DNA of 64,000 nucleotides from an uncultured Acidimicrobiales bacterium. Lineage in GTDB: Bacteria > Actinomycetota > Acidimicrobiia > Acidimicrobiales > SZUA-35. Below, piece after piece: positions 1-64,000 of the stretch (positions within the stretch are counted from its first letter, which is position 1; each line of letters starts with the position of its first letter). The stretch is from the NCBI GenBank assembly GCA_937922805.1, contig CALAJV010000024.1, positions 1,942 through 65,941 on the forward strand, written 5' to 3'. The notes beneath the pieces are model-generated. The model was not told the DNA's origin, made no database searches, and saw nothing but the letters and a program-made list of their open reading frames with translations. The translations under genes were made by a program, and so were the position numbers.

Positions 1-477
1 AGCGTTCCGGTTCATCGCGTCAACTTCCCCTACCGACAGAAAAATCCGAAACGAGGCTTTCCCGATCGAATGCCGAAGCTGCTCGAAGCAGTCGACCAAG
101 CGGTAAATGAAGCATCGGAGATGTGGGGTATTCCGCCGGATCGAATTGTGGTTGGCGGTCGATCAATGGGAGGCCGAGCGGCTTCGATAGCGGCAACCCA
201 AGGCCTGAACCCGGCCGGTCTCTTGCTCTTGAGCTACCCGCTGCATCCTCCCAAGAAGCCAGAGAACCTTCGGGTTGACCACTTCGGCGATATTGCTTGC
301 CCGGTTCTGCTTATCCAAGGAAACCGAGATCCGTTCGGAACCCCGGAGGAGTTTGCTCATCATCTGCCAGCGATCCAGACCGAAGTAACCGAAGTGTGGT
401 TAGACGCCAACCACGGCCCCAAGCGTTTTGATAGTCAAATAGTGGCTGAGACTCAGGAATGGCTCAACTCCCTCTAG
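1..477 (+). CDS. alpha/beta-fold hydrolase (COG3571-type predicted hydrolase); 5' end lies upstream of the window
   Basis: Frame 1 is open from base 1 (SVPVHRVNFPYRQKNPKRGFPDR precedes the listed Met at 70), so the gene is cut by the window edge. It has the nucleophile elbow GRSMGG, then GNRDPFG and ANHG, consistent with a Ser-Asp-His hydrolase. Confidence 0.65.
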   Translation, partial: SVPVHRVNFPYRQKNPKRGFPDRMPKLLEAVDQAVNEASEMWGIPPDRIVVGGRSMGGRAASIAATQGLNPAGLLLLSYPLHPPKKPENLRVDHFGDIACPVLLIQGNRDPFGTPEEFAHHLPAIQTEVTEVWLDANHGPKRFDSQIVAETQEWLNSL

Positions 478-505
478 GGCCCTAGACGGCTTGCGCGAAG
501 TTTTG

Positions 506-2056
506 CTAGGCGCGGCTGGTAAGGGTCGGATCGTCTGGGTTGAAGGTTTCGAGTTCCTGATCGGCGGTTTCGGGGAAGAAAAGAATGATCACGACGGCGA
601 CGATTAGCGGCGCGAAAACCATCATGCCGATTGACTGACCGAGGCTTCCCGTCCGCTCTGATAAGTAGCCGACTGCGAAAAGACCAGTGGCGCTGCCAGC
701 AACTAAGACAACGTCGAGCATGCCCCCTACTCGACCTCTAGATCGGGTGGGGAAAAGTTCTGTTTGGTAACCCCGCATAGCTGGAACCGTTGCCGCAGCG
801 CACGTTGCCGATATGCAAGCGGTGATCCACAGCCCAGCTCCGGTGAGTTGATAGGACAGGGCTGAAAAGACAACCGCGATCGACAGGGACCCAGCCCCAA
901 GCCATCGTCGACCGTAGCGATCAGCCAAATATCCGGCGACAGGAATGGCGATCGAGGCCGGTATGGATACCAGCACCTGAAACAGTGTGATCTTGGTGGC
1001 GGTAAACGAAAGGTCGTCGCTCAAGTATTCGTTGCGAAACTGCGATGCCGGCGACAAATAGACGCCGCTGGCATAGGCCGCGAACCCAATCAAAGCGAAC
1101 CGTCCCCATCTAATACGATCGGGTGCGCTGTGCTGGGTGGCGGCAGTGAATCTTCGTGTTTCCGGGAACCATCGGCCAACCCAAGCCAAAATAGGTAGGA
1201 ACAAAAGGGGGAGGGCATAGGTGATACGCCAACCGCCTACGATTAAGTCGGCCAATGGGAGCGTGAATACCACCATTGAGGCGCCGAAGCCGGTGGTTAG
1301 CGTGAGAAACCCAATGCACAAAGCCCGCGACGACGCCGGCACTTCTTCGGTCGAAGCGACCGTTATTAGGGTTAGGAGACCGGTGGCCAACCCGCGGGCC
1401 ACAGTTTGTGATCCGCCGAGGAAGAAGATGTTTGGCGATGCAGCCCCGACCGCGGTTAGCACGATGGCTAAGGCGGCAAAAGTTAGGGTGAGTGGCCTTC
1501 GGCCGATTCTGTCGGCCCAGCGGAGAAAAACAAACGAGATCACGACGCCAATTCGGACAATCCCCAACGTGAAACCTTGGACTTGGTCATCGACACCAAA
1601 GTCTTTCGCCGCGAACGTGAGCGTTTGGCCGATAATGACGCCGAGGTAGCCGGCCATTGTGCCGATCGTTGCTAAAGCGGCAATGAGCCGAGCCGTATCG
1701 GCGGTGACGACTTCGGTTGGCCACCACCAACGGCGCCGTGGTGCCCGATCAGGGTCGGCCAATGCCTTCTTAATCGGAGGTAAGAGGTATGGCCACCACA
1801 GAGGAATAGCAAGCTTGAAATCAGTTCGCTCCGTTACTTCGAACAGCGGACCAGAGCGGTCATCATCGATTGTGGCCGCTGTGGCTCGGTCAACCGACTG
1901 GACAGTCAAGGTTCGTCGATAGTGATCGAATGGACCTTCGACCATGCTCCACTCATTGCTACCGACTGATTCTTCGATCAGAAGATCAGTTCGCGGTTGG
2001 CGAAGAAGCTCTAGTTCACTCGCGGTAACTATCCGTTTGTGTTCGACGTGCGACAA
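506..2056 (-). CDS. MFS transporter with ~110-aa soluble N-terminal extension
   Basis: 516-aa ORF with about 12 hydrophobic spans. MFS motif-A-like loops ADRIGRRP and ADRYGRRW sit in the two halves. Confidence 0.85.
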   Translation of the reverse strand: MSHVEHKRIVTASELELLRQPRTDLLIEESVGSNEWSMVEGPFDHYRRTLTVQSVDRATAATIDDDRSGPLFEVTERTDFKLAIPLWWPYLLPPIKKALADPDRAPRRRWWWPTEVVTADTARLIAALATIGTMAGYLGVIIGQTLTFAAKDFGVDDQVQGFTLGIVRIGVVISFVFLRWADRIGRRPLTLTFAALAIVLTAVGAASPNIFFLGGSQTVARGLATGLLTLITVASTEEVPASSRALCIGFLTLTTGFGASMVVFTLPLADLIVGGWRITYALPLLFLPILAWVGRWFPETRRFTAATQHSAPDRIRWGRFALIGFAAYASGVYLSPASQFRNEYLSDDLSFTATKITLFQVLVSIPASIAIPVAGYLADRYGRRWLGAGSLSIAVVFSALSYQLTGAGLWITACISATCAAATVPAMRGYQTELFPTRSRGRVGGMLDVVLVAGSATGLFAVGYLSERTGSLGQSIGMMVFAPLIVAVVIILFFPETADQELETFNPDDPTLTSRA

Positions 2057-2067
2057 CTACTTTGCCC

Positions 2068-2283
2068 TCATTCGCGCTCGCCGACTTCAGAAGGAATGTC
2101 CGGGCCGCCGAAGTCATGGCTAAGAGCTTCAGGAGTGGTTGTCGTCGCCACCGACTCTTGCTCTAGTTGTTTCGCTAGCCGCCGATTGGCCACCCAAAGC
2201 AGCAAGCCGATCAGCGCCAATGGTGCCACCACAAGAAGGATCTCGTCCCAACCTCCCTGGTGTGCGAAAAATGGCGCAGACAT
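2068..2283 (-). CDS. small single-pass membrane protein, unknown function
   Basis: 71-aa ORF ending 11 nt upstream of the MFS gene on the same strand. It has one hydrophobic span (ILLVVAPLALIGLLLWV). No recognisable family. Confidence 0.4.
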   Translation of the reverse strand: MSAPFFAHQGGWDEILLVVAPLALIGLLLWVANRRLAKQLEQESVATTTTPEALSHDFGGPDIPSEVGERE

Positions 2284-2408
2284 AGCTTCCAGCGTAGAGG
2301 CTTAACAAGGTAACGGAGGCAACGGAGTCGACTTTCAAACCCCCGTACGTCGGGCGTCACACCCCCGTCGGATGAGCTATCGACCGAGCAAATCCAGTAG
2401 ATTTGTAG

Positions 2409-2852
2409 GTGATGCCTGACCAGTCACCAATTGCTGACTTTGATACCGATCAAAGCACCGCTGACAACCAATCAGCCGACAACCAATCAGACGAAACAGT
2501 TTCGTCCTCAGCTAATGCTGGACAAGGTGATGCGAGTGCTAGCTCAACAACTGATTCCCTGGTTGGAGCAACGAGTGGTGAGTTCTACGATGCGGTGGCT
2601 CAAGTAGTCAAGATAATTCGGCCAGCGGTGCAAGCCGATCAGGGCGACATTTTCCTTCGAGGTGTCGACGAAGATACCGGTGTTGTCTCCGTCGAGCTTG
2701 TAGGAGCCTGCATTACCTGCCCCGCCTCATCACAAACGTTGAAGCAAGGCCTAGAACGAATCCTTAGCCAACGAGTCGAAGGTGTAACTTCGGTGGTTCA
2801 TGTGGGGGAAGCGTTGGCCGGATACGAAGACGGCACCGCCGTTTCGCTCTAG
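2409..2852 (+). CDS. NifU C-terminal (Nfu-type) Fe-S cluster assembly domain protein
   Basis: The C-terminal half carries the Nfu-like core with CxxC (GACITCPAS) and ...TLKQGLERIL. The N-terminal ~70 aa are D/S/Q-rich low complexity. Starts GTG 2409 / ATG 2412. Confidence 0.8.
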   Translation: MMPDQSPIADFDTDQSTADNQSADNQSDETVSSSANAGQGDASASSTTDSLVGATSGEFYDAVAQVVKIIRPAVQADQGDIFLRGVDEDTGVVSVELVGACITCPASSQTLKQGLERILSQRVEGVTSVVHVGEALAGYEDGTAVSL

Positions 2853-2923
2853 TTGAGCAAACCAGCGATGCCGTAGCACTACGTTTCTGGTATCCATCGT
2901 TTCCGATGGTACAGCGATGCGAA

Positions 2924-3289
2924 TTAGCGGCTCTTCAACGCATCTCGAATCTCAGCTAGCAGTACCTGATCAGGTGTCTCAGCTGGTGCGGTGTTGGCGC
3001 CAGCCTTAGCTAAGGCTTTAACGATCATGAAGACGATGAATGCGATCATGATGAACGTAATCAGAGCGTTAACCATTGGGCCGAGCTGAATACCAGCGAT
3101 GTTCATATTGCCCGCGATGTCGTAAACGCCATCATCGTTTGGTGTCATACCGAACACCTTGGCAACGATCGAGAGAACAAGGGCCACAACGGCGTCGACC
3201 ATGGGGAGAAAGGCCAACGCAAGAACGAGCCCGACAGCGATCGGGATTACGTTGAACTTCTCCAGAAACTCGCGAAACTCTTTTAACAT
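2924..3289 (-). CDS. mscL: large-conductance mechanosensitive channel MscL
   Basis: 121 aa with N-terminus MLKEFREFLEKFNVIPIAVGLVLA, two TM helices and typical MscL length. Confidence 0.9.
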   Translation of the reverse strand: MLKEFREFLEKFNVIPIAVGLVLALAFLPMVDAVVALVLSIVAKVFGMTPNDDGVYDIAGNMNIAGIQLGPMVNALITFIMIAFIVFMIVKALAKAGANTAPAETPDQVLLAEIRDALKSR

Positions 3290-3480
3290 AAGTGCCTCCT
3301 ACAGGCATTGATTACAAACATTGACTACAGACGTGAACCGAGCGGTGTAGCGACTGTGCCCTCCGCACAATGATTCGCTTAGCCAGTGTTACCTAAAAAG
3401 GGCGTAGGAGCGTGAATGGTCGCATAAAAGCGACCTAAAGAGCGGCTAGTAATTGTAGCTCTGGACTGATATCGCCAGTT

Positions 3481-3921
3481 TTAGCCGTTTTCGAGTTTTA
3501 TTTTTAGGCGTTTAAGATTTCGTTTCCAAATACCGCCCAGAACTGGCCGGGCCACAAAGGCACCTAAGGGTCCAGCCAGCCACCATGGAAATGAAAGATC
3601 TTCCCACCAGACGAACAGCGTTCGCTCGTCGCCTTGTGGGGTCAGAACGAATTCACCCTCGCCGGTAACAACTCCGACGTGGCGAACTCCCATTCGTCTT
3701 TCGTCTTCCCAGCTGGTTATGGTCATTTCGTCGGTCAGCTTGATTGGGCCAACCACCGTGTCGCACTCAAACGACGTCCCGACACCTTCTGTTTGGTCAG
3801 TGGTGAACCGGATGGCAGCGGCGTCAGCCATCCACTCGACGTGAGAAGAAATATCACGAAGGTAAGCCCAAACTTGGTCTGGGGTTTTGTCGATAACAAC
3901 GGAAACGGTTACTGCTGGCAC
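3481..3921 (-). CDS. SRPBCC-family (polyketide cyclase/dehydrase-like) protein
   Basis: 146 aa. The pattern ...DKTPDQVWAYLRDISSHVEWM... and a C-terminal amphipathic helix are typical of SRPBCC/START-like ligand-binding proteins. Confidence 0.7.
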   Translation of the reverse strand: MPAVTVSVVIDKTPDQVWAYLRDISSHVEWMADAAAIRFTTDQTEGVGTSFECDTVVGPIKLTDEMTITSWEDERRMGVRHVGVVTGEGEFVLTPQGDERTLFVWWEDLSFPWWLAGPLGAFVARPVLGGIWKRNLKRLKIKLENG

Positions 3922-3959
3922 CCAACCGATAGTACGGCATCACCACAAGGGTTGACGGA

Positions 3960-4811
3960 TCAGAAGGCTCGGTAAACCGACACATGCGTTGTCGACGTCG
4001 GAAGATACGGGTTCTCATCCCACGACGAGAACCGTTCGACCAGTTGAAGGCCAACCGTACTAGCGAGGTGGTCGAGCTGGGTCGGATTTAGCCACCGCAA
4101 CATCCAGGGTCTGATTCTGACCCCGGTGTCAGACACCTCAATATGTTGACCGGTCATCGTTTGATCGCTACGAATTTGCGTTGCCGACACAGTGACATCG
4201 GATGGTCCAACTGTGCGCACCCCAATCGATTGGGTTGGCTCGTTGGGCAAGTCGTCGACTGTTAACGCCTCCAGAATAACAACACCCCCTTCGGCTACTA
4301 GCCTTCTTGCTTCACTCAAGACCAAACGGTGGCCGTCGTCGTCGACCACGTTGAACAGCGTGTTGAAGGCGATAACCACGGCGGCAATAGAGGTGGTTGG
4401 CGTGGGACGAAGAGGGATCGAGCGCATATCGGCAGCCGCTAGTCCGGTGGCCTGAGCGAGATTCGAGCTGACGTATCGACTTAGCATCGGCAACGAGGCA
4501 TCAATTCCAACCACCGACAGTCCGGCATCGCCCATTGGTCCGGCAAGTCGTCCGGTTCCAACTCCAAACTCGATCACAACCTCACCCGTCGGCTCGCTCG
4601 GCGTTTCAGTTGTTGGGTTGTTGATCTTGTTGCTTTGTGACTCATGGCTAGCGCGAACTCGGCGAGCGATGAAGCTAGCTGCAGCGTCAGCGTCAGAAAC
4701 GTCGTGGTACCACTGATCGTAGACATCGACAAAGGCTTGGCCGTAGGCAGTCGGTGAGCGAAGATTGAGCGCAGGCGCGTCATCGCTGTCTATCGCTTCA
4801 TCGTTGCCCAT
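3960..4811 (-). CDS. class I SAM-dependent methyltransferase
   Basis: Motif I VIEFGVGTGRL is followed by acidic VGIDAS and AFNTLFNV (post-I/II motifs). Confidence 0.75.
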   Translation of the reverse strand: MGNDEAIDSDDAPALNLRSPTAYGQAFVDVYDQWYHDVSDADAAASFIARRVRASHESQSNKINNPTTETPSEPTGEVVIEFGVGTGRLAGPMGDAGLSVVGIDASLPMLSRYVSSNLAQATGLAAADMRSIPLRPTPTTSIAAVVIAFNTLFNVVDDDGHRLVLSEARRLVAEGGVVILEALTVDDLPNEPTQSIGVRTVGPSDVTVSATQIRSDQTMTGQHIEVSDTGVRIRPWMLRWLNPTQLDHLASTVGLQLVERFSSWDENPYLPTSTTHVSVYRAF

Positions 4812-4832
4812 CGCCCCACACTACAATCATCT

Positions 4833-5177
4833 GTGATGAGTATCAGAGTTGAAAGAGCCGACCTGCCAGCCGAGATCGTAAAACGAGGAGCTGGCTTTTT
4901 GCTGACGTCGATCATGGACAGTAGGCCACACGCTGCTCATCTGCAGATCGAGGTGGCGGTCGAAGGCGATCAGGTCGAAATTCGCACTCCAGCAGGCCGG
5001 ACCAGCAGAGCCAACTGTGACATGCAACCGTCGGTTACCATGCTCTGGCCCGCTACCAGCGAAGGAGATCACAGTCTCATCGTTGACGGAGAAGCCCGAC
5101 TCGACGGCGATAGTCACGTCATCGTCACGGTTCTCAACGCTATCCTTCATCGTCCGGCGCCACCGGCTAATCCCTAA
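4833..5177 (+). CDS. small PPOX-class (pyridoxamine 5'-phosphate oxidase-like / split-barrel) protein, tentative
   Basis: 114 aa. The pattern GFLLTSIMDSRPHAAHL...LIVDGEARL...AILHRPA resembles split-barrel flavin/F420-binding proteins. It competes with an antisense 107-aa ORF that looks less protein-like. Confidence 0.45.
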   Translation: MMSIRVERADLPAEIVKRGAGFLLTSIMDSRPHAAHLQIEVAVEGDQVEIRTPAGRTSRANCDMQPSVTMLWPATSEGDHSLIVDGEARLDGDSHVIVTVLNAILHRPAPPANP

Positions 5178-5225
5178 TCAGAAATTGCCTCATCACCAAT
5201 CTGTCAAGTTCGGTAGCCTGGAGTA

Positions 5226-6428
5226 ATGGCCTTCTACCTAGACAACGCAGCAACCACGGGCATTCGTCCGTCTGCGCTTGAGGTGATGGTGCCCCTCCTG
5301 GCCGAAGAGTTTGGTAACCCGTCTGGGGCACACCGGATGGCCCGAGCAGCAAACCGGGTACTCGATGACGCCCGAGAAACGATGGCGGCTTGTCTTGGAG
5401 CCGAACCAGGAGAAATAATCTTTACCAGTGGTGGAACTGAGTCCGACAATTTAGCGATCCAAGGTTCTCTGACCGCTCGCCCTGGAATTGCGGTTTGTTC
5501 TGCCATCGAGCACCATGCGGTGCTCGACCCGGTAGAACACGCAGGCGGTCGGGTTGTCCGAGTGAACGAAGATGGCCTAGTCGATCTCGATCATTTGGCT
5601 GATTGCTTGGCCGGATCCGAAGATGTGCCGGTGTCAGTGGTGTCGATAATGTTGGCCAACAACGAGACCGGCGTAATTCAACCACTCGACCAGATCGAGC
5701 GGCTTGTTCGTAAACTCGCCCCCGAAGCGCTACTCCACACCGACGCCGTGCAGGCAATGTGTTGGCTCGACGTAGCCGAACTAACCGCCCGAGCCGACCT
5801 AGTTTCGGTGAGCGCACACAAATTTGGCGGACCCAAAGGAGTCGGGGTGATGGTGGCTCGATCGGGCAAAAACGTTGAGCCGCTATTCCGGGGCGGTGGC
5901 CAGGAGCGAGGCCGACGCGGCGGCACTCACAACGTTGCCGGCATCGCAGCTATGGCGGTGGCTGCCAAAGAGACGGTGGCGGAGCGGGCAACTCAAGTGC
6001 CGCGGGTGTCGGAGCTACGAGATCGCTTGGCTGACGGGATCGTCAGCACGGTCGAGGGAGTTTTCGAGACCGGCGTTACCTCTCCTGCTGAGCTTCAACC
6101 CAGCGATAGCACCAAGAATGATAAAGCTAAGAATGAAGCAAAACGAATCAACAAGATAGCGAACATCTGTCATCTGTGCTTCGCTGATGTTGAGAGCGAA
6201 GCGCTGCTCTTCTTGTTGGAAAAAGACGACATAATGGCGTCCGCCGCCTCCTCTTGCTCTAGCGGGGCAATTGAGCCAAGCCACGTCCTAACTGCCATGG
6301 GATTTGATCGACAATTGGCCTTTGGTTCGCTGCGGCTATCTCTCGGTTATGGCACCACTGAAGCCGATGTTGAGGCAGCCCTCAACACAATTCCCCCAGC
6401 TGTTCAACGGCTTCGGGAGCGAGCGTAG
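5226..6428 (+). CDS. iscS: cysteine desulfurase (IscS/NifS family, PLP-dependent)
   Basis: 400 aa with the PLP-Lys motif SVSAHKFGGPKGVG and an active-site Cys loop SSCSSGAIEPSHVL. It lies immediately upstream of mnmA, as in other Actinomycetota. A K/N-rich AT-rich insert lies at ~6085-6160. Confidence 0.9.
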   Translation: MAFYLDNAATTGIRPSALEVMVPLLAEEFGNPSGAHRMARAANRVLDDARETMAACLGAEPGEIIFTSGGTESDNLAIQGSLTARPGIAVCSAIEHHAVLDPVEHAGGRVVRVNEDGLVDLDHLADCLAGSEDVPVSVVSIMLANNETGVIQPLDQIERLVRKLAPEALLHTDAVQAMCWLDVAELTARADLVSVSAHKFGGPKGVGVMVARSGKNVEPLFRGGGQERGRRGGTHNVAGIAAMAVAAKETVAERATQVPRVSELRDRLADGIVSTVEGVFETGVTSPAELQPSDSTKNDKAKNEAKRINKIANICHLCFADVESEALLFLLEKDDIMASAASSCSSGAIEPSHVLTAMGFDRQLAFGSLRLSLGYGTTEADVEAALNTIPPAVQRLRERA

Positions 6429-6443
6429 CTAAGACCCGTACAA

Positions 6444-7664
6444 TTGAGTGAGATGACAGATCCGAACCAATCAAACGAAGCGCCCAGTCGAGGCGACGTA
6501 CTCGTTGCCATGTCTGGCGGCGTCGATTCCTCTGTGGCGGCTGCACTGCTTCAACGCGACGGGTACCGGGTCGTTGGAGTAACGCTCAAGCTCTGGGGCG
6601 GCGAAAGCGATTCTGGTTGTTGTTCCGTTTCCGATGTTGATGATGCTCGTCGTGTCGCTCAGCAGCTAGATATCGAGCATCATGTATTCAACTTTGGTGA
6701 TGATTTCGACAAGTTCGTTGTAGACCCATACGTCGCTGACCATCAACGGGGTCATACACCGAATCCGTGCGTTGAATGCAACCGCCATATCAAGTTCGAC
6801 AAGTTGTTTCGCCGAGCGGATGCTCTTGGTTTCGACATGATTGCTACTGGGCACCACGCCCGAGTAGTCACCGACCCAGACGGGTCGTTCCGAATCAGCA
6901 GAGGAGCCGACGACCTCAAGGATCAGTCGTATGTGCTCCACATGCTCGACCAAAACCAGCTCGGTCGCCTCCTTCTTCCGGTTGGCGACATAACCAAAGA
7001 GCAAGTTCGTGAACTAGCGGCTGAGTTGGGTATGCGAACAGCTGACAAGCCAGATAGCCAAGACGTCTGTTTCATCCACTCCGAAGGTGGGCGCAAAGTA
7101 TTTCTCGGTGACCGAATCTCCCTTCGACCAGCAACGCTGGTAGATCAGGAAGGCGAAAAAGTCGGCGAGGTCGACTCCATCGAATTAGTCACCCTCGGGC
7201 AGCGGAAAGGCCTTGATCTCGGTGGAGATGTTGGTCGGCGCTATGTGGTTGATATTGATCACGAGACGGCAACCGTCACCGTCGGGCACAAAGACAAGTT
7301 GTTGGTAGCCGGTCAAAAGGTCGAGAACCTCGAATGGTCCGATATGGAGCTGTCCGGTGAGTTCAAGGTTCAATGTTCGGCTCACGGAAGGGTGCTGCGA
7401 GGAAGCCTTGACGGTTCAACAATTGTCTGGTGGCAGCCTCAACGTCGAATTGCTCGAGGTCAATCGATCGTGCTGTACCGAGGCGATGAAGTTGTTGGTG
7501 GAGGGATCGCTGGTGACGCTATCGAAGTTCAAAATGACGCGGCCAACAGCGACGTAGCACCCAACAGTGCAGTACCCAAGAGTGCAGTACCCGACGGAAC
7601 CGAAGACAACGGCGCCGTAGACGACGATGCCGCTGAGCCGATGGTCGCTTCCGACTTCACCTAG
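6444..7664 (+). CDS. mnmA: tRNA 2-thiouridine(34) synthase MnmA
   Basis: PP-loop SGGVDSSV, plus CCS..D..DAR and NPCVECNRHIKF motifs. TTG 6444 or ATG 6453 start. A ~45-aa low-complexity C-terminal tail is present. Confidence 0.9.
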   Translation: MSEMTDPNQSNEAPSRGDVLVAMSGGVDSSVAAALLQRDGYRVVGVTLKLWGGESDSGCCSVSDVDDARRVAQQLDIEHHVFNFGDDFDKFVVDPYVADHQRGHTPNPCVECNRHIKFDKLFRRADALGFDMIATGHHARVVTDPDGSFRISRGADDLKDQSYVLHMLDQNQLGRLLLPVGDITKEQVRELAAELGMRTADKPDSQDVCFIHSEGGRKVFLGDRISLRPATLVDQEGEKVGEVDSIELVTLGQRKGLDLGGDVGRRYVVDIDHETATVTVGHKDKLLVAGQKVENLEWSDMELSGEFKVQCSAHGRVLRGSLDGSTIVWWQPQRRIARGQSIVLYRGDEVVGGGIAGDAIEVQNDAANSDVAPNSAVPKSAVPDGTEDNGAVDDDAAEPMVASDFT

Positions 7665-7669
7665 CAACT

Positions 7670-8731
7670 ATGGCTAAAATTCTGACGCCTGACCAGATCG
7701 ATCAGGCAGTCGAGGCCCTGCACGCAGGCCAGCTAGTCGCGTTTCCGACCGAGACGGTATACGGACTGGGAGCAGACGCGACGCGGGCCGAGGCAGTGGC
7801 ACAAATATTTGAAGTGAAGGGTCGGCCAACCGTTCACCCACTGATTGTTCACCTTGGCGATATCGAGTGGCTCGACCGGTTCGGGACAAATTTGTCGTAT
7901 CAGGCCAAAGCGTTAGCCGAAGCGTTCTGGCCTGGCCCGTTGACAATTATCGTTTCCCGGCGAACAAAAGACGACAACGATCTTGCCAGCACTGACGTTT
8001 TCGTGGCTGATGAAACAGTAGGTGGCAAATCTACCATCGGGCTACGAGTGCCCGACCACCCGGTGACCCTCGATCTGCTTCGACGCTTTGGTCGGGGAGT
8101 TGCCGGTCCGTCCGCTAACACATTCGGTGGCGTTAGCCCAACTACGGCTCAACACGTTGTCGACGATTTAGGCTCGAACGTGGCGTTCGTCGTTGATGGG
8201 GGACCGTCGGCAATCGGGGTCGAATCAACCATTGTCGATGTGTCCACTAACCAGCCAACGTTGCTACGACCAGGAGGGATCTCGACCGTTGAATTAGAAG
8301 GCGTTCTTGGTGTCCCAATGATCGACGGTCGCTCTGGTCCATCTCGAGCGCCAGGAATGATGATCTCGCATTACTCGCCCCAAGCGAAGGTAGAACTAGT
8401 TACCGCCGCTGAACTAAGAACTACGGTAGAAACGGCGTTGGCTGCGTTGCCGGCTGAATCATCTGAGCAACGTTCGGGTTCGATCGGCGTCATAGCCCCG
8501 CAGGCTTCCCGAGCGGTCTCAGGGCGTAGCTCGGACGCCACGGTAACCACATGGGACATGCCGTCCGATGCCGGAGGCTACGCCGCTCAGCTTTATGCCG
8601 TCCTCCGTCAGGTCGATGTGGAGCAGATCGGCCTCGTCTATGTGGTTCCGCCCGATACCGGTCATCTAAGAGATGCCGTCGTCGATCGGCTACAAAAAGC
8701 CGCTGCCGACAAACGAGCCCAGAACCGTTGA
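7670..8731 (+). CDS. tsaC: L-threonylcarbamoyladenylate synthase (YrdC domain plus Sua5 C-terminal domain)
   Basis: YrdC motif FPTETVYGLGADA...KGRP. At 353 aa it is the long Sua5/YwlC type. Confidence 0.9.
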   Translation: MAKILTPDQIDQAVEALHAGQLVAFPTETVYGLGADATRAEAVAQIFEVKGRPTVHPLIVHLGDIEWLDRFGTNLSYQAKALAEAFWPGPLTIIVSRRTKDDNDLASTDVFVADETVGGKSTIGLRVPDHPVTLDLLRRFGRGVAGPSANTFGGVSPTTAQHVVDDLGSNVAFVVDGGPSAIGVESTIVDVSTNQPTLLRPGGISTVELEGVLGVPMIDGRSGPSRAPGMMISHYSPQAKVELVTAAELRTTVETALAALPAESSEQRSGSIGVIAPQASRAVSGRSSDATVTTWDMPSDAGGYAAQLYAVLRQVDVEQIGLVYVVPPDTGHLRDAVVDRLQKAAADKRAQNR

Positions 8732-8761
8732 ACCGACTTCTCCTAAAACGGAATGGTGAGC

Positions 8762-9745
8762 TTAGGTTCGGCGACGACGTCGGTTTGTTCGTTTTTTCGC
8801 CACTAGCTGGGTAGTAGCTGTTACCTCTTCGACCTCTGGAACTGGTTTGTCTCCATCCAAAACGGCTCGAATGAATGCAATGTGTTCGGGTGAACTACCA
8901 CAACAGGCGCCGATGAGCTGAACTCCAATTTCTTGGGCCCGGGCGGCGTAGGCGGCCATAACCTCTGGCGTTCCGCTGTAGCTGAGTTCGGAGCCGTGCC
9001 ATTGGGGGATGCCGGCGTTGCCCTTGCTGATCAAGAGTAGGTCGGGAGCAGCCTCTCGCATTTGGACCAAAGCTGCTTCGGTGTCAGCTAAGTTGTTGCC
9101 GCAGTTGGCGCCGATTGCGTCGATATCTAACCGTAAGGCCAGCTCGGCGGCCGCAGTCCCGGTTACCCCCATCATGGTTCGACCCGCAGTATCGAAGCTC
9201 ATCGTGGCACAAATGGGAAGATCTGACATCTGACGACACCCGTCGACGGCGGCCTCGACCTCTTCAATCGAACTCATCGTTTCAATCCAGAGCAGGTCAG
9301 CGCCTCCTTTGGCTAGCCCGTCGGCTTGCTCGGCGAAGGCAGCGGTACAAGATGCTGGCGTCATCGAACCCATTGGCTCCATAAGCTCGCCGGTTGGGCC
9401 AATCGAACCAGCAACTAACACTGTTCGATCGGGTTTGGCCTCCATGGCTTGATCAGCTACCTCGCGGCCGAGCCTGGCCGCCGCCTCGTTTATCTCGACA
9501 ACCCGATCTTGTAGTTTGTGGAGGGCCAGCCGGTAGTGGGTCCCACCGAAGGTATTAGTCAAGAAGATGTTCGAACCAGCATCAACGTAGGCGCGGTATG
9601 CGCTTCGTATCTTGTCTGGCTCGTCGAGGTTCCACTGTTCCGGCGGATCGCCGGGCCCCAAGCCTCGGCTAAAGAGCTCGGTGCCGGTGGCGCCGTCGAG
9701 CAACGCAAATCCAGTTTGGTCGATTAGAGAGCGGAGGGCATTCAT
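8762..9745 (-). CDS. homocysteine S-methyltransferase family protein
   Basis: N-terminal LLDGATGTELF, plus the Zn-ligand motifs GANCG and GACCGSSPEHI. Confidence 0.85.
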   Translation of the reverse strand: MNALRSLIDQTGFALLDGATGTELFSRGLGPGDPPEQWNLDEPDKIRSAYRAYVDAGSNIFLTNTFGGTHYRLALHKLQDRVVEINEAAARLGREVADQAMEAKPDRTVLVAGSIGPTGELMEPMGSMTPASCTAAFAEQADGLAKGGADLLWIETMSSIEEVEAAVDGCRQMSDLPICATMSFDTAGRTMMGVTGTAAAELALRLDIDAIGANCGNNLADTEAALVQMREAAPDLLLISKGNAGIPQWHGSELSYSGTPEVMAAYAARAQEIGVQLIGACCGSSPEHIAFIRAVLDGDKPVPEVEEVTATTQLVAKKRTNRRRRRT

Positions 9746-9866
9746 ATCGTTCAGTCTTACCGCTCGAAGCCGTGCTTGCTGGACTTTAGACGAGGTTTTG
9801 CCTCATGCCCGATCGATGGTCTGTCGATTTTTGAACATCCGCATGGTGCAGAGTTACCCTCAGGTC

Positions 9867-10625
9867 ATGAGCTATCCGCCATTTCCCCGTGATGCCAAGC
9901 CGATTGTGCACGCGGACCCAGACCAAGAGCGCGATCATCGAAAGCAGCAGACCGCCCTCGGCTATCGCCTATTTGCTGCCCTTCGGTGGGGGCAAGCCGG
10001 TGATGGCCACATCAGCGCCAGGGACCCGGAACAGACCGACTGCTTCTGGTTGCTTCGCTACGGAGTGCCGTTCAACCAGGCGACTGTCAACGACCTGGTG
10101 TTAGTTGGCCCCGATGGCTCGGTGGTAGAAGGGGAGGGCGACATCAACGAGACGGCCTACTTCATCCATATGCCTATTCATGAAGCCCGCCCTGAGGCGA
10201 CCTGTGTCGCTCATACTCACACTAGTTTCGGAACGCCCTGGTCGGCGATGGTCCAACCATTCCAACCACTAACTCAAGAAGCCGTTTCTTTCGTGTTCAA
10301 CCAATCCATCTTTAACGGAGAAGAGGTCAACGTCGCTGACTACGACACCGGTCGCCGAATCGCAACGGCGGTCGGCGCCTCAGGGCTGTGTTTTCTTCGA
10401 AACCACGGAATGTTGACGGTCGGCGCAACGGTGGCCGAAACGGTCGGCTTTTTCGTGATGGCTGAACGGGTGGCCGAAGTTCATATAAAGGCACCCGAAG
10501 GCTTACCCATTTCTGACGAGGTAGCAAAGCGACTTGCTCCATCGTTGGAAGATCCTACGGTTGGCTGCCACGCATTCGAATTTCTGTGCCGAACCTTGGT
10601 TCCTGATCGGTCCGTGGTTGACTAG
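9867..10625 (+). CDS. class II aldolase/adducin-domain protein
   Basis: GHISARDP, HMPIHEARPE..CVAHTHT and FLRNHGMLTVG motifs. The listed ORF start (9612) overlaps the upstream minus-strand gene, so ATG 9867 (or 9843) is the plausible start. Confidence 0.8.
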   Translation: MSYPPFPRDAKPIVHADPDQERDHRKQQTALGYRLFAALRWGQAGDGHISARDPEQTDCFWLLRYGVPFNQATVNDLVLVGPDGSVVEGEGDINETAYFIHMPIHEARPEATCVAHTHTSFGTPWSAMVQPFQPLTQEAVSFVFNQSIFNGEEVNVADYDTGRRIATAVGASGLCFLRNHGMLTVGATVAETVGFFVMAERVAEVHIKAPEGLPISDEVAKRLAPSLEDPTVGCHAFEFLCRTLVPDRSVVD

Positions 10626-10654
10626 CGAATCTGAAACTCGGAGCTGGCTGGCTC

Positions 10655-11008
10655 CTAGTACTTCGACTTTGGGGGTTGATATGCGAAGTCGACTACTCGG
10701 TCCAGTAGCTGTCGAGTAACTTCAGACCGAAGTCGGTGGGCTGGCCCCGACAACGGTTGATAGCTCGACAATTCAATCTCCATACCCCGGGCTATTTCTG
10801 TCACCGTTGGATCGGACAGGAGATCAACTCGAAGGTCGAAGCCGATTATTGATGCATCAGATCCGCCGGACAACACGGTGATAGTTGGGAGTCGGTCGCT
10901 GATGGTGCGCCGCAGAGACCATTGAAGCGCGGCTGAAGCCTCGGGGAGGCCGAACTGTTCGCCGGTTACGACCAGGGTTTCATCTTCGACAAATGTCTCA
11001 ACTGGCAT
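10655..11008 (-). CDS. hypothetical protein
   Basis: 117-aa ORF beginning 20 nt after the stop of the upstream same-strand gene (11029). No family recognised. Confidence 0.4.
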   Translation of the reverse strand: MPVETFVEDETLVVTGEQFGLPEASAALQWSLRRTISDRLPTITVLSGGSDASIIGFDLRVDLLSDPTVTEIARGMEIELSSYQPLSGPAHRLRSEVTRQLLDRVVDFAYQPPKSKY

Positions 11009-11028
11009 ACCTCTCCCTTCGAGCTGAT

Positions 11029-12075
11029 CTAAGCGCTATCGGTGCCTGGGGTCAACGGTTCAGATTCCGCTGCCTCGGTGACACCGATCTTGATGCCGCG
11101 TACTCTGGCTTCTTGCAGTAGCTGCCCCGGAAGCGTCGGGGTGAACACGACAGTAGTTGTCTGCAAGTTTTTGATGTTCCCGCCGGTATCTACCGGCGAT
11201 CCACCTGAGAAGACTCCAGCGGGACGAATCGTTATTGGCAGCGGCTCTTTGGTCGAGACCGCAAGCGCTAAGCCCGGTGCGCCCCCGGACAAATCTAGAT
11301 CGTTAATCGTGTTGGTCTCGCCATTGTCGCTGTCCGGGACCTGGGGCGACGTCTTACCTTCTTGGCTGTTCGACCTGGTCCGGATGTCCAGAGCTGGGCC
11401 AAGAGCGCTGATGGTTGTACGTCGAAAGAGCACCGCGTCGACAACAACCAAAGGATCGTGGATTACGAACCCGGCTGGAACAAACACAATCCACCGTCGA
11501 GCGAACTGATGGAGCACTTTGCCTGACCCGTAGACAAACGCAACCCCAATTACACCGGCTGCCGCGGCGGCAACGTATCGTTGGCTTGCTACTAGAAGGG
11601 GAGCGGCTACTAGCCCTACGAAGCTGACGAGCCACGCTAGCTGTATAGGGCCGAACAGGGCGAACGCTGGAGGGCGAAGAGCCATGCGGCGTTCTGAGCC
11701 GTAGGCCGATCCGTTGACCATTTGGTCGCCAAATGATGGCATGAACACCGTGGCGCAAACTAACAGACCGAAACCAATGGCGAGTAGGAGCGAGACTGGC
11801 ATGCCACCAGTGATCGCGGCGATAGCGAGCCCGAATCCTACAATTGCGGGAGCCAGAATTCGACTAACCGTTAACGCTACGGTCGATGGCACAAAGGTGG
11901 CCAGCAGGCCGCCGAACCAAAGAGCCCACCCGAAGATCTCGATGGCGAGCCTCGAACTAGAAGGTAAGCCTTCGGTGGTTTCACGAAAGCCGAATCCGAC
12001 GGCTAGTGGCAGAAGAAGCCAAAGCACCCGGGTTGGCCAAAGACCAGCCCGATCAAGGTTCAGACCCTCGGCCAT
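11029..12075 (-). CDS. polytopic membrane protein, unknown function
   Basis: 348 aa with about 6 hydrophobic spans in the first 190 aa, followed by a soluble C-terminal part. No family recognised. Confidence 0.6.
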   Translation of the reverse strand: MAEGLNLDRAGLWPTRVLWLLLPLAVGFGFRETTEGLPSSSRLAIEIFGWALWFGGLLATFVPSTVALTVSRILAPAIVGFGLAIAAITGGMPVSLLLAIGFGLLVCATVFMPSFGDQMVNGSAYGSERRMALRPPAFALFGPIQLAWLVSFVGLVAAPLLVASQRYVAAAAAGVIGVAFVYGSGKVLHQFARRWIVFVPAGFVIHDPLVVVDAVLFRRTTISALGPALDIRTRSNSQEGKTSPQVPDSDNGETNTINDLDLSGGAPGLALAVSTKEPLPITIRPAGVFSGGSPVDTGGNIKNLQTTTVVFTPTLPGQLLQEARVRGIKIGVTEAAESEPLTPGTDSA

Positions 12076-12304
12076 GTTGTCCCTTCAGCCACGGCGTATC
12101 TCTGCCATATCCACTACTCCATTGTGCCGGAGAATCCGGCCAATCTGGGTCCGGTACGGTGCATAGGTGCCAATTCTTTTGAGTGAAACTTCGAGCTCGT
12201 TGGGTGGCATCAGGCTTTACTAGCCTCATTTTTGGTTTCCGCCGCCTTCCACTATTCGATAAGCAACGTGGGTTCTCGAAAGAGTTGTTCTGAATTCGCG
12301 AGCT

Positions 12305-13603
12305 TCACACGTTCCGGCGATGCGATGTCGGCTGCAGAATCTCTATGAGGGCATCAGCCACCTGTACAAGTATTTGTTCTTCGGTGCTCGCGATAGTCAC
12401 CCGAACGCCAGGCGGCGTACTGAGTCGGTATCGGACGCCGGAACGAATCGCGAACCCTCGGCGCTCCATGCCAGCGACGACGGCAGCTTCGTCGGCTACT
12501 GGAATCCAAACGTTCAACCCAGAGGTAGCTTCAACCTTGATTCCGTTGTCGCTTAATCGACCGATGAAGGCTAATCGGCGACTGTCATAGGTTTTGACTG
12601 CAAGGTCGATTAGTGAACGGTGATGCCGGGCCGTGAGCATGGCAACGACGGTGTGTTGGAGGATATGGCTCACCCAGCCGGTGCCCACTGCTTGGCGACC
12701 TCGGACCCGCCCCATGGTGGTGGAGTCCCCAACGAGGGCCGATACCCGAAGGTCTGGGCCGAGTGACTTTGCTACCGATCGCACGACGGCCCAGTTGGGT
12801 CCATCAACTGGAATTGTTGATTGATGAGGCGCTCCGGAAACGGGTCCAGCGTGATCGTCTTCGATTACTAGCACATGGGGATGTTCTGCGAACACAGCCC
12901 GTAGTGCTTGGGCGCGTTGTTCACTGATCGACGCTCCGATCGGATTCTGGGCTCGGGGGGTTATGACAATGGCCGAGATCCCTCGGTCAATTGCTTCGCG
13001 GAGCGAGTCGGGGTCGGGCCCCTGTCCGTCAATAGTTATCGGCATCGGGCGAAAACCCATCGCCGTGACTAGTTCTGTTACCGATGAGTAGCCCGGGTCT
13101 TCAATACCGACCGAGTCGCCCGGGCGAAGGTGAGCGGCCAACACGCGCTCGATGCCGTCGAGCGCTCCGGCCACGACAGCCAGTTCGCTAGCGTCAATTT
13201 CGTCGATTGCGAAGTCGCTTCGAAATAGATCGGCAAGCTCGGGAACTATTTGTTCCCTGCCGTAAAGCAACGGTTCGCTAGGTACCGACGCTAAGGCAGT
13301 GGTGAGGTCGGGAAGCAGTGTTGGATCTGGGTTTCCGTGGGCCAAGTTAACCAGGTTGTTTGGAATCGGTTCGTCGATATGTACTCGAACCGCCGGTTTG
13401 TTTGCGACGAACGTTCCTCGTCGCCCTTCGCCTTGAACTAGCCCTCGGCTACTTAGCGCCTTGTAGACCGCAGCCGCAGTATTCGGGGCCAGTCCATGTT
13501 CGACCGCAAACTCCCGAACCGGTGCCAATCGGTCTCCTGGGCCAAGCTGACCGGTTCTAATCTTCTGTTCGATGTCTGCGACGAGCTGGTCAGCCTTGGC
13601 CAT
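12305..13603 (-). CDS. MocR/PdxR-like regulator (GntR wHTH fused to a fold-type I aminotransferase-like domain)
   Basis: N-terminal GntR HTH (GDRLAPVREFAVEHGLAPNTAAAVYKAL). C-terminal AAT-like domain with the PLP-Lys context RSVAKSLGPDLR. Confidence 0.85.
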   Translation of the reverse strand: MAKADQLVADIEQKIRTGQLGPGDRLAPVREFAVEHGLAPNTAAAVYKALSSRGLVQGEGRRGTFVANKPAVRVHIDEPIPNNLVNLAHGNPDPTLLPDLTTALASVPSEPLLYGREQIVPELADLFRSDFAIDEIDASELAVVAGALDGIERVLAAHLRPGDSVGIEDPGYSSVTELVTAMGFRPMPITIDGQGPDPDSLREAIDRGISAIVITPRAQNPIGASISEQRAQALRAVFAEHPHVLVIEDDHAGPVSGAPHQSTIPVDGPNWAVVRSVAKSLGPDLRVSALVGDSTTMGRVRGRQAVGTGWVSHILQHTVVAMLTARHHRSLIDLAVKTYDSRRLAFIGRLSDNGIKVEATSGLNVWIPVADEAAVVAGMERRGFAIRSGVRYRLSTPPGVRVTIASTEEQILVQVADALIEILQPTSHRRNV

Positions 13604-13659
13604 TACTCTCCTCGGTCATTGGTGCCCCATATTCGCTTTGCCATTCTCTGCGAGCCTGT

Positions 13660-13695
13660 TACTATGCACATAGTAATACAAACGTCGTATTGTAT
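13660..13695. promoter_or_regulatory. candidate MocR operator: two adjacent inverted repeats in the divergent intergenic region
   Basis: TACTATG-ca-CATAGTA (13660-13675) and ATACAA-n8-TTGTAT (13676-13695). They lie in an AT-rich island between the MocR-like gene and the PNPOx-like gene. Confidence 0.45.
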
Positions 13696-13734
13696 CAATA
13701 CATAACTTGCAACCTGGTTTGTTCGAGGAGTTTT

Positions 13735-14400
13735 ATGACCGATAACAACGATCTTGCCCCAACCGATCGGACTGCGCTCAAGCGCATTCCCGAGCGTGGC
13801 CATTTCGATCGAGATACCGTCAATGCCATCATCGATGAAGCCATGATCTGCCACGTCGGCATCGTCGATGAAACCGGCCGCCCAGTCGTCATCCCTACCT
13901 TTCACGGCCGCGACGGCGACGATCTCCTCATCCACGGATCGGCAGCTAGTCGCTTATTGCGCACCGCTCGTAATTCCGAGGTTTGTGTGACGATCACCTT
14001 GATCGACAGTCTTGTGCTTGCTCGTACCGCGTTTCACCATTCGGCCAACTACCGCTCGGTGGTCGTGTTCGGTGTCCCTGAACACATTACCGATGACGCT
14101 GAAGCTGACGCCGCTTTGAACGTGTTGGTCGAGGCCCTAATACCTGGGCGGATGGCTGAAGTCCGACCGAATACAAACAAAGAAATCCGAGCGACCCTGA
14201 CACTTCGCCTTCCGATCAACGAAGCATCGGCGAAAATTCGCAACGGCCCGCCGGTCGACGACGAAGAAGATATGGACGCTGAAGTTTGGGCTGGGCTGCT
14301 GCCAATCTCGACGACGTTCGGCGATCCGGTCACCGCTGCCGACATGCGCCACGATCTCCCGCCACCACCATCGGTAGTCGGCTATGGGCGGCCGTCGTGA
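13735..14400 (+). CDS. pyridoxamine 5'-phosphate oxidase family (Pyridox_ox_2-like flavin-binding) protein
   Basis: ATG 13735 is preceded by GAGGAG (13725-13730). The pattern RIPERGHFDRDTVNAIIDEAMICHVG...PVVIPT..GRDGDDLLIHGS is typical of this family. Confidence 0.8.
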   Translation: MTDNNDLAPTDRTALKRIPERGHFDRDTVNAIIDEAMICHVGIVDETGRPVVIPTFHGRDGDDLLIHGSAASRLLRTARNSEVCVTITLIDSLVLARTAFHHSANYRSVVVFGVPEHITDDAEADAALNVLVEALIPGRMAEVRPNTNKEIRATLTLRLPINEASAKIRNGPPVDDEEDMDAEVWAGLLPISTTFGDPVTAADMRHDLPPPPSVVGYGRPS

Positions 14401-15026
14401 ATCGTGTCGTCATTTTGGTTTTCGAACAGGTCGACCTGCTCGACGTTGGCGGTCCATACGAAGTGTTCCTCACCGCTGATCGGCTCCACCAACGCAGTGG
14501 AGGGTCACCAATTTTTGAAGTAATCGTTGCGTCTCCCGATGGAGAACCAGTGACGTCGTTCGGAGGCATGGGGCTTGTCCCTCAACTAGCGGTGTCAGAG
14601 GTCGATCAGGCCGATGTTGTGGTTGTACCGGGTGCGGTCGCCATCGACGCAGTGTGTGCCTCGCCAGAGGTTGCCGACGCAGTGGCGGCGTTGACCAGGT
14701 TGGCGACGACAACCGCTTCGGTCTGTACCGGGGCCTTTTTACTGGCCGACCAAGGTGCTCTGGATGGATTGCCATGGACCACTCATTTTGAAGATGTCGC
14801 AGGCCTTGGTCAGCGGATAAGTTCAGACAAAGGGCTCGAACGGGTGCGATGGGTTGATGCCGGAGCTGTTGTGACCGCTGGGGGCCTAAGTAACGGTCTT
14901 GCTATGTCACTTCACCTGGTCGAACGATTGGCTGGGCGAGAGTTAGCAGTAGCTACTGCCACTCAGATCGAGTACGACTGGGATCCCGATGACGGGTTCA
15001 CGCTTCGTCAGCAGAGTGAAAGCTGA
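14397..15026 (+). CDS. DJ-1/PfpI family protein
   Basis: GTG 14397 overlaps the upstream TGA (GTGA). N-terminus VNRVVILVFEQVDLLDVGGPYEVF, and nucleophile-elbow Cys in SVCTGAFLLA. Confidence 0.8.
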   Translation: MNRVVILVFEQVDLLDVGGPYEVFLTADRLHQRSGGSPIFEVIVASPDGEPVTSFGGMGLVPQLAVSEVDQADVVVVPGAVAIDAVCASPEVADAVAALTRLATTTASVCTGAFLLADQGALDGLPWTTHFEDVAGLGQRISSDKGLERVRWVDAGAVVTAGGLSNGLAMSLHLVERLAGRELAVATATQIEYDWDPDDGFTLRQQSES

Positions 15027-15117
15027 GCTGTTGCTCGTTGAGTTTTCCACCATAATCACGCTTCAGGTCAGCGTTGGCGGCATCAAAAAGTGTCACAGTT
15101 CTTGTGTAGTCTCATAG

Positions 15118-17750
<2,633 letters not shown>

Positions 17751-17803
17751 ACCACCATTGTGCCTCGGAGTCCCGCCTGATGGCTACGTGTGTGACCTAT
17801 GAT

Positions 17804-19855
17804 ATGGGCATGTCGAGAGTCGGCCTCGACCGGCTGCCGTTGGGCGACCGCTACGAACTTGTTTCCACTATTGGTTCTGGCGCATCAGCTGAGGTCTACC
17901 ATGCCACCGATTTGAGATTGAATCGTGGGGTGGCAGTTAAGCAACTCCGTTCTGATCTAAGTCAGGATCGACGATTTCAAAAGTTGTTTCGCGCTGAAGC
18001 TCACCTGGCCGCCCAGCTCTCGCATCCCCACATCGTCACAGTTTTTGATTGGAGCGATGATGCCGACGGGGTCGACGGCGGCGCCTACATCGTTACTGAG
18101 TTGTTGGGCGGCGGAACGCTTCGAGACATTCTCGATAACGGCGGACCATTCACTGAATCTCAAGCTGCGTTCGTAGGTTTGCAGGCCGCTCAAGGTCTCG
18201 CCTTTGCCCATGAGCAAGGGCTGGTTCATCGCGATATCAAACCAGCCAACTTATTGTTTGGGGTTGACGGCCGAGTACGGATCGCCGATTTTGGGATAGC
18301 TCGTGCCGTAGTGGAGGCGGCGTGGACCGAACCCGAAGGCGTCTTGATCGGTACGGCTCGATATGCAGCCCCAGAACAAGCTGTTGTTGCATCGGTTGAT
18401 AGTCAAGCCGATGTTTACTCGCTAGCGCTGTGCCTATACGAATGTCTGACTGGCGAGGTGCCTCTGGTTCGCGACAGCGCACTAGGCACGATGCAACTTC
18501 GGCAAACGGAAAGCGTCCCTGCCGATAGCGCCCTCGGTGCTTTGACCAACGCGATCTTGGGCGCTGGGCAGGCCGACCCGAACAAACGATGGCATGCAGC
18601 CGATCTTCTCGGAGAGCTGCTCGTTGTCTGTCAAACAATGCCAGACCCCGAGCCCCTGGCCTTGATCGACTTAACCGATCACCGACCGACGCCCGACGCG
18701 AACGTACGATTCAATACCGGCGGCGATGTGATCATTGTGGGCGACGACGGCTCGTCCGACATTGCCTTGCCTTCAGACGACCCCTCCTTTGAGGAGGGTC
18801 GTGGTGAAAGCGGGTATGCAGACACCGCCGTAAGCGGTTCGGGCGCCAGGCACGATCCTGGCTATGACACCGACGCCCCGTTCGACCAACAAATCGTGTC
18901 CGACGATGATCAACCAAAGCAGCGACGCTGGGGGCGACGATTGGCTGCGTTGAGTTTGCTAATTTTGGCTGGTGGTGCAGCGGCTGGCGGCTGGTACTAC
19001 TCGACGTTGCAGAACCCGACCGAAGTAATCTCACTCGGAATTCCAACGTTTGAGGTCGAAGACTTCACAATCACCGGATCGTCCTTAGACGAGATCAAGG
19101 CTCAGGCTGCTGAACAGGGTCTTACGGTGGTCCTTACCGAGCAATACCAAGATGGAACTGAGGCGGGCGACATTCTCAGCCAATCCCCGGCGGCCGATCA
19201 AACAATGAGTCCCGGTGACGAATTGACCATCGTCGTTTCCTTAGGACCAGAACTTCGAGTGGTTCCCGAAATTGTGGGGAAGACAGTCGACGACGCCCGC
19301 CTGGCCGTAACGAACGCCAAACTCGTGGTTGGCAAGGTCGAAGAGCGCGCCGACGAGGACGTAGCTGCCGGCGTTGTTCTTGAAGCGACGATCGCTGGTC
19401 AACCGGCGGTGGTTCAATCAGAGTTCATTACTGGAACGACGGTTGATCTCATCGCAAGTTCTGGGCCCGCGCCACGAGTAGTCCCTTCTTTGGTTGGGTT
19501 AACCGCTGACGGGGCAGCCGCCGCTATGGGCGGTACCGGGCTGAACCTCATTAGCTCAGAAGACTTTTCGACCACAGTGGTCGAAGGCGAAATTATCTCG
19601 ATGTCACCTGATGCCGGTACCAGCGTGGCTCGGGGCACCGACGTCACTGTGGTGATATCCAAAGGCAAACCGTTTATCGAGGTACCCGATGTGATCGGGT
19701 TGCCGGCAGCCGAAGCGGCCGACAAACTCGAAGCGGCCGGGTTTGAAGTGATCGACACCGTAGGAGCCCCCAACGGAGAAGTACTTGGTACCGACCCTCC
19801 CGCTGGGGAAAGTTACCGACTCGGCAAACAAATCGTCATCTTGACTCGACGCTAG
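17804..19855 (+). CDS. Ser/Thr protein kinase with four extracellular PASTA domains (PknB-like)
   Basis: Kinase motifs VAVK, HRDIKPANLL, DFGIA and APE, then one TM (LAALSLLILAGGAAAGGWYY) and four PASTA-like repeats. The ORF start at 17672 overlaps the upstream gene; ATG 17780/17804/17810 are plausible. Confidence 0.9.
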   Translation: MGMSRVGLDRLPLGDRYELVSTIGSGASAEVYHATDLRLNRGVAVKQLRSDLSQDRRFQKLFRAEAHLAAQLSHPHIVTVFDWSDDADGVDGGAYIVTELLGGGTLRDILDNGGPFTESQAAFVGLQAAQGLAFAHEQGLVHRDIKPANLLFGVDGRVRIADFGIARAVVEAAWTEPEGVLIGTARYAAPEQAVVASVDSQADVYSLALCLYECLTGEVPLVRDSALGTMQLRQTESVPADSALGALTNAILGAGQADPNKRWHAADLLGELLVVCQTMPDPEPLALIDLTDHRPTPDANVRFNTGGDVIIVGDDGSSDIALPSDDPSFEEGRGESGYADTAVSGSGARHDPGYDTDAPFDQQIVSDDDQPKQRRWGRRLAALSLLILAGGAAAGGWYYSTLQNPTEVISLGIPTFEVEDFTITGSSLDEIKAQAAEQGLTVVLTEQYQDGTEAGDILSQSPAADQTMSPGDELTIVVSLGPELRVVPEIVGKTVDDARLAVTNAKLVVGKVEERADEDVAAGVVLEATIAGQPAVVQSEFITGTTVDLIASSGPAPRVVPSLVGLTADGAAAAMGGTGLNLISSEDFSTTVVEGEIISMSPDAGTSVARGTDVTVVISKGKPFIEVPDVIGLPAAEAADKLEAAGFEVIDTVGAPNGEVLGTDPPAGESYRLGKQIVILTRR

Positions 19856-19856
19856 T

Positions 19857-20030
19857 GTCGTTCGGGCCGTTGGCCCTCTCTTACCAAGTTTCGACGTCGT
19901 CGAAACTTGCGGGAGTTGTCGTTCGCGCTGTTGGCCCTCTCTTACCAAGTTTCGACGTTGTCGAAACTTGCGGTGGTGGGTTTGGGCTGTTGTCGAAACT
20001 GGCGGTGGTGTCGTTCGGGTTGTTGGTCCG
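19857..20030. repeat. tandem 61-bp repeat (2 full units plus decayed copies), each unit carrying a 23-25 nt palindrome
   Basis: Unit 1 is 19857-19917 and unit 2 is 19918-19978, near identical. Palindromes are CAAGTTTCGACG-t-CGTCGAAACTTG (19885-19909) and CAAGTTTCGAC-gtt-GTCGAAACTTG (19946-19970). A degenerate third copy retains GTCGAAACT. Confidence 0.85.
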
Positions 20031-20057
20031 CGATACCACGTTGTGAGGTGGCGAGCG

Positions 20058-20483
20058 TCAGGCGTCTTTGGCGGTTAAGGCGTCGAGCTTTTGGTACAGC
20101 TCGACCACCGTCGGATTGATCTCCTGGGTGCCGCCCTGCAAAGCGAGGAGTTTACTGGCGTCGCCCTCGACGAGGATTTTGCCGGTAAGGAACGCTTCCA
20201 TTACTGCCTGTTGATCCCGAGTCACGAACGCAGCTTTGGCCGTATCGTAATCAACGGTTACCGTCAGCTCTGGATCGTCGACATGACCTTCTTCAATCAG
20301 CGTTTGGCCCTGGCTGGTGTCAATGTGACCTTCGAGGGATCCGTCGTCTCGATGAGGAATATCAGTTACGACCACATTAATTCGGGTCTCTACTGGGGAG
20401 TTCGGCATCTGATCGGCGTACTCAACCCTCAAGTCACGGGCTGCGGATATCCACTCAGACGATAAGAAGGCGTAGCTGGTCAC
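20058..20483 (-). CDS. SCP2 sterol/lipid-binding domain protein
   Basis: 141 aa with FLSSEWISAA..., ...AKAAFVTRDQQAVMEAFLTGKILVEGDASKLLAL, which is typical of SCP-2. Confidence 0.8.
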   Translation of the reverse strand: MTSYAFLSSEWISAARDLRVEYADQMPNSPVETRINVVVTDIPHRDDGSLEGHIDTSQGQTLIEEGHVDDPELTVTVDYDTAKAAFVTRDQQAVMEAFLTGKILVEGDASKLLALQGGTQEINPTVVELYQKLDALTAKDA

Positions 20484-20659
20484 GTTGCGATCGTATCCTG
20501 TACTGTTCTATAGCGAACGGTATGTCGTCGTTCTATTGACAGAATTCTAGAAAACAGCAGATGAAGTAGCGAGCTGTAAACCCACGAAGAAATGGTGAAA
20601 TGCTGTTCATCAGGGTGCCCGGTAGCGATCAGCCAGCAGAAACGAACCCGTGATTAGAC

Positions 20660-20983
20660 ATGAGCGATGAAGCGCCAGTGAAGAAGTCCGGTCGAGACAA
20701 GCGATTGGATAGTCGCGAGCGAGAGCAGCTGTGGAAAAATCCGCCGTTGAAGATCGACATGGATGTGTGCATTACCTGCGATGCTTGCTTCCGGGCGTGC
20801 CCGAAACCGTTTGGAGCGATCTTCAACCACGATCTCGATGTGATCATAATTCCAGAGCTCTGTTCTGGCTGTAACAAGTGCATTGATCCGTGTCCAGTGG
20901 ATTGCATCCACCCTGATCCAGACTGGAAAGTCTCGTCTGACGAGTGGTGGGAAGAGCCTCTTACTAACGATCCGTACAAGTAG
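20660..20983 (+). CDS. ferredoxin (dicluster 4Fe-4S-type)
   Basis: Two cluster motifs, CITCDACFRACP and CSGCNKCIDPCP. Confidence 0.85.
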   Translation: MSDEAPVKKSGRDKRLDSREREQLWKNPPLKIDMDVCITCDACFRACPKPFGAIFNHDLDVIIIPELCSGCNKCIDPCPVDCIHPDPDWKVSSDEWWEEPLTNDPYK

Positions 20984-21201
20984 TTCTTCGATATCACAGC
21001 TCGCCCTGTCGGCACCGCCAGTAGCAGTTTCTCTGGTGGTGCGCCCCACTCTCCGGTCGTTTTGTTTTCGTTGGCCGAAACTGGCCCCGGATAGCCTACG
21101 GAACGATTAACCTGAGTCGGTGCACATGAACGTAATAACCGAACGTCAACGGGCTTCCGTACTAGCGGACGGCCACGAAAAGGCCGGGGCGGTGAGAGTA
21201 G

Positions 21202-21534
21202 ATGGCTAGTCGTGAACCGCTTACTCGCCAAGATGTGACCGACGTAGCCGAACTGGCGTTGCTCAATCTGAGCGACGATGATCTGGATCGCTACACCGGA
21301 CAGCTTGATGCAGTATTCGATCTTGCAAGCAAGCTAGACCAGTTCGATGTGTCGGAGGTTCCACCAACCTCTCACCCATTTGGGTTGGTCAACGTATTTC
21401 GGGCCGACAGCCCTCCCAGCTCTGTTGGCATCGATGGCACAGACGACAACGTCCGCCAAGAAGCGTTGGCCAGCGGACCCGACGTTGAAGACAACCAGTT
21501 CAAGGTTCCTCCGGCGTTAGGGGAGTCGCCATGA
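21202..21534 (+). CDS. gatC: Asp-tRNA(Asn)/Glu-tRNA(Gln) amidotransferase subunit C
   Basis: 110 aa, LTRQDVTDVAELALLNLSDDDL.... ATGA overlap with gatA. Confidence 0.9.
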   Translation: MASREPLTRQDVTDVAELALLNLSDDDLDRYTGQLDAVFDLASKLDQFDVSEVPPTSHPFGLVNVFRADSPPSSVGIDGTDDNVRQEALASGPDVEDNQFKVPPALGESP

Positions 21535-23021
21535 GCGATGCCCAAATGCCAACTGCCGCTGAGATAGCGGCCGACGTTAGAACTGGAGCTACTACCGCCA
21601 TTGACGTGGTTGAGCGACACTTAGCGCTCATTGCAAGCTCCGACACCGAGATTCACGCTTTTCATACCGTGGCTGAAGAAGCGGCTCGATCAGCAGCCGC
21701 CGGGGTTGATGAGGCTGTTGCCGCGGGGCGAGATCCGGGCCCGCTAGCGGGCGTGCCAGTAGCGATCAAAGACAACATGTGCACAAGGGGGATTCCCACT
21801 ACGTGCTCATCGAAGATTCTAGAGAATTGGGTACCCCCCTACGACGCCACTGTTGTCACCAGGCTTCGTGAAGCTGGGGCGATTGTAATTGGCAAAACTA
21901 ATCTTGATGAATTCGCTATGGGCTCATCGACCGAGAACTCTGCCTTCGGCCCGACCCGGAACCCAGTAGACCCCACTCGTGTTCCTGGTGGATCTTCAGG
22001 TGGCTCCGCGGCCGCCGTTGCTGCTGGATTCGCCCCGCTCTCCCTTGGCTCCGACACCGGTGGTTCAATCCGTCAACCAGCAGCACTGTGCGGTGTCGTG
22101 GGCATGAAGCCAACATATGGTTCGGTTAGTCGGTACGGTCTGGTCGCTTTCGCTAGCTCGCTGGATCAGATCGGTCCGTTCTCGACTTCGGTGGCCGAAA
22201 GCGCGTTAGCTTTCGACGTGCTAGCCGGACCCGACGGGCGAGATTCGACCTCGATACCTCAACCTCACCAACCAGTCCTGCCGGTACTTGGCGAGGGAGT
22301 TGAGGGCCTCCGAATCGGGATAATCAACGAGCTAAGCGGCCGAGCGGGTGGCGATATCGCTGAAGGGTTCGAGTCCGAAGTCGTGGCCCAAGCAGAAGCA
22401 GCCGCCGATGCTCTTACCGCCGCCGGAGCCAAAGTAGATGAAGTTTCTATCCCATCAGCGGTCGCCGGACTCTCGGCCTACTACATGATCGCTCCAGCCG
22501 AAGCATCTTCTAATTTGGCCCGCTACGACGGTGTCCGATACGGCTTACGCCACGACGGCCCGAACACTGCCTCCATGATGGCGGCATCACGAACCGCAGG
22601 ATTCGGCGATGAGGTAAAACGACGAATCATGGTTGGAACGTATGCGTTGTCGGCTGGGTACTACGATGCGTTCTACGGTAAGGCCCAGAGAATTCGGACC
22701 TTGATGATCACCGAGTTCGACAAGGTCTATGAGGATTTCGATCTTCTACTGTCGCCGACATCCCCCTGCGTCGCCTTCCCATTTGGAGCCAAGGCCGACC
22801 CAATCACGATGTACTACAACGACGTTTGCACAATTCCGTCAAACCTGACCGGTCACCCTGCCATCTCAGTCCCGTTCGGAACCGGAGAAGCTGGCTTGCC
22901 GGTCGGCGTTCAAATCCTGGGTCCAATGCTGGCGGAGGGCGCCATCTACCGGGCCGCTGAGGTGTTAGAACAAGCGGCGGCGAAACTAGCTGGCGCGTCG
23001 GCCAACGAAGGAGGCCAGTAA
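21531..23021 (+). CDS. gatA: Asp-tRNA(Asn)/Glu-tRNA(Gln) amidotransferase subunit A
   Basis: Amidase signature GGSSGGSAAAVA, IKDN and GSDTGGSIRQPA. Confidence 0.95.
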   Translation: MSDAQMPTAAEIAADVRTGATTAIDVVERHLALIASSDTEIHAFHTVAEEAARSAAAGVDEAVAAGRDPGPLAGVPVAIKDNMCTRGIPTTCSSKILENWVPPYDATVVTRLREAGAIVIGKTNLDEFAMGSSTENSAFGPTRNPVDPTRVPGGSSGGSAAAVAAGFAPLSLGSDTGGSIRQPAALCGVVGMKPTYGSVSRYGLVAFASSLDQIGPFSTSVAESALAFDVLAGPDGRDSTSIPQPHQPVLPVLGEGVEGLRIGIINELSGRAGGDIAEGFESEVVAQAEAAADALTAAGAKVDEVSIPSAVAGLSAYYMIAPAEASSNLARYDGVRYGLRHDGPNTASMMAASRTAGFGDEVKRRIMVGTYALSAGYYDAFYGKAQRIRTLMITEFDKVYEDFDLLLSPTSPCVAFPFGAKADPITMYYNDVCTIPSNLTGHPAISVPFGTGEAGLPVGVQILGPMLAEGAIYRAAEVLEQAAAKLAGASANEGGQ

Positions 23022-24502
23022 TGAGCACTCAGTCAGAAACAAGCACGCAAACGGACACCGAACCGTTTGAAGAGTCGGTTTTACCTGAGGGCTGGGAACT
23101 AGTTGTCGGGCTAGAAGTGCATGCCGAGTTGGCCACTGAGACCAAAATGTTCTCGCCAGCAAAGAACGAGTTTGGGGGAGAGCCGAATACCAACATTCAT
23201 CCGGTTTGCCTCGGACTCCCAGGTACGTTGCCGGTAGTTAACAAAAAAGCGGTCGAGCTGTCGATCCGAGTTGGCCTCGCTTTGGGGTGCACTATTCAAC
23301 GCTGTATCTGGGCCAGAAAGAACTATTTCTATCCCGATATGCCGAAGGATTACCAGATAAGCCAATACGACCAGCCGCTGAACGTTGACGGTCGCTTAGA
23401 TTTGCCATCTGGTTCCTCCGTCGGCATCGAACGGGCCCACATGGAAGAAGATACTGGCAAGTCAACCCACATCGGGACTTCAGGTCGAATCCACGACGCT
23501 GGCTACTCGTTGGTCGACTACAACCGAGCTGGCGTTCCCCTGATCGAGATCGTTTCTCGTCCCGACATTCGAGGCCCAGAACAAGCAAAAGAATATGTCG
23601 ATGAACTTCGATCAATCCTGGTCACCATCGGCGCCAGTGACGGAAAAATGGAAGAAGGTTCACTGCGAGTCGACGCAAACGTTTCTGTTCGACCGGTTGG
23701 TTCTGACGAGCTAAGGACTCGGTGCGAAGTCAAGAACGTCAACTCGCTCCGATCTCTCGGTCGGGCCATCACCTACGAAGCTCAACGCCACGTTGATTTG
23801 TACAACGCGGGAGATTCGCCCCGGTTAGAAACCCGACACTGGGATGAGGAGGACGGCAGGACCCGCAGTGGTAGATCGAAGGAAGACGCCGAAGATTATC
23901 GGTACTTTGCCGACCCCGATCTCGTTCCGATTGAACCGTCAAAAGAGTGGATTGACGAGATTCGGGCCGCACTACCAGCATTGCCACGCGACCGCAGAAA
24001 CGCCTTGCTAGCAAGGAACGCTGATCCTCATGCCGCCGCTATGGCAGTGGCTCGCGATCTTGACCGACTCGCCCTCGACGCGATTGATGCTGGCGCCGAT
24101 GTTGACAGCGTCTTGAAGCACGTGGCCAACAATCTGGCCGTCGACGGGGCAGAGACGCTTGACCCAGCGGCCTTCGCTGAACTGGTCAAAATGGAGACGG
24201 GCGGTGCATTGACTGCGACCCAAGCGAAACAGGTATTGGCCGAAATGGTTGAGAAAGGCGGCGAGCCGGCCCGGATAGCCCAATCTCACGGTTTTGAGGC
24301 GATGGACACCGGAGAGCTTGAGTCGTTGGTGGATCAGGTTATCGCCGACAACCCAGAAGAATGGGAACGGTTCGTCGGTGGGGACGACAAGGCCCGGCAG
24401 AAAATGCAAGGCTTCTTTACTGGTCAGATTATGAAAGCGACCAAAGGCCAGGCTGACGGCAAAATTGTCAATCAGCTACTTATGGCCAAAGCGAAGAGCT
24501 GA
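23021..24502 (+). CDS. gatB: Asp-tRNA(Asn)/Glu-tRNA(Gln) amidotransferase subunit B
   Basis: GLEVHAEL, KMFS, CLGLPGTLP, MEEDTGKS and a C-terminal YqeY-like tail. TAATG overlap with gatA. Confidence 0.95.
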   Translation: MSTQSETSTQTDTEPFEESVLPEGWELVVGLEVHAELATETKMFSPAKNEFGGEPNTNIHPVCLGLPGTLPVVNKKAVELSIRVGLALGCTIQRCIWARKNYFYPDMPKDYQISQYDQPLNVDGRLDLPSGSSVGIERAHMEEDTGKSTHIGTSGRIHDAGYSLVDYNRAGVPLIEIVSRPDIRGPEQAKEYVDELRSILVTIGASDGKMEEGSLRVDANVSVRPVGSDELRTRCEVKNVNSLRSLGRAITYEAQRHVDLYNAGDSPRLETRHWDEEDGRTRSGRSKEDAEDYRYFADPDLVPIEPSKEWIDEIRAALPALPRDRRNALLARNADPHAAAMAVARDLDRLALDAIDAGADVDSVLKHVANNLAVDGAETLDPAAFAELVKMETGGALTATQAKQVLAEMVEKGGEPARIAQSHGFEAMDTGELESLVDQVIADNPEEWERFVGGDDKARQKMQGFFTGQIMKATKGQADGKIVNQLLMAKAKS

Positions 24503-24603
24503 ACTGGCTAGCAATGCCGAGCCACATCGAATAAGAGCGGTACGGAACGAAAATAGTTTCGGTTTCTGGTAAACCGAATAGCACAGTCAAGCATCTAGAG
24601 GGT

Positions 24604-25254
24604 ATGAGCGTGGCTATTTTTGACTACGGGGCAAGGGAGCGTGCTGAGCGTCAGCACGCGCCTGAGTCGACCGAGTCCAAACGGTCCAATGAAGGTGGCC
24701 CCGCTCGTCGAGGGCATCGACCGCGCCCACAAGTCCAATCGGTGCCAAGCTACGATCTTTCCGCTCTGTACGACCAGCACTATCGTTCCTTAGTGAAGCT
24801 TGCGTCAATGTATGTAGACACGAGTGAGGCCGCGGAAGAGGTCGTGCAAGACGCCTTCGTGAAGCTTGTCGCCGGGAACTACGTGATTGTTCAGGGTCGA
24901 GAAGTCGCATACCTCAGGCGAATGGTTCTCAATGGTGCTCGATCGTTGCTCAGAAAACGTCGAGTTCGTCGCCTACACCCACCAGACAAACCAGGTTTGG
25001 TTGCCGCTGCGGAGGTTTCCGGTGTCGCCAACACCGAACGAGACGAAATGCTGGCTGCGCTTCGGGAGCTACCAGAAAAGCAAGCCGCCGTTCTAATCCT
25101 GCGTTACTACCTGGACCTGTCCGAAGCCGACATCGCCGAAACGCTAGGAATGGCTCCAGGCTCAGTTAAGTCGCACGCTCACCGAGGGCTAAAAAAGTTG
25201 GAGAATGTCTTCGGTCCGAACCGGCTCGGTCATCCGTCGGGAGACAATCGATGA
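24604..25254 (+). CDS. ECF-type RNA polymerase sigma factor
   Basis: Region 2 (YDQHYRSLVKLASMYV..AEEVVQDAFVKL) and region 4 HTH (LPEKQAAVLILRYYLDLSEADIAETLGMAPGSVKSHAHRGLKKL). Confidence 0.85.
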   Translation: MSVAIFDYGARERAERQHAPESTESKRSNEGGPARRGHRPRPQVQSVPSYDLSALYDQHYRSLVKLASMYVDTSEAAEEVVQDAFVKLVAGNYVIVQGREVAYLRRMVLNGARSLLRKRRVRRLHPPDKPGLVAAAEVSGVANTERDEMLAALRELPEKQAAVLILRYYLDLSEADIAETLGMAPGSVKSHAHRGLKKLENVFGPNRLGHPSGDNR

Positions 25255-26966
25255 GTTCTGAAGTCAATTCTGAAGCCAACGGATCGGATCGGAGTCCCAT
25301 CGAAGATCATCTAGTTCAAGCCATGGGCGCGCAAGCCGAGAGGGTTGAGCCATTGTCTGGTTCCTATGAACGACTAGAGGCCGCGCTCAAGTATCAGTCT
25401 CGGCCGTCGAAACGATCTCGGCTTGGTCGTCCGATCGCTATCGCAGCGGCCAGCCTCGCCGTTGTCGGGCTCGGTGCATTCGCTGTTTCGCAACAACCGA
25501 GAACAGAAGTTGCAACCAGTTCCGGTGGTGGTCAAACAATTAGTCCAACCGATGACGGAGCGAGCGGCGATCAACAAGGTAACACCGAAGGCCAACCCGG
25601 TGACGTCGATCGGGGTGAGTCCGCTGAGAATAGCTCTTCTGGTGCTTCTCAACAGCAGAACCAAGCGGACCCGTCGACCGAAATCGATGACAGTTCGGCA
25701 TCCTCCGAAGGGGGCCCAGAGGAAAGGGCAAACGTCGACGCTCCATCTGAGGATCAGCTGCAAGCCGAAATCGCCGCTCAGCAGTTTGCCCCGGTTGGGT
25801 CATCTCGTTCCAGCGCCGTCCGGTCGTATTTGCACTTGATCGATGGGAACCGGAGCGAGTTCGATGCCAAGATTAACGATTTGCCAACTGGGCCCGATCA
25901 AGATCCAGTCGTAGTACCGATTACTAGCGGGGAGGTTGTCATTGCCGAGTTGATCGTCGCTGAGATCGACGATGGGTTCACCGTGATTGGTCATAGCCCC
26001 AACGATGATCTAGCGATCGATGATATCGACACATCAAGAGCGGCCGACGGAATCGTCACCATTACTGGAGCTGGCAGCGGATTCGAAGGAAGTGCATACG
26101 TCGAGTTTTTCTCTGTCGGCGATGGCCGGTTGCTAGCATCAGCCACAGTTCCGGTCGGGAGTTTTGACGAGCCGAAATCGTTTACGGTCGACGTTCCGGT
26201 AATTGGTTATGAACAGGCAGTGGTCGTTCTTAGATCGCTAACCCCAGTTGAGTTCGATCCGGAGTTCGTTGCGGCAACGGTTACCTACGACGGACCGGAT
26301 GACAATAGCGACTACGTGGTCGTCAGGGTCGCCGCCGATGACCCCGACGGTGGCTTGGTGATGCGCCAGGGCCCAGGAACTCAGTTTGAGCGGGTTGCCG
26401 TTATCGAACCTGGTTCTAGTCCAGTTGCCCGGCTACACGACTTCGCTCCCTACTTGGTGGATTCCGAAGTTTGGTGGAACGTGGTGAACAGTGATGGCAC
26501 CGAAGGTTGGGTCAACAGCGCATTTCTTGCTCGTAGGTCAACACCGACAGCTCGACAGCTGGCTACCGCCGATGATGTTCTGATTCAGATAAGGGATGAC
26601 AGCTACGAATCTATTCCGTTCGCTCGCCGGGTCGCTGTCGGGTCTTTCTCGAGCCCGCAGCAAATTTCGGGCCAAGAACTCGTCAGCAGCCAACGTTGGA
26701 CCGAGCCTCGTCGACTGCCCGAGGGTGACGAAGTACTGTTTGAAGGTTCCTTGGAGCAGTTCTTCAATGTTGAGGAGTCCACTCTTTTCGAGATCGAGTC
26801 GGATGAGAGCGCCTCACCGGAGCTTCAAAACTACTTCGGAGGGTTGGCGTCACAGGTCGCCGAGATTCGGCGACTCGATCAATCAGTTCACCGAGTTCAC
26901 GTGTTCTACGAGCCGACACCGGGTGGGATTCAAGTCATCGGTCTGATAAGTGAGCCGATCTCATAA
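25251..26966 (+). CDS. single-pass membrane protein with extracytoplasmic Gmad2-like and SH3b-like regions; candidate anti-sigma/partner of the ECF sigma
   Basis: ATGA overlap with the sigma gene. It has a ~60-aa cytoplasmic N-terminus, a TM (IAIAAASLAVVGLGAFAV) and an acidic low-complexity linker. An SH3b-like segment follows (LVMRQGPGTQFERVAVIEPG...WWNVVNSDGTEGWVNSAFL). Confidence 0.7.
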   Translation: MSSEVNSEANGSDRSPIEDHLVQAMGAQAERVEPLSGSYERLEAALKYQSRPSKRSRLGRPIAIAAASLAVVGLGAFAVSQQPRTEVATSSGGGQTISPTDDGASGDQQGNTEGQPGDVDRGESAENSSSGASQQQNQADPSTEIDDSSASSEGGPEERANVDAPSEDQLQAEIAAQQFAPVGSSRSSAVRSYLHLIDGNRSEFDAKINDLPTGPDQDPVVVPITSGEVVIAELIVAEIDDGFTVIGHSPNDDLAIDDIDTSRAADGIVTITGAGSGFEGSAYVEFFSVGDGRLLASATVPVGSFDEPKSFTVDVPVIGYEQAVVVLRSLTPVEFDPEFVAATVTYDGPDDNSDYVVVRVAADDPDGGLVMRQGPGTQFERVAVIEPGSSPVARLHDFAPYLVDSEVWWNVVNSDGTEGWVNSAFLARRSTPTARQLATADDVLIQIRDDSYESIPFARRVAVGSFSSPQQISGQELVSSQRWTEPRRLPEGDEVLFEGSLEQFFNVEESTLFEIESDESASPELQNYFGGLASQVAEIRRLDQSVHRVHVFYEPTPGGIQVIGLISEPIS

Positions 26967-27013
26967 CTCATTCAAAGCTAAGCGGCGGCGCTAATCCTAT
27001 AACGTTTGAAGGT

Positions 27014-28351
27014 TTAGGCCGGTGCGCCCAAAACGGCCCATTGGTCCGTCAGCCAGCGTCGCCACAAGAATAAGGCTCTTAGCAGCATAAAAAAGGTAAG
27101 TGCTGCCCACAACAAGTTGAGAGTGGCCCCGACCTGAAGAACGAGCCAGGCCAAAGCAGCGAACACGGCAGCCGAAACCAACATGGTCTTTCCTAGGTAA
27201 TCCATATCGCCAGCCCCGATCAGAATTCCATCTAACGCGAACACGTAACCGTTCAGCGGCTCAGTAACGGCCACCCAAACTAGGACGACGCCGGTTGCGG
27301 CTACGACCGATGGGTCGTTGCTGAATAGTCCAGCCAGTTGGTTTCGGGTCAAGAAAACTATGAGTCCAGCGACTGCTCCAAAAGCAACGTCAATTTGAAT
27401 CATTCGTTGAGCTGCCCCTTTTGCTTTCTCGACAACACCTGCTCCCAACCACCGACCGGTCAGCGCTTGCCCAGCGATGGCTACCGCATCAAGTCCCAAC
27501 GCCAACGTGGACCACACCTGAAGCGCCACTTGGTGGGCTGCGAGTTCAGCCACTCCGATCCGGGCTGCTACCGCCGCGCCGAGTGTGAAAGAGCCGCGGA
27601 GCGCCACGGCTCGCAACATCAACGCCCGACCGACGTTCATCAGGTTGGCCATCGCGGCGAAGTCAGGACGGGGCGAAACACCTTGAGTTTTACTCCACCG
27701 GAGTAGACCAATGGCAAAGGCAATGCCCGCGCACACTTGAGCGATCACCGTCGACAGCGCAGACGCCCCGATGCCAAACCCTAGGACGTTGATAAGTAAC
27801 AGCTCGATACAAAGGTTGGCGATAGCAGCCGTAACCGCAATGGCGAGAGGGGTTCGAGTGTTCTGACGACCGTTGAACGACCCGCCACCGGCTAGAGCGA
27901 TGAGGAGAAAAGGTAGACCGAGCAGACTTATTCTAAGGTAAATCAGTCCTTCCTGTAGCGGCTGACCGCTGCCACCGAGCCAAACCATCAGAGGTTTGCC
28001 GAAGAAGTACAGCGCAATCGAAGCGAGCACGCCGAGTATGGCCGCCAACCAAAGGCCCTGAGTAGATTGTTTTGCTGCTTCGTGTTCGTCATCAGCGCCG
28101 ATGAGCCGAGCCACCGTGGCTGTTGTCCCGTAGGCAAGAAACAACAGAAACGAATGAACGCTGAGGAGTATGGTGGAGGCCAACGCTAGGCCGGCCAACT
28201 GATCAGTGCCGAGCCGGCCGACGATGGCGGTGTCGACCAAAACATAAAGTGGTTCAGCCACCAACGTGCCGAACGCAGGAATAGCAAGGCGGGCAATCTC
28301 TGAGTCGTATGGCGATCGAATCATGGCCGTAAGCGACCTTTTGTGCCCCAC
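27014..28351 (-). CDS. MATE family efflux transporter
   Basis: 445 aa with 12 hydrophobic spans. N-terminal ...IARLAIPAFGTLVAEPLYVLVDTAIVGRLG is typical of MATE/DinF. Confidence 0.9.
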   Translation of the reverse strand: MGHKRSLTAMIRSPYDSEIARLAIPAFGTLVAEPLYVLVDTAIVGRLGTDQLAGLALASTILLSVHSFLLFLAYGTTATVARLIGADDEHEAAKQSTQGLWLAAILGVLASIALYFFGKPLMVWLGGSGQPLQEGLIYLRISLLGLPFLLIALAGGGSFNGRQNTRTPLAIAVTAAIANLCIELLLINVLGFGIGASALSTVIAQVCAGIAFAIGLLRWSKTQGVSPRPDFAAMANLMNVGRALMLRAVALRGSFTLGAAVAARIGVAELAAHQVALQVWSTLALGLDAVAIAGQALTGRWLGAGVVEKAKGAAQRMIQIDVAFGAVAGLIVFLTRNQLAGLFSNDPSVVAATGVVLVWVAVTEPLNGYVFALDGILIGAGDMDYLGKTMLVSAAVFAALAWLVLQVGATLNLLWAALTFFMLLRALFLWRRWLTDQWAVLGAPA

Positions 28352-28460
28352 CCTGCCAGTATGGGCCTTGTTTGACCAGAACCATCGGTACCAGACTGCT
28401 AGACAACGAAGCGCTCAATCGTCACAGTAAAGTGGCCGGCTACCAACGGTAAAGTAAGGT

Positions 28461-29297
28461 ATGGCGCTTCCTCCCCAATCGGAAATCCCTACCTGCTACC
28501 GGCATCCGAACGTCTCATCTGCCGTTGGCTGCCAACGGTGCGCCAAGCCGATTTGTGCTAATTGTATGTCAGCTGCATCGGTCGGACACCATTGTCCCGA
28601 TTGTGCAAAAGGGGGAAGTCAGCAGATCTTCACCGCTCGAAACATGCCACAGTCGCAACCAGTGCTGACTATTGGAATCATGGCCACCTGCGTCGCCGCC
28701 TACCTCGGACAGCGAGCCACCCAAGGTGCGTTAACTAACGATGGTTTCTTGATCGGTCCAGCGGTTGCCAATGGCGAATACTGGCGGATCATAACCTCGG
28801 CATTTCTCCACGGCGGGATGATGCATATCCTCTTTAACTTGTGGGCACTTTGGGTGTTTGGCAAACCGTTAGAAGAGGCGGTTGGTCGCCTCAAGTTCGG
28901 AATTATCTATCTCGCAGGCCTCCTAGGCGGTGCGTTTGCTGTTGTGGCCTTCAATTTCTTAACACCAACCCTCGGAGCCTCGGGCGCCGTTCTCGGTTGC
29001 GCCGGAGCATTAGCGGCGCTGCTTTGGGCCCGAGGGATTAAGATCTGGGAGACCCCACTTGGGTTCATCTTCCTGCTCAACCTCGGACTTCCGCTTTTGC
29101 CGGGGACGAACATTTCCTTTTGGGGTCACTTTGGGGGAATGGTCGGAGGATTCCTCGCCGGTTGGTTGCTTTACCTGCTGCCAAGTCAGCGCCGCGACTT
29201 GCCAATGGCCGGTCTCATCGGTGCCGGTGCAGCGTTGTGTGTCGCGTTGGCGGTTGGAACCGTCTTGATCGCCAACAACGGCGGGCTTGTCGGTTAG
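28461..29297 (+). CDS. rhomboid-family intramembrane serine protease with N-terminal Cys-rich zinc-ribbon
   Basis: N-terminal CYRHP..CQRCAKPICANC...CPDC. Rhomboid motifs WRIITSAFLHGGMMHILFN, catalytic GASGAVLG and HFGGMVGG. Confidence 0.85.
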   Translation: MALPPQSEIPTCYRHPNVSSAVGCQRCAKPICANCMSAASVGHHCPDCAKGGSQQIFTARNMPQSQPVLTIGIMATCVAAYLGQRATQGALTNDGFLIGPAVANGEYWRIITSAFLHGGMMHILFNLWALWVFGKPLEEAVGRLKFGIIYLAGLLGGAFAVVAFNFLTPTLGASGAVLGCAGALAALLWARGIKIWETPLGFIFLLNLGLPLLPGTNISFWGHFGGMVGGFLAGWLLYLLPSQRRDLPMAGLIGAGAALCVALAVGTVLIANNGGLVG

Positions 29298-29310
29298 CGC
29301 CTCTTTTGCC

Positions 29311-30003
29311 TCAGCCGAGGTGTTGGCTCAGAAACTGCTGAGTTCGTTCCCAGGCTATGTCGGCTGCCGCTTGATCGAAGGTATCTCCATCTTCAAAGAA
29401 CCAATGCTTGGTATCGGGGTACAGATGGAACTCGGTTTCCCGCCCACCGAGACGAATGAAAGACTCGGTTACCACCCGGTCTTCTTCGCTCACCATGTGA
29501 TCGTCGCCGGCGTAGTGGCCTTGGTAGGAAGCAGTGGCGTCATCGAAGTCGATGGATTGCGTTCCGTAGAACGTAACAACAGCCCCTACTTCGGTGGTGA
29601 GGCGAGCCGAAAGCCACAATGCCATTGAGGCTCCCATCGAAAAACCGATCACTGCAATAGGCTCGGATGCGTCTTTGGAAGCCGCTCGAACAGTTTGGGC
29701 TGACGACATCACCAGTCCACTAAGTTCATCGGGGTCGACGCTGGCTAGTGCCTCTTGGCCTTCAGCTTCATTCGCTGGCGTTTGGCCAGCGAGTAAGTCT
29801 GGGGCTAAAGCGGTGTAGCCGCTTTGGGCTAGGCGGCCGCAGAATTCCTTTACCCATGGGGTTAGCCCCCACCAAGAATGAAGAACGAGCACCCCGGGAC
29901 CGGGACCACCAGCAGGGTCGATCAAAAACGCCTCGCCAGCCTTGGCTTTGGTAAAGGGGGAGCTAGATTCGGACGACTCAGAGCTAGACATATCCTGGTG
30001 CAC
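29311..30003 (-). CDS. dienelactone hydrolase family alpha/beta hydrolase
   Basis: PGVLVLHSWWGLTPWVKEFCGRLAQSGYTALAPDL, a nucleophile elbow GFSMGA and a C-terminal ...HWFFE. Confidence 0.85.
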   Translation of the reverse strand: MHQDMSSSESSESSSPFTKAKAGEAFLIDPAGGPGPGVLVLHSWWGLTPWVKEFCGRLAQSGYTALAPDLLAGQTPANEAEGQEALASVDPDELSGLVMSSAQTVRAASKDASEPIAVIGFSMGASMALWLSARLTTEVGAVVTFYGTQSIDFDDATASYQGHYAGDDHMVSEEDRVVTESFIRLGGRETEFHLYPDTKHWFFEDGDTFDQAAADIAWERTQQFLSQHLG

Positions 30004-30376
30004 TCTACCTGCTCAGCTCTGCCGGTTTGTGCATCCAATCTCGTTGGCTAGGCGACGATACGAGCTAGCTAGTTCGGTATAGGCTACGTGTCGGCCAAGC
30101 GGGATTGGTTGAGTTCTAGCTAAGGCGGTGGCCTGGTCGATAGGGAAAGAATAGTTTGTCTGGCCTAACCGACCCAACCACCACGGGCCGAGAGCAAAAC
30201 CATCGCTGACCCAAGTCGGCGATGGACGAACGAAATCTCCGAATTCGGGGAACTTTCAATGGTCCATCGCCGTTAGAACAACACGACCTGACAAAGTTCG
30301 TCTCTCGAAATTCGACGAACCTAATAGCTAACAACCCAAACGACTGCAGGGTCCAGAAGAAGAGGGAGTAAAACAG

Positions 30377-31084
30377 TTGCGTGAGTTCCTTGAAATAGTG
30401 ACCAGTCTGCCAACCGTAATTTTCACCGTGTCGTTGTTGGTAAGCCTTGGCTACTGGATGATCTCAACTGCCCTAGGATTCGGCGACTCTGGACTCGACG
30501 GGGATCTAGAACTCGACGCCGATTTTGAAGTAGACCTTGATGTTGGAACCGATATAGAGCCCGATATCGAGCTCGAAAGCTCGATCGATTCTGGAGTCGG
30601 TGGTGGGGGACTTGAATTTGGGTCGTTCATGACCATGATCGGTCTTCACCTGATGCCGCTTAGTCTCGTTTTCACCGTGACGTCACTTGTTGGGTGGCTT
30701 CTCTCGATAACGATGGCAGTGGCGGTCGGCAATTACACCAGCGTCGGCCTCTTGATTGGGATCGGTATCTTTGTGTTGGCCCTCTTCGGCGGTTTCATCG
30801 CGTCCGGTCGGGTAGCTCGATTAGTTGCCCCGATATTTCGGATGCAACGAGCGGCCGGTCATCAGCAGCTAGTCGGACGGATGTGCGTACTACGAACCGG
30901 GCGGGTCGACCAAGAATTCGGTCAAGCAGAAGTAGTCGATAATGATGGCGGGTCTCACCTCGTCCAAGTCCGGTGCCGGGAACAGAACCAGTTAAAGGCC
31001 GGTGACCAAGCACTTTTAGTTGACGTGGACGACGGAGTTTTTTACTTGTCAGATGACATCGACGTTCTTCGTGACAACACGTAG
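30377..31084 (+). CDS. YqiJ/NfeD-like membrane protein (membrane anchor plus C-terminal OB-like soluble domain)
   Basis: TTG start preceded by AGAAGAGGGAG. N-terminal TM, an acidic linker (DGDLELDADFEVDLDVGTDIEPDIELE), 2-3 further TMs, and a C-terminal beta-rich tail (GRMCVLRTGRVDQEFGQAEVV...VQVRC...GDQALLVDV). This is the same layout as E. coli YqiJ, and it precedes a flotillin gene. Confidence 0.7.
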   Translation: MREFLEIVTSLPTVIFTVSLLVSLGYWMISTALGFGDSGLDGDLELDADFEVDLDVGTDIEPDIELESSIDSGVGGGGLEFGSFMTMIGLHLMPLSLVFTVTSLVGWLLSITMAVAVGNYTSVGLLIGIGIFVLALFGGFIASGRVARLVAPIFRMQRAAGHQQLVGRMCVLRTGRVDQEFGQAEVVDNDGGSHLVQVRCREQNQLKAGDQALLVDVDDGVFYLSDDIDVLRDNT

Positions 31085-31183
31085 CAATAGAAATTTGCAA
31101 CGACCGGCAGTGAACACAAGTAGCAATGGCAACCAGAACTTCAAACAAACATCGGAACAAAGAAAGCGGCAGGTAGTAACGAT

Positions 31184-33175
31184 ATGAGTACGGTCCTAAT
31201 TTCAATCGCAGCAGCAGTGTTGATCGCCCTTGCGGTCATCTTCGCTGTCGGATTTGCGGTTACCCGACTTTATCGAAAGGTTCCACAAGGCAAGGCCTTG
31301 CTGGTTAGCACCACAAAAGCAGTTGTGGTTACCTTCACAGGTCGAGTAGTTCTGCCAATCCTCCACAAAGCCGAAATCATGGATATTTCGGTCAAAACCA
31401 TCGAGATCGATCGTCGCGGCACCGAGGGTCTGATTTGTGAAGACAACATCCGAGCCGACATCAAGGTCAACTTCTTCGTCCGGGTGAACAAAGCGGAAGA
31501 AGATGTCATCAAAGTTGCCCAAGCCATCGGGACCGAGCGGGCATCAGACCCTGTCACCCTCGAAGAGCTGTTTGCGGCCAAGTTCTCAGAAGCGCTGAAA
31601 ACTGTCGGTAAGCAAATGGAATTCGTGTCGCTCTACACAGAGCGAGCAACGTTTCGCGACCGGATCATAGAAGTTATCGGCACAGACCTCAACGGTTACG
31701 CTCTTGAAGATGTCGCCATTGACTACCTCGAACAGACGCCTCTAGACCAGCTCGACACCAACAACATTCTCGATGCTCAAGGTATTCGCAAAATTACCGA
31801 ACTCACCGCGGTGCAACACGTCGCCACTAACAATGCGTCAAACGATGAGCGCAAGCACATCACAGCCAAGAACGTTGAGACGAGAGAGGCCGTTCTCGAA
31901 CTTGAGCGTCAACAAGCCGACGCTGAGGCCCGCCAGCAACGTGAGATCGCCGCCGTCCGGGCCCGAGAAGAAGCAACCACGGCCGCAGTGGAGGCTGAAG
32001 AACGACTCAAAGCCGAAATGGCCAATATCGCAACCGCTCAGAAGCTTGGGGTTGAAGAAGAGAATCAGCAACGAGAAATCGAGACCGCATTCAAAAATCG
32101 TGAGCGCGTGATTGCCATCGAACAAGAACGAGTCGAAAAAGCTCGCGAACTCGAGTTCATGAGCCGAAAAGTTGAGACTCTCGCAGCCGAGAAATCATTG
32201 GAGCAAGAAAAGGCCGCCATTGCTGATATCCGACGGGGGCGTGTTTCGGTCGAGAGGACTGTGGCCGAGGAAGAGGAGCAAATCGCAACCTTGAGGATTG
32301 TCGAAGAGGCAAACCGTCAACGAGAAGCAATCGTCATCGCGGCCGAGGGAGACGCTCAGGGAGCGTTCGTTCGAGACATCAAAATGGCAGAAGCAGCCGA
32401 GCAGGCGGCGGAATCTCGAGCCAAAGAGAAAATAACTATGGCTAGGGCTGAGCTTGAAGCATCTGAGATGTCGACCAAAGCCGAAGTGCGATTGGCCGAT
32501 GGTGCTCAAGCAGCAGCTGCAGCCGAGGGCTTAGCTGAAGCTGAGGTGCTCGAAGCTCGAGCTGTTGCTCTAGAAAAGCAAGGAATGGCTGATGTTCGGG
32601 TCGAGCAGGCCCGAGCCGATGCAGTTCGAGAAGTAGGACAAGCAGAAGCGGAAAAGTTGCGAGAAGCCGGTCTGGCCGAAGCCCAAATTGTCGAAGCGAA
32701 ACTTCGAGGCGAAGCAGCGGGTCTTTCCGACAAAGCAGCTGCAATGCGAGAAATGGAAGGTGTTGGTCAAGAACACGAAGAGTTTGTACGTCAACTCGAA
32801 GCCGACACCAAGGTCCGAATGGCGGAAGTTGACGCCCGAGTCGGTGTAGCTACTGCCCAAGCCACCGCCATGCAAGCTGGCTTCGAGTCAGCCAACATCG
32901 AGATCGTCGGCGGGTCGGATATGTTTATCGACCGCATGGTCGACTCGATCTCTGCCGGCAAGAGGGTAGACAAGTTTATTGAGAACTCAGACGCGGTGGC
33001 CGGGATTGCGGAACCGTACCTCAACGGTGAGAAAGATCTCGTTGCCAAGCTAAGCGAAGCGATCGCTGGCCTCGGAGCCGATGGCATCCGCGACCTCTCT
33101 GTTGCGGAGCTACTACGCCAGATCAGTTCTGGTACTGAGCCCGGCGCTACGTCCGGAAATGGTCACAGCGAATAA
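31184..33175 (+). CDS. flotillin-family SPFH protein (YqiK/FloT-like)
   Basis: 663 aa with an N-terminal TM, an SPFH core (RLYRKVPQGKALLV...ICEDNIRADIKVNFFVRV...) and a long E/A/R/Q-rich coiled coil. It aligns by eye with E. coli YqiK. Confidence 0.9.
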   Translation: MSTVLISIAAAVLIALAVIFAVGFAVTRLYRKVPQGKALLVSTTKAVVVTFTGRVVLPILHKAEIMDISVKTIEIDRRGTEGLICEDNIRADIKVNFFVRVNKAEEDVIKVAQAIGTERASDPVTLEELFAAKFSEALKTVGKQMEFVSLYTERATFRDRIIEVIGTDLNGYALEDVAIDYLEQTPLDQLDTNNILDAQGIRKITELTAVQHVATNNASNDERKHITAKNVETREAVLELERQQADAEARQQREIAAVRAREEATTAAVEAEERLKAEMANIATAQKLGVEEENQQREIETAFKNRERVIAIEQERVEKARELEFMSRKVETLAAEKSLEQEKAAIADIRRGRVSVERTVAEEEEQIATLRIVEEANRQREAIVIAAEGDAQGAFVRDIKMAEAAEQAAESRAKEKITMARAELEASEMSTKAEVRLADGAQAAAAAEGLAEAEVLEARAVALEKQGMADVRVEQARADAVREVGQAEAEKLREAGLAEAQIVEAKLRGEAAGLSDKAAAMREMEGVGQEHEEFVRQLEADTKVRMAEVDARVGVATAQATAMQAGFESANIEIVGGSDMFIDRMVDSISAGKRVDKFIENSDAVAGIAEPYLNGEKDLVAKLSEAIAGLGADGIRDLSVAELLRQISSGTEPGATSGNGHSE

Positions 33176-33205
33176 TCCGCCTCCCAACGACAAGTTACGA
33201 GTCCA

Positions 33206-36200
33206 ATGACTGATAGTAAGTCAGAAGTCGAACCTCACGAGGAGCCTGGTGCGGACAACCAGGCTCCGGTCGAGGACGCCTCGCCAGAATCGCATCAAGC
33301 CATAAATCCCGACGGGCAAGCCTCTACAGAAGCTGGAGCGAGCCAAGATACTTCGGTAGCCCAGGGAACCTATCAGCTTCTCCGAGGCCGACTAGAAAAA
33401 GCGGCCCAAGAGCTAGCTGACCGATCTCTAGCCTTGAACGCGGCCAGGCTTGAAGCCTTCGGTTCGTCACAGCTTGATTTGGCCGCCACCGAACGAGTTC
33501 GAACTGAGAACAACGTTGTACCCCGCGATGTTGCGGCGGTCGATGACCAATTGATCATGGCCTACAACGCCCAAGCTGGAATCAGGAGCGAAATACGGCC
33601 CGAAGATGTCTTCAGCGTTCATCACCTTGAAGAAGTCGACGGTGAGGTGGTCATAAACCCTAATCCCGATGGCTTGGCTGGGTCCGCTCTAGACGACGAC
33701 AAGTTCCGACGAGATTTCCAAGAGCTCCACGCCTACTTCAAAAACGCTCGTGTCCAACAGGTGTATCGCTCCGGTCAAAAGTTGTTGGCTGTATTTCGAA
33801 CCGGCACCGCCAGCAACGATATTCGAGTGTTGCGATGGGAAATAAGACCGGACGGTGGGCTCCAGTATCTGGATGACAGAGGCGATCGAGATCACCGGTT
33901 TCCGCCAAGTCACGACGTTGATTGGTTGCAGTCCACTCGTGCTGATCACGTCGATGGTCGATTCATTTCGGTCCTCGACCGGGTGTTCGTCGGCCCTCTT
34001 AACGGAAAGATCGAACTTCGAATAGAAGATGGTTCGCCCGACGGAGAACTACTGCTAACCGAGCCGGTCGGCCAAAGTGATCAAGCACTTCAAGACTGCG
34101 AAGTAGCCTATGCCAAGGCCGGAGATCTGATAATCCTGCGAGTACTGCCGTACGGCGAAACAGTAACCCGCTACTACGTCGTCAATCTGTTGATGAACTC
34201 GGCGGTCCGCATTGATTCGCTCGGTGCCGCGTTTAGGCAACTTCCAGAAGGACATGGTCTGATCTTTCCCGATGGGATGTATCTCCGAACTGGAGAGGTC
34301 CGGACTTTCGATCTTGACCCATCAGGCATGGAACTGTTGGAAGTAGAACACTCGCCCAACGGTGAAGACGTTCTCTACGTGTTTCATCAGGTTGAGGACG
34401 GTCGGTCGATTCTGCTGCCGTACAACGTTGTCCGGCAAGAAATAACTAACCCAATATGGTGTCACGGCCACTGCACCTTCGCTGATGGTGGAATGGTCGT
34501 GTTCCGTGAGGAGCCAGAACCAACCAGGGTCCACCCTATTCAGCTCTGGATAACCCCGTTCTGTAGCGACGAGTGGTACGCCGATCAACCTCGTCAGCAA
34601 ACCCCGCTAGATCGAATAGGCAATCCGGCGTTAGTGACCGGCATCGCCGACGCTCTAGCACTCACTCGAGCCGTATCCGATGTCGAACCGTCGGCTGCCA
34701 TGTACGGAGACCTGTTAGGTTCGGCGGGACGAACCCTTGACACTCATCACTGGCTGAGCTCGCAAGATGTTGGAGATCTAGCGTCGAAAATCAATGAAAT
34801 TCGACTCGTCGCTGAGCAGGTGATCGATGAATTCGAACGGGTGCAAAGTGTTCGCAAAGCGTCGGCCGAAGCGCTAGCGGAAGCGGAAGTGTCGCTCGAT
34901 GAAATCTTCGAACAGCGGAAAATTGCGCCACCTCAACGTACCGAAGATTACATTGGTCAGCTCAGCGAGTTTCGGCGATCTATCGGCCATCTGCATACCC
35001 TTCGAGAGCGCCGAGAAATTGACGTCGCTCGAATCGATGAACTGACCGCGACCGCTCAACAAGGCCACGATAGTTTGGCTCAAGCCGCGGCTCGTCACCT
35101 TTCTACTGATGGTGCCTTTACCCGTTACCACGATGGTTTGGTCGAGCTGGCCGATTTATCGGCTGATCTGAACTCGTCAGTAGCGGCAACTGCGTTAATG
35201 GCCAAGGTCGACACCATCGGCGACTCCATGGACATGGTGGCTGGCACGGTTAGTGATCTCGTGGTTGAAGATCCACGAGTCCGGACGTCGGTGTTAGAAC
35301 AGGTCTCGAACGTTTTGGCTGAGCTCAACCGGGTCCGGGCCGGAGTTGAGATCAAACTAGAGACTCTGATCGAATCAGAAACTGGTGCTGCCTTTGCTAC
35401 CGAGCTCGGTTTGTTCGGGCAAAGTATCGCCACGTCGTTAGCTCGTGCCGATACCCCTGAAGCTTGCGACGATGCGCTAGCTCGACTTTTGCTGCAACTC
35501 GAACAACTGGAAACTTCTGCCCCTCGAACCGATAGCCAGCTCGTAGAGCTAGAGCAACGTAGAGATCAGGTAACGGAAGCACTCACGGCTCGACGGCAGA
35601 AACTTGTCGATGATCGTCAACAACGAGCCGATCGACTGGTTTCAACTGGCACCAGAACCTTGGAACGAGTGGGTGAGCGATCGAGCTCGCTCGATTCAGC
35701 CGACGACATAAACGGGTTTTTCGCCGCCGACCCCATGGTGGTTCGGGTTCGTAGCTTAGTTGAACAGCTTCGAGAAATGGGTGAACCAGTTCGGGCTGAC
35801 GAGCTAGCAGCCCGATTAGGGAGCGCTCAAGACGGTGCCATGAGAGCGCTTCGAGATCGACAAGATTTGTTCGACGGCGACGCGGTCAAGCTTGGACTTC
35901 ATCGATTTAGCGTCGATGATAGAAAGCGAGAACTGACACTAGTTCCGGTCGACGGCGCCCTCAACGCCGTGCTGACGGGTACCGATCTGCGATTTTCGTT
36001 AGACCAATCGGAACTCAACAAGTACGAGGGGCTTTGGGATACGCCGCTTCCATCCGAGAGTCCTGCTGTTTACCGGTCAACCTTCTTGGCTGGCGATATT
36101 CTCGCCACGCTGGCCGCGGCCGAAATCGAGGATCTTCTGTCCACCAAGGTAACCGACGACCATGACCCTGTCTTAGAACTCATTCGTTCCGAGGTCGACG

Positions 36201-38134
36201 GTCGACTTGACGAAGGTTATGACCGTGGTGTCCACGATTTTGATGCTGCTGCAATCTTGCGGGCAATTGGGGGAAAGGCTTTGGAGGCTGGACCGTTACT
36301 TACCAGCGGTGAAGATAGAGCCAAGGCCCAGCTGGCCTGGGCCCATCAATTCGGTGAGTCTGATCGGGACCTGTGGACCAATAGGGGATCGGCGGCTGCC
36401 GACCTAGACCCTGATCCCGAAGCGATGGCGATGTTGGTTTCGGAATTGGCAGAGGCGCTCGACATCTCGACAGTTCAGGCCAATTACCTTCTCGTCGAGC
36501 TTTCGACTGCTGGCCCGCTGTCCTTCGCCCAGACAACTCAAGCTGAGGTTCTGACTGCGGACGTTGCCCGACAAGACGAGGTCAAAGCAGCGCTAAAGGC
36601 ACTGCAATCAGATCCGAACGGAGCAAGCGCGGTACTAACCGGATTCGTCCATCGAGAGGCTGAACGGGCAGATCTGTTGCACCTGGTTCCTGAAGTCACC
36701 GTCAGTCTGCTCACTCCCGATCTAGACCGACATGCAATCGAGATTGATCTCTCATTCGAAGTCACGGGTATCAACGGCCGCCACGAAACTATCGATTCAG
36801 GAACGCTCGCTGGTCGTGTTGATGAAGTGATGACGACAGTCATGGTCCACCGTTCACAAGTCTTGCCCGAACACAAAAAATTCACGGCCACCCGTCGCCA
36901 AGTAGTAACCGAACTTCGCCAAACGCTTCGAGTCGACGATTTAGAACCGAAAGTGCCGGAAGGATTCGTTCGCAACCAGCTAATCGACAAGGTGTATTTA
37001 CCTCTGATCGGCGACAACTTGGCTCGACAGATCGGAACGGTTGATGACTCAGCGGGGGCCCGGAGCGGACTGCTGATGTTGCTATCGCCTCCCGGTTACG
37101 GCAAGACGACCTTGGTTGAGTATGTGGCCGACCGGCTGGGTATGGCCTTGGTAAAGATCTCTGGTCCCGGTCTCGGTCACGAAGTAACTTCGCTCGACCC
37201 CGAACAAGCTCCAAGTGCAACATCGGCCCGCGAAATCGAACGGATCAACCTATCCTTCTCGCTAGGTAGCAACGTGTTGCTCTACCTCGACGACATTCAG
37301 CACACAAACCCAGAGTTCTTGCAACGATTCATTTCGCTGTGCGATGGCCAACGCCGGATCGAAGGCGTTTGGGACGGAGCAGCACGAACGTTTGATCTTC
37401 GAGGCAAACGGTTTGCGGTAGTCATGGCCGGTAATCCGTACACCGAATCGGGGCAGAGGTTCCGAGTGCCCGACATGCTCGCTAACCGGGCCGACACTTA
37501 CAACCTTGGTGACGTTCTAAGTGGCAACGACGAGTTGTTCGCTAGGAGCTACCTTGAGAATGCGTTGACGGCCAACAAAGTCACAGCGCCGCTCTCCGGT
37601 CGAGATCCGGGCGACTTCGAACGCTTGGTCAGAGCGGCAGAAGGCCACCCTCTTGGAGAATCTGAACTTAGTCACTCGTACTCGCCAACGGAGATGACCG
37701 AGATAATAACCGTGTTGCGACATCTGAAGCAGGTGCAATCCGTGGTGCTGGCCGTCAACCGCCAATATATCTCGTCGGCTGCGTCTGATGATACGTATCG
37801 AACCGAACCGTCGTTCTTGCTTCAGGGCTCGTATCGAAACATGGTTCGAATGGCGTCGCGGATCTTGCCGGCAATGACTCCCGACGAAGTGGAGACAATA
37901 ATCGATGAACACTACGTTGCTGAGTCGCAGGCTTTGACTGGAGCGGCTGAGGCCAATTTGTTGAAGTTGGCAGAGCTCAGAGACAAACTAACCGAACAAG
38001 AACAAACTCGGTGGCTAGAAATTCTAGCTACGTTCCGACGACAGAAACGCCTTGGCGGAGACGAGCGGGATCCGGCTACCCGAGTGGTCGCTGCTATCGA
38101 GGGCATCGGCGAAGCACTGCGGCAACAATCCTAG
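33206..38134 (+). CDS. giant (1,642 aa) soluble protein with a single C-terminal MoxR/midasin-like AAA+ ATPase module; function unknown
   Basis: Uninterrupted 4.9-kb ORF starting 30 nt after the flotillin stop. Walker A is SPPGYGKT (nt 37085-37108) and Walker B is VLLYLDD (37274-37294). The sensor-1 region is AGNPY (37427-37441), followed by VPDMLANRAD (to ~37495). Confidence 0.85.
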   Translation: MTDSKSEVEPHEEPGADNQAPVEDASPESHQAINPDGQASTEAGASQDTSVAQGTYQLLRGRLEKAAQELADRSLALNAARLEAFGSSQLDLAATERVRTENNVVPRDVAAVDDQLIMAYNAQAGIRSEIRPEDVFSVHHLEEVDGEVVINPNPDGLAGSALDDDKFRRDFQELHAYFKNARVQQVYRSGQKLLAVFRTGTASNDIRVLRWEIRPDGGLQYLDDRGDRDHRFPPSHDVDWLQSTRADHVDGRFISVLDRVFVGPLNGKIELRIEDGSPDGELLLTEPVGQSDQALQDCEVAYAKAGDLIILRVLPYGETVTRYYVVNLLMNSAVRIDSLGAAFRQLPEGHGLIFPDGMYLRTGEVRTFDLDPSGMELLEVEHSPNGEDVLYVFHQVEDGRSILLPYNVVRQEITNPIWCHGHCTFADGGMVVFREEPEPTRVHPIQLWITPFCSDEWYADQPRQQTPLDRIGNPALVTGIADALALTRAVSDVEPSAAMYGDLLGSAGRTLDTHHWLSSQDVGDLASKINEIRLVAEQVIDEFERVQSVRKASAEALAEAEVSLDEIFEQRKIAPPQRTEDYIGQLSEFRRSIGHLHTLRERREIDVARIDELTATAQQGHDSLAQAAARHLSTDGAFTRYHDGLVELADLSADLNSSVAATALMAKVDTIGDSMDMVAGTVSDLVVEDPRVRTSVLEQVSNVLAELNRVRAGVEIKLETLIESETGAAFATELGLFGQSIATSLARADTPEACDDALARLLLQLEQLETSAPRTDSQLVELEQRRDQVTEALTARRQKLVDDRQQRADRLVSTGTRTLERVGERSSSLDSADDINGFFAADPMVVRVRSLVEQLREMGEPVRADELAARLGSAQDGAMRALRDRQDLFDGDAVKLGLHRFSVDDRKRELTLVPVDGALNAVLTGTDLRFSLDQSELNKYEGLWDTPLPSESPAVYRSTFLAGDILATLAAAEIEDLLSTKVTDDHDPVLELIRSEVDGRLDEGYDRGVHDFDAAAILRAIGGKALEAGPLLTSGEDRAKAQLAWAHQFGESDRDLWTNRGSAAADLDPDPEAMAMLVSELAEALDISTVQANYLLVELSTAGPLSFAQTTQAEVLTADVARQDEVKAALKALQSDPNGASAVLTGFVHREAERADLLHLVPEVTVSLLTPDLDRHAIEIDLSFEVTGINGRHETIDSGTLAGRVDEVMTTVMVHRSQVLPEHKKFTATRRQVVTELRQTLRVDDLEPKVPEGFVRNQLIDKVYLPLIGDNLARQIGTVDDSAGARSGLLMLLSPPGYGKTTLVEYVADRLGMALVKISGPGLGHEVTSLDPEQAPSATSAREIERINLSFSLGSNVLLYLDDIQHTNPEFLQRFISLCDGQRRIEGVWDGAARTFDLRGKRFAVVMAGNPYTESGQRFRVPDMLANRADTYNLGDVLSGNDELFARSYLENALTANKVTAPLSGRDPGDFERLVRAAEGHPLGESELSHSYSPTEMTEIITVLRHLKQVQSVVLAVNRQYISSAASDDTYRTEPSFLLQGSYRNMVRMASRILPAMTPDEVETIIDEHYVAESQALTGAAEANLLKLAELRDKLTEQEQTRWLEILATFRRQKRLGGDERDPATRVVAAIEGIGEALRQQS

Positions 38135-38467
38135 CAATCAACGCTTGTAGTTGGTTCGTGTAGCTAGGTTTTGCAGCTGACTCCCTGTTACCTCGTCGCT
38201 GGTGCAACGCCAGTCGAAACGTAGTCCCATCAGGTAGCGACTAGACTCAATAGGGGCAAATGCAAAGAGAGCTTTTCCTCTTTGTCGAACCGAACGGTTT
38301 GCCTCTCCGTCCGCTCAATTGAACACCTATGCCAAGTATTTCTGCCTCCCTCAACGTCAGTTGCCGATGCTCTATAACCTGGTCAATCACTGCTCCCGGA
38401 GCAGGCGAATGAAGGTATATAGGCCCGATAGTCGTGTACGGGGCCGTAGCTGCGTACCCTGGATGTT

Positions 38468-39709
38468 GTGAATAAAGGTCCGATCGGCTGGGCGATCTCG
38501 ATCTGGCGTTTTGTGCGTGATGTTGCGCTGCGCTGGTACAACGAGCGTATTGGCGACCTCGCAGCCAGCGTTACCTTCTGGATTGTCGTCTCGTTGCCGG
38601 CGTCGATCTTGGCGTTGTTGGCCGCTCTGGGTCCTATCGATAATCTGCTTGGCGATGGCATCGACCTGAAGGGAGCCATCATTGAGCGGGTTGATGCGTT
38701 CATTTCTCGAGTGTTCACCGACGAGAGCAGCGCGGTAGCCGAAGCTGTAAGTGGACTATTCGACCGTAGTAACTCTGGCCTTCTGACGGTCTCGCTAGCC
38801 ATTGCTATTTGGTCATTGAGTCGTGGCTTCTCTGGTCTGATCCGAGCGCTCGAAGATATCTACGACATCGAGGATCGTCGACCCTGGTATCACACGCGGT
38901 TCGTGGCCGTAGTTTTGGGCTTCGGTAGCATGTTCATCTCGGTGCCTTTGGTACTGGCCGAGCAATTCATTTGGAACAAGATTCCTGACGGACTGCTAGA
39001 ACGAGGTCTGCGAACCATCGTCGCTGTTGTGATTTTGGTCCTGTGGGCTTCGGTCGTATTGCATTACGGTCCGGCGAAACGGCACCGTTGGAGTTTCGAC
39101 ATTCCCGGTGCGATTGTGGTTGCGGTCTTGTGGTGGTTATTAACAATTGGATTTGGCTATTACATCAGCTTGGATTTCGCCAACGAGATTCAGTCGGCGG
39201 TAGGAACCTTCCTGTTGGCACTTACCTGGGTTTGGATGGCGGCTCAGATGCTCCTCATCGGTGGTGCCGTCAACTATCTATTCGGGGAACGCCTCGGTGT
39301 TAGCCGGAATCGCCGACCATGGAAAATAAACGATGTCGTCACCAAAAGCACCGGAGAGATCAAGAAGATCGTTGTGCCCAACGGCCGCGATGACAGTAAA
39401 GGTGACGAGGGTTCGAATGAAGGCGATCGGTCTAGCGCTGGCTCTACTCAACTGAGCTTGGACGTCGACCCAGATCTGGCTCGCTCCGGACAGCCGGACA
39501 ACGGAACCTTGAACGGGCGGCAGGTAGGTCGAGAAGTAAGTCCACCGACACTACCGCAACCTGGCTCTGGTACCACCCCGTCTATGACGAGAGGTGATCA
39601 AACAAAAGTAATGCGGACCCAGGACGGTTCTTCGCCCAAAGTGATGCCTGGAACCGAGGCGGGAGATCCAACTAGCATTCTTCCACGCTCGCCCCTTGAT
39701 CGAAAGTAA
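38468..39709 (+). CDS. YihY/BrkB-family membrane protein with ~120-aa low-complexity C-terminal tail
   Basis: GTG start. N-terminal ...RWYNERIGDLAASVTFWIVVSLPASILALL, six hydrophobic spans, and a G/S/P/D-rich tail. Confidence 0.8.
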   Translation: MNKGPIGWAISIWRFVRDVALRWYNERIGDLAASVTFWIVVSLPASILALLAALGPIDNLLGDGIDLKGAIIERVDAFISRVFTDESSAVAEAVSGLFDRSNSGLLTVSLAIAIWSLSRGFSGLIRALEDIYDIEDRRPWYHTRFVAVVLGFGSMFISVPLVLAEQFIWNKIPDGLLERGLRTIVAVVILVLWASVVLHYGPAKRHRWSFDIPGAIVVAVLWWLLTIGFGYYISLDFANEIQSAVGTFLLALTWVWMAAQMLLIGGAVNYLFGERLGVSRNRRPWKINDVVTKSTGEIKKIVVPNGRDDSKGDEGSNEGDRSSAGSTQLSLDVDPDLARSGQPDNGTLNGRQVGREVSPPTLPQPGSGTTPSMTRGDQTKVMRTQDGSSPKVMPGTEAGDPTSILPRSPLDRK

Positions 39710-39790
39710 CGCTCCTTCCAGCTCGTCTGCTGGGTGGTGTCTGGCCAAAGACCGCTGGCTGAATTCTGACTGGTCTTCTACAGTTGCTAT

Positions 39791-41032
39791 ATGGGGACGT
39801 TGCAAACCTTTCGGTCGGTAGTACGGTTTCGGCCGATCGAGCTCGATCGGACTACACGAAAGCTCAGCAGAGCAGCTGACGTTTCCGATTTGCGTCGACT
39901 AGCGAAGCGGCGGCTCCCAGGCGGAGTCTTTGATTACATCGACGGCGGAGCAGAAGATGAACGGGCGTTAGCGGGCAACGTTGGTGGATATCGCAAGTTG
40001 CAGTTGAAGCCCCGAGTGCTGAAAGACGTTTCTAAGATCGATATCGGTACCACGCTGCTAGGCCGGCCAATTCCGGCTCCGCTGGTTTTGGCTCCAACTG
40101 GGTTCACCCGAATAGCTGACCCTCAAGGTGAGCTTGCTGTGGCCCGGGCCGCGGCAAGAGTTGGACTTCCTTATAGCTTGTCAACGTTGTCGACCCGGTC
40201 GATTGAAGAAGTGGCAGAAGTGAGCGGTGGTCCAAAGTGGTTCCAGGTGTATACCTGGAAGGATCGAGCACTAGTGCGAGACATGGTAGAACGAGCTTCG
40301 GCGGCGGGCTATCAAGCGTTGTTGCTAACCGTTGATACAGCTGTGCTCGGTCGCCGGGAGCGGGATGTCCGAAAGGGCTACACGCTTCCTCCGAAGATTG
40401 GGCTAGACACTATTGTTGACGGCATTCGGCATCCACAGTGGACGTTCGATTTTCTCCGAAACGACCCCATCACGTTTTCTAACGTGGTTGGAAGAAGTAC
40501 CGACGACGGGACAACTGCAGTCTCACTTAGCGATTACATCAACACTCAGTTCGATCAGGCACTGTCGTGGTCCGACATCGAATGGCTGCGAACTATCTGG
40601 GATGGTCCCATTATTCTAAAGGGAATCCAAACAGTTGCAGACGCCAAACTGGCGGTAGAAGCCGGATGTGAGGCCATTGCTTTGTCGAATCACGGAGGCA
40701 GGCAACTCGACGATGCGCCATCAATAATTGAGTTGGTTGAACCAGTAGCGAACGAGGTCGGCGGGAAGATCGACATCATCGCCGACGGTGGAGTCCGCAG
40801 AGGTAGCGACATTGTCAAAGCAGTAGCACTTGGAGCTAACGCCGTGATGGTGGGACGGGCCTATCTCTATGGGTTGGGTGCGGCCGGAGAGCCGGGCGTT
40901 GATCACGTCCTCCAGTTTCTGTTGCAAGGACTAGAGAGAACAATGGCCCTTAGCGGTTGCCAGCAGATTTCTGATATCGACCGTGAACTTGTGGCCTGGA
41001 AGTCGGAACTGCCTGGTGCTGGCCTAGTCTGA
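39791..41032 (+). CDS. FMN-dependent alpha-hydroxy acid dehydrogenase/oxidase (LldD-like)
   Basis: VFDYIDGGAEDE, APTGF, WFQVY, TVDT...GRRERD, and the catalytic SNHGGRQLD. Confidence 0.9.
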   Translation: MGTLQTFRSVVRFRPIELDRTTRKLSRAADVSDLRRLAKRRLPGGVFDYIDGGAEDERALAGNVGGYRKLQLKPRVLKDVSKIDIGTTLLGRPIPAPLVLAPTGFTRIADPQGELAVARAAARVGLPYSLSTLSTRSIEEVAEVSGGPKWFQVYTWKDRALVRDMVERASAAGYQALLLTVDTAVLGRRERDVRKGYTLPPKIGLDTIVDGIRHPQWTFDFLRNDPITFSNVVGRSTDDGTTAVSLSDYINTQFDQALSWSDIEWLRTIWDGPIILKGIQTVADAKLAVEAGCEAIALSNHGGRQLDDAPSIIELVEPVANEVGGKIDIIADGGVRRGSDIVKAVALGANAVMVGRAYLYGLGAAGEPGVDHVLQFLLQGLERTMALSGCQQISDIDRELVAWKSELPGAGLV

Positions 41033-41056
41033 TCTCTCCATGGGAATTTCCAAATT

Positions 41057-41752
41057 ATGACTAGAGTCGGCGTCTTTATCGACGGTCAGAACGTCACAAT
41101 CGGTGCCAGGCATGCCTTCGGTGATGGAAACATGCATCCGCTTCTACTGGCTCGATCGTTGGCTGGCTCGGACACGTTGGTTGAAGTCCGCTACGCTACC
41201 GGCGTTCCCAGTCCTGACCACGACCCTGAGCGGGCCGAATCAGAGGCCCGGCGACATCGGCTAATGACCCGGACCGATGTGGTGGTCCTAGAGCGCGAGC
41301 TTCGGTATCGGGAACAGTGGGAAATTCGAGACCGGGATCTGCCTAGGCCTCGAGGGAGAGTGGGAGAGGTACGCCAAGCCAGGGTGAAGGCGTATGATCG
41401 AGGCCAGGAAAAAGGGATCGATGTGTGGTTGGCCCTCGACGCCCTAGTCATGTGCACACGAGCTGATCTAGACCGAGTTGTGATTGCGTCGGCCGATTCG
41501 GACCTAGACATGGTCCCGGACTATCTGAAGATGATTCCAGGTAACGAAGAAACGAACGTTGTTTCGGCCAAAGTCGTCTCTGACGGTCGCCCGTTTAAAC
41601 CCAACGACGCCTACGATGACACAGTTGCCATCGACCGAGCCATCTACGAATATGCTAAAGACGAATTCGACTACTCCGCTGAGCTCGACGATCGAGCAGT
41701 TGAGGAGTTCCTTTCTCGAATAGGTTCAGAGTCTGATGGTATTCGTGACTGA
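41057..41752 (+). CDS. NYN-domain (LabA-like PIN-fold) protein
   Basis: RVGVFIDGQNV, EKGIDVWLALDAL and VIASADSDLDMV acidic motifs, typical of NYN/LabA nucleases. Confidence 0.75.
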   Translation: MTRVGVFIDGQNVTIGARHAFGDGNMHPLLLARSLAGSDTLVEVRYATGVPSPDHDPERAESEARRHRLMTRTDVVVLERELRYREQWEIRDRDLPRPRGRVGEVRQARVKAYDRGQEKGIDVWLALDALVMCTRADLDRVVIASADSDLDMVPDYLKMIPGNEETNVVSAKVVSDGRPFKPNDAYDDTVAIDRAIYEYAKDEFDYSAELDDRAVEEFLSRIGSESDGIRD

Positions 41753-41799
41753 AGTAGCGCTAAATCAGAAGCGCACTCGTACCTGGTTGGAGAATTGAT

Positions 41800-42492
41800 A
41801 TGGCTGGACCAATAGAGCTGGACTTTGTGCTCTCGGGTGATCACGTAGATCGCCTGCCCGGAACTGCGGCCGAGGTTGCCATAGTCGGACGATCGAACGT
41901 TGGAAAATCGTCGCTGGTAAACGCTCTAAGCAACCGGAAAAGGTTGGCTCATGTCAGTAACACCCCAGGGCGTACCCGATTGCTCAATTTGTTTGTTTTA
42001 GCGGGCAAGACCGGCTCGGCGGTGGGAAATGGTCCAGGTCGAAAAGCCTCTGGTGGTAAACGCTCGGGCAGCAAAGGGACTGTGGCCAAAGCGCGAACTG
42101 GGTCGGATGGCCTGCTAGAGGCAACGGTTATGGACTTACCCGGCTATGGCTACGCAGCAGCCTCGAAAGAGCTCCGAGCCGGTTGGCAGCAGATGATTGA
42201 GGGCTATCTGCTACAGCGAGAGAATTTGAACATGGTAATCGTTCTAGTCGACGGTGAGATCGGGCCAACGAAGCTCGACATTCAAATGCTCGAATGGTTA
42301 CGGGCCTGCGATTTGCCTCACACAGTTGTCGCAACGAAACACGACAAAGTTAAGTCGTCAAAGCGAGTCAAGCGAAAACGTGAGGTGGCCGAACGGTGTC
42401 AGCTCGAGGAGGGTGATGTGGTTTGGGTCAGCTCGGTCAAAGGAGTTGGCATTGATCGTCTTCGAGGTCTGATCTTGGCTTGGCTTAGCTAA
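41800..42492 (+). CDS. engB: ribosome-biogenesis GTPase EngB/YsxC with a K/G-rich insertion between the switch I (G2) and G3 motifs
   Basis: G1 is GRSNVGKSS, followed by SNTPGRTR, then G3 DLPGYGYA and G4 TKHDK. About 44 aa (VLAGKTGSAVGNGPGRKASGGKRSGSKGTVAKARTGSDGLLEAT) lie where B. subtilis YsxC has about 8. Confidence 0.85.
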   Translation: MAGPIELDFVLSGDHVDRLPGTAAEVAIVGRSNVGKSSLVNALSNRKRLAHVSNTPGRTRLLNLFVLAGKTGSAVGNGPGRKASGGKRSGSKGTVAKARTGSDGLLEATVMDLPGYGYAAASKELRAGWQQMIEGYLLQRENLNMVIVLVDGEIGPTKLDIQMLEWLRACDLPHTVVATKHDKVKSSKRVKRKREVAERCQLEEGDVVWVSSVKGVGIDRLRGLILAWLS

Positions 42493-42967
42493 TAGCGCTT
42501 ATCCCTCGGGCCTCGCTCAGTAGCAGAGATGTTTGTGCTCCAGCCACGCCCTCAACTCCGTGGATTTGTTTGAGGACAACATCTCGAAGGTTCGATAACC
42601 CGGCCGCTCTGACCAAAACGATGTAGTCAAAGTTGCTGGCCGCTAGCGCTACCCACTGGACACCGTCAATCTTCAGCAGCTGTTCTTCGACCTTTTCCCA
42701 TTGTGCCTGCTCGGTGCCGGTCAGGAGTAGCAGCGCTGCGATGTCTAGTCCCAGGGCTTCCGGAGGAATGGTGGCTGCGAACCCTGAAATGGCGCCAGAT
42801 TCGACCAATCTGTCGAATCGGTTATATGCGGCTGCTCTGCTAATGCCGACGTGTTGAGCTAGTGCCGGAATCGACATTCGACCATCGACAAGGAGTGTTC
42901 TGATGATTGTCTGATCGATCTCGTCAACTGCGCCATCTGAATAGACGAACGTATCCATATCAGCCAA
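42485..42967 (-). CDS. Lrp/AsnC family transcriptional regulator
   Basis: HTH (IDQTIIRTLLVDGRMSIPALAQHVGISRAAAYNRFDRL) plus a C-terminal RAM/ACT-like domain. Confidence 0.9.
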   Translation of the reverse strand: MADMDTFVYSDGAVDEIDQTIIRTLLVDGRMSIPALAQHVGISRAAAYNRFDRLVESGAISGFAATIPPEALGLDIAALLLLTGTEQAQWEKVEEQLLKIDGVQWVALAASNFDYIVLVRAAGLSNLRDVVLKQIHGVEGVAGAQTSLLLSEARGISAIS

Positions 42968-43319
42968 GATAACGTATTATCGTCTCTATGGTAAGAAAAA
43001 TTTACTACGAATAGCGAGATTGGTGCAGACTATGAGAGGTGAACCCAAGCTGCGGGGCCCAGCCATCGAGAAGTCGCCCAACGGCGGTCGTGAGCTCGTT
43101 GGCTGGGTCTGGTAGCAAACCATCACACATATTGGTTGAGTTTCACTGGAACGAATGCTTGTGCCTTAGTCGCTGGGTCAGCCGCTTCAACATGGCAGCC
43201 CTGGTGGGGGGTCTCTCTCCGCCCAGCGACCTAGGCGCAAGATTTGGGCGTGGCAGAGCCCGTTCTATTCAGATGGTTTGTTAACGATGACTTGGCTCGC
43301 CCCGATGTTGCCAGAATCG

Positions 43320-44453
43320 CTAGGCGCCAGTGAACGAAACGGTCACGGTTCGACCTGACGTTTTCCCTGTTGCCGTTAGCTCCCAGGTGGTGCCAGCCTG
43401 ATCCGGGGTGCACGACCAACGGATAGCTCGTTCACCGTTAGCATCGGCATTTCCGGAACTGATGCCGGTGGCTTGCGGCGAGGTGAAACCGATTTCTTCA
43501 TTTGGTTCTGCCCCACTTAACTTGCCGAACTCTCGAGCTTGGCCGTTACAGACAAAAGGGTCTTCAGTCACCACTGCGGTAAGCTCGCCACCGACTTTTT
43601 GAACCGTTGAAGTAGTGGACTCCTCAGGAGAGACCGTTATCGGAGTTGAGGTGCCGTCAGCATTGCCGCTGGTTCCGGGGGCGGCGCCGACCACTTCAAA
43701 AAACGCAACTTTGCCGGAAGTGCTGCCGGCCGCAGTCAGATTCCAAACCGTGCCAACTTGGTCCGCCGTGCACTGCCACCGGATTGGTAGGGTGCCGTCG
43801 TCGGCCGCTTGACCGGGTGAGATGTTTCCTGCTTGGGGCGAGGAGAATGCAATCTCCTCGTTCGGGTCAGCCTTACTGATAAGCCCGAGTTGGCGAGATT
43901 CGCCATCACAGATAAATGGATCTTCAGTGAGAACTACTTGCAATGCATTCGGATCAACGGTCGTAACCGGGGCCGTGGTGGTGGCAGGAACCGAAGTAGT
44001 CGAAGCAACGGAGTCGGTCGTTGGGGTGGTCGCGGCTATGTCAGGGTCGCGCCCGAACTGAGAGTAGGCAGCTGCTAGCGCGGCTACGACCGCAACGGCA
44101 ATCAATGCGAATAAGACGAGAATTGGCCCGGTCTTTCGTCGCTTCACCTCATGAACGGCCGGCGCCGGAAGCAAAGGGTCGTTGGCCTGCGGAGCGAGAA
44201 TTTGCGGACGACCAACTACCGGTCGGTTAATGACTGTATTGTCTCGGCCGGTTTCGGGCCGATGAGCTGGGGGATCAGGCATTCCTGAAACTCTTGTCTC
44301 GTCACCTATATTCATTGGATGCTGACCTTGTTCGACTCTACGAGCGGCTTCAACAAGCAGTCTATATCGCCCGGATGGTGATGTGGGACCGCAGAGCATC
44401 AGGTCTGCACCACTCCGGTAGTTTTGATGTGCAAGCTCTTGCGAGGTGAGCAC
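43320..44453 (-). CDS. membrane-anchored exported protein with two tandem ~85-aa Cys-pair repeats
   Basis: TM ILVLFALIAVAVVAALAAAY, a T/S/P-rich linker, then repeats at aa 173-255 and 293-377 (TEDPF[IV]C[DN]G...EPNEEI.F.SPQA..IS...IRW.CT.DQ.GT.W.LTA.G.TSG). The start is uncertain (Met1, Met47 or Met58). Confidence 0.65.
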   Translation of the reverse strand: MLTSQELAHQNYRSGADLMLCGPTSPSGRYRLLVEAARRVEQGQHPMNIGDETRVSGMPDPPAHRPETGRDNTVINRPVVGRPQILAPQANDPLLPAPAVHEVKRRKTGPILVLFALIAVAVVAALAAAYSQFGRDPDIAATTPTTDSVASTTSVPATTTAPVTTVDPNALQVVLTEDPFICDGESRQLGLISKADPNEEIAFSSPQAGNISPGQAADDGTLPIRWQCTADQVGTVWNLTAAGSTSGKVAFFEVVGAAPGTSGNADGTSTPITVSPEESTTSTVQKVGGELTAVVTEDPFVCNGQAREFGKLSGAEPNEEIGFTSPQATGISSGNADANGERAIRWSCTPDQAGTTWELTATGKTSGRTVTVSFTGA

Positions 44454-44587
44454 AAAACTTGGTCGTCGGGTTCATCCTCGAACTCTCCGCCCATGCCGAA
44501 GTAGAGAGGCTTTGGTAGTAGTTTCGATCCGAAACAGGGGAGCATCTTGGCTGTCGATTTTGGCAACAGTATATTCGTGAAGCATTA

Positions 44588-45820
44588 TTGACACTCATGG
44601 CATCTGAATCAGAATCTGGACTCGCAGTAGACGTCGAAACCAAGCTAGTAGAAGACAAAATCGCTGACCTGCTACGCGACTATCCCCCCAAGGATTTGTC
44701 CGCAATCGAGTTTCGAGGCCATCAGTTCGATCATGGGTTAGCTTGGGTTCATCATGAGGAAGGCGTCGGAGGTCTCGGCGTGCGTCCTCGTTTGCAACGC
44801 CTTGTCAACGAGAAACTTCATCAAGCGGGGGCGCCTGCGCCAGACCCAGCCGGCTTCTTCCAGTTCCTTGCGGGGCCAACCATAGCTACCCACGGGAACG
44901 ACGAACAAAAGCGCCGATTCTTGCGTCCTATGTTCACCGGACAAGAGCGATGGTGTCAGCTGTTCAGCGAACCAGGAGCCGGAAGCGACTTTGCTGGGCT
45001 GGGAGCCCGAGCGGTGCTCGATGGTGACGAGTGGACCGTAAACGGGCAGAAGGTTTGGAACACGTTGGCCCATCTGGCTGATTGGGGAATGTTAGTGACT
45101 CGATCGAATCCTGATGTACCTAAGCACAAAGGGATGACGTACTTCGCCGTCGATATGAAGAGCCCGGGCGTCGAGGTTCGCCCTTTGCGCCAGATAACCG
45201 GTGAGGCTGAGTTCAATGAGGTCTATTTAACCGACGTGCGAATTCCTGATGAAAACCGGATCGGCGAGCCCGGTGAAGGATGGCGAGTTTCGCTGACGAC
45301 GTTGATGAACGAACGAACTGCTATCGGATCTGGCGGCGCACCAAAGCGAGGGTCTGGGTCCATCGGCGCTCTGGTAAATCTATGGCAAAGGTTAGACCAC
45401 AGCGATCAGACCCCAGTTGCGCGCGATCAGCTGATGCAGCTTTGGGTTAAGGCCGAGGCTCTTCGATTGACGAACATGCGGGCTGGGGCCAATCGCAAAG
45501 CTGGCAATCCTGGTCCCGAGGGGTCGGTGGCCAAGCTGGCATCAGCTGAGCTCAACCAATCAATCTTTGAACACGCAGTGAACATCAAAGGGGCAGCTGG
45601 CTTAATTGGCTACGACTACACGTTTCGTCGACCCGAAGATCTTTCGGTGACTGGCTCCGAGAGTGGAATTGGTCATGCCTTTCTTCGAGTTCGAGCCAAC
45701 TCAATTGAGGGTGGAACATCTGAGATCATGCGCAACATTTTGGGTGAACAGGTGCTCGGTCTTCCCGGAGAGCCAAGGGTTGACAAAGAGATCCCGTGGA
45801 CTGATGTAACTCGGAGCTAG
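44588..45820 (+). CDS. acyl-CoA dehydrogenase family protein
   Basis: 410 aa with WCQLFSEPGAGSD, NGQKVW.T.AH.ADW and a C-terminal IEGGTSEIMRNILGE. TTG 44588 or ATG 44597 start. Confidence 0.85.
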   Translation: MTLMASESESGLAVDVETKLVEDKIADLLRDYPPKDLSAIEFRGHQFDHGLAWVHHEEGVGGLGVRPRLQRLVNEKLHQAGAPAPDPAGFFQFLAGPTIATHGNDEQKRRFLRPMFTGQERWCQLFSEPGAGSDFAGLGARAVLDGDEWTVNGQKVWNTLAHLADWGMLVTRSNPDVPKHKGMTYFAVDMKSPGVEVRPLRQITGEAEFNEVYLTDVRIPDENRIGEPGEGWRVSLTTLMNERTAIGSGGAPKRGSGSIGALVNLWQRLDHSDQTPVARDQLMQLWVKAEALRLTNMRAGANRKAGNPGPEGSVAKLASAELNQSIFEHAVNIKGAAGLIGYDYTFRRPEDLSVTGSESGIGHAFLRVRANSIEGGTSEIMRNILGEQVLGLPGEPRVDKEIPWTDVTRS

Positions 45821-45859
45821 CCTAAGTACTAGGTCCTATTGGAAGGGGGAGGCCTCACC

Positions 45860-46636
45860 GTGAGCTATAACTTCGCCGTGTGGGAGGGAGCGGCACCGCT
45901 TTCTAACGCCCACGCAACTTCAGAGTTCGAACGACGTTGCGACTTGCTCGCAACGCAGTTGGAGGATTCAATCGGTAAAGCGGTTTCTCCAGGTATTCGA
46001 GACTTTGTGGACGCGCTCATAGGAGTTCACCCAGATGCACCCCAACCGTCTCGGGGTGGCGGGCCTTGGGCCGACGGTCCGCTAATAAATAACGCTACCG
46101 GCGACTTCATCTACTTTGCTGCGGTGCCGGATCGGGTAGAAGATGTCGGTCAACTAGTTATGCAGTCAGCTGCGGACTTAGGGCTCGTCGCTTTCGACCC
46201 ACAAGTCGAAGAACTAATGCCGTCTGCCACGTCTGGCGTCCGATCGACTGAGTTTGATCTACCGGTTGCTCACGAGTTGGCCCTTCACCTGGAAGCGCTC
46301 ATCGAAGAGGCGCTCGCCGCCGGACCAACCTTCGTCGGTATTGTCCAAGAGGAAGCTACCGGTTCCTTTATCCAGTGGATGGCCGGTACCGATGGTTCTT
46401 TAGCGATTGAAGTTCAGGGCGAAAGCCTTCAGTCGCCGCGCCGTCGGCTGAATTCAGATGGTGAATCTGAAATGCGGTCGCTCGGGTTTGCCGACGAGGG
46501 AACGAACTGGTCAGCCAGTTATCAGAACGGCCGAGGCTCGATTGAAACCGCTAGTAATTTGCTGGCTCACGCCTTATGCGAAATTCGTAGGGTGCCGCCG
46601 GGTGCAGCGATGAGCGTCCAGACCTTTCCGGCTTAA
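45860..46636 (+). CDS. hypothetical protein
   Basis: GTG 45860 lies 7 nt after GGGGGAGG; the listed TTG at 45839 is less likely. No family recognised with confidence. Confidence 0.5.
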   Translation: MSYNFAVWEGAAPLSNAHATSEFERRCDLLATQLEDSIGKAVSPGIRDFVDALIGVHPDAPQPSRGGGPWADGPLINNATGDFIYFAAVPDRVEDVGQLVMQSAADLGLVAFDPQVEELMPSATSGVRSTEFDLPVAHELALHLEALIEEALAAGPTFVGIVQEEATGSFIQWMAGTDGSLAIEVQGESLQSPRRRLNSDGESEMRSLGFADEGTNWSASYQNGRGSIETASNLLAHALCEIRRVPPGAAMSVQTFPA

Positions 46637-46671
46637 GTGAACTAGCCGCTCTAGTTACTCAAATGTTGGCC

Positions 46672-47307
46672 TTAGACGATTCGTCGATTGGCCGCCCACA
46701 ACGCTAGCTCGTTGCGATTTGAGAGCTGTAGTTTGCGTAGCACTGAAGATGCGTGAGTCTCGACCGTTTTGATTGAGATGGTAAGCCGGCGAGCTACTTC
46801 TTTGTAGGCATAGCCGCGGGCCAAAAGCCTCATCACCTCTTGTTCTCGAGCCGTGAGTTGATCGAGCTCGGGGTCCGACGGTGATGAAATATCAGCTGAG
46901 AAGGCATCGAGAACAAATCCGGCCAGGCGAGGGGAGAAGACTGCATCGCCACCGTTTATCCGCTTAACCGCGTCGATAAGATCATCGCCTCCGATGGCCT
47001 TAGTGACGTATCCTCGGGCGCCGCTTCGGATGACCTGGATGACATCTTCAGCAGCATCCGAGACTGAAAGGGCAAGAAACTTCGACGTTACCCCTTGGTT
47101 GGTAACACCGGCGATCACATCAGCCGCAGTTCCGTCCGGTAGGTGAACATCGCAGACCACAACGTCGGGCTTGTGGCGAACGATCTCGGAGATCGCTTCG
47201 CCAACACTTGCGGCCTCGGCCACGACGGTAACGGCCTCTTCTAACTCGCCACGAACTCCCGACCGGACTAGAGCGTGGTCATCAACAAGTACTACGGTAA
47301 TCGTCAT
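46672..47307 (-). CDS. NarL/LuxR-family response regulator
   Basis: Receiver domain (VVLVDDH...DVVVCDVHLPDG) plus a LuxR HTH (LTAREQEVMRLLARGYAYKEVARRLTISIKTVETHASSVLRKL). Confidence 0.9.
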   Translation of the reverse strand: MTITVVLVDDHALVRSGVRGELEEAVTVVAEAASVGEAISEIVRHKPDVVVCDVHLPDGTAADVIAGVTNQGVTSKFLALSVSDAAEDVIQVIRSGARGYVTKAIGGDDLIDAVKRINGGDAVFSPRLAGFVLDAFSADISSPSDPELDQLTAREQEVMRLLARGYAYKEVARRLTISIKTVETHASSVLRKLQLSNRNELALWAANRRIV

Positions 47308-47412
47308 TTTTGGTTGCTTTCACTGGTTAGTTCCTAGCGATACCGCTTCGTGGCATCTGCTGTTCGATGGAGTTGGTTAACGGTATTGCTGGTTGAATCC
47401 GTTCGGTTGGGG

Positions 47413-48642
47413 TTATTCGGTGGCTTGTGGTGTCGGTTCGTTTGCAGCCTGGGGTTGGTCTAGTGGTAGGAACAGCTCGACTTCGGTTCCTTCACCCCGT
47501 TCGGCGAAAATGTTTGCCGAACCGCCGGCCCGTTCCATTCGTCCGACGATTGACTCTCGAATACCGTGCCGGTCAGAATTCACCAATGTCGGATCGAAAC
47601 CAATGCCAGCGTCCTTGACGAAAACTTCGATACCGGACGGGCTTCTCTCAGCGTAAATATCGACCTTTTCGACTTTGGCGTGTCTAGCTGCATTGTTTGT
47701 TGCTTCACCAGTCGCCGCTACTAAATCCACGATGGCATCGGGAGCAATGTCATGAATGTCGCCAACAACAACGACATCGACCTTGACCCCATGGTTCTCT
47801 TCAACTGAGGCCGCCACCGATTCGAGCGCTGGCCCCAGTCGGGTAGTGCCCGGTTCGACGGGGCTGGCTTGATAGAGCCATGAGCGAAGCTCGCGTTCTT
47901 GTTGCCTCGCGAGCTGCGCTGTTCGCTGGGGGTCGTGGGTGTTACGTTGGATCAAGGTCAGGGTTTGCAGGACGGAGTCGTGAATGTGAGCCGAGATTCG
48001 GGCTCGCTCGTCGGCTCGGGCCCGACTTTGGCGTTCGTCATCGAACTCTTTACCGATTCGTACCATGGTCGGCGCAGCGATAATGCCGAGACCGCCGGCT
48101 ATCGCTAGCACGATGAGAACAATCTGGATTGCATCGGTGAGGCTTAGTCTGGTGGCGACAATGGTTAAGATTCCGCCGACAGCGATTAGCACACCAGCAA
48201 CGATCCGGATTACCGCTGAGATGCCGCCATCTTCACTTTGTCTGGTCCAAGCGATTAGGAATCCCAGAAAAACGAATCCGACCGGGAAGACTATTTCATC
48301 GATGAAGTCGACGCCAAGGGTACGAAGGGCCAGGATCGTCCCCAGAGTGACCATCGCAACGGCAAGATGGCAGTGAGCTGAGGTGGCAGCTTTAGGCGTT
48401 GGCACATAGCTAACTCGGTCTTGCGGTTGCAGGAACGTTAGAACAGCCCATGCAATCGCATAGAAGATCAACCCCCACCCGCCAGCTAGCACGAGCAACC
48501 CAAACGAAACCCGCACGATCGATGCTTCTACGCCAAGTTCTTTCGCTAACGCAGCAGCGGTGCCACTTATCCATCGTTCCGATGGATCGATCGGTGGAAG
48601 TTGCCACCGTTTCGGTGGGTTATGAGGGTTTACAACTTGCAA
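47413..48642 (-). CDS. sensor histidine kinase with N-terminal PspC domain (HisKA_3/HATPase_c)
   Basis: PspC-like segment WISGTAAALAKELGVEASIVRVSFGLLVLAGGWGLIFYAIAW, extra TMs, the H-box RARISAHIHDSVLQTL and the N-box ATNNAARHA. Confidence 0.85.
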   Translation of the reverse strand: MQVVNPHNPPKRWQLPPIDPSERWISGTAAALAKELGVEASIVRVSFGLLVLAGGWGLIFYAIAWAVLTFLQPQDRVSYVPTPKAATSAHCHLAVAMVTLGTILALRTLGVDFIDEIVFPVGFVFLGFLIAWTRQSEDGGISAVIRIVAGVLIAVGGILTIVATRLSLTDAIQIVLIVLAIAGGLGIIAAPTMVRIGKEFDDERQSRARADERARISAHIHDSVLQTLTLIQRNTHDPQRTAQLARQQERELRSWLYQASPVEPGTTRLGPALESVAASVEENHGVKVDVVVVGDIHDIAPDAIVDLVAATGEATNNAARHAKVEKVDIYAERSPSGIEVFVKDAGIGFDPTLVNSDRHGIRESIVGRMERAGGSANIFAERGEGTEVELFLPLDQPQAANEPTPQATE

Positions 48643-48852
48643 CCTAGCTCCTGAATCTGGCTGTGTTCTTTGTCATTGTTTCACGTTCTATCTTTATCGG
48701 TATTTCTTCGTGAAGTTCTATGATGGCATCGTTGTTACTGAGATGCATTAGGGGGAGCCCCTGAGGTAACCCTGATACGGGCTCGAAATAGCAGGGTTTA
48801 CTCCTGGTAAGGCCCGATTTCGCTTAGTTGGTTTATTCTCGATGATGGAGAC

Positions 48853-50340
48853 ATGACAAACGAACCAGATTCCCCAGAAAGTGATGGCCCACAAGATCCG
48901 TCCTCATCAGTTGACCCAGTGGATGGATCAACTGCGTCCGAGCGTGACGATTCCGTCAGCAACGATGCTGATGATCCGACGGACCTATTCGTCAGCGGCG
49001 CCTCTGACGGTTCTGGCGAGAACCTTGATGACGATGTCGATTGGGCCGGACTGACCGACGTTGATGACCTGTTCGGTTCGCCAGAAGACACAACCGCTGA
49101 CACGGTAGATTTTGGCCGCCAGTCTGATCTCGATGCTGAACATTCGATTGAAGAACCCGGCGATTCTGACCTAGGTGATGTTGATGATCTGGACGCTGAA
49201 CCGGAGGTAGCCGGAACCGACCATGGGGCTGGTTTCGATACTAGTGAGAGCGTTAACATGTCGCCACCTATTGCTGGTCCGGTTCCCGTCGCAAGGCAAC
49301 TCACTAGAGATCCATACACTAGTTTTGGTGGTGTAGCTTCAGGACTGTCGCATCACTTCGGGATTGACGTATCGATTATCCGGATCGCCTTTGTCGCTTT
49401 GACCTTGTTCAGCGGTATTGGTCTGGTGCTGTACTTTGTTGGCTGGATCGTTATTCCTCGAGCCAGGTTCTGGCCCCCCGTGCCGCGAGCCCAAGCGAGT
49501 GCTGGAGTTAGCGGCCGTGAACTCGGATTCGTTCTGGCTGGGCTCGGCTTGCTGATCTTGTGGTTTGGCTTAGGGGGCATCGGCGCTCAAATCTTTGTGC
49601 CTCTGCTACTTATCGCTGGCGGTGTCTGGTTTCTGTCGCAACCCGATCGGCGTTTAATGACCGAAAGCAGTGCGGGTGCTGCTCGAGTGGCGACACCGCC
49701 GATGCCAGTTGCCCCCCACCAGCCTGTCGCCGCAGCGTCGCCAGCTGGCGGCACGTCATCGACGTTTGCCACAAACGGGCCAGAGGCCGGGACGCTCCCG
49801 CAAACGGCACACTACCCAGCTCCGGTTCCGCCACGATCGAGATTCCGTCGGATACTCAAACCGCTAGCCATCATGGGGATTTTCATCTTGCCAGTCCTGA
49901 TAATAATAGGATTTGTAGGTGCGATCTTGGCTATCGCTGCCGCCGAGGGTGAATTTGACACCACCGTTGTCGAAGTTTCAACCGATGGTGTTCGAGAAGT
50001 AGTTGACGGAGTGACGATCCCTCGGTCTTTCAACGATATTCCTGCCGAAATTTCTAGCCAGAGCGGTGACCTCACTCTTGATCTGACTGAAATAGATCTT
50101 GACTCGTTTGATGGCGAGCCAATACCAGTCGAGATCAACAACGACTTTGGCAGTGTCGAAGTGATTGTTCCCGATGATATGAATGTAGATGTCCAGGCAG
50201 ATGTTAAAGCCGGAGATATTCAGATCTTCGAACGAGAAGCCGACGGCCTGGGCGTGTCAATGTCAGTTGGGCAGGACAATCCGATGGTCGAACTCGATAT
50301 CTCGGTCGACTTTGGTGAAATAACTGTCGACACTGACTAG
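48853..50340 (+). CDS. PspC-domain membrane protein with acidic N-terminal region and LiaF-like C-terminal domain
   Basis: A D/E-rich N-terminal stretch (~100 aa), the PspC segment SFGGVASGLSHHFGIDVSIIRIAFVALTLFSGIGLVLYFVGWIVIP, several TMs, and a C-terminal beta-rich region (DLTLDLTEIDL...VEVIVPDDMNVDVQADVKAGDIQIF). Confidence 0.8.
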   Translation: MTNEPDSPESDGPQDPSSSVDPVDGSTASERDDSVSNDADDPTDLFVSGASDGSGENLDDDVDWAGLTDVDDLFGSPEDTTADTVDFGRQSDLDAEHSIEEPGDSDLGDVDDLDAEPEVAGTDHGAGFDTSESVNMSPPIAGPVPVARQLTRDPYTSFGGVASGLSHHFGIDVSIIRIAFVALTLFSGIGLVLYFVGWIVIPRARFWPPVPRAQASAGVSGRELGFVLAGLGLLILWFGLGGIGAQIFVPLLLIAGGVWFLSQPDRRLMTESSAGAARVATPPMPVAPHQPVAAASPAGGTSSTFATNGPEAGTLPQTAHYPAPVPPRSRFRRILKPLAIMGIFILPVLIIIGFVGAILAIAAAEGEFDTTVVEVSTDGVREVVDGVTIPRSFNDIPAEISSQSGDLTLDLTEIDLDSFDGEPIPVEINNDFGSVEVIVPDDMNVDVQADVKAGDIQIFEREADGLGVSMSVGQDNPMVELDISVDFGEITVDTD

Positions 50341-50359
50341 ACAAGAGCCGGAGAGCCTT

Positions 50360-50776
50360 CTACTGGCTCGCTAACGCTTCGGTTGCAACTAGGGCTGCTG
50401 AACAGCTCATCACAGCAACCGAAGCTACCGCACCCAAAACTAGGTGGCCGCCGGCCGCTATCAATGATCCGATCAGGGCGTGGCCGACAACAGCCAGTAC
50501 CAGCGAAAAGCCCCGTACAGCAGTGCGGGGCTTTCCCGCGATTGAGGTATAGGGCTCAGCCTGCGCTTCGGAATCATTGGATCGAACCGGACCTTCGGGG
50601 CCACGATCGCTAGTTGAAGCTGAGTGGCTGTTCGCTAGCTCGAAGAGTCGGGGCTGGTCGAAGCCGACGTGAGCTTTTTCTGGTCTGGACGTAGCGACGC
50701 GATTCTCTGATGGGGGGTCTGACTGGGCCCGCCGCGGAGGGACTCCATCGCCAAAGTCGAATAGTTCTACGGTCAT
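50360..50776 (-). CDS. small tail-anchored membrane protein, unknown function
   Basis: 138 aa with a disordered N-terminal half and two C-terminal hydrophobic spans. It converges on the PspC-domain gene. Confidence 0.45.
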   Translation of the reverse strand: MTVELFDFGDGVPPRRAQSDPPSENRVATSRPEKAHVGFDQPRLFELANSHSASTSDRGPEGPVRSNDSEAQAEPYTSIAGKPRTAVRGFSLVLAVVGHALIGSLIAAGGHLVLGAVASVAVMSCSAALVATEALASQ

Positions 50777-50952
50777 CAGAGGTTCCAGGGGTTTGATTGG
50801 TGGGTTGACTTGGGAGGCTCGTTTGACAGAAACCTCTTAAGTCTTACTCTGACGATTTGCTATGGGGATGTCCCACGCAAGAAATGAAGGTATTGTGCAG
50901 ATCGCCTATCGGGCGAAATGCGCTAGTTCCTATGGCCCATCCGTGAGCGCAC

Positions 50953-52035
50953 TCACGTCCTGGTTCCGAGCGCGTTGGGGTAGTACGCGTCGGGTGGCGA
51001 TGGATTTGCACCGGCCGCTTTCTCCAGAAGAGCTGCGGTGTCGGCATCGAGCAACGAACTGATTGATTCGTCGGCTCGGGCCGCTATCGATTGCATTCGT
51101 TTCGGGTCCATCGGGTTTAGCCCCATAGATCGGACAACTGCCTCATCCGGCTCCACTACGAGAGTACTGACTTCTAGCTTGTGAATTCGTCGAACTTCGT
51201 TCTGTAGCTGACGGCGTGGCCAAGCTCGCACAACAGTGGCGACTGGTCGTGTTACCGCCAGTCGGGCGATCGATAGAGGCGACAACACCACGACTAGGTC
51301 TGGTGGCTCCATGGCTGGTACTGACGAACCGTTGCTCTGGCTCCCTTCGGGAGTTCCCATCTCGGCGACCAAAGTGGCGTTGACTGCTGATGCAACTCCG
51401 CCATCGACGAAACGGCGACCCGCTATTTTCACTGGTGAGAAAAATCCTGGCAGGGCAGAACTGGCGCGTACTGCGTCGCCGACAGATGCTTCTAACGGAT
51501 CTCGGCCGAACACCACTCGATCTCCGGAGTCAAGGTCGGTGGCAGGAATCCAGAGCGGTTCCGCTGGCCACTGTTGATCGTGAAGCTCTTCGATTGGGTC
51601 GCTGATGGCATCAAGCTGGAGTCGACCACTTGGCAGTAACGCAGTGAGAAGATAGATGGGGCGGAGCTGACGGCCGCGGCGGATCTCGCTTGTAGCCATT
51701 TGTACCGAGGCCGGTCCCGTCCAAAACTTGGGAATTGCTCGTGGGGAACGGCCGGCCAGTAGCTGAAGGGCAGACATGTAATCGGGATTGTCTACCGATT
51801 CAATTAGCCGTTCCCGAATTGCTAACGGGGGTACACCACCGCGAAGAAGAGCGGCCACGATAGCTCCGGCTGAAGTTCCGACGATTAGTTCAGCGGTTCG
51901 TGGATCCCAGCCTGTTGTCCTCTGTATTGAATCAAGAACACCGCAATGGAAGGCATAGCCAGCCATGCCACCGCCGCCGAGTACAAGCGCTACTCGAGGA
52001 CTCTTCGATCCGCGCTTTTGGGCCATTAAATCCAC
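50953..52035 (-). CDS. patatin-like phospholipase
   Basis: Oxyanion motif LGGGGMAGYAFHCG, nucleophile GTSAGA, and the catalytic Asp context FVDGGV. Confidence 0.85.
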   Translation of the reverse strand: MDLMAQKRGSKSPRVALVLGGGGMAGYAFHCGVLDSIQRTTGWDPRTAELIVGTSAGAIVAALLRGGVPPLAIRERLIESVDNPDYMSALQLLAGRSPRAIPKFWTGPASVQMATSEIRRGRQLRPIYLLTALLPSGRLQLDAISDPIEELHDQQWPAEPLWIPATDLDSGDRVVFGRDPLEASVGDAVRASSALPGFFSPVKIAGRRFVDGGVASAVNATLVAEMGTPEGSQSNGSSVPAMEPPDLVVVLSPLSIARLAVTRPVATVVRAWPRRQLQNEVRRIHKLEVSTLVVEPDEAVVRSMGLNPMDPKRMQSIAARADESISSLLDADTAALLEKAAGANPSPPDAYYPNALGTRT

Positions 52036-52147
52036 CGTACCTGATATTGGTTAAGGTAGCAGCCGGGTAATAGTAGCTAGATAACAGGCCTGGGCCCGGT
52101 GATCACCGGGCCCAGGCACAATTCTCTATCAACGCGCTTCGTTCTAA

Positions 52148-54439
52148 CTAGGCCGAAGCACCCTGAATGGCTTGCCAGACTGTTTGAGCGGTCAACGGCA
52201 TGTCGATGTGGCGGACTCCCAAATGGGAGACGGCATCAATCACAGCATTGTGTATCGCCGGCGTTGAGCCAATGGTCCCGGATTCGCCGATTCCTTTAGC
52301 CCCCAATGGGTTTCGAGGGCTAGGCGTTTCGGTGTTTGAGGTCTCAAACGATGGGAGCTCGGCTGCTGACGGAATGGCGTAGTCCATCAAGTTGCTCGTA
52401 ATCGGATTGCCGTCATCGTCGTATTCGACGATCTCGAACAACGCTTGGGCAGCTCCTTGAGCTATACCACCGTGTTGCTGACCCGTGACGATGAGCGGGT
52501 TCAGGATTTGACCACAGTCATCGACAGCAACGTGTCGAACCATCGAAGCTTCACCGGTCTCGGTGTCGACTTCGACTACCGAGATGTGAGCGCCGAATGG
52601 GAACGTTGCGTCGGTTCCGTCGAAGTCGAGTTCGTGGCTAAGACCAGGTTCCATATCGGCGGGACGCTTTGAGTCGTCATTTGCGGCCTTGGCCAAATCG
52701 GCCCAGGAAACAGACGATCCAGGGTCGCCGGCGACCTGTAGGCCACCTTCACCGGTCACCATGTCGGCCTCGTTCGCTTCAAGCATGTGAGCAGCGAGTT
52801 TCTTGGCTTTCGCGACAACGGTCTCGCTAGCGACATGAACGGCCGAGCCAGCCGTTTGGAGCGAGCGAGAGCCCATGGTGCCCGCCCCTCGTGGAATCTC
52901 ATCGGTGTCAGATTGAAGGATGGTGATGTCGTCCATTGGAACGCCCATCATGTCAGAAACGATCATTGAGAAGGAGGTGATATGGCCTTGACCGTGGGCG
53001 CTAGTGCCGACTCGGGCAGTGACTTTGCCCTCTTCGTCAACTTCAACTGCCCCGTATTCGACGTGAAGGCCAGCTGGTGCCGTTACTTCCACATACGTGC
53101 AGAATCCAATGCCGAGTTGCTTCGGATCTCCTGATTCTCGTCTCGCTGCTTGCTGGGCTAGCAGATCTTGGTAGCCCGCTGCTTCCAGAACAGCGTCGAG
53201 CGATTTTTCGTATTCGCCGCAGTCGTAGTTTGCGCCGCCGTGGGTAGTGAGCGGGAAGGACTCGGGTTGGAGGAAGTTTTTGCGTCGGATCTCAGCTGGG
53301 TCGATGCCGAGCTCGTCGGCTGCGAGGTCGATGACTCGTTCCAACATTTGGGTGGCTTCTGGTCGCCCAGCTCCACGGTATGCACCGGTGGTGGTCGTGT
53401 TGGTGACCGATGAGCGAGCGTGATATTTCAACTTAGGAATCTGATAGACGCCTTGAATCATCGTCTGAGTGAACATCGTGAGGAATGCGCCAATACCGGG
53501 ATACGAACCGCCGTCAGCTACGACGTTGCAGTCCATGCCGGTGATCACGCCGTCACTGGTCAGTCCAAGTTTGGTAGTAAGGACCATGGCCCGGCCATGG
53601 ACGAGCGACACCATGTTCTCGGATCGATCCTCTGTCCACTTCATTGGCCGGTCTAGCTCGGCGGCGAGCTTCGTAGTTATGAAGTGCTCTACGTAGGCAC
53701 CCGCTTTTGGTCCAAACCCTCCACCGACGGTAGGGGCAGCGACTCGAACCTTTTCTGGATCAAGCCCGAGGATGCCGACGATGGCGTCTCGAACCGCAAT
53801 TGGGTTCTGGCTCGGAATCCAAACTGTCATATGGTCCCCATTAGGGATCGACACGCACCCGTTGGGTTCCATCGGAACACCAGCTAGTCGCTGGCTTACA
53901 ACCCGTAGCTCCGTGACGTGATCGGCCCCTTCGAGAGGATCGTCATCGGAAGGGAGTCCAGTCTCGAAAACAAGGTTGTTTCCGTGCTCTTCAAACAGCA
54001 CTGGTGCTCCGTCTTCGAGAGCGGCTTCCGGGTCGGTCACAGACGGCAATGGGGTGTAGTCGACGACGACGGCCTCGGCAGCATCTGCCGCCTCTTCTCG
54101 CGAATCGGCAGCTACTACGGCCACAATGTCACCAACAAAGCGGACTTTGCCTTTGGCAAGCTGAGGGCGGTTGAACTCTGCCGGGAACATAGGAAAGCCC
54201 TGAAAGTCAGCCAGTTCGAGAGTTTCGGCTGTCCAAACGCCGGCGATCCCAGGCATTGAAGCTGCTTCGTTGACGTCGATCGAGTCGATTTTGGCGTGAG
54301 CGTACGGTGATCGAACGAAGAAAACATGAGCCATTCCGTCGACAACCATGTCGTCGTAATACTCGTCGGTGCCCATCAATAGGGTTGGGTCTTCTCTGCG
54401 GAGAACCGCGTTTCCAAGAATTGAGCCCTCTACTGCCAT
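52148..54439 (-). CDS. xanthine dehydrogenase-family molybdopterin-binding large subunit (form-II CoxL-like)
   Basis: Start at ATG 54439 (MAVEGSILGNAVLRRED), which has AAGGAG about 10 nt upstream. The active-site loop is AYRGAGR (coded at ~53361-53383), the form-II rather than form-I CO-dehydrogenase signature. Confidence 0.9.
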   Translation of the reverse strand: MAVEGSILGNAVLRREDPTLLMGTDEYYDDMVVDGMAHVFFVRSPYAHAKIDSIDVNEAASMPGIAGVWTAETLELADFQGFPMFPAEFNRPQLAKGKVRFVGDIVAVVAADSREEAADAAEAVVVDYTPLPSVTDPEAALEDGAPVLFEEHGNNLVFETGLPSDDDPLEGADHVTELRVVSQRLAGVPMEPNGCVSIPNGDHMTVWIPSQNPIAVRDAIVGILGLDPEKVRVAAPTVGGGFGPKAGAYVEHFITTKLAAELDRPMKWTEDRSENMVSLVHGRAMVLTTKLGLTSDGVITGMDCNVVADGGSYPGIGAFLTMFTQTMIQGVYQIPKLKYHARSSVTNTTTTGAYRGAGRPEATQMLERVIDLAADELGIDPAEIRRKNFLQPESFPLTTHGGANYDCGEYEKSLDAVLEAAGYQDLLAQQAARRESGDPKQLGIGFCTYVEVTAPAGLHVEYGAVEVDEEGKVTARVGTSAHGQGHITSFSMIVSDMMGVPMDDITILQSDTDEIPRGAGTMGSRSLQTAGSAVHVASETVVAKAKKLAAHMLEANEADMVTGEGGLQVAGDPGSSVSWADLAKAANDDSKRPADMEPGLSHELDFDGTDATFPFGAHISVVEVDTETGEASMVRHVAVDDCGQILNPLIVTGQQHGGIAQGAAQALFEIVEYDDDGNPITSNLMDYAIPSAAELPSFETSNTETPSPRNPLGAKGIGESGTIGSTPAIHNAVIDAVSHLGVRHIDMPLTAQTVWQAIQGASA

Positions 54440-54610
54440 GAACTGCACGCTCCTTGCGGTGGTGAAATTTTGGTGGAGATATGCCGACATCCTAGTAGCC
54501 AGACCGTGGGGTGAGTCCAGCCAGGCTGCCGAATTCAGCTAGCGCCTAGTGGCCAGTGGCTGTCACGAGCCAGTCTCACAGGTTGCGAATGGCTATCAGT
54601 CAGTTTCTGG

Positions 54611-55207
54611 TCAGGCGTTAGATTCTGAATCTGGCTCTCCGTAGGCGGTTTCGAGCCACCGTTCGTACCGGTCAGGATCGAGCCAAGCGCCGGTGCGTTC
54701 TGCGAACAATCGAGCGGCCGGCAACATCATCTCGATGTTTCCGTCCCGAGCGTCGGTCGAGGAAACGTCGGCGATCTCGCCCTCGATGGTCAGGGTGTAC
54801 TCGGCTGGTGTCTCGATGCCGAAACGAGGGGCTATCGCAAGGTCGGGGAGCCGGGCTAACGCTTCGTCTCGGGCTGCGTTGCTTGTGCCGTACCACTTAG
54901 GGTCTTGTATCTGCACCCACTTGTCGGCTCCGAGCACCAGTACGTCGTACTCTTCGGCGATATCGGCCAAGAGTTGTTGTTCGGTAATCGCGGCCCGAAG
55001 CCATGGCTCGTCGGTTATGGACGAGAACAACACATCTAGCCGATCCTTTAGGACCGGACGGGAGACTGTTTCTTTGGCTAGGGCAGTCACACTGATTGTT
55101 AAGTCGACAGTATCGAGCCCGTAATGGTCCCGAGCCGCAGCCGCAATTGCTAAGTGTGCAGAAGTCGGCGGATTGAACGAACCTGGATATACACCGGTTT
55201 TGGCCAT
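54611..55207 (-). CDS. cytidylyltransferase-fold nucleotidyltransferase (NadD-like)
   Basis: N-terminal GVYPGSFNPPTSAHL resembles the (H/T)xGH nucleotidyltransferase motif but lacks the second His. 198 aa. Confidence 0.65.
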   Translation of the reverse strand: MAKTGVYPGSFNPPTSAHLAIAAAARDHYGLDTVDLTISVTALAKETVSRPVLKDRLDVLFSSITDEPWLRAAITEQQLLADIAEEYDVLVLGADKWVQIQDPKWYGTSNAARDEALARLPDLAIAPRFGIETPAEYTLTIEGEIADVSSTDARDGNIEMMLPAARLFAERTGAWLDPDRYERWLETAYGEPDSESNA

Positions 55208-55291
55208 CAGGACTCAACACTAGTAGTTGCTGACGGTCGCTGTTGCAATTGCCGCACTCGAATCAATCCCAATCCGGCGTAAGCTCTTGAG

Positions 55292-56512
55292 TTGGAGGGT
55301 GCAGGGCAGATGGCTGGTGTGGGTAGACAGGTAGGTGGAGCTCGTCGGAACTCGGGCCGGAGTGGGAATTACCGAGCCGCTTCGTCGAGCGGCTCGACGG
55401 CTACGTTCAGTCACGAGTTCGGCAACGTGGCAAATCTCTCGCACGACGAACTGACACTGTTAGAAACCGACGACTTTGTTGATGAACTGCGCCGCCGGAT
55501 TCCTACGGCGAAACATCGAATCTTCGTGCAGCTAATGACCTTCGACGGTGATGACGCCGGGCGCGAAATAGCGGCTTTGCTTGAGGGGGCGGCCAAGGAC
55601 GGAATTGATGTTCGACTGTTAGTCGATCGGTTCGCTCTTCACGTAGTGAGCGATCAGTCAGCGCGGCGCAAAGCGGTTGCTGGCGAGTTGGCTTCGACCA
55701 AGCAAATGTTTGCTCAGCTGCGGGAGTCCGGAGCGGCGCTCAAATTCACTCATCCATTTGGCCCGGCCAACGTGTATTCGTTGGCGAGGAATCACAAGAA
55801 GATATTTGTCATCGACGATCACGCCTATCTGGGCGGGATCAACATCAGCGATCACAACTTCGAGTGGCGAGATTTTATGGTTCGGGTTGATAATGGTGAG
55901 GTCGTTCAGGCCGTCGTCGATGACTTTGCCCATACCTTCAACGGGGGTCGTACATCGGCCAGCGACTTGATTGTGACCAACGAGGCAGTGGAGCAGCTTT
56001 TCGATTCGCTCGTATCTACCGCGGAGCGAAGCGTAATCCTCGCCTCTCCGTATGCGATAGATATTGAGTTCGCTCGCCTAATGAAGCGATGCCCAGCCAA
56101 AGTAAAGGCGTTGATCTCGCCCCGTCGCAACAACATCTTCCTATTTCGCGCGATGACGCCGTTTATCAATGAGCGACTGAAGCGCGCTGATGTCGAACTC
56201 CAGACCTATCGCAGATTTTCCCACGCCAAATTTCTGCTGGTAGATGATGACAAGCTACTAATCGGCTCGTCGAACTACGGTCGGCATAGTTTCTGGTGCA
56301 ACCAAGAAATAGGTTTGCTGATAACCGACACTGTCTTCATTGAGCAGTTCAAGGCAACAATGTTGGGCGACGAGCACGTAGAACCGTTGATCCATAGACC
56401 TTCGCGTCTCCAGCTCCTAGTCGGGGCGATAGTCTCCTACTGGGCCCACTCGGTTGCCCATCTGCTTCGATTAACGATCGCTCAACGTGTCCCGAACCTC
56501 TCGTCGAAATGA
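55292..56512 (+). CDS. phospholipase D superfamily protein (two HKD motifs; cardiolipin/phospholipid synthase-like)
   Basis: HKD motifs HKKIFVIDDHAYLGGINISDHN and HAKFLLVDDDKLLIGSSNYGRHS. The start is uncertain. Confidence 0.8.
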   Translation: MEGAGQMAGVGRQVGGARRNSGRSGNYRAASSSGSTATFSHEFGNVANLSHDELTLLETDDFVDELRRRIPTAKHRIFVQLMTFDGDDAGREIAALLEGAAKDGIDVRLLVDRFALHVVSDQSARRKAVAGELASTKQMFAQLRESGAALKFTHPFGPANVYSLARNHKKIFVIDDHAYLGGINISDHNFEWRDFMVRVDNGEVVQAVVDDFAHTFNGGRTSASDLIVTNEAVEQLFDSLVSTAERSVILASPYAIDIEFARLMKRCPAKVKALISPRRNNIFLFRAMTPFINERLKRADVELQTYRRFSHAKFLLVDDDKLLIGSSNYGRHSFWCNQEIGLLITDTVFIEQFKATMLGDEHVEPLIHRPSRLQLLVGAIVSYWAHSVAHLLRLTIAQRVPNLSSK

Positions 56513-57137
56513 ACTGATTGCAATTCCGCTGGCCCTTGCGGTCGTAGCGTTCGCTATCTGGTATTTGGGGGTCGTCCTCGAGTCGAGTCTGGTTCGGTTT
56601 GTTGGTTTCATGAGCGGGGCCTGCACATTCGTTCCGTTACCAGCTGATGCCTATGTGCTAAACGCGGCGGTCGACAATTCAGCACTCGCCATTGGGTTGG
56701 TCGGCGGAGCAGTGAACGTCATTGCGGTGTTAGCGGAGCGACAATGGGTGCTTCGCTTCGTCGACCATCCGAGTTTCGATCGATTCAGACTTTTTGTTGG
56801 TCGGAACAAGTGGGTTGACCTGACTGAGAAGAACTTGTTCGTTGGTCTTGTCGTCGGCGGATTTAGCTTTCTCCCGTTTGAGCCTTTTCGTCTGGTTGCG
56901 GTTCTTCGAAACTATTCGCCGGTCAGGTACGGGTTGGCGACCTTTCTAGGGCGAGGGTTTCGCTACTACTGGCTGGCACGAGCCGGAGAAGTATTCGCTT
57001 CCTTGGGAATCGTAAAATATGCAGTTTGGGCTAGCTTGGCCTTTTTTACAATCGGATTGGCTCGCTCGTACCGTAAGTTCTCAGCTGCTGATCCAGCGAG
57101 TGAATCGGCCGATGAAGGAGATCTAACCGATGGCTGA
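56487..57137 (+). CDS. polytopic membrane protein (VTT/DedA-like, tentative)
   Basis: GTG start overlaps the PLD gene end by 26 nt. 216 aa with 4-5 hydrophobic spans. Confidence 0.6.
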   Translation: MSRTSRRNELIAIPLALAVVAFAIWYLGVVLESSLVRFVGFMSGACTFVPLPADAYVLNAAVDNSALAIGLVGGAVNVIAVLAERQWVLRFVDHPSFDRFRLFVGRNKWVDLTEKNLFVGLVVGGFSFLPFEPFRLVAVLRNYSPVRYGLATFLGRGFRYYWLARAGEVFASLGIVKYAVWASLAFFTIGLARSYRKFSAADPASESADEGDLTDG

Positions 57138-57573
57138 TAGCGACAGGGTCAACAGTGACACGGCTCATAGTGAGATATCTCGGCCGTCGTACTCCGAGGA
57201 GATGAAGCGGGTTCTTGGTGCCCTCCATCCGGACGTAGTTATTGAAGGCAGCACTGCTGTTGGCAGTTTTGAGCCGCAACCGGAACACCGGGGCAATGCC
57301 GGTTGGCTTCACGGAGGGTTGGCAGCCACGGTGCTAGACCATGTCTGCGCTCGAGCCGCCAGCGCTGCGTTGGGTAACAGGGTCGTTACCGGGCGACTTG
57401 ACTTACGGTATCCGAAACCTGTTCTGCTGGCCGATGGACCGTACCGGGTTGAAGCCACTGCCGCGGAGCCTCGAGGCCGAATGGTTCGCGTAAGCGGAGC
57501 CATCTTGGACCAAACCGGCAAACCAATGGTCGAAGCCCAGAGCCTTTTTGTTGAGTTTAATTCTGACCACTAG
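57130..57573 (+). CDS. PaaI/hotdog-fold thioesterase
   Basis: ATGGCTGA 8-nt overlap with the upstream gene. Core NAGWLHGGLAATVLDHVCA, typical of PaaI-type thioesterases. Confidence 0.75.
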   Translation: MADSDRVNSDTAHSEISRPSYSEEMKRVLGALHPDVVIEGSTAVGSFEPQPEHRGNAGWLHGGLAATVLDHVCARAASAALGNRVVTGRLDLRYPKPVLLADGPYRVEATAAEPRGRMVRVSGAILDQTGKPMVEAQSLFVEFNSDH

Positions 57574-57685
57574 CTACTAGGTCTCGATTCGGGATTTCGG
57601 CGTCGACCGGAACTATCGCCTCACGCTATCGATCCGTCGGCATCGGGGAGTTAAGCTAAGTTGGCGACGAGACCTAGGAGACGCT

Positions 57686-58918
57686 TTGACTGCTTCAACG
57701 TTCGATCAAGATGGAATGCTTCGAACTGTCCAGTGGCGAAACGGGGACCGAACCCCAGGGCCGTTTTCTGCTGCCGAGATGGATGCTCGCCAGGCCAAGC
57801 TCCGGGACCACATGGCGACCGGTGGCATTGACGCCTGTTTGCTGACCTCATATCACAACATCTGCTACTTCTCTGGATTCATGTACTGTCGCTTTGGTCG
57901 CAACTACGGATTCGTTGTCGACGACTCGACCGCAACGACGATCACGGCCGCTATCGACGGCGGACAACCATGGCGTCGGACCCACGGCGACAATGTGGTT
58001 TACACCGACTGGCGTAGCGACAACTTCTTTCACGCACTGCAAGGATTGACATCGGGGGTGAAGCGTCTCGGGGTCGAGATGGACGAAGTTAGCGTGCAGC
58101 TGAGACAACAGCTTGAGGCCGCTCTTCCTGGCGTCGAACTTGTTGATGTGGGTGCTGACACGATGTGGATTCGGACGGTGAAATCGGCTGAAGAAATTAC
58201 GCTAATCAAAACCGCGACCGCTATTGCAGATCTTGGTGCCGAGACCGTTCGCGATTCGATTGGCGTTGGAGTGGCAGAACACGAAGTGGCACTGGCTTCG
58301 ACACAGACCATGGTGCGCGCCATCGCCGAGCAGTTCGAGTTCGCCGAGTTGATGGACACCTGGACGTGGTTTCAGTCTGGAATCAACACTGATGGCGCTC
58401 ACAATCCAGTTACGAACAAACGAATCGAACAAGGCGATATTCTTAGCCTTAACTGCTTCCCAATGATCTTCGGCTACTACGTTGCTATCGAACGGACGCT
58501 GTTTTGCGATCATGTATCTGATGCCGCCCTTCAGCTTTGGGAGCGCAACGTTGAGGTGCACGAAGCAGGTTTGGAACTGATCAAGCCGGGCGCCCGGTGC
58601 GGCGACATAGCGAAGGAGCTAAACGAGATCTATCGGGGTTATGGTCTGCTGCAATACCGATCGTTTGGTTATGGCCATTCGTTTGGTGTGCTTAGCCACT
58701 ACTACGGTCGGGAAGCCGGGGTGGAGCTCCGAGAGGATATCGAGACCGAACTGAAGCCGGGCATGGTCGTTTCGATCGAACCGATGATCATGATCCCGGA
58801 TGGACAACCGGGAGCTGGTGGCTACCGAGAGCACGATGTATTGGTAGTAACCGAAGATGGTGCCGAAAACATCACCGGATTTCCTTATGGCCCCGAGCAC
58901 AATGTCATTCCTGGGTAG
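57686..58918 (+). CDS. creatinase (creatine amidinohydrolase)-like M24-fold enzyme
   Basis: Long colinear matches by eye to Pseudomonas putida creatinase: SYHNI.YFSGF.YC.FGR.Y, DGGQPWRR, MDTWTWFQSGINTDGAHNPVT, GDILSLNCFPM, FGYGHSFG.LSHYYGREAG.ELRED and GAGGYREHD. Confidence 0.85.
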   Translation: MTASTFDQDGMLRTVQWRNGDRTPGPFSAAEMDARQAKLRDHMATGGIDACLLTSYHNICYFSGFMYCRFGRNYGFVVDDSTATTITAAIDGGQPWRRTHGDNVVYTDWRSDNFFHALQGLTSGVKRLGVEMDEVSVQLRQQLEAALPGVELVDVGADTMWIRTVKSAEEITLIKTATAIADLGAETVRDSIGVGVAEHEVALASTQTMVRAIAEQFEFAELMDTWTWFQSGINTDGAHNPVTNKRIEQGDILSLNCFPMIFGYYVAIERTLFCDHVSDAALQLWERNVEVHEAGLELIKPGARCGDIAKELNEIYRGYGLLQYRSFGYGHSFGVLSHYYGREAGVELREDIETELKPGMVVSIEPMIMIPDGQPGAGGYREHDVLVVTEDGAENITGFPYGPEHNVIPG

Positions 58919-59013
58919 TCCATAGTCGCCAACATAGAACACCTAATCCGAACCAAAGCAGTTAGGCCTCTGAGCCAAAGGCTGATCTGCTGTCTCTGCT
59001 CGATTCATAGATA

Positions 59014-59029
59014 TCGAACATTTGTTCGA
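59014..59029. promoter_or_regulatory. LexA (SOS/Cheo) box TCGAAC-ATTT-GTTCGA within a 22-nt perfect palindrome
   Basis: ATATCGAACA-tt-TGTTCGATAT spans 59011-59032 and matches the Gram-positive/actinobacterial consensus TCGAAC-N4-GTTCGA exactly. Its right arm overlaps a -10-like TATAGT (59030-59035). Confidence 0.75.
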
Positions 59030-59042
59030 TATAGTGAGATGG

Positions 59043-59714
59043 ATGGAACGGGTCGACGAAAAGCAACGTTCGGCTCCGCTACCTCTCTCATTGTTTGCCG
59101 TTGGTGAGCCAGCTCTGGGATCGTCAATAGTGTTTGAACGGATCCAACTTGACCCCTGTTGTTGGGTTGATCTTGTCTCTGGCTTTTTGGTAGGTGCCGA
59201 TGCTTTGTTTGCTCAGGTCGAACAGGAGCTGGATTGGTTCCGGGGTCGGCGACTTATGTACGGCACCTGGTATGACGAGCCACGGATGTCGGCCCGTCAC
59301 AACTTGTCCGCGGCTGAAGTACCTTCGGTCGTGTCAGCGGCGGCAAAATATCTCGGGTCTCGCTACGGCCGTCGATTCTCTGGACTGTTTTGCAACTACT
59401 ACCAAACGGGCCAAGACAGCGTTGCTTGGCACGCCGATCGGATTGGTCGTACCAACGTCGATCCATTGGTTGCGATCATCAGTCTTGGGGGGCCACGGGT
59501 TTTCGCCATGCGAGATCAGCGACGAGGCAAACAGGATCACGAAACTACCAAGTCCCCTGGAAAAGCTGGTCGGCCAGAGTTCGGCTTCCGGTGGGAAATG
59601 AAGTCAGGCGATTTACTCGTTATGGGCGGTGCCACTCAACATCATTGGGAGCATGCGGTGCCGAAAGTTAAAGACGCTCCGCCACGAATTAGCCTCACCA
59701 CGAGAGCTGGATAA
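59043..59714 (+). CDS. alkB: Fe(II)/2-oxoglutarate-dependent DNA/RNA dioxygenase AlkB
   Basis: HxD...H triad (WHADRIG ... HHWEHAVP) and the 2OG-binding RISLTTR. The ORF is open from 59022. ATG 59043 (or GTG 59034) is favoured because the earlier codons lie inside the SOS box. Confidence 0.8.
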   Translation: MERVDEKQRSAPLPLSLFAVGEPALGSSIVFERIQLDPCCWVDLVSGFLVGADALFAQVEQELDWFRGRRLMYGTWYDEPRMSARHNLSAAEVPSVVSAAAKYLGSRYGRRFSGLFCNYYQTGQDSVAWHADRIGRTNVDPLVAIISLGGPRVFAMRDQRRGKQDHETTKSPGKAGRPEFGFRWEMKSGDLLVMGGATQHHWEHAVPKVKDAPPRISLTTRAG

Positions 59715-59816
59715 CCTTAGATCGCGTCATGACTGGCGGCACAAGCGGTAGTAGCCCGAGCGCTAAGGAAGCAGTGCCTTATCGATAGCTTCATGACTAG
59801 CGGCATAAGCGGTGCT
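59715..59816. repeat. imperfect ~38-bp direct repeat: the 3' end of the patatin gene is duplicated in the downstream spacer
   Basis: 59715-59752 (CCTTAGATCGCGTCATGACTGGCGGCACAAGCGGTAGT) versus 59777-59816 (CCTTATCGATAGCTTCATGACTAGCGGCATAAGCGGTGCT). On the minus strand these read ...TTACAASHDAI* and ...STAYAASHEAIDK.... Confidence 0.8.
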
Positions 59817-60608
59817 GATGAGTTGCTCGCTTCGGTCGAAGTCGAATGAATGATAGTCCGGAGGCGTAGTCGCAGGCAGTCGAAGGATCGGAACGTTCCC
59901 TGTGAGCAGGTCGCTTGAGTTGGCCGGTTGGTTACGCAACATTATGTGCGAGGCGTGAAGTAGCGAGCCGATCACTGACTTAGGAACTTCTTCGGTGTAG
60001 GTGGCAGGTATGCAGTCAAGGACAATAATCGACTTGGCGCCAGCGTCAATAGCTTGGCGGACTGGTACGTTGGCGGTAACGCCGCCATCGATAAAGTACC
60101 GGCCAAGGTGTTCGACCGGAGGGAAAACCCCCGGGATGGCAGCGCTAGCCTGAAGGGCGATTCTCAAGGGCCCTTCGTTGATAACAACTGTTTGACCAGC
60201 CAAGGCGTCAGTTACTACCACGCCGAGCGATACATTCAGATTCTCGATCTGAGCCACCGGCGTGTAGCGATCAATCATGTCGCCCAAAGGTCCTAGCGAC
60301 GCCAAACTTGGCATGTCGCGATGGAGGCCAGCCCTAATTACTTCTCGAATTGCCCTTATGCGACCCTCGCCGCCCAACAACTCAGATCGGCTCATTTTTG
60401 ACCAGATCTCGATCAGTTTTTCTGGCGCCGTCGAGGGGTCGGAAGCGAATAGCGCTCCGTTGAGAGCGCCCACGGAGGTACCGACAATGAGATCGGGTTG
60501 AATTTCATGCTCGGCCAAGGCCTGCAACATCCCAGCCTGGGTTGCCCCGTAGGAGCCCCCGCCTGACAACACGAATGCAAGCGGCCGAGGCCATTTGCTC
60601 AATACCAT
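59763..60608 (-). CDS. patatin-like phospholipase
   Basis: LSGGGSYGATQAG, nucleophile GTSVGA, and FIDGGV. Confidence 0.85.
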   Translation of the reverse strand: MVLSKWPRPLAFVLSGGGSYGATQAGMLQALAEHEIQPDLIVGTSVGALNGALFASDPSTAPEKLIEIWSKMSRSELLGGEGRIRAIREVIRAGLHRDMPSLASLGPLGDMIDRYTPVAQIENLNVSLGVVVTDALAGQTVVINEGPLRIALQASAAIPGVFPPVEHLGRYFIDGGVTANVPVRQAIDAGAKSIIVLDCIPATYTEEVPKSVIGSLLHASHIMLRNQPANSSDLLTGNVPILRLPATTPPDYHSFDFDRSEQLISTAYAASHEAIDKALLP

Positions 60609-60635
60609 TTAGCTACCATACTTATTACCACCTGT

Positions 60636-61343
60636 TTATTCCTCATCTAGTTTAGACCTCGAAGAATCTTGGCGTAGGTGAGCAAATGAGGGAGCGGTCT
60701 CGAATCGTTGCCACCGGTGGAGAACCCTCAGCTGGCCGTGCCGTGAGCGACCCACCACCGGGTCGCTTGAGTCGAAGGACTTGGCGTCGTCGAATTGTGT
60801 TTGCTTGGCTCCTCGAATCTCACTAGTAAAATAGTGCCCTTGGCTTGGCTGATCATGGCACCGATCGATCGGTACACGAGCCAGATGACAGTAAAGTAAA
60901 GTGCCTACTCCGCCATGTCCAACGACGATGATGTCGGACCCGTCTTTGGCCGACTTGGTGAGCTCCATAATCTCGGCCACTATGCGGCGCTGGGCGTCGA
61001 TCGCTCGCTCCCACCCCAGTATCGATTCGTTTGGAGAGCTGAAGAAAGCCGTAGCCAGCTCTTCAAACCGATTTGGTGGAACGAATCCGGTTGCTGACCG
61101 ATCGTTTTCTCCCAAGTCGGGGCGGGCTGCAACGTCGAGGCCAAGACCCTGACCCAAAATGGAAGCCGTTTGTATCGCTTTCGCCTCGGTGCTGCAGTAA
61201 ATTCGCGAAGCGCGGTGAAGGCACGCCGCCGAAACGAGTGCCATGGTTCGTTGCCGGCCAACCTCACTCAGTTCCCATTCGGTGATTTCGGTTTCGGGAT
61301 CGACGACCACCTCGGGGTGGCTTAGATAGAAAAGATAACTCAT
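60636..61343 (-). CDS. histidine phosphatase (phosphoglycerate mutase-like) family protein
   Basis: The likely start is ATG 61343 (MSYLFYLSHPEVVVD). A later VVGHGGVGTLL motif is present. The family RHG motif is replaced by SHP, so the call is tentative. Confidence 0.6.
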   Translation of the reverse strand: MSYLFYLSHPEVVVDPETEITEWELSEVGRQRTMALVSAACLHRASRIYCSTEAKAIQTASILGQGLGLDVAARPDLGENDRSATGFVPPNRFEELATAFFSSPNESILGWERAIDAQRRIVAEIMELTKSAKDGSDIIVVGHGGVGTLLYCHLARVPIDRCHDQPSQGHYFTSEIRGAKQTQFDDAKSFDSSDPVVGRSRHGQLRVLHRWQRFETAPSFAHLRQDSSRSKLDEE

Positions 61344-61592
61344 GGTGAGATACCAGCTTGTGCTGATCGCTGTCCTAACCCGTCCTGAGGCACGTCTACC
61401 CGCCGAATGCTTGATCGGCCAAAGTGCTCGCACCCGTGCTTTTTGTCTCTACTAGCACCCGCCACCAATTGTTCATACTAGTCGGACGGTATCGGGACCC
61501 GCCGCGGTTCCCGAAACCGGCGAGGGGGCTGAAATTGGCTAGGAATAGCGTCAACGGGAGCATCTTGTCCCATCAAAAGATAAATTGCGGCC

Positions 61593-63305
61593 ATGACTGG
61601 AAACGCACCGACTGGAAACGCACTTAACCGGTATTCCTCGCGTATTACCCAACCCCCGAGCCAGGGCGGGTCTCAAGCGATGCTTTACGCAACGGGTTTA
61701 TCACCCGCTGACCTAGACAAGGCTCAGGTGGGAATCGCAGCCTGCTGGTATGAAGGAAATCCGTGCAACATGCATTTGGCCGACTTGGCCGACCAGGTGA
61801 AGCAAGGAGTGACTGAGGCCGACCTCATCGGAATGCGGTTCAACACCATTGGTGTCTCCGACGGTATGTCGATGGGGACCGATGGCATGTCTTACTCCTT
61901 GCAGAGCCGCGACTTAATCGCTGATTCAATCGAGACAGTTGTTGGGGCGCAATGGTACGACGGTCTCGTTACCTTGCCCGGCTGCGACAAGAATATGCCA
62001 GGCGTGGTCATGGCAATGGGACGTCTCGACCGCCCCGCCATTATGGTTTACGGCGGAACAATCCAGCCTGGTTGCGCCACCGTTGGCGGAGTCGAGGAGA
62101 AGCTCGATATAGTCTCAGCTTTCCAGAGCTATGGGCAGTCTATTGCGGGCACCATTACCGAAGAGGACCGTTTAGCCATTGTGGCCAACGCATGCCCGGG
62201 GGCTGGCGCTTGCGGCGGAATGTATACCGCTAACACGATGGCCACTGCGATTGAGGTTATGGGCCTCTCGTTGCCTTACTCGTCGTGTACACCAGCGCTC
62301 GATGGAGCAAAAGCGGATGAGTGTGTTGCCGCTGGTCGGGCAATGCGGGGATTGTTGGAACAAGATCTGACTCCACGAAAGCTCGTAACCCGACAGTCAC
62401 TTGAGAACGCGATGGTCGTCGTTATGGCCCTTGGTGGGTCGACCAACGCTGTACTCCACCTCATCGCGATCGCCCATTCGTTCGGCCTTGAGCTATCTAT
62501 CGACGATTGGTTGGCTACAGCATCGCGAGTTCCACTCTTGGCCGATTTGAAGCCGTCCGGTAAGTACGTTATGGAAGAGCTCCATCAGGTTGGCGGCGTG
62601 CCCGGCGTAATGAAGTATCTGTTGGCCGAGGGTTTTCTAGACGGTTCGCAAATGACTGTGACCGGCAAATCAATCGGCGAGAACCTTGATGGACTAGATG
62701 AGTTGGCATCTGATCAAGAGATCGTGGCCAAACTCGAATCGTCAGTCAAGTCGCGTGGACACATAAGTATTCTGCGCGGGAACCTTGCGCCCGGAGGCGC
62801 AGTTGGAAAGATAACTGGCAAAGAAGGCCTAAGGTTTAGCGGTCCGGCCCGCGTGTTCGATTCAGAAGAGGACATGTTGGCCGGCCTCGAACAAGGTCGG
62901 ATAGCGTCTGGCGACGTCATCGTGATCCGGTACGAAGGTCCGAAGGGCGGCCCGGGGATGCCAGAGATGCTTACGCCAACTAGCGCGCTTGCCGGAGCCG
63001 GGTTTCTCGACGACGTGGCTCTGATCACCGATGGTCGGTTCTCCGGCGGCAGCCACGGTTTCATAATTGGGCATGTCGTGCCAGAGGCTCAAGAGGGTGG
63101 TCCGATAGCGTTGGTCAAAGACGGAGACACGATCACGATTGATGACGAGACCCATGTTATCGAAATAGATGTAGCTGATGATGAGCTAAACGAGCGAGCA
63201 TCGAGTTGGAAGGCGCCAGCGTTCAAAGCGTCGTCGGGCACGCTTTGGAAGTACATCAAGTGTGTTGAAGACGCTAGTCATGGTTGCATTACCGACGGGG
63301 TCTAG
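61593..63305 (+). CDS. ilvD: dihydroxy-acid dehydratase
   Basis: 570 aa with [31 protein letters not shown] and a C-terminal ...GCITD. Confidence 0.95.
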
Positions 63306-63358
63306 GTTCCGGCAACGAAGCTGCAATCGTCTAGGTCGGTGCATAGAGAAGTGGTAGA

Positions 63359-63400
63359 GAGAGCCTCGGCCAGTTTGGTCGAGGCTCTCCCTTTTCCTTT
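63359..63400 (+). terminator. rho-independent terminator downstream of ilvD
   Basis: A 10-bp perfect stem GAGAGCCTCG (63359-63368) / CGAGGCTCTC (63380-63389), followed by the T-rich CCTTTTCCTTT. Confidence 0.6.
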
Positions 63401-63542
63401 GACGCTACGCCGAGAAAATCGGAGCCTAACGGTGAACCGGTAACGCCCAACGCGTACTGGCGAGCGGTTGGGGCGGGCTTTACGCTTTCAACCGGCGTGT
63501 GAGCTGGTTGAATTGGTTGAACTTGCTGCCAAACTGGCGACT

Positions 63543-64000
63543 ATGACCTCACTTTCTTCGTCTGATACTCGAACCATCTCATCAGTAGCGGTACTCGGTT
63601 GCGGAACCATGGGATCTGGTATCGCTACTGTTTCGGCTGCTGCCGGATGCAGTGTTCTGATGCTTGATCTCACCGCTGAGGCGGCTGAGAAGGGAGCGAG
63701 CGCAGTTCCAGAGGAGCATCGAGACCTGATCTCGACCGGAACCTTCGAAGATGACATGGACAAGATTGCAAACTGCGACTGGATCTGCGAAGTAATTGTC
63801 GAAGACCTTGAAATCAAGCGCTCGTTGTTTGAGAAAGTAGAGGCAGCGCGCCGCGATGGCTCGATCGTCACGTCGAACACGTCGGGAATCCTCCTCAAAG
63901 AAATTACCAAAGGCTTCGACGAGCGATTATGCCAGGATGTGGCCATAACTCATTTCTTTAACCCGGTGACGGTTATGAAACTGCTAGAGCTTGTGCCGGG
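63543..64000 (+). CDS. 3-hydroxyacyl-CoA dehydrogenase (NAD-binding N-terminal part); 3' end beyond the window
   Basis: This ORF is not in the ORF track because it has no stop in the window. My own translation from ATG 63543 gives MTSLSSSDTRTISSVAVLGCGTMGSGIA...IVTSNTSG...ITHFFNPVTVMKLLELVP, with a Rossmann GxGxxG and HFFNP motifs. Confidence 0.8.
   Translation, partial: MTSLSSSDTRTISSVAVLGCGTMGSGIATVSAAAGCSVLMLDLTAEAAEKGASAVPEEHRDLISTGTFEDDMDKIANCDWICEVIVEDLEIKRSLFEKVEAARRDGSIVTSNTSGILLKEITKGFDERLCQDVAITHFFNPVTVMKLLELVP

Follow-up and report, generated by a model that had tools for sequence, protein, structure and literature searches.

What flotillins do biochemically remains a matter of debate for bacteria and eukaryotes alike; their C-terminal EA-rich coiled-coil region drives assembly into oligomeric cages. 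SPFH cages organise AAA+ machines, as HflK/C does with FtsH, and the mitochondrial prohibitin/m-AAA and SLP2-PARL-YME1L complexes are further SPFH-AAA+ assemblies; to our knowledge, there is no energy-consuming partner that is specific to flotillins. MoxR ATPases, a branch of AAA+ proteins relevant below, are ~300-500 aa long and normally act with a VWA-domain partner. In E. coli yqiJ-yqiK and B. subtilis yuaF(nfeD2)-floT, the gene for a small protein with transmembrane (TM) segments and an OB fold lies directly 5′ of the gene for a TM-anchored flotillin, and these pairs have no third ATPase gene (the E. coli locus was inspected).

Ravi et al. (2024; mSystems 9:e00847-23, PMC11237479) reported, by comparative genomics alone, an operon that encodes CesT/Tir-PspA, YqiJ-YuaF, band-7-flotillin and beta-propeller-coiled-coil AAA+ proteins. 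The CesT/Tir-PspA dyad often accompanies the operon, and a PLD hydrolase sometimes does, in some Proteobacteria; the authors also mentioned "related abbreviated operons" that lack PspA, and they inferred from gene context a role in ATP-dependent, chaperone-like membrane dynamics (PMC11237479). Their work contains no linkage statistics, structures, rhomboid association or experiments (PMC11237479).

The window analysed here, a 64,000-nt stretch of DNA from an uncultured Acidimicrobiales bacterium, matches that operon in its three core proteins and in their architectures, and it has neither the CesT/Tir-PspA dyad nor the PLD hydrolase of the full arrangement, making it an example of the abbreviated form. 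Further, the published example, from Dokdonia (ANH61663.1), has a layout equal to that of a Hymenobacter plasmid locus (L169). An earlier note on this DNA had labelled the system undescribed; that label fails, as the operon, including its shortened form, is already in print (PMC11237479). The gene association itself was thus previously published, computationally, and what is added here is a quantified linkage, fold models and an experimental opportunity, rather than the discovery of a new kind of system. The same note knew of no characterised third partner of this kind, and here it was right: the family of the giant third protein is without experimental characterisation, and no experimental study of the operon or of this family was found in the literature. 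The features of the locus are as follows.

29311-30003, minus strand: dienelactone hydrolase gene, divergent from gene 1.
30004-30376, plus strand: intergenic region of 373 nt, putatively promoter or regulatory, between the divergent dienelactone hydrolase gene and gene 1.
30377-31084, plus strand: gene 1, YqiJ-like (NfeD-type) membrane protein, 235 aa, TTG start (from Pfam YqiJ_OB, hhalign and synteny).
31184-33175, plus strand: gene 2, long YqiK-type flotillin, 663 aa (from hhalign against YqiK, Pfam matches of homologues and homologue names).
33206-38134, plus strand: giant cytoplasmic ATPase, 1,642 aa, with the order DUF3686, DUF7902, AAA+ (from Pfam, homologues and AlphaFold).
33410-34750, plus strand: DUF3686, a predicted beta-propeller domain, residues 69-515 of the giant (PF12458, E=1.6e-156).
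34751-36967, plus strand: helical stalk or bundle region, small beta domain and helical domain (from AF2).
35114-35356, plus strand: DUF7902, residues 637-717 (PF25472, E=1.7e-16).
36968-37885, plus strand: MoxR-like AAA+ module, approximately residues 1255-1560 (AAA/AAA_5 and Foldseek), with the motifs MAGNPYTE (sensor-1 region) and LQGSYRNM (GxSxR, sensor-2-like, lid).
37085-37108, plus strand: Walker A, SPPGYGKT, residues 1294-1301.
37280-37294, plus strand: Walker B, LYLDD, residues 1359-1363.
38468-39709, plus strand: BrkB/YihY-family membrane protein (PF03631).

The ORF listing of the window reproduces exactly the three co-directional genes of the earlier note, with intervals of 99 and 30 nt, and the three genes form a real operon. 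Since several phyla share it, this gene order lies far outside chance expectation. Inside the module, neither intrinsic terminators nor promoter consensus matches exceed the expectation from shuffled sequence, and the 373-nt upstream region contains no sigma-70 consensus match and no Rfam family. One flank carries MatE, rhomboid and dienelactone hydrolase genes, and the opposite flank carries BrkB/YihY, FMN dehydrogenase, NYN, GTPase and AsnC genes; ligA, gatA and gatB lie farther from the module within the window, and a PknB-like kinase gene is in the same neighbourhood. No mobility genes were found among the flanking ORFs of the window, which supports the chromosomal residence that had been proposed. 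In a related Acidimicrobiia genome (L085) the order is identical, from the minus-strand dienelactone hydrolase through the YqiJ-like gene, the flotillin and the giant to BrkB, where the BrkB start overlaps the giant's stop; the corresponding gap in the window is at least 333 nt. The BrkB/YihY gene is possibly a lineage-specific accessory outside the conserved core. A PspC-type two-component/Toastrack cluster is located 9-12 kb downstream in the window, and a non-adjacent gene for a YbjN/CesT-like chaperone domain protein is located 7.7 kb downstream of the module.

The product of gene 1 has an N-terminal hydrophobic segment, an acidic D/E linker, further hydrophobic segments and a C-terminal beta-rich tail. 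Its TTG start is preceded by an RBS-like GAGGGAG, and the resulting N-terminus, MREFLEI, aligns with the MxEF starts of its homologues. Weak but collinear evidence suggests that the protein is YqiJ-like, as the earlier note had read it. In particular, residues 165-222 match Pfam YqiJ_OB at 21.6 bits (E=2.2e-4), short of the gathering cutoff of 25.4 bits, and a 29-sequence profile aligns with E. coli YqiJ over 126 collinear columns that span the TM segments and the OB tail (hhalign 82.5%, E=1e-5). Two homologues (P0393 and P0417) match PF07290 / PF21001, and the counterpart in Hymenobacter is annotated by NCBI as DUF1449, which is the YqiJ family. Moreover, orthologues lie immediately 5′ of the flotillin gene in Actinosynnema, Acidobacteriota and Pseudomonas. 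Overall, a YqiJ-like gene is directly upstream of, and co-directional with, the flotillin gene in the window and in related loci (L001, L002, L004, L043, L054, L041, L077, L085 and L168-L170), bearing out the nfeD/yqiJ-flotillin pairing, and in 31 loci its FGQAEV motif precedes the giant by 2.2-2.9 kb.

Gene 2 encodes an N-terminal TM anchor, an SPFH domain, an EA-rich coiled coil and a conserved C-terminal HEEF...IVGG region. The window protein on its own has no Pfam (including Band_7), NCBIfam or PDB sequence match, and PF15975 (Flot) is not matched. Its family profile, built from 26 sequences, matches E. coli YqiK over 410 columns (hhalign 99.8%, E=5.5e-28), an alignment that takes in the TM segment, the SPFH domain and the coiled coil and supports the proposed identity as a flotillin/YqiK-type SPFH protein; the EA-rich repeats align as well. 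The hydrophobic N-terminus is visible in the translation itself, and the family profile places the SPFH domain after this membrane anchor. Further, 6 of the 26 homologues match PF01145 (Band_7), and homologues carry the source names flotillin, SPFH or YqiK. The window protein shares 55-56% identity with its counterparts from Actinosynnema and Acidobacteriota and 45% with the one from Pseudomonas. Compared with YqiK, the window flotillin is ~110 residues longer, with extra EA-rich repeats, and it has a conserved C-terminal HEEF...IVGG...GK.VD region that YqiK lacks.

In the third protein, AAA/AAA_5 matches at residues 1290-1414 (AAA 26.5 bits, over the cutoff) confirm the AAA+ module that had been recognised near the C-terminus, and the Pfam scan that the earlier note had suggested added DUF3686 and DUF7902, the former over the full length of its 448-position profile. 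An identical architecture is found in more than 1,269 homologues (698 clusters at 50% identity); among the matches listed, DUF3686 and DUF7902 are both present in 120/120 homologues and a precomputed AAA-type match is present in most. AlphaFold models of both halves have a pLDDT of 89. In these models, the DUF3686 region begins with an N-terminal helix followed by all-beta blades, for which the Foldseek matches are propellers and propeller+solenoid proteins (clathrin heavy-chain N-terminus, Vps11 and Elp1; E ~1e-5, low TM scores), and the stalk region contains helices of 20-58 residues. The top Foldseek matches of the AAA+ module are CbbQ (6l1q, TMt 0.60) and NorQ (9qh4, TMt 0.53-0.57), followed by RuvB and MCM, while FtsH is merely distant; as modelled, the module is thus closest by fold to the MoxR type (CbbQ, NorQ, RavA), and the Walker A, sensor and GxSxR lid motifs are conserved, in agreement with the original MoxR-like reading. 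The Walker A, Walker B and sensor motifs are invariant in 15- and 37-sequence alignments, and the ATPase is therefore probably active; with DD in Walker B where DE is customary, it may hydrolyse ATP slowly or in a regulatory capacity.

Unlike MoxR proteins, the giant carries the module at the end of 1,642 residues that include a predicted propeller and stalks, it has the DD form of Walker B, and no VWA gene was seen within 8 kb on either side in the window or near those related loci whose neighbours were annotated. HflK/C-FtsH offers a parallel to the proposed arrangement, namely an SPFH scaffold in functional partnership with an AAA+ machine; however, partners of the FtsH type are classical AAA proteases that are anchored in the membrane and have an M41 domain, whereas the giant has a MoxR-like module, no TM segment evident by eye in its translation and no Pfam match to a protease domain.

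The genetic linkage between giant and flotillin is near-obligate. A homologue of the giant was found in at least 594 GTDB species genomes, and a flotillin gene is directly upstream on the same strand in 78/78 informative loci. Flotillins were detected by back-translated peptide motifs (DAQGIRKIT, KFSEALKTVGK and AIDYLEQT), which occur once per locus, on the same strand and 1.4-2.0 kb upstream of the giant, in 78/82 loci; the remaining 4 have at most 1.4 kb of upstream DNA and are hence outside the informative set. The expectation in the earlier note that giant homologues would be enriched beside flotillin genes therefore survived. In the reverse direction, 80 metagenome loci were chosen by the flotillin motifs, of which 49 extend at least 4.2 kb further downstream; in 44 of these 49, the giant's Walker A motif follows the flotillin on the same strand. 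As a control, this motif recovers 84/84 known giant loci. Of the five exceptions, the three that were inspected keep the YqiJ-like gene and the flotillin with no giant ORF downstream. Since flotillin loci without the giant exist and the giant occurs with flotillin in all informative loci, the giant depends on flotillin, and not the reverse.

Conservation of the triad extends over at least seven phyla, with occurrences in Actinomycetota, Acidobacteriota, Myxococcota, Gammaproteobacteria, a Clostridia MAG, Deinococcota and Bacteroidota, and its genes are closely spaced or overlap, with 30 nt between flotillin and giant in the window and start/stop overlaps in L085, L043 and L166. In gammaproteobacteria, the operon is accompanied by one particular short rhomboid, with 47-50% identity from locus to locus, and by a PLD hydrolase, with 53% identity, and the co-encoded rhomboid protease may recall the SLP2-PARL-YME1L trio. 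A 1,600-1,900-residue ATPase is thereby genetically tied to one flotillin clade across hundreds of species, and this linkage makes the question of what acts on the flotillin scaffold, and at what cost, directly testable in tractable carriers, including Streptomyces, Corallococcus, Myxococcus, Pseudomonas fluorescens SBW25 with plasmid pQBR103, Proteus mirabilis and Vibrio campbellii.

The reading that we favour, by a little over even chances, is that the operon encodes a membrane-microdomain machine, and that the giant, dedicated to flotillin, uses ATP to remodel or chaperone as part of membrane dynamics under envelope stress. Besides the linkage, the spread over phyla, the gene spacing and the predicted folds, this reading draws on the membrane-stress setting of the operon (PspA directly upstream in some loci, and the rhomboid and PLD genes of gammaproteobacteria), on the matching contextual inference of Ravi et al. 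(PMC11237479) and on the precedent of SPFH cages that organise AAA+ machines. By analogy with other NfeD-SPFH pairs, the YqiJ-like protein and the flotillin would probably form an SPFH assembly at the inner membrane that faces the cytoplasm, and the giant would be its dedicated cytoplasmic partner. Its single MoxR-like AAA+ module probably forms a hexameric ring, as is expected from its family, where each subunit would present a beta-propeller on a long helical stalk and the propeller arms would probably attach to the flotillin/YqiJ assembly or to its clients. The energy of ATP hydrolysis could then serve to remodel, take apart or load the flotillin scaffold, or to chaperone the proteins within it, as one part of an envelope-stress and membrane-dynamics response that, in other lineages, is physically merged with CesT/Tir-PspA, the short rhomboid protease and the PLD-family hydrolase. 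Counting against this model, ~10% of the closest flotillins have no adjacent giant, and flotillin therefore works without it. The DD form of Walker B, the lack of a VWA gene in the neighbourhoods covered, the window flotillin's missing Band_7 match, the subthreshold YqiJ match and a patchy phyletic spread that fits horizontal transfer also weigh against it. A bolder version, which we hold only tentatively and would bet against, is that flotillin assemblies have in the giant a dedicated AAA+ motor that remodels them, the first of its kind, in which six propeller-tipped arms on a hexameric MoxR-type ring grip the cytoplasmic flotillin/YqiJ cage and ATP opens, disassembles or loads it. If true, the giant would be a bacterial counterpart of Vps4 on ESCRT-III or of FtsH inside HflK/C, and flotillin microdomains would gain an energy-driven cycle.

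Alternatively, the giant could be a Vps4-like remodeller of PspA/ESCRT-III polymers, with flotillin and YqiJ only recruiting it to the membrane; in genomes like that of the window, it would act on a PspA encoded elsewhere. CesT/Tir-PspA immediately precedes the triad in several lineages (Pseudomonas L043, Methylomonas L077, plasmid pQBR103 and a Hymenobacter plasmid), the full operon of Ravi et al. (PMC11237479) points the same way, and the PspC-type two-component/Toastrack cluster of the window can be counted with them. However, PspA is found in only 4 of the ~17 loci with inspected neighbours, as against 78/78 for flotillin, no PspA_IM30 domain was matched among the module-flanking ORFs or the other window ORFs scanned, and the AAA+ module is MoxR-like and not of the classical Vps4/MIT type, which together leave this explanation unlikely, at about one chance in several.

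Less probable still is a conflict or anti-phage system, in which the giant's propeller would sense infection and flotillin and YqiJ would disrupt the membrane, with PLD or rhomboid effectors in some lineages. The patchy seven-phylum distribution, with ~40-45% identity between phyla, fits horizontal transfer and is a pattern also typical of conflict systems; moreover, the operon is carried by some megaplasmids (pQBR103, and those of Streptomyces, Deinococcus and Hymenobacter), toxin-antitoxin pairs adjoin it in L166, and in Pseudomonas L043 the genes after it encode a PLD and an SF1 helicase. In contrast, the giant occurs in 0/50,697 phage records and in only 13/72,556 plasmid records, several of which are really chromosomes. 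PADLOC-DB v2 gives it only weak partial matches (LmuB coiled coil, E=4.8e-4, residues 527-811; IetA P-loop, E=3e-3) and gives genes 1 and 2 none. The core triad has no recognisable effector domain, the window neighbourhood consists of housekeeping genes (ligA, gatAB, the PknB-like kinase), and the synteny common to the window and a 62%-identical relative indicates vertical inheritance, so that the phage-defence reading finds little support.

Finally, an SMC/Rad50/SbcC-like DNA-repair ATPase with incidental membrane neighbours is very improbable: the Pfam text ("ATPase involved in DNA repair"), the NCBI name ("DNA repair ATPase") and the weak match to SMC-like LmuB in the coiled-coil region favour it, but the AAA+ fold is contiguous, C-terminal and of MoxR type rather than an ABC/SMC head split by an antiparallel coiled coil, neither a nuclease or DNA-binding domain in the giant nor a nuclease partner in the operon was detected, no mention of DUF3686 or PF12458 was found in the papers searched, and a 78/78 linkage to a membrane flotillin is not incidental, all of which make the database name probably misleading for the giant family.

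The three genes of the module lie on the plus strand, separated by gaps of 99 nt (genes 1 and 2) and 30 nt (genes 2 and 3), and the ORF listing agrees exactly with this arrangement as described in the earlier note:

30377-31084, plus strand, gene 1, YqiJ-like protein, ORF of 235 aa with a TTG start
31184-33175, plus strand, gene 2, flotillin, ORF of 663 aa
33206-38134, plus strand, gene 3, giant ATPase, ORF of 1,642 aa

The TTG start codon of gene 1 has GAGGGAG on its 5′ side, and the N-terminus that it defines lines up with the starts of homologues. Inside the module, a scan for terminator-like or promoter-like signals remained at background, with none above the shuffle expectation, and no Rfam family was found in the whole window. 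All three proteins have their best relatives in Acidimicrobiales MAGs (61-75% identity), which makes an Acidimicrobiia-type actinobacterium the probable source of the window. The GC content of the module (53-55%) is the same as that of the remaining window, and the annotated flanking ORFs are ordinary chromosomal genes. These encode MatE, rhomboid and dienelactone hydrolase proteins upstream, and BrkB/YihY, FMN-dependent dehydrogenase, NYN, GTPase and AsnC proteins downstream, with ligA, gatA/gatB and a PknB-like kinase gene farther away; the BrkB/YihY gene also lies 3′ of the giant in L085, a related Acidimicrobiia locus that is syntenic with the window. At 24604-26966, 3.4 kb upstream of the module, the gene for a 216-aa sigma factor of the ECF type overlaps, at its stop, the start of that for a 571-aa bacterial-SH3 protein, and the two could be a sigma/anti-sigma pair. 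At 41057-42492, 3 kb downstream of the giant, the NYN-domain protein (231 aa) is followed on the same strand by the small MMR_HSR1-type GTPase (230 aa).

Judging from profile comparisons, the gene 2 product is a long YqiK-type flotillin. On its own, the protein had no match in Pfam, NCBIfam or PDB sequences, and searches of PDB sequences with its family profile and with the YqiJ-like profile returned nothing useful. A profile of 26 homologues matched E. coli YqiK with 99.8% probability (E = 5.5e-28), in an alignment that spans the TM anchor, the SPFH domain and the coiled coil; 6 of the 26 homologues reach PF01145, and their source-database names are flotillin, SPFH or YqiK. Unlike the gene 2 flotillin, E. 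coli YqiK lacks the extra EA-rich repeats and the conserved C-terminal HEEF...IVGG...GK.VD region. A C-terminal signature specific to giant-linked copies was ruled out, as flotillins without a giant have the same C-terminal motifs. Besides its giant-linked triad, Streptomyces phaeochromogenes has, 5 kb away, a second flotillin operon of the canonical kind (L167 20002-22070; Band_7 and Flot domains, 477 aa, with a 171-aa neighbour), so that flotillins of both types occur together in a single genome. For the YqiJ-like identity of gene 1 the evidence is weaker than for gene 2, and all of it points in one direction: a YqiJ_OB match under the Pfam cutoff (E = 2.2e-4), a collinear alignment of a 29-sequence profile with E. 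coli YqiJ (82.5%, E = 1e-5), two homologues with precomputed YqiJ_OB or YqiJ_N matches, and a Hymenobacter counterpart that NCBI names DUF1449 (YqiJ family).

Representatives of the giant were searched for with residues 60-720 as the query, and in a scan that took a single genome for each GTDB species, at least 594 genomes had a homologue. Neighbours were counted by back-translated peptide-motif scans over fetched loci (82 for the giant-to-flotillin direction), which accept exact matches only, so that the scans give lower bounds. None of three flotillin motifs matched a locus more than once; all matches lay 1.4-2.0 kb upstream of the giant and shared its strand, and combined the motifs covered 77 of the 82 loci. 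In a 78th locus (L075) the flotillin is truncated, with one or two mismatches, and the upstream DNA of the remaining four extends for no more than 1.4 kb; the linkage therefore holds in 78 of 78 informative loci, which is the enrichment beside flotillin genes that the earlier note had proposed to check. Pairwise comparisons confirmed both upstream genes as orthologous in three distant genomes (flotillin and YqiJ-like protein, respectively: Actinosynnema, 56% and 32%; an Acidobacteriota MAG, 55% and 35%; Pseudomonas, 45% and 23%). In the reverse direction, 80 metagenome loci were fetched by the flotillin motifs and scanned with the giant's Walker A pattern, which matches 84 of 84 known giant loci. 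Among the 49 loci whose downstream DNA extends for at least 4.2 kb, 44 have the pattern downstream of the flotillin and on its strand, and seven shorter loci contain an N-terminal giant motif; three of the five exceptions were inspected, and contain the YqiJ-like and flotillin pair with the giant absent. The giant thus appears to require this flotillin, whereas the flotillin can stand alone.

The giant itself is, by its domain matches, a full-length member of a Pfam-defined family without prior study, with DUF3686 at residues 69-515 (E = 1.6e-156), DUF7902 at residues 637-717 and AAA/AAA_5 at residues 1290-1414; a literature search for DUF3686 or PF12458 found no paper mentioning either. In AlphaFold models of residues 50-880 and 861-1642, each with a mean pLDDT of 89, a helix at the N-terminus precedes an all-beta propeller; there are also very long helices, a helical domain, a small beta domain and, at the C-terminus, an AAA+ module that has additional helices. 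For the N-terminal half, Foldseek matches were limited to proteins with a generic propeller, alone or joined to a solenoid (clathrin N-terminus, Vps11, Elp1; E about 1e-5, low TM scores); the ATPase came out nearest to the MoxR proteins CbbQ (TMt 0.60) and NorQ, followed by RuvB and MCM. The Walker A (SPPGYGKT), Walker B (LYLDD), MAGNPYTE and LQGSYRNM motifs are invariant across the family.

The explanation that we favour, with moderate confidence, is that a MoxR-type ring of the giant remodels or loads an SPFH assembly during an envelope-stress response. The YqiJ-like protein and the flotillin would build an assembly that faces the cytoplasm, the propeller-tipped arms of the giant's ring would dock on this assembly or on clients, and ATP hydrolysis would remodel or load the scaffold. 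What the analysis shows is how the genes are linked, which folds the proteins have and in what membrane-stress context they stand; the giant's contact with the assembly, its oligomeric state and its direction of action are inferred.

A PspA-centred, Vps4-like role of the giant is unlikely, though it retains some weight. PspA is encoded directly upstream in the Pseudomonas locus L043 (together with DUF2170), in the Methylomonas locus L077 and on a Hymenobacter plasmid, where the order is Tir-like chaperone, PspA, DUF1449, flotillin and giant. It also opens the nine-gene order on plasmid pQBR103 of P. fluorescens SBW25 (L168, NC_009444.1 85401-104320): PspA, rhomboid, DUF2491, DUF350, DUF1190, glutathionylspermidine-synthase-like (GspS-like), YqiJ-like, SPFH and giant. 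However, PspA is linked only sometimes and flotillin always. Since pQBR103 is a well-studied megaplasmid with the full nine-gene version, it offers a ready experimental model; the giant is also encoded on the Proteus mirabilis and Vibrio campbellii chromosomes.

We consider it improbable that the operon is a defence system. Its distribution resembles that of horizontally transferred genes, with the triad present in members of the Actinomycetota, Acidobacteriota, Myxococcota, Gammaproteobacteria, Deinococcota and Bacteroidota and in a Clostridia MAG. Against such a role, PADLOC gave no match, the core lacks an effector, phages do not carry the operon (0 of 50,697 phage records), plasmid carriage is limited to 13 of 72,556 records, of which several are in fact chromosomes, and the context in the window is housekeeping. 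Finally, a true DNA repair ATPase is a very remote prospect, as neither the domains and the fold of the giant nor its genomic context support the family names (NCBI, 'DNA repair ATPase'; Pfam PF12458, 'ATPase involved in DNA repair'), whose probable origin is a resemblance of its coiled coils to those of SMC/SbcC-like proteins; the sole SMC-like signal in the giant is a weak match of the coiled coil with LmuB.

Ravi et al. 2024 (PMC11237479) described exactly this system from gene-neighbourhood analysis. As they describe it, the operon combines CesT/Tir-PspA with a YqiJ/YuaF-type TM protein, and with PLD in some Proteobacteria; the window operon corresponds to its abbreviated form, which lacks CesT/Tir-PspA. 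The earlier note's interpretation stands in its linkage and in its protein identities, but not in its proposal that the system is undescribed. The locus is one more case of a computationally described operon class without experimental study: no experimental paper on the flotillin-giant operon was found, and literature searches for 'DNA repair ATPase' with flotillin, flotillin with MoxR, and pQBR103 with PspA gave nothing relevant, Ravi et al. having turned up via the PSP literature. The survey of prokaryotic SPFH operons by Hinderhofer et al. 2009 mentions no ATPase partner. New in the present work are the statistics of an asymmetric linkage, the recognition of the giant as Pfam DUF3686/DUF7902 and its tie to a misleading database name, confident fold models in which the ATPase is closest to MoxR, the association with a rhomboid, and the plasmid and phage distribution. 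A specialist would find the association unsurprising; the locus offers a clean way into the question of what flotillin scaffolds do.

Ravi et al. 2024 (PMC11237479) do not mention the rhomboid link. In gammaproteobacteria, a short rhomboid (184-190 aa) and a single-HKD PLD hydrolase (227-229 aa) accompany the operon (L043 15211-16467; L054 14940-16505; L168 478-1032). Both lie 3′ of the giant in Pseudomonas L043 and Limnobaculum L054, where the rhomboids are 50% and the hydrolases 53% identical between loci, and a peptide-motif scan found rhomboid/PLD motifs again in L048, L059, L064, L075, L082 and L164. Although it occupies another place in its operon, the pQBR103 rhomboid shares 47% identity with the L043 protein. 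The window rhomboid (28461-29297, same strand, 1 kb upstream) was rejected as an operon member because it has only a generic likeness to the operon-linked short rhomboids (E = 0.006), a minus-strand hydrolase gene intervenes, and it is absent from the syntenic L085; it is of a different type, and its proximity is probably coincidental. Comparison also ruled out a 197-aa gene downstream of the Streptomyces giant as a rhomboid homologue.

Directly upstream of the YqiJ-like gene, an Acidobacteriota MAG (L002 3132-5417) and a TARA marine contig (L084 4190-6472) encode a protein of ~760 aa without a Pfam match, 51% identical between the two and with an N-terminal GGTGAVGG Rossmann-like motif, which may be a lineage-specific fourth component. 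Locus L166 has a 208-aa gene without a Pfam match between flotillin and giant, overlapping the giant's start (9378-10004); two MazE/PIN toxin-antitoxin pairs lie just 5′ of the same operon (3536-5688).

The window also contains a PSP/Lia-type envelope-stress cluster (46672-50340), 9-12 kb downstream of the triad:

46672-47307, minus strand, LuxR-type response regulator
47413-48642, minus strand, PspC-domain histidine kinase
48853-50340, plus strand, protein with PspC and LiaF-like_C (Toastrack) domains

This cluster does not adjoin the triad in the syntenic L085, and its proximity in the window may therefore be coincidental. CesT/Tir-like chaperones accompany PspA in the full operon form of other phyla, according to Ravi et al. 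2024. A 265-aa TY-Chap3 (CesT/YbjN-like chaperone) protein (E = 4e-6) is encoded at 45839-46636, 7.7 kb downstream of the giant.

Follow-up and report, generated by a model that had tools for sequence, protein, structure and literature searches.

A DUF3686-DUF7902-AAA family protein encoded behind a YqiK-type flotillin gene in an uncultured Acidimicrobiales bacterium

SPFH scaffolds repeatedly pair with AAA+ machines, for example HflK/C with FtsH, prohibitin with the m-AAA protease, and SLP2 with YME1L. In the locus described here, an SPFH scaffold and a AAA+ protein are again brought together, the coupling being made by an operon. Unlike the members of these protease pairs, the giant ATPase of this locus has neither a protease domain nor a membrane anchor, its AAA+ module belongs to a different clade, and its link to the flotillin is one of gene order. 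A second comparison is offered by the action of Vps4/CdvC on ESCRT-III, which has a bacterial relative in PspA. Here too a AAA+ protein is linked genetically to a membrane-remodelling polymer, with PspA adjacent in 6 of 80 related loci. However, the giant protein lacks an MIT domain and is not of the classical AAA clade, and PspA is absent from most of the loci.

The closest described system is the 'Betapropeller+Coiled-coil+AAA-ATPase' of PspA/flotillin operons (Ravi, Anantharaman et al., mSystems 2024; PMC11237479). That paper arrives at the family via PspA neighbourhoods, reports the same operon computationally, and ties it to membrane dynamics. The giant protein has the same domain order and differs in nothing essential, and its operon corresponds to the 'abbreviated' form without CesT/Tir-PspA. 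It is a member of the DUF3686-DUF7902-AAA family, and a new example of a family already described computationally. Literature searches returned no experimental study of any family member.

The window (the whole stretch of 64,000 nucleotides that was analysed) carries the operon as follows:

30377..31084, forward strand: operon gene 1, a YqiJ/YuaF-type (short NfeD-like) membrane protein of 235 aa (Pfam, BLASTP)
31184..33175, forward strand: gene 2, a YqiK-type flotillin (SPFH/band-7 plus coiled coil) of 663 aa (hhalign)
33206..38134, forward strand: the whole giant reading frame, ATG-initiated, 1,642 aa, with no predicted membrane segment

The conserved operon runs from a yqiJ-like gene through a yqiK-like flotillin gene to the giant ATPase gene in third place. 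The first product matches Pfam YqiJ_OB at E=2.2e-4, a value under the gathering score, and the C-terminus of E. coli YqiJ by BLASTP (E=5e-4); it has four hydrophobic segments. For the second, an alignment of flotillin orthologues (A3) matched E. coli YqiK in hhalign with a probability of 99.9% and E=4.4e-32, at 31% identity across 416 columns, and Pfam Band_7 was matched in 2 of 15 orthologues (best E 2.3e-9). The flotillin has one N-terminal transmembrane segment (aa 4-22). The giant protein reaches a maximum 19-residue hydropathy of 1.30, a value that predicts no transmembrane segment, and is best explained as soluble and cytoplasmic. Among the three products there is thus no membrane segment in the giant protein, one in the flotillin and several in the YqiJ-like protein.

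The flotillin gene lies immediately upstream of the giant gene in 74 of the 80 loci, and a YqiJ/NfeD-like gene was detected just upstream of the flotillin gene in 62. Of the six loci that gave no flotillin match, four (L037, L050, L062 and L071) contain hardly any upstream sequence or none. No flotillin gene adjoins the giant gene in L060 and L075, and the one in L018 is 4 kb off. PspA and DUF2170 genes adjoin the operon in 6 of the 80 loci, all of them gammaproteobacterial; they are directly upstream on the same strand in five, and upstream on the opposite strand in L042. The ATPase is an accessory to flotillin operons, because many such operons, including E. coli yqiJK, do without it. The proposed partnership with flotillin is drawn from gene adjacency, which proves no physical contact.

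Relatives of the giant protein occur in at least 594 species genomes, and 323 clusters match at E<=1e-30, with synteny conserved in Actinomycetota, Myxococcota, Gammaproteobacteria and Acidobacteriota. DUF3686 is matched at aa 69-515 (E=1.6e-156), its profile (PF12458) being covered end to end (positions 1-448 of 448), followed by DUF7902 (PF25472) at aa 637-717 (E=1.7e-16) and by a C-terminal AAA match at aa 1291-1365, where both AAA and AAA_5 exceed their cut-offs. The same domain set is precomputed for homologues, and the full-length homologues listed measure about 1,560-1,900 aa. A preliminary description of this DNA had left room for a fusion or an assembly artefact. The reading frame is neither, but an intact member of the family, because 56 homologues are colinear with it and the gap fraction is about zero except in the N-terminal tail. 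The same description had regarded a single AAA+ module on a polypeptide of 1,600 aa as atypical. Although the module is indeed single, being the only one in the AlphaFold2 models, this is the fixed architecture of the family in all those genomes, and is already in print.

The models have a pLDDT of 85-86 and a pTM of 0.52, so that the geometry between domains is uncertain. The part preceding the AAA+ module is arranged as follows, all on the forward strand:

33206..33367, forward strand: disordered acidic N-terminal tail, aa 1-54 (pLDDT <50 for aa 1-51)
33368..33460, forward strand: conserved single long helix, aa 55-85 (AlphaFold2)
33476..34552, forward strand: beta-propeller, aa 91-449, the core of Pfam DUF3686, with about 26 strands (AlphaFold2)
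34568..35869, forward strand: long-helix region A, aa 455-888, containing DUF7902 at 637-717 (AlphaFold2, Pfam)
35882..36001, forward strand: small beta domain within the helical region, aa 893-932 (AlphaFold2)
36074..37033, forward strand: helical region B and pre-AAA helices, aa 957-1276 (AlphaFold2)

This layout agrees with much of what had been proposed by eye. The reading frame and every motif named then were found in place, including the peptides YQLLRG...ARLE (56-83), ILRVLPYG... (310-329) and VLYVFHQ... (389-409), and, in the AAA+ module, SPPGYGKT (1294-1301), VLLYLDDIQH (1357-1366), AGNPY (1408-1412) and VPDMLANRAD (1421-1430). The acidic, low-complexity N-terminus is borne out both by modelled disorder and by composition (21.8% D+E and 1.8% K+R for aa 1-55, where the protein as a whole has 16.5% and 10.0%). 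Across homologues this tail is 2 to 58 aa long and its sequence is not conserved; several homologues share an 'MTD[ST]' start. The helix expected at about aa 55-100 is modelled at 55-85, with a block-mean pLDDT of 76 at the start and then 84-95, and with at least 95% conservation in 8 of 31 columns. For the beta-rich block at about aa 100-480, a propeller or a beta-sandwich array had been suggested. The strands at 91-449 and the Foldseek matches (probability 1.00 to the propellers of the DCAF1 WDR domain (8f8e_B), Vps18, PON1 and CyRPA; TM-score on the target 0.40 for DCAF1) show it to be a propeller and not a sandwich array, and 74 of its 359 columns are at least 95% conserved.

The helical region of about 800 aa was recognised correctly in the main, but it is not purely helical. 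Region A has helices at 525-573, 690-747 and 776-826 among others, these three spanning 49-58 residues. It is followed by a small beta domain with strands at 893-896, 899-902, 910-915, 918-923 and 929-932 and the conserved consensus 'IRLGRHRFAV...DLTLVP...LTGTD'. Region B comprises helices at 957-1169, then 1205-1241 and 1258-1276, and is the least conserved of the structured parts. The by-eye layout had also missed a conserved C-terminal helical domain in the last 190 or so residues. The AAA+ module and this domain contain the following parts:

37034..37510, forward strand: AAA+ alpha/beta core, aa 1277-1435 (Foldseek, Pfam AAA/AAA_5)
37085..37108, forward strand: Walker A SPPGYGKT (K1300), aa 1294-1301, after the strand 1290-1293
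37163..37216, forward strand: insert between beta2 and helix 2, aa 1320-1337, with a conserved GPxLGHxVTSLDP motif
37274..37303, forward strand: Walker B VLLYLDDIQH (D1362-D1363), aa 1357-1366, VLLYLD being strand beta3
37355..37396, forward strand: pre-sensor-1 beta-hairpin, aa 1384-1397 (AlphaFold2)
37427..37495, forward strand: sensor 1 (AGNPY, N1410) and arginine-finger helix (PDMLANRAD, R1428) (AlphaFold2, alignment)
37511..38131, forward strand: lid (to about aa 1478) and C-terminal helical domain (aa 1481-1642) (AlphaFold2 helices)

The ATPase module, at about aa 1277-1480, belongs to the AAA+ superfamily, as had been proposed, and Pfam (AAA, AAA_5) and Foldseek both place it there. Foldseek gave a probability of 1.00 and E=8e-8 to 4e-6 for RuvB, MCM, NorQ, CbbQ2, FtsH and ClpB (8e-8 to 3e-7 for the first four), with 905 matches at E<=1e-3. 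The core runs from beta1 at 1290 to beta5 at 1432, and 77 of its 159 columns are at least 95% conserved. It has the Walker A motif, the Walker B Asp, sensor 1, the arginine finger, and the fold of core plus lid, but the catalytic Glu after the Walker B Asp is replaced by Asp at position 1363. Walker A does not vary in any aligned sequence among the 117 homologues, nor in 80 of 80 loci, and D1362 is invariant in homologues. N1410 directly follows the strand 1403-1409 and is Asn in 116 of 117 homologues, the remaining sequence having a gap. R1428, which is Arg in 117 of 117, closes the helix 1423-1428 ahead of the strand 1430-1432, in the place of an arginine finger, and would act in trans. K1300, D1363, N1410 and R1428, whose conservation the preliminary description had proposed to check, are all invariant in the homologue alignment. 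In the C-terminal domain, 38 of 162 columns reach 95% conservation or more, and the motif R..EP...LQGSYR (aa 1532-1544) is invariant; the invariant columns of the C-terminal fragment are R353, E355, P356, L360, Q361, G362, S363, Y364 and R365.

Within the superfamily, the module is best explained as a member of the pre-sensor-1-hairpin group, nearest to MoxR-type NorQ/CbbQ on the evidence of the model. Firstly, AAA_5 (PF07728) aligns over profile positions 2-126 of 139 and, at 24.4 bits, passes its cut-off of 22; it is the sole Pfam AAA model that spans nearly the whole core, and is precomputed for most homologues too. Secondly, the modelled hairpin (strands 1384-1389 and 1392-1397, block-mean pLDDT about 87-91) lies between helix 3 and the sensor-1 strand, and is common to this module and the MoxR class. 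Thirdly, the best TM-scores and rmsd were obtained with MoxR-class NorQ (9qh4) and CbbQ2 (6l1q), at 0.50-0.57 on the target, 0.30-0.34 on the query and 7-10 A; RuvB, at 0.22-0.30 on the query, ranks below NorQ. The spacing NP..(x)..G....P..L.NR from sensor 1 to the arginine finger is MoxR-like as well. The earlier likening to the MoxR/AAA_5 clade is supported by AAA_5 and the NorQ/CbbQ matches, but the assignment is less firm than had been implied. AAA_3, the model of MoxR proper, was not among the Pfam hits at E<=0.01, and classical AAA proteins (Rix7, NVL, Rpt3 and p97) give the best scores for the N-terminal half of the module. A search of 1.84 billion proteins with the module returned no other AAA+ clade at E<=1e-3.

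Several features separate the giant protein from the MoxR class. It has D-D in place of D-E, adds about 1,270 N-terminal residues and a C-terminal helical domain of about 160 residues, and has no VWA-domain partner in its neighbourhood, where the Pfam scan of neighbouring genes gave no VWA domain. The conserved 18-residue insert at 1320-1337 occupies the position of pore loop 1 or of a helix-2 insert; in the model it forms a loop with short helices, not a hairpin. In the insert motif, present in 69 of 80 loci, seven residues (G, P, L, G, S, D and P) never vary and three more (H, V and T) hardly do; the homologue alignment and the 80 loci show no aromatic-hydrophobic-Gly pore loop there.

The preliminary description had raised the possibility that the D-D Walker B is a one-off, but it proves to be a family hallmark. 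It is found in 117 of 117 homologues, in 80 of 80 loci by a regular expression that permitted D-E as well, and in nearly all of 149 cluster representatives, the exceptions being D-N (P0240) and N-G (P0266). No canonical D-E occurs in any of these three sets. The D-D Walker B, the small beta domain and the C-terminal helical domain all go unmentioned in the mSystems paper. With Asp where the catalytic base usually lies, the module could be a poor ATPase; hydrolysis may be slow or switch-like, as the preliminary description had suggested.

NSF-D2 and DnaA also have Asp at this position, and both hydrolyse slowly or under regulation. The form hhhhDD is common to all three proteins, with the DDIQ of DnaA (LLIDDIQF) identical to the local motif here. 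However, NSF-D2 and DnaA are of different clades and neither is in the top 50 Foldseek matches; the initiator-specific insert of DnaA is not seen in the giant protein.

The likeliest role of the giant ATPase would be the nucleotide-driven remodelling or assembly of flotillin scaffolds. A role on membrane scaffolds is preferred to one in DNA repair because the gene almost always comes right after a flotillin gene. On balance we favour a DUF3686-family AAA+ ring bound to a flotillin/YqiJ scaffold and driving its assembly, remodelling or disassembly with ATP. The AAA+ modules would assemble into a ring, which is proposed because a conserved trans-acting arginine finger is meaningful only in an oligomer. 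The N-terminal propellers, carried on long helical arms, would bind the scaffold at the cytoplasmic face of the membrane, and in some gammaproteobacteria they may bind PspA as well. ATP binding and probably slow hydrolysis would then bring about the change in the scaffold. The action would be a rigid-body movement rather than the threading of a polypeptide, because there is no aromatic pore loop. A more specific version, which is tentative, has six propeller-tipped helical arms gripping a cytoplasmic dome of flotillin (YqiK/YqiJ), as a dedicated non-proteolytic motor of assembly and disassembly that in some lineages also acts on PspA, the D-D motif making it a slow, partner-gated switch.

It is also conceivable, but unlikely, that the module is an assembly hub and not a motor, which binds ATP, hardly hydrolyses it (as in NSF-D2), and builds a coat-like scaffold on or around flotillin domes. 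The invariance of D-D with D-E never found, the two divergent members with a still more degenerate Walker B, and the missing aromatic pore loop all agree with this, as do the top whole-chain Foldseek matches, which are coat proteins of the propeller-plus-helical type (IFT-A, clathrin heavy chain, nucleoporins and Vps18). Such protocoatomers have an N-terminal propeller followed by a long helical region, like the giant protein. However, the TM-scores to them are just 0.07-0.13, the helices of 49-58 residues are not short solenoid hairpins, and protocoatomers carry no ATPase; moreover, N1410 and R1428 are invariant, and sensor 1 and an arginine finger are usually kept only when hydrolysis matters.

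Less probable again is a Vps4-like disassembly ATPase specific for PspA (ESCRT-III-type) polymers, for which flotillin would be a recruitment platform only. The adjacency of PspA and its CesT/Tir-like partner DUF2170, and the PspA neighbourhoods that led Ravi et al. (PMC11237479) to the family, would fit such an enzyme, and the SPFH protein YdjI of B. subtilis is reported to localise PspA to the membrane (PMC8581546). Nevertheless, this adjacency is confined to six gammaproteobacterial loci of 80, and the 64-kb window contains no PspA gene. The protein has no MIT-like domain, and its module, with its pre-sensor-1 hairpin and best matches to NorQ, CbbQ and RuvB, lies outside the classical Vps4 clade.

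NCBI names the family 'DNA repair ATPase', and the Pfam description of PF12458 agrees, but literature searches found no paper that backs the name. That the protein is a repair ATPase akin to the coiled-coil ATPases SMC, Rad50 and SbcC is very improbable: it has one contiguous C-terminal AAA+ module, with Walker A and Walker B 60 residues apart, rather than a split ABC-type head, and its N-terminus is a propeller. The conserved neighbourhood is made up of membrane proteins and contains no nuclease, DNA-binding domain or repair gene. PADLOC gave a weak match between the helical region and LmuB (E=4.8e-4), but it falls in the coiled coil, where matches through composition arise easily, and the presence of RuvB among the best Foldseek matches of the module reflects only the generic AAA+ fold. 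Equally far-fetched is a STAND-type conflict or anti-phage sensor NTPase with the propeller as sensor, since, although hhhhDD is a common Walker B form of STAND NTPases and the protein is a large one pairing a repeat domain with an NTPase, PADLOC gave no defence-system match beyond noise for it or its neighbours, Pfam gave no NACHT or NB-ARC, the structures that resemble the module are ring AAA+ proteins, its arginine finger does not vary, the repeats are N-terminal and not C-terminal, and the neighbourhood of housekeeping and membrane genes, with an operon fixed across phyla, is unlike a variable defence island.

The giant gene of this window is an ordinary, intact member of its family, and nothing about it is specific to the window. 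Its wider interest lies in a giant ATPase fixed beside yqiK-type flotillin genes in hundreds of species of the four phyla named above. Neither the domains of the protein nor its gene neighbourhood support the name 'DNA repair ATPase', which will probably misguide annotation. A distinct AAA+ lineage is defined by the invariant Asp in place of the catalytic Glu, the lack of an aromatic pore loop and the conserved GPxLGHxVTSLDP insert. If the six-armed ring were true, bacteria would have an equivalent of uncoating or Vps4-type machines, and their flotillins would go through a cycle that depends on energy. The giant ATPase offers an experimentally untouched handle on the function of bacterial flotillins and on how their assemblies form and come apart.

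The open reading frame at 33206..38134 on the forward strand begins with ATG and comprises 1,642 codons, and the peptides quoted in the preliminary description, together with K1300, D1362, D1363, N1410 and R1428, are all found at the residues named there. Its product is a further member of a known, uncharacterised family. Pfam PF12458 (DUF3686, 'ATPase involved in DNA repair') matches it over the entire profile (E=1.6e-156), PF25472 (DUF7902) and AAA match as well, and homologues of ~1,560-1,900 residues have these domains too. At least 594 species genomes, spread over Actinomycetota, Myxococcota, Gammaproteobacteria and Acidobacteriota, encode relatives; the nearest one is in an Acidimicrobiales genome. 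The giant architecture with a single AAA+ module, initially regarded as atypical, is instead the norm of a widespread family. Nor is the ORF a fusion or an assembly artefact, since all homologues align with it in the same order from end to end and the gap fraction outside the tail is ~0.

Two AlphaFold2 models, each built from a 57-sequence alignment, cover the protein: aa 1-1200 (pLDDT 85.9, pTM 0.52) and aa 1180-1642 (pLDDT 84.9, pTM 0.71).

Layout of the giant protein in the AlphaFold2 models
aa 1-51: disordered tail
aa 55-85: single long helix
aa 91-449: ~26 beta-strands (beta-propeller)
aa 455-888: helices, three of them of 49-58 residues
aa 893-932: small beta domain of five strands
aa 957-1276: helices
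aa 1290-1432: AAA+ alpha/beta core
to ~aa 1478: lid
aa 1481-1642: additional conserved helical domain

The domain map drawn by eye is therefore correct in outline, with three points corrected by the models and by Foldseek. The beta-rich block, for which a propeller or a sandwich array had been suggested, is a propeller: in Foldseek searches against the PDB, the N-terminal model matches the DCAF1 WDR domain, Vps18, PON1 and CyRPA with a probability of 1.00, and the strand count of the model suggests six or seven blades. The region at aa ~480-1270 is mostly helical as described, with the small beta domain lying within it, and the last ~190 residues form a conserved domain absent from that description, in which R..EP...LQGSYR is invariant. 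The idea that aa 957-1276 hide a second, degenerate AAA+ module was dropped, as this stretch of the model is helical with isolated short strands only. Over the whole chain, the top Foldseek matches are IFT-A, clathrin heavy chain and nucleoporins at TM-scores of only 0.07-0.13, and the likeness of the modelled chain to these propeller-plus-helical coat-type proteins is treated as one of domain order only. No membrane segment is predicted in the giant protein.

The N-terminus is acidic as claimed, with 21.8% D+E and 1.8% K+R in aa 1-55 versus 16.5% and 10.0% in the whole protein. Across homologues the acidic tail ranges from 2 to 58 residues and its sequence is not conserved. In one homologue (P0006) the disordered tail holds five tandem FQPDGPG copies, which indicates that the tail evolves freely. 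Several relatives begin with MTD[ST], so that the start codon is probably the right one.

Membership of the AAA+ superfamily is settled by the C-terminal model, which has 905 Foldseek matches at E<=1e-3 (lowest E, 8e-8), among them RuvB, MCM, NorQ, CbbQ2, FtsH and ClpB. By TM-score (0.30-0.34 normalised on the query, 0.50-0.57 on the target) as well as by rmsd, the MoxR-type proteins NorQ and CbbQ2 rank first. A pre-sensor-1 hairpin sets RuvB, MoxR, MCM and their relatives apart from classical AAA proteins, and the beta-hairpin of the model at aa 1384-1397, flanked by helix 3 and the sensor-1 strand, is this element. N1410 ends beta4 and R1428 ends helix 4. The Pfam profiles AAA (26.5 bits) and AAA_5 (24.4 bits) both score above their cut-offs, the former over the N-terminal half of the profile only and the latter over nearly all of it. 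A single AAA+ module of AAA_5-like character, as first proposed, holds. Sequence and profile searches of the PDB reach the P-loop half only, where they favour classical AAA proteins (Rix7, NVL, Rpt3, p97) and also match RuvB; for this reason they cannot place the clade. NCBIfam has no model for the family, and its RuvB matches are at noise level. With the C-terminal 463 residues as a phmmer query against 1.84 billion representatives, only 856 proteins were found at E<=1e-3, the best 150 of which are all family members or their fragments. The module is a distinct AAA+ lineage, structurally nearest the MoxR/AAA_5 type and outside MoxR proper.

The Asp-Asp pair of the Walker B motif (D1362-D1363), where D-E is canonical, is a hallmark of the family and no one-off. 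In a first set of 117 homologues (>=1,550 residues, 42-84% identity) the key residues of SPPGYGKT, hhhhDD-IQHT, AGNPYTE and PDMLANRAD are unchanged in each sequence that reaches the column. The motif reads D-D-[IV]-Q-H in 80/80 related genome loci from four phyla, by a regular expression that accepted D-E too; because these loci were retrieved with the sensor-1 and arginine-finger peptides, only their Walker A and Walker B counts are free of ascertainment bias. D-E is missing from all 149 cluster representatives, two divergent members of which carry D-N and N-G. Conservation along the chain peaks in the AAA+ core (77/159 columns at >=95%), with the propeller next. At the position of pore loop 1 or a helix-2 insert lies a conserved GPxLGHxVTSLDP insert (window 37163-37216, aa 1320-1337), and the module lacks an aromatic-hydrophobic-Gly pore loop.

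Degenerate Walker B regions (LYLDNIQQ, LLYLNGIEH) occur among the divergent representatives P0240, P0266 and P0267; the third of them keeps D-D, as LLLVDDIQY, and none restores D-E. These proteins could be paralogues that have lost activity, or they could form a sister group.

The giant gene is preceded on the same strand by two genes with which it forms an operon.

The operon and the genes upstream of it in the window
28461-29297, + strand: rhomboid protease gene, two genes upstream of the flotillin operon
29311-30003, - strand: dienelactone hydrolase family gene (PF01738, E=1e-36), divergent from the operon
30377-31084, + strand: yqiJ-like gene
31184-33175, + strand: yqiK-like flotillin gene
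33206-38134, + strand: giant gene

The 235-aa product of the yqiJ-like gene has several hydrophobic segments and a weak match to the YqiJ OB-fold, while the 663-aa protein has one N-terminal membrane segment. The latter has no Pfam match, and a PDB search with its profile gave none; it is identified as a flotillin by its orthologue profile, which matches E. coli YqiK in hhalign (probability 99.9%, E=4.4e-32, 31% identity over 416 columns). By tblastn, the flotillin gene immediately precedes the giant gene in 74/80 loci, and 62/80 have a YqiJ-like gene. Of the six loci lacking a flotillin match, four offer scarcely any sequence, or none, ahead of the giant gene. The flotillin gene is truly missing alongside the longer giant homologue (1,927-1,929 aa) of two Myxococcales loci, L060 (6404-12187) and L075 (6398-12187), and in a Sorangium locus, L018 (8-2146, 6380-12040), ~4 kb of other genes separate the two.

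The 373-base gap between the dienelactone hydrolase and yqiJ-like genes is likely the promoter region; a sigma-70 scan found nothing in it. Promoter and terminator scans found no more than in shuffled sequence, and the ends of the operon are therefore set by gene spacing alone. There is no clear Shine-Dalgarno sequence before the ATG at 33206, in the 30-base gap 33176-33205 (…ccgcctcccaacgacaagttacgagtccaATG), and translation of the giant gene may be coupled or start from a weak site. The other genes around the operon in the window (rhomboid, dienelactone hydrolase, MatE, BrkB/YihY, FMN-dependent dehydrogenase) are not kept with it. The analogy with SLP2-PARL-YME1L, a mitochondrial complex, suggested the rhomboid as a partner; this was rejected because only 1/80 loci have a rhomboid close to the operon, and its proximity here is probably a coincidence.

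SPFH scaffolds recurrently partner AAA+ machines, as in HflK/C-FtsH, prohibitin with the m-AAA protease, and SLP2-YME1L. Given its conserved Walker A, sensor 1 and trans-type arginine finger, the giant protein would be an oligomer, probably a ring, that works as a nucleotide-dependent machine. The propeller, mounted on arms of long helices, is likely the module that binds a partner, and since the operon is fixed, the partner would be the flotillin/YqiJ scaffold, which lies at the cytoplasmic face of the membrane, as the soluble giant protein would. Unlike FtsH, the m-AAA protease and YME1L, this ATPase has no protease domain, which makes remodelling, assembly or disassembly its likeliest activity. 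Threading of substrates would be disfavoured by the lack of an aromatic pore loop and the MoxR-like fold. NSF-D2 and DnaA likewise have Asp in the place of the catalytic base, and both hydrolyse ATP slowly or under regulation; by these precedents, a slow or gated ATP cycle is plausible for the D-D module. Alternatively, the protein could be a coat-like structural assembly hub with little hydrolysis. This is possible if improbable, as sensor 1 and the arginine finger are invariant.

A Vps4-like role specific to PspA is less probable still. The neighbourhood that speaks for it, DUF2170 and PspA/IM30 (PF04012, E=2e-54) beside the operon, occurs in 6/80 loci, all gammaproteobacterial (Pseudomonas, Gilliamella, Oleiphilaceae, Cellvibrionaceae). 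In five, the pair is directly upstream on the same strand (L066 at 2248-6383, L033, L061, L068 and L070), and in L042 it has the opposite orientation. However, the role fits these loci only, and PspA is not encoded in the 64-kb window. Ravi, Anantharaman and co-authors (mSystems 2024, PMC11237479) assign DUF2170 (YjfI-like) to the CesT/Tir superfamily. They describe the operon with or without CesT/Tir-PspA, the abbreviated form being widespread, list a Dokdonia example as 'Betapropeller+Coiled-coil+AAA-ATPase' in a supplementary table, and propose a role in membrane dynamics.

Where homologues are named, most are called 'DNA repair ATPase', and a function in DNA repair is very improbable. A single, weak PADLOC match to LmuB (4.8e-4) favours it, but this match falls in the coiled coil, and domain content and context give no support; the name may derive from coiled-coil similarity to SMC/SbcC-type proteins. 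Naming of the homologues (e.g., P0054, P0066, P0076) is inconsistent, with 'DNA repair ATPase', 'AAA family ATPase', 'MoxR-like ATPase', 'MoxR-like ATPase/exonuclease...' and 'Exonuclease VII small subunit' all encountered. No visible evidence lies beneath any of these names, and the family appears to be misnamed in databases. A STAND-type defence NTPase is just as hard to credit. PADLOC makes no defence assignment for the giant protein, its IetA matches being restricted to the P-loop, and Pfam, the structural neighbours and the constant housekeeping surroundings likewise speak against it.

Literature searches found no experimental study of any family member. The family would be an unexplored, energy-using partner of bacterial flotillins, which makes the finding moderately interesting.
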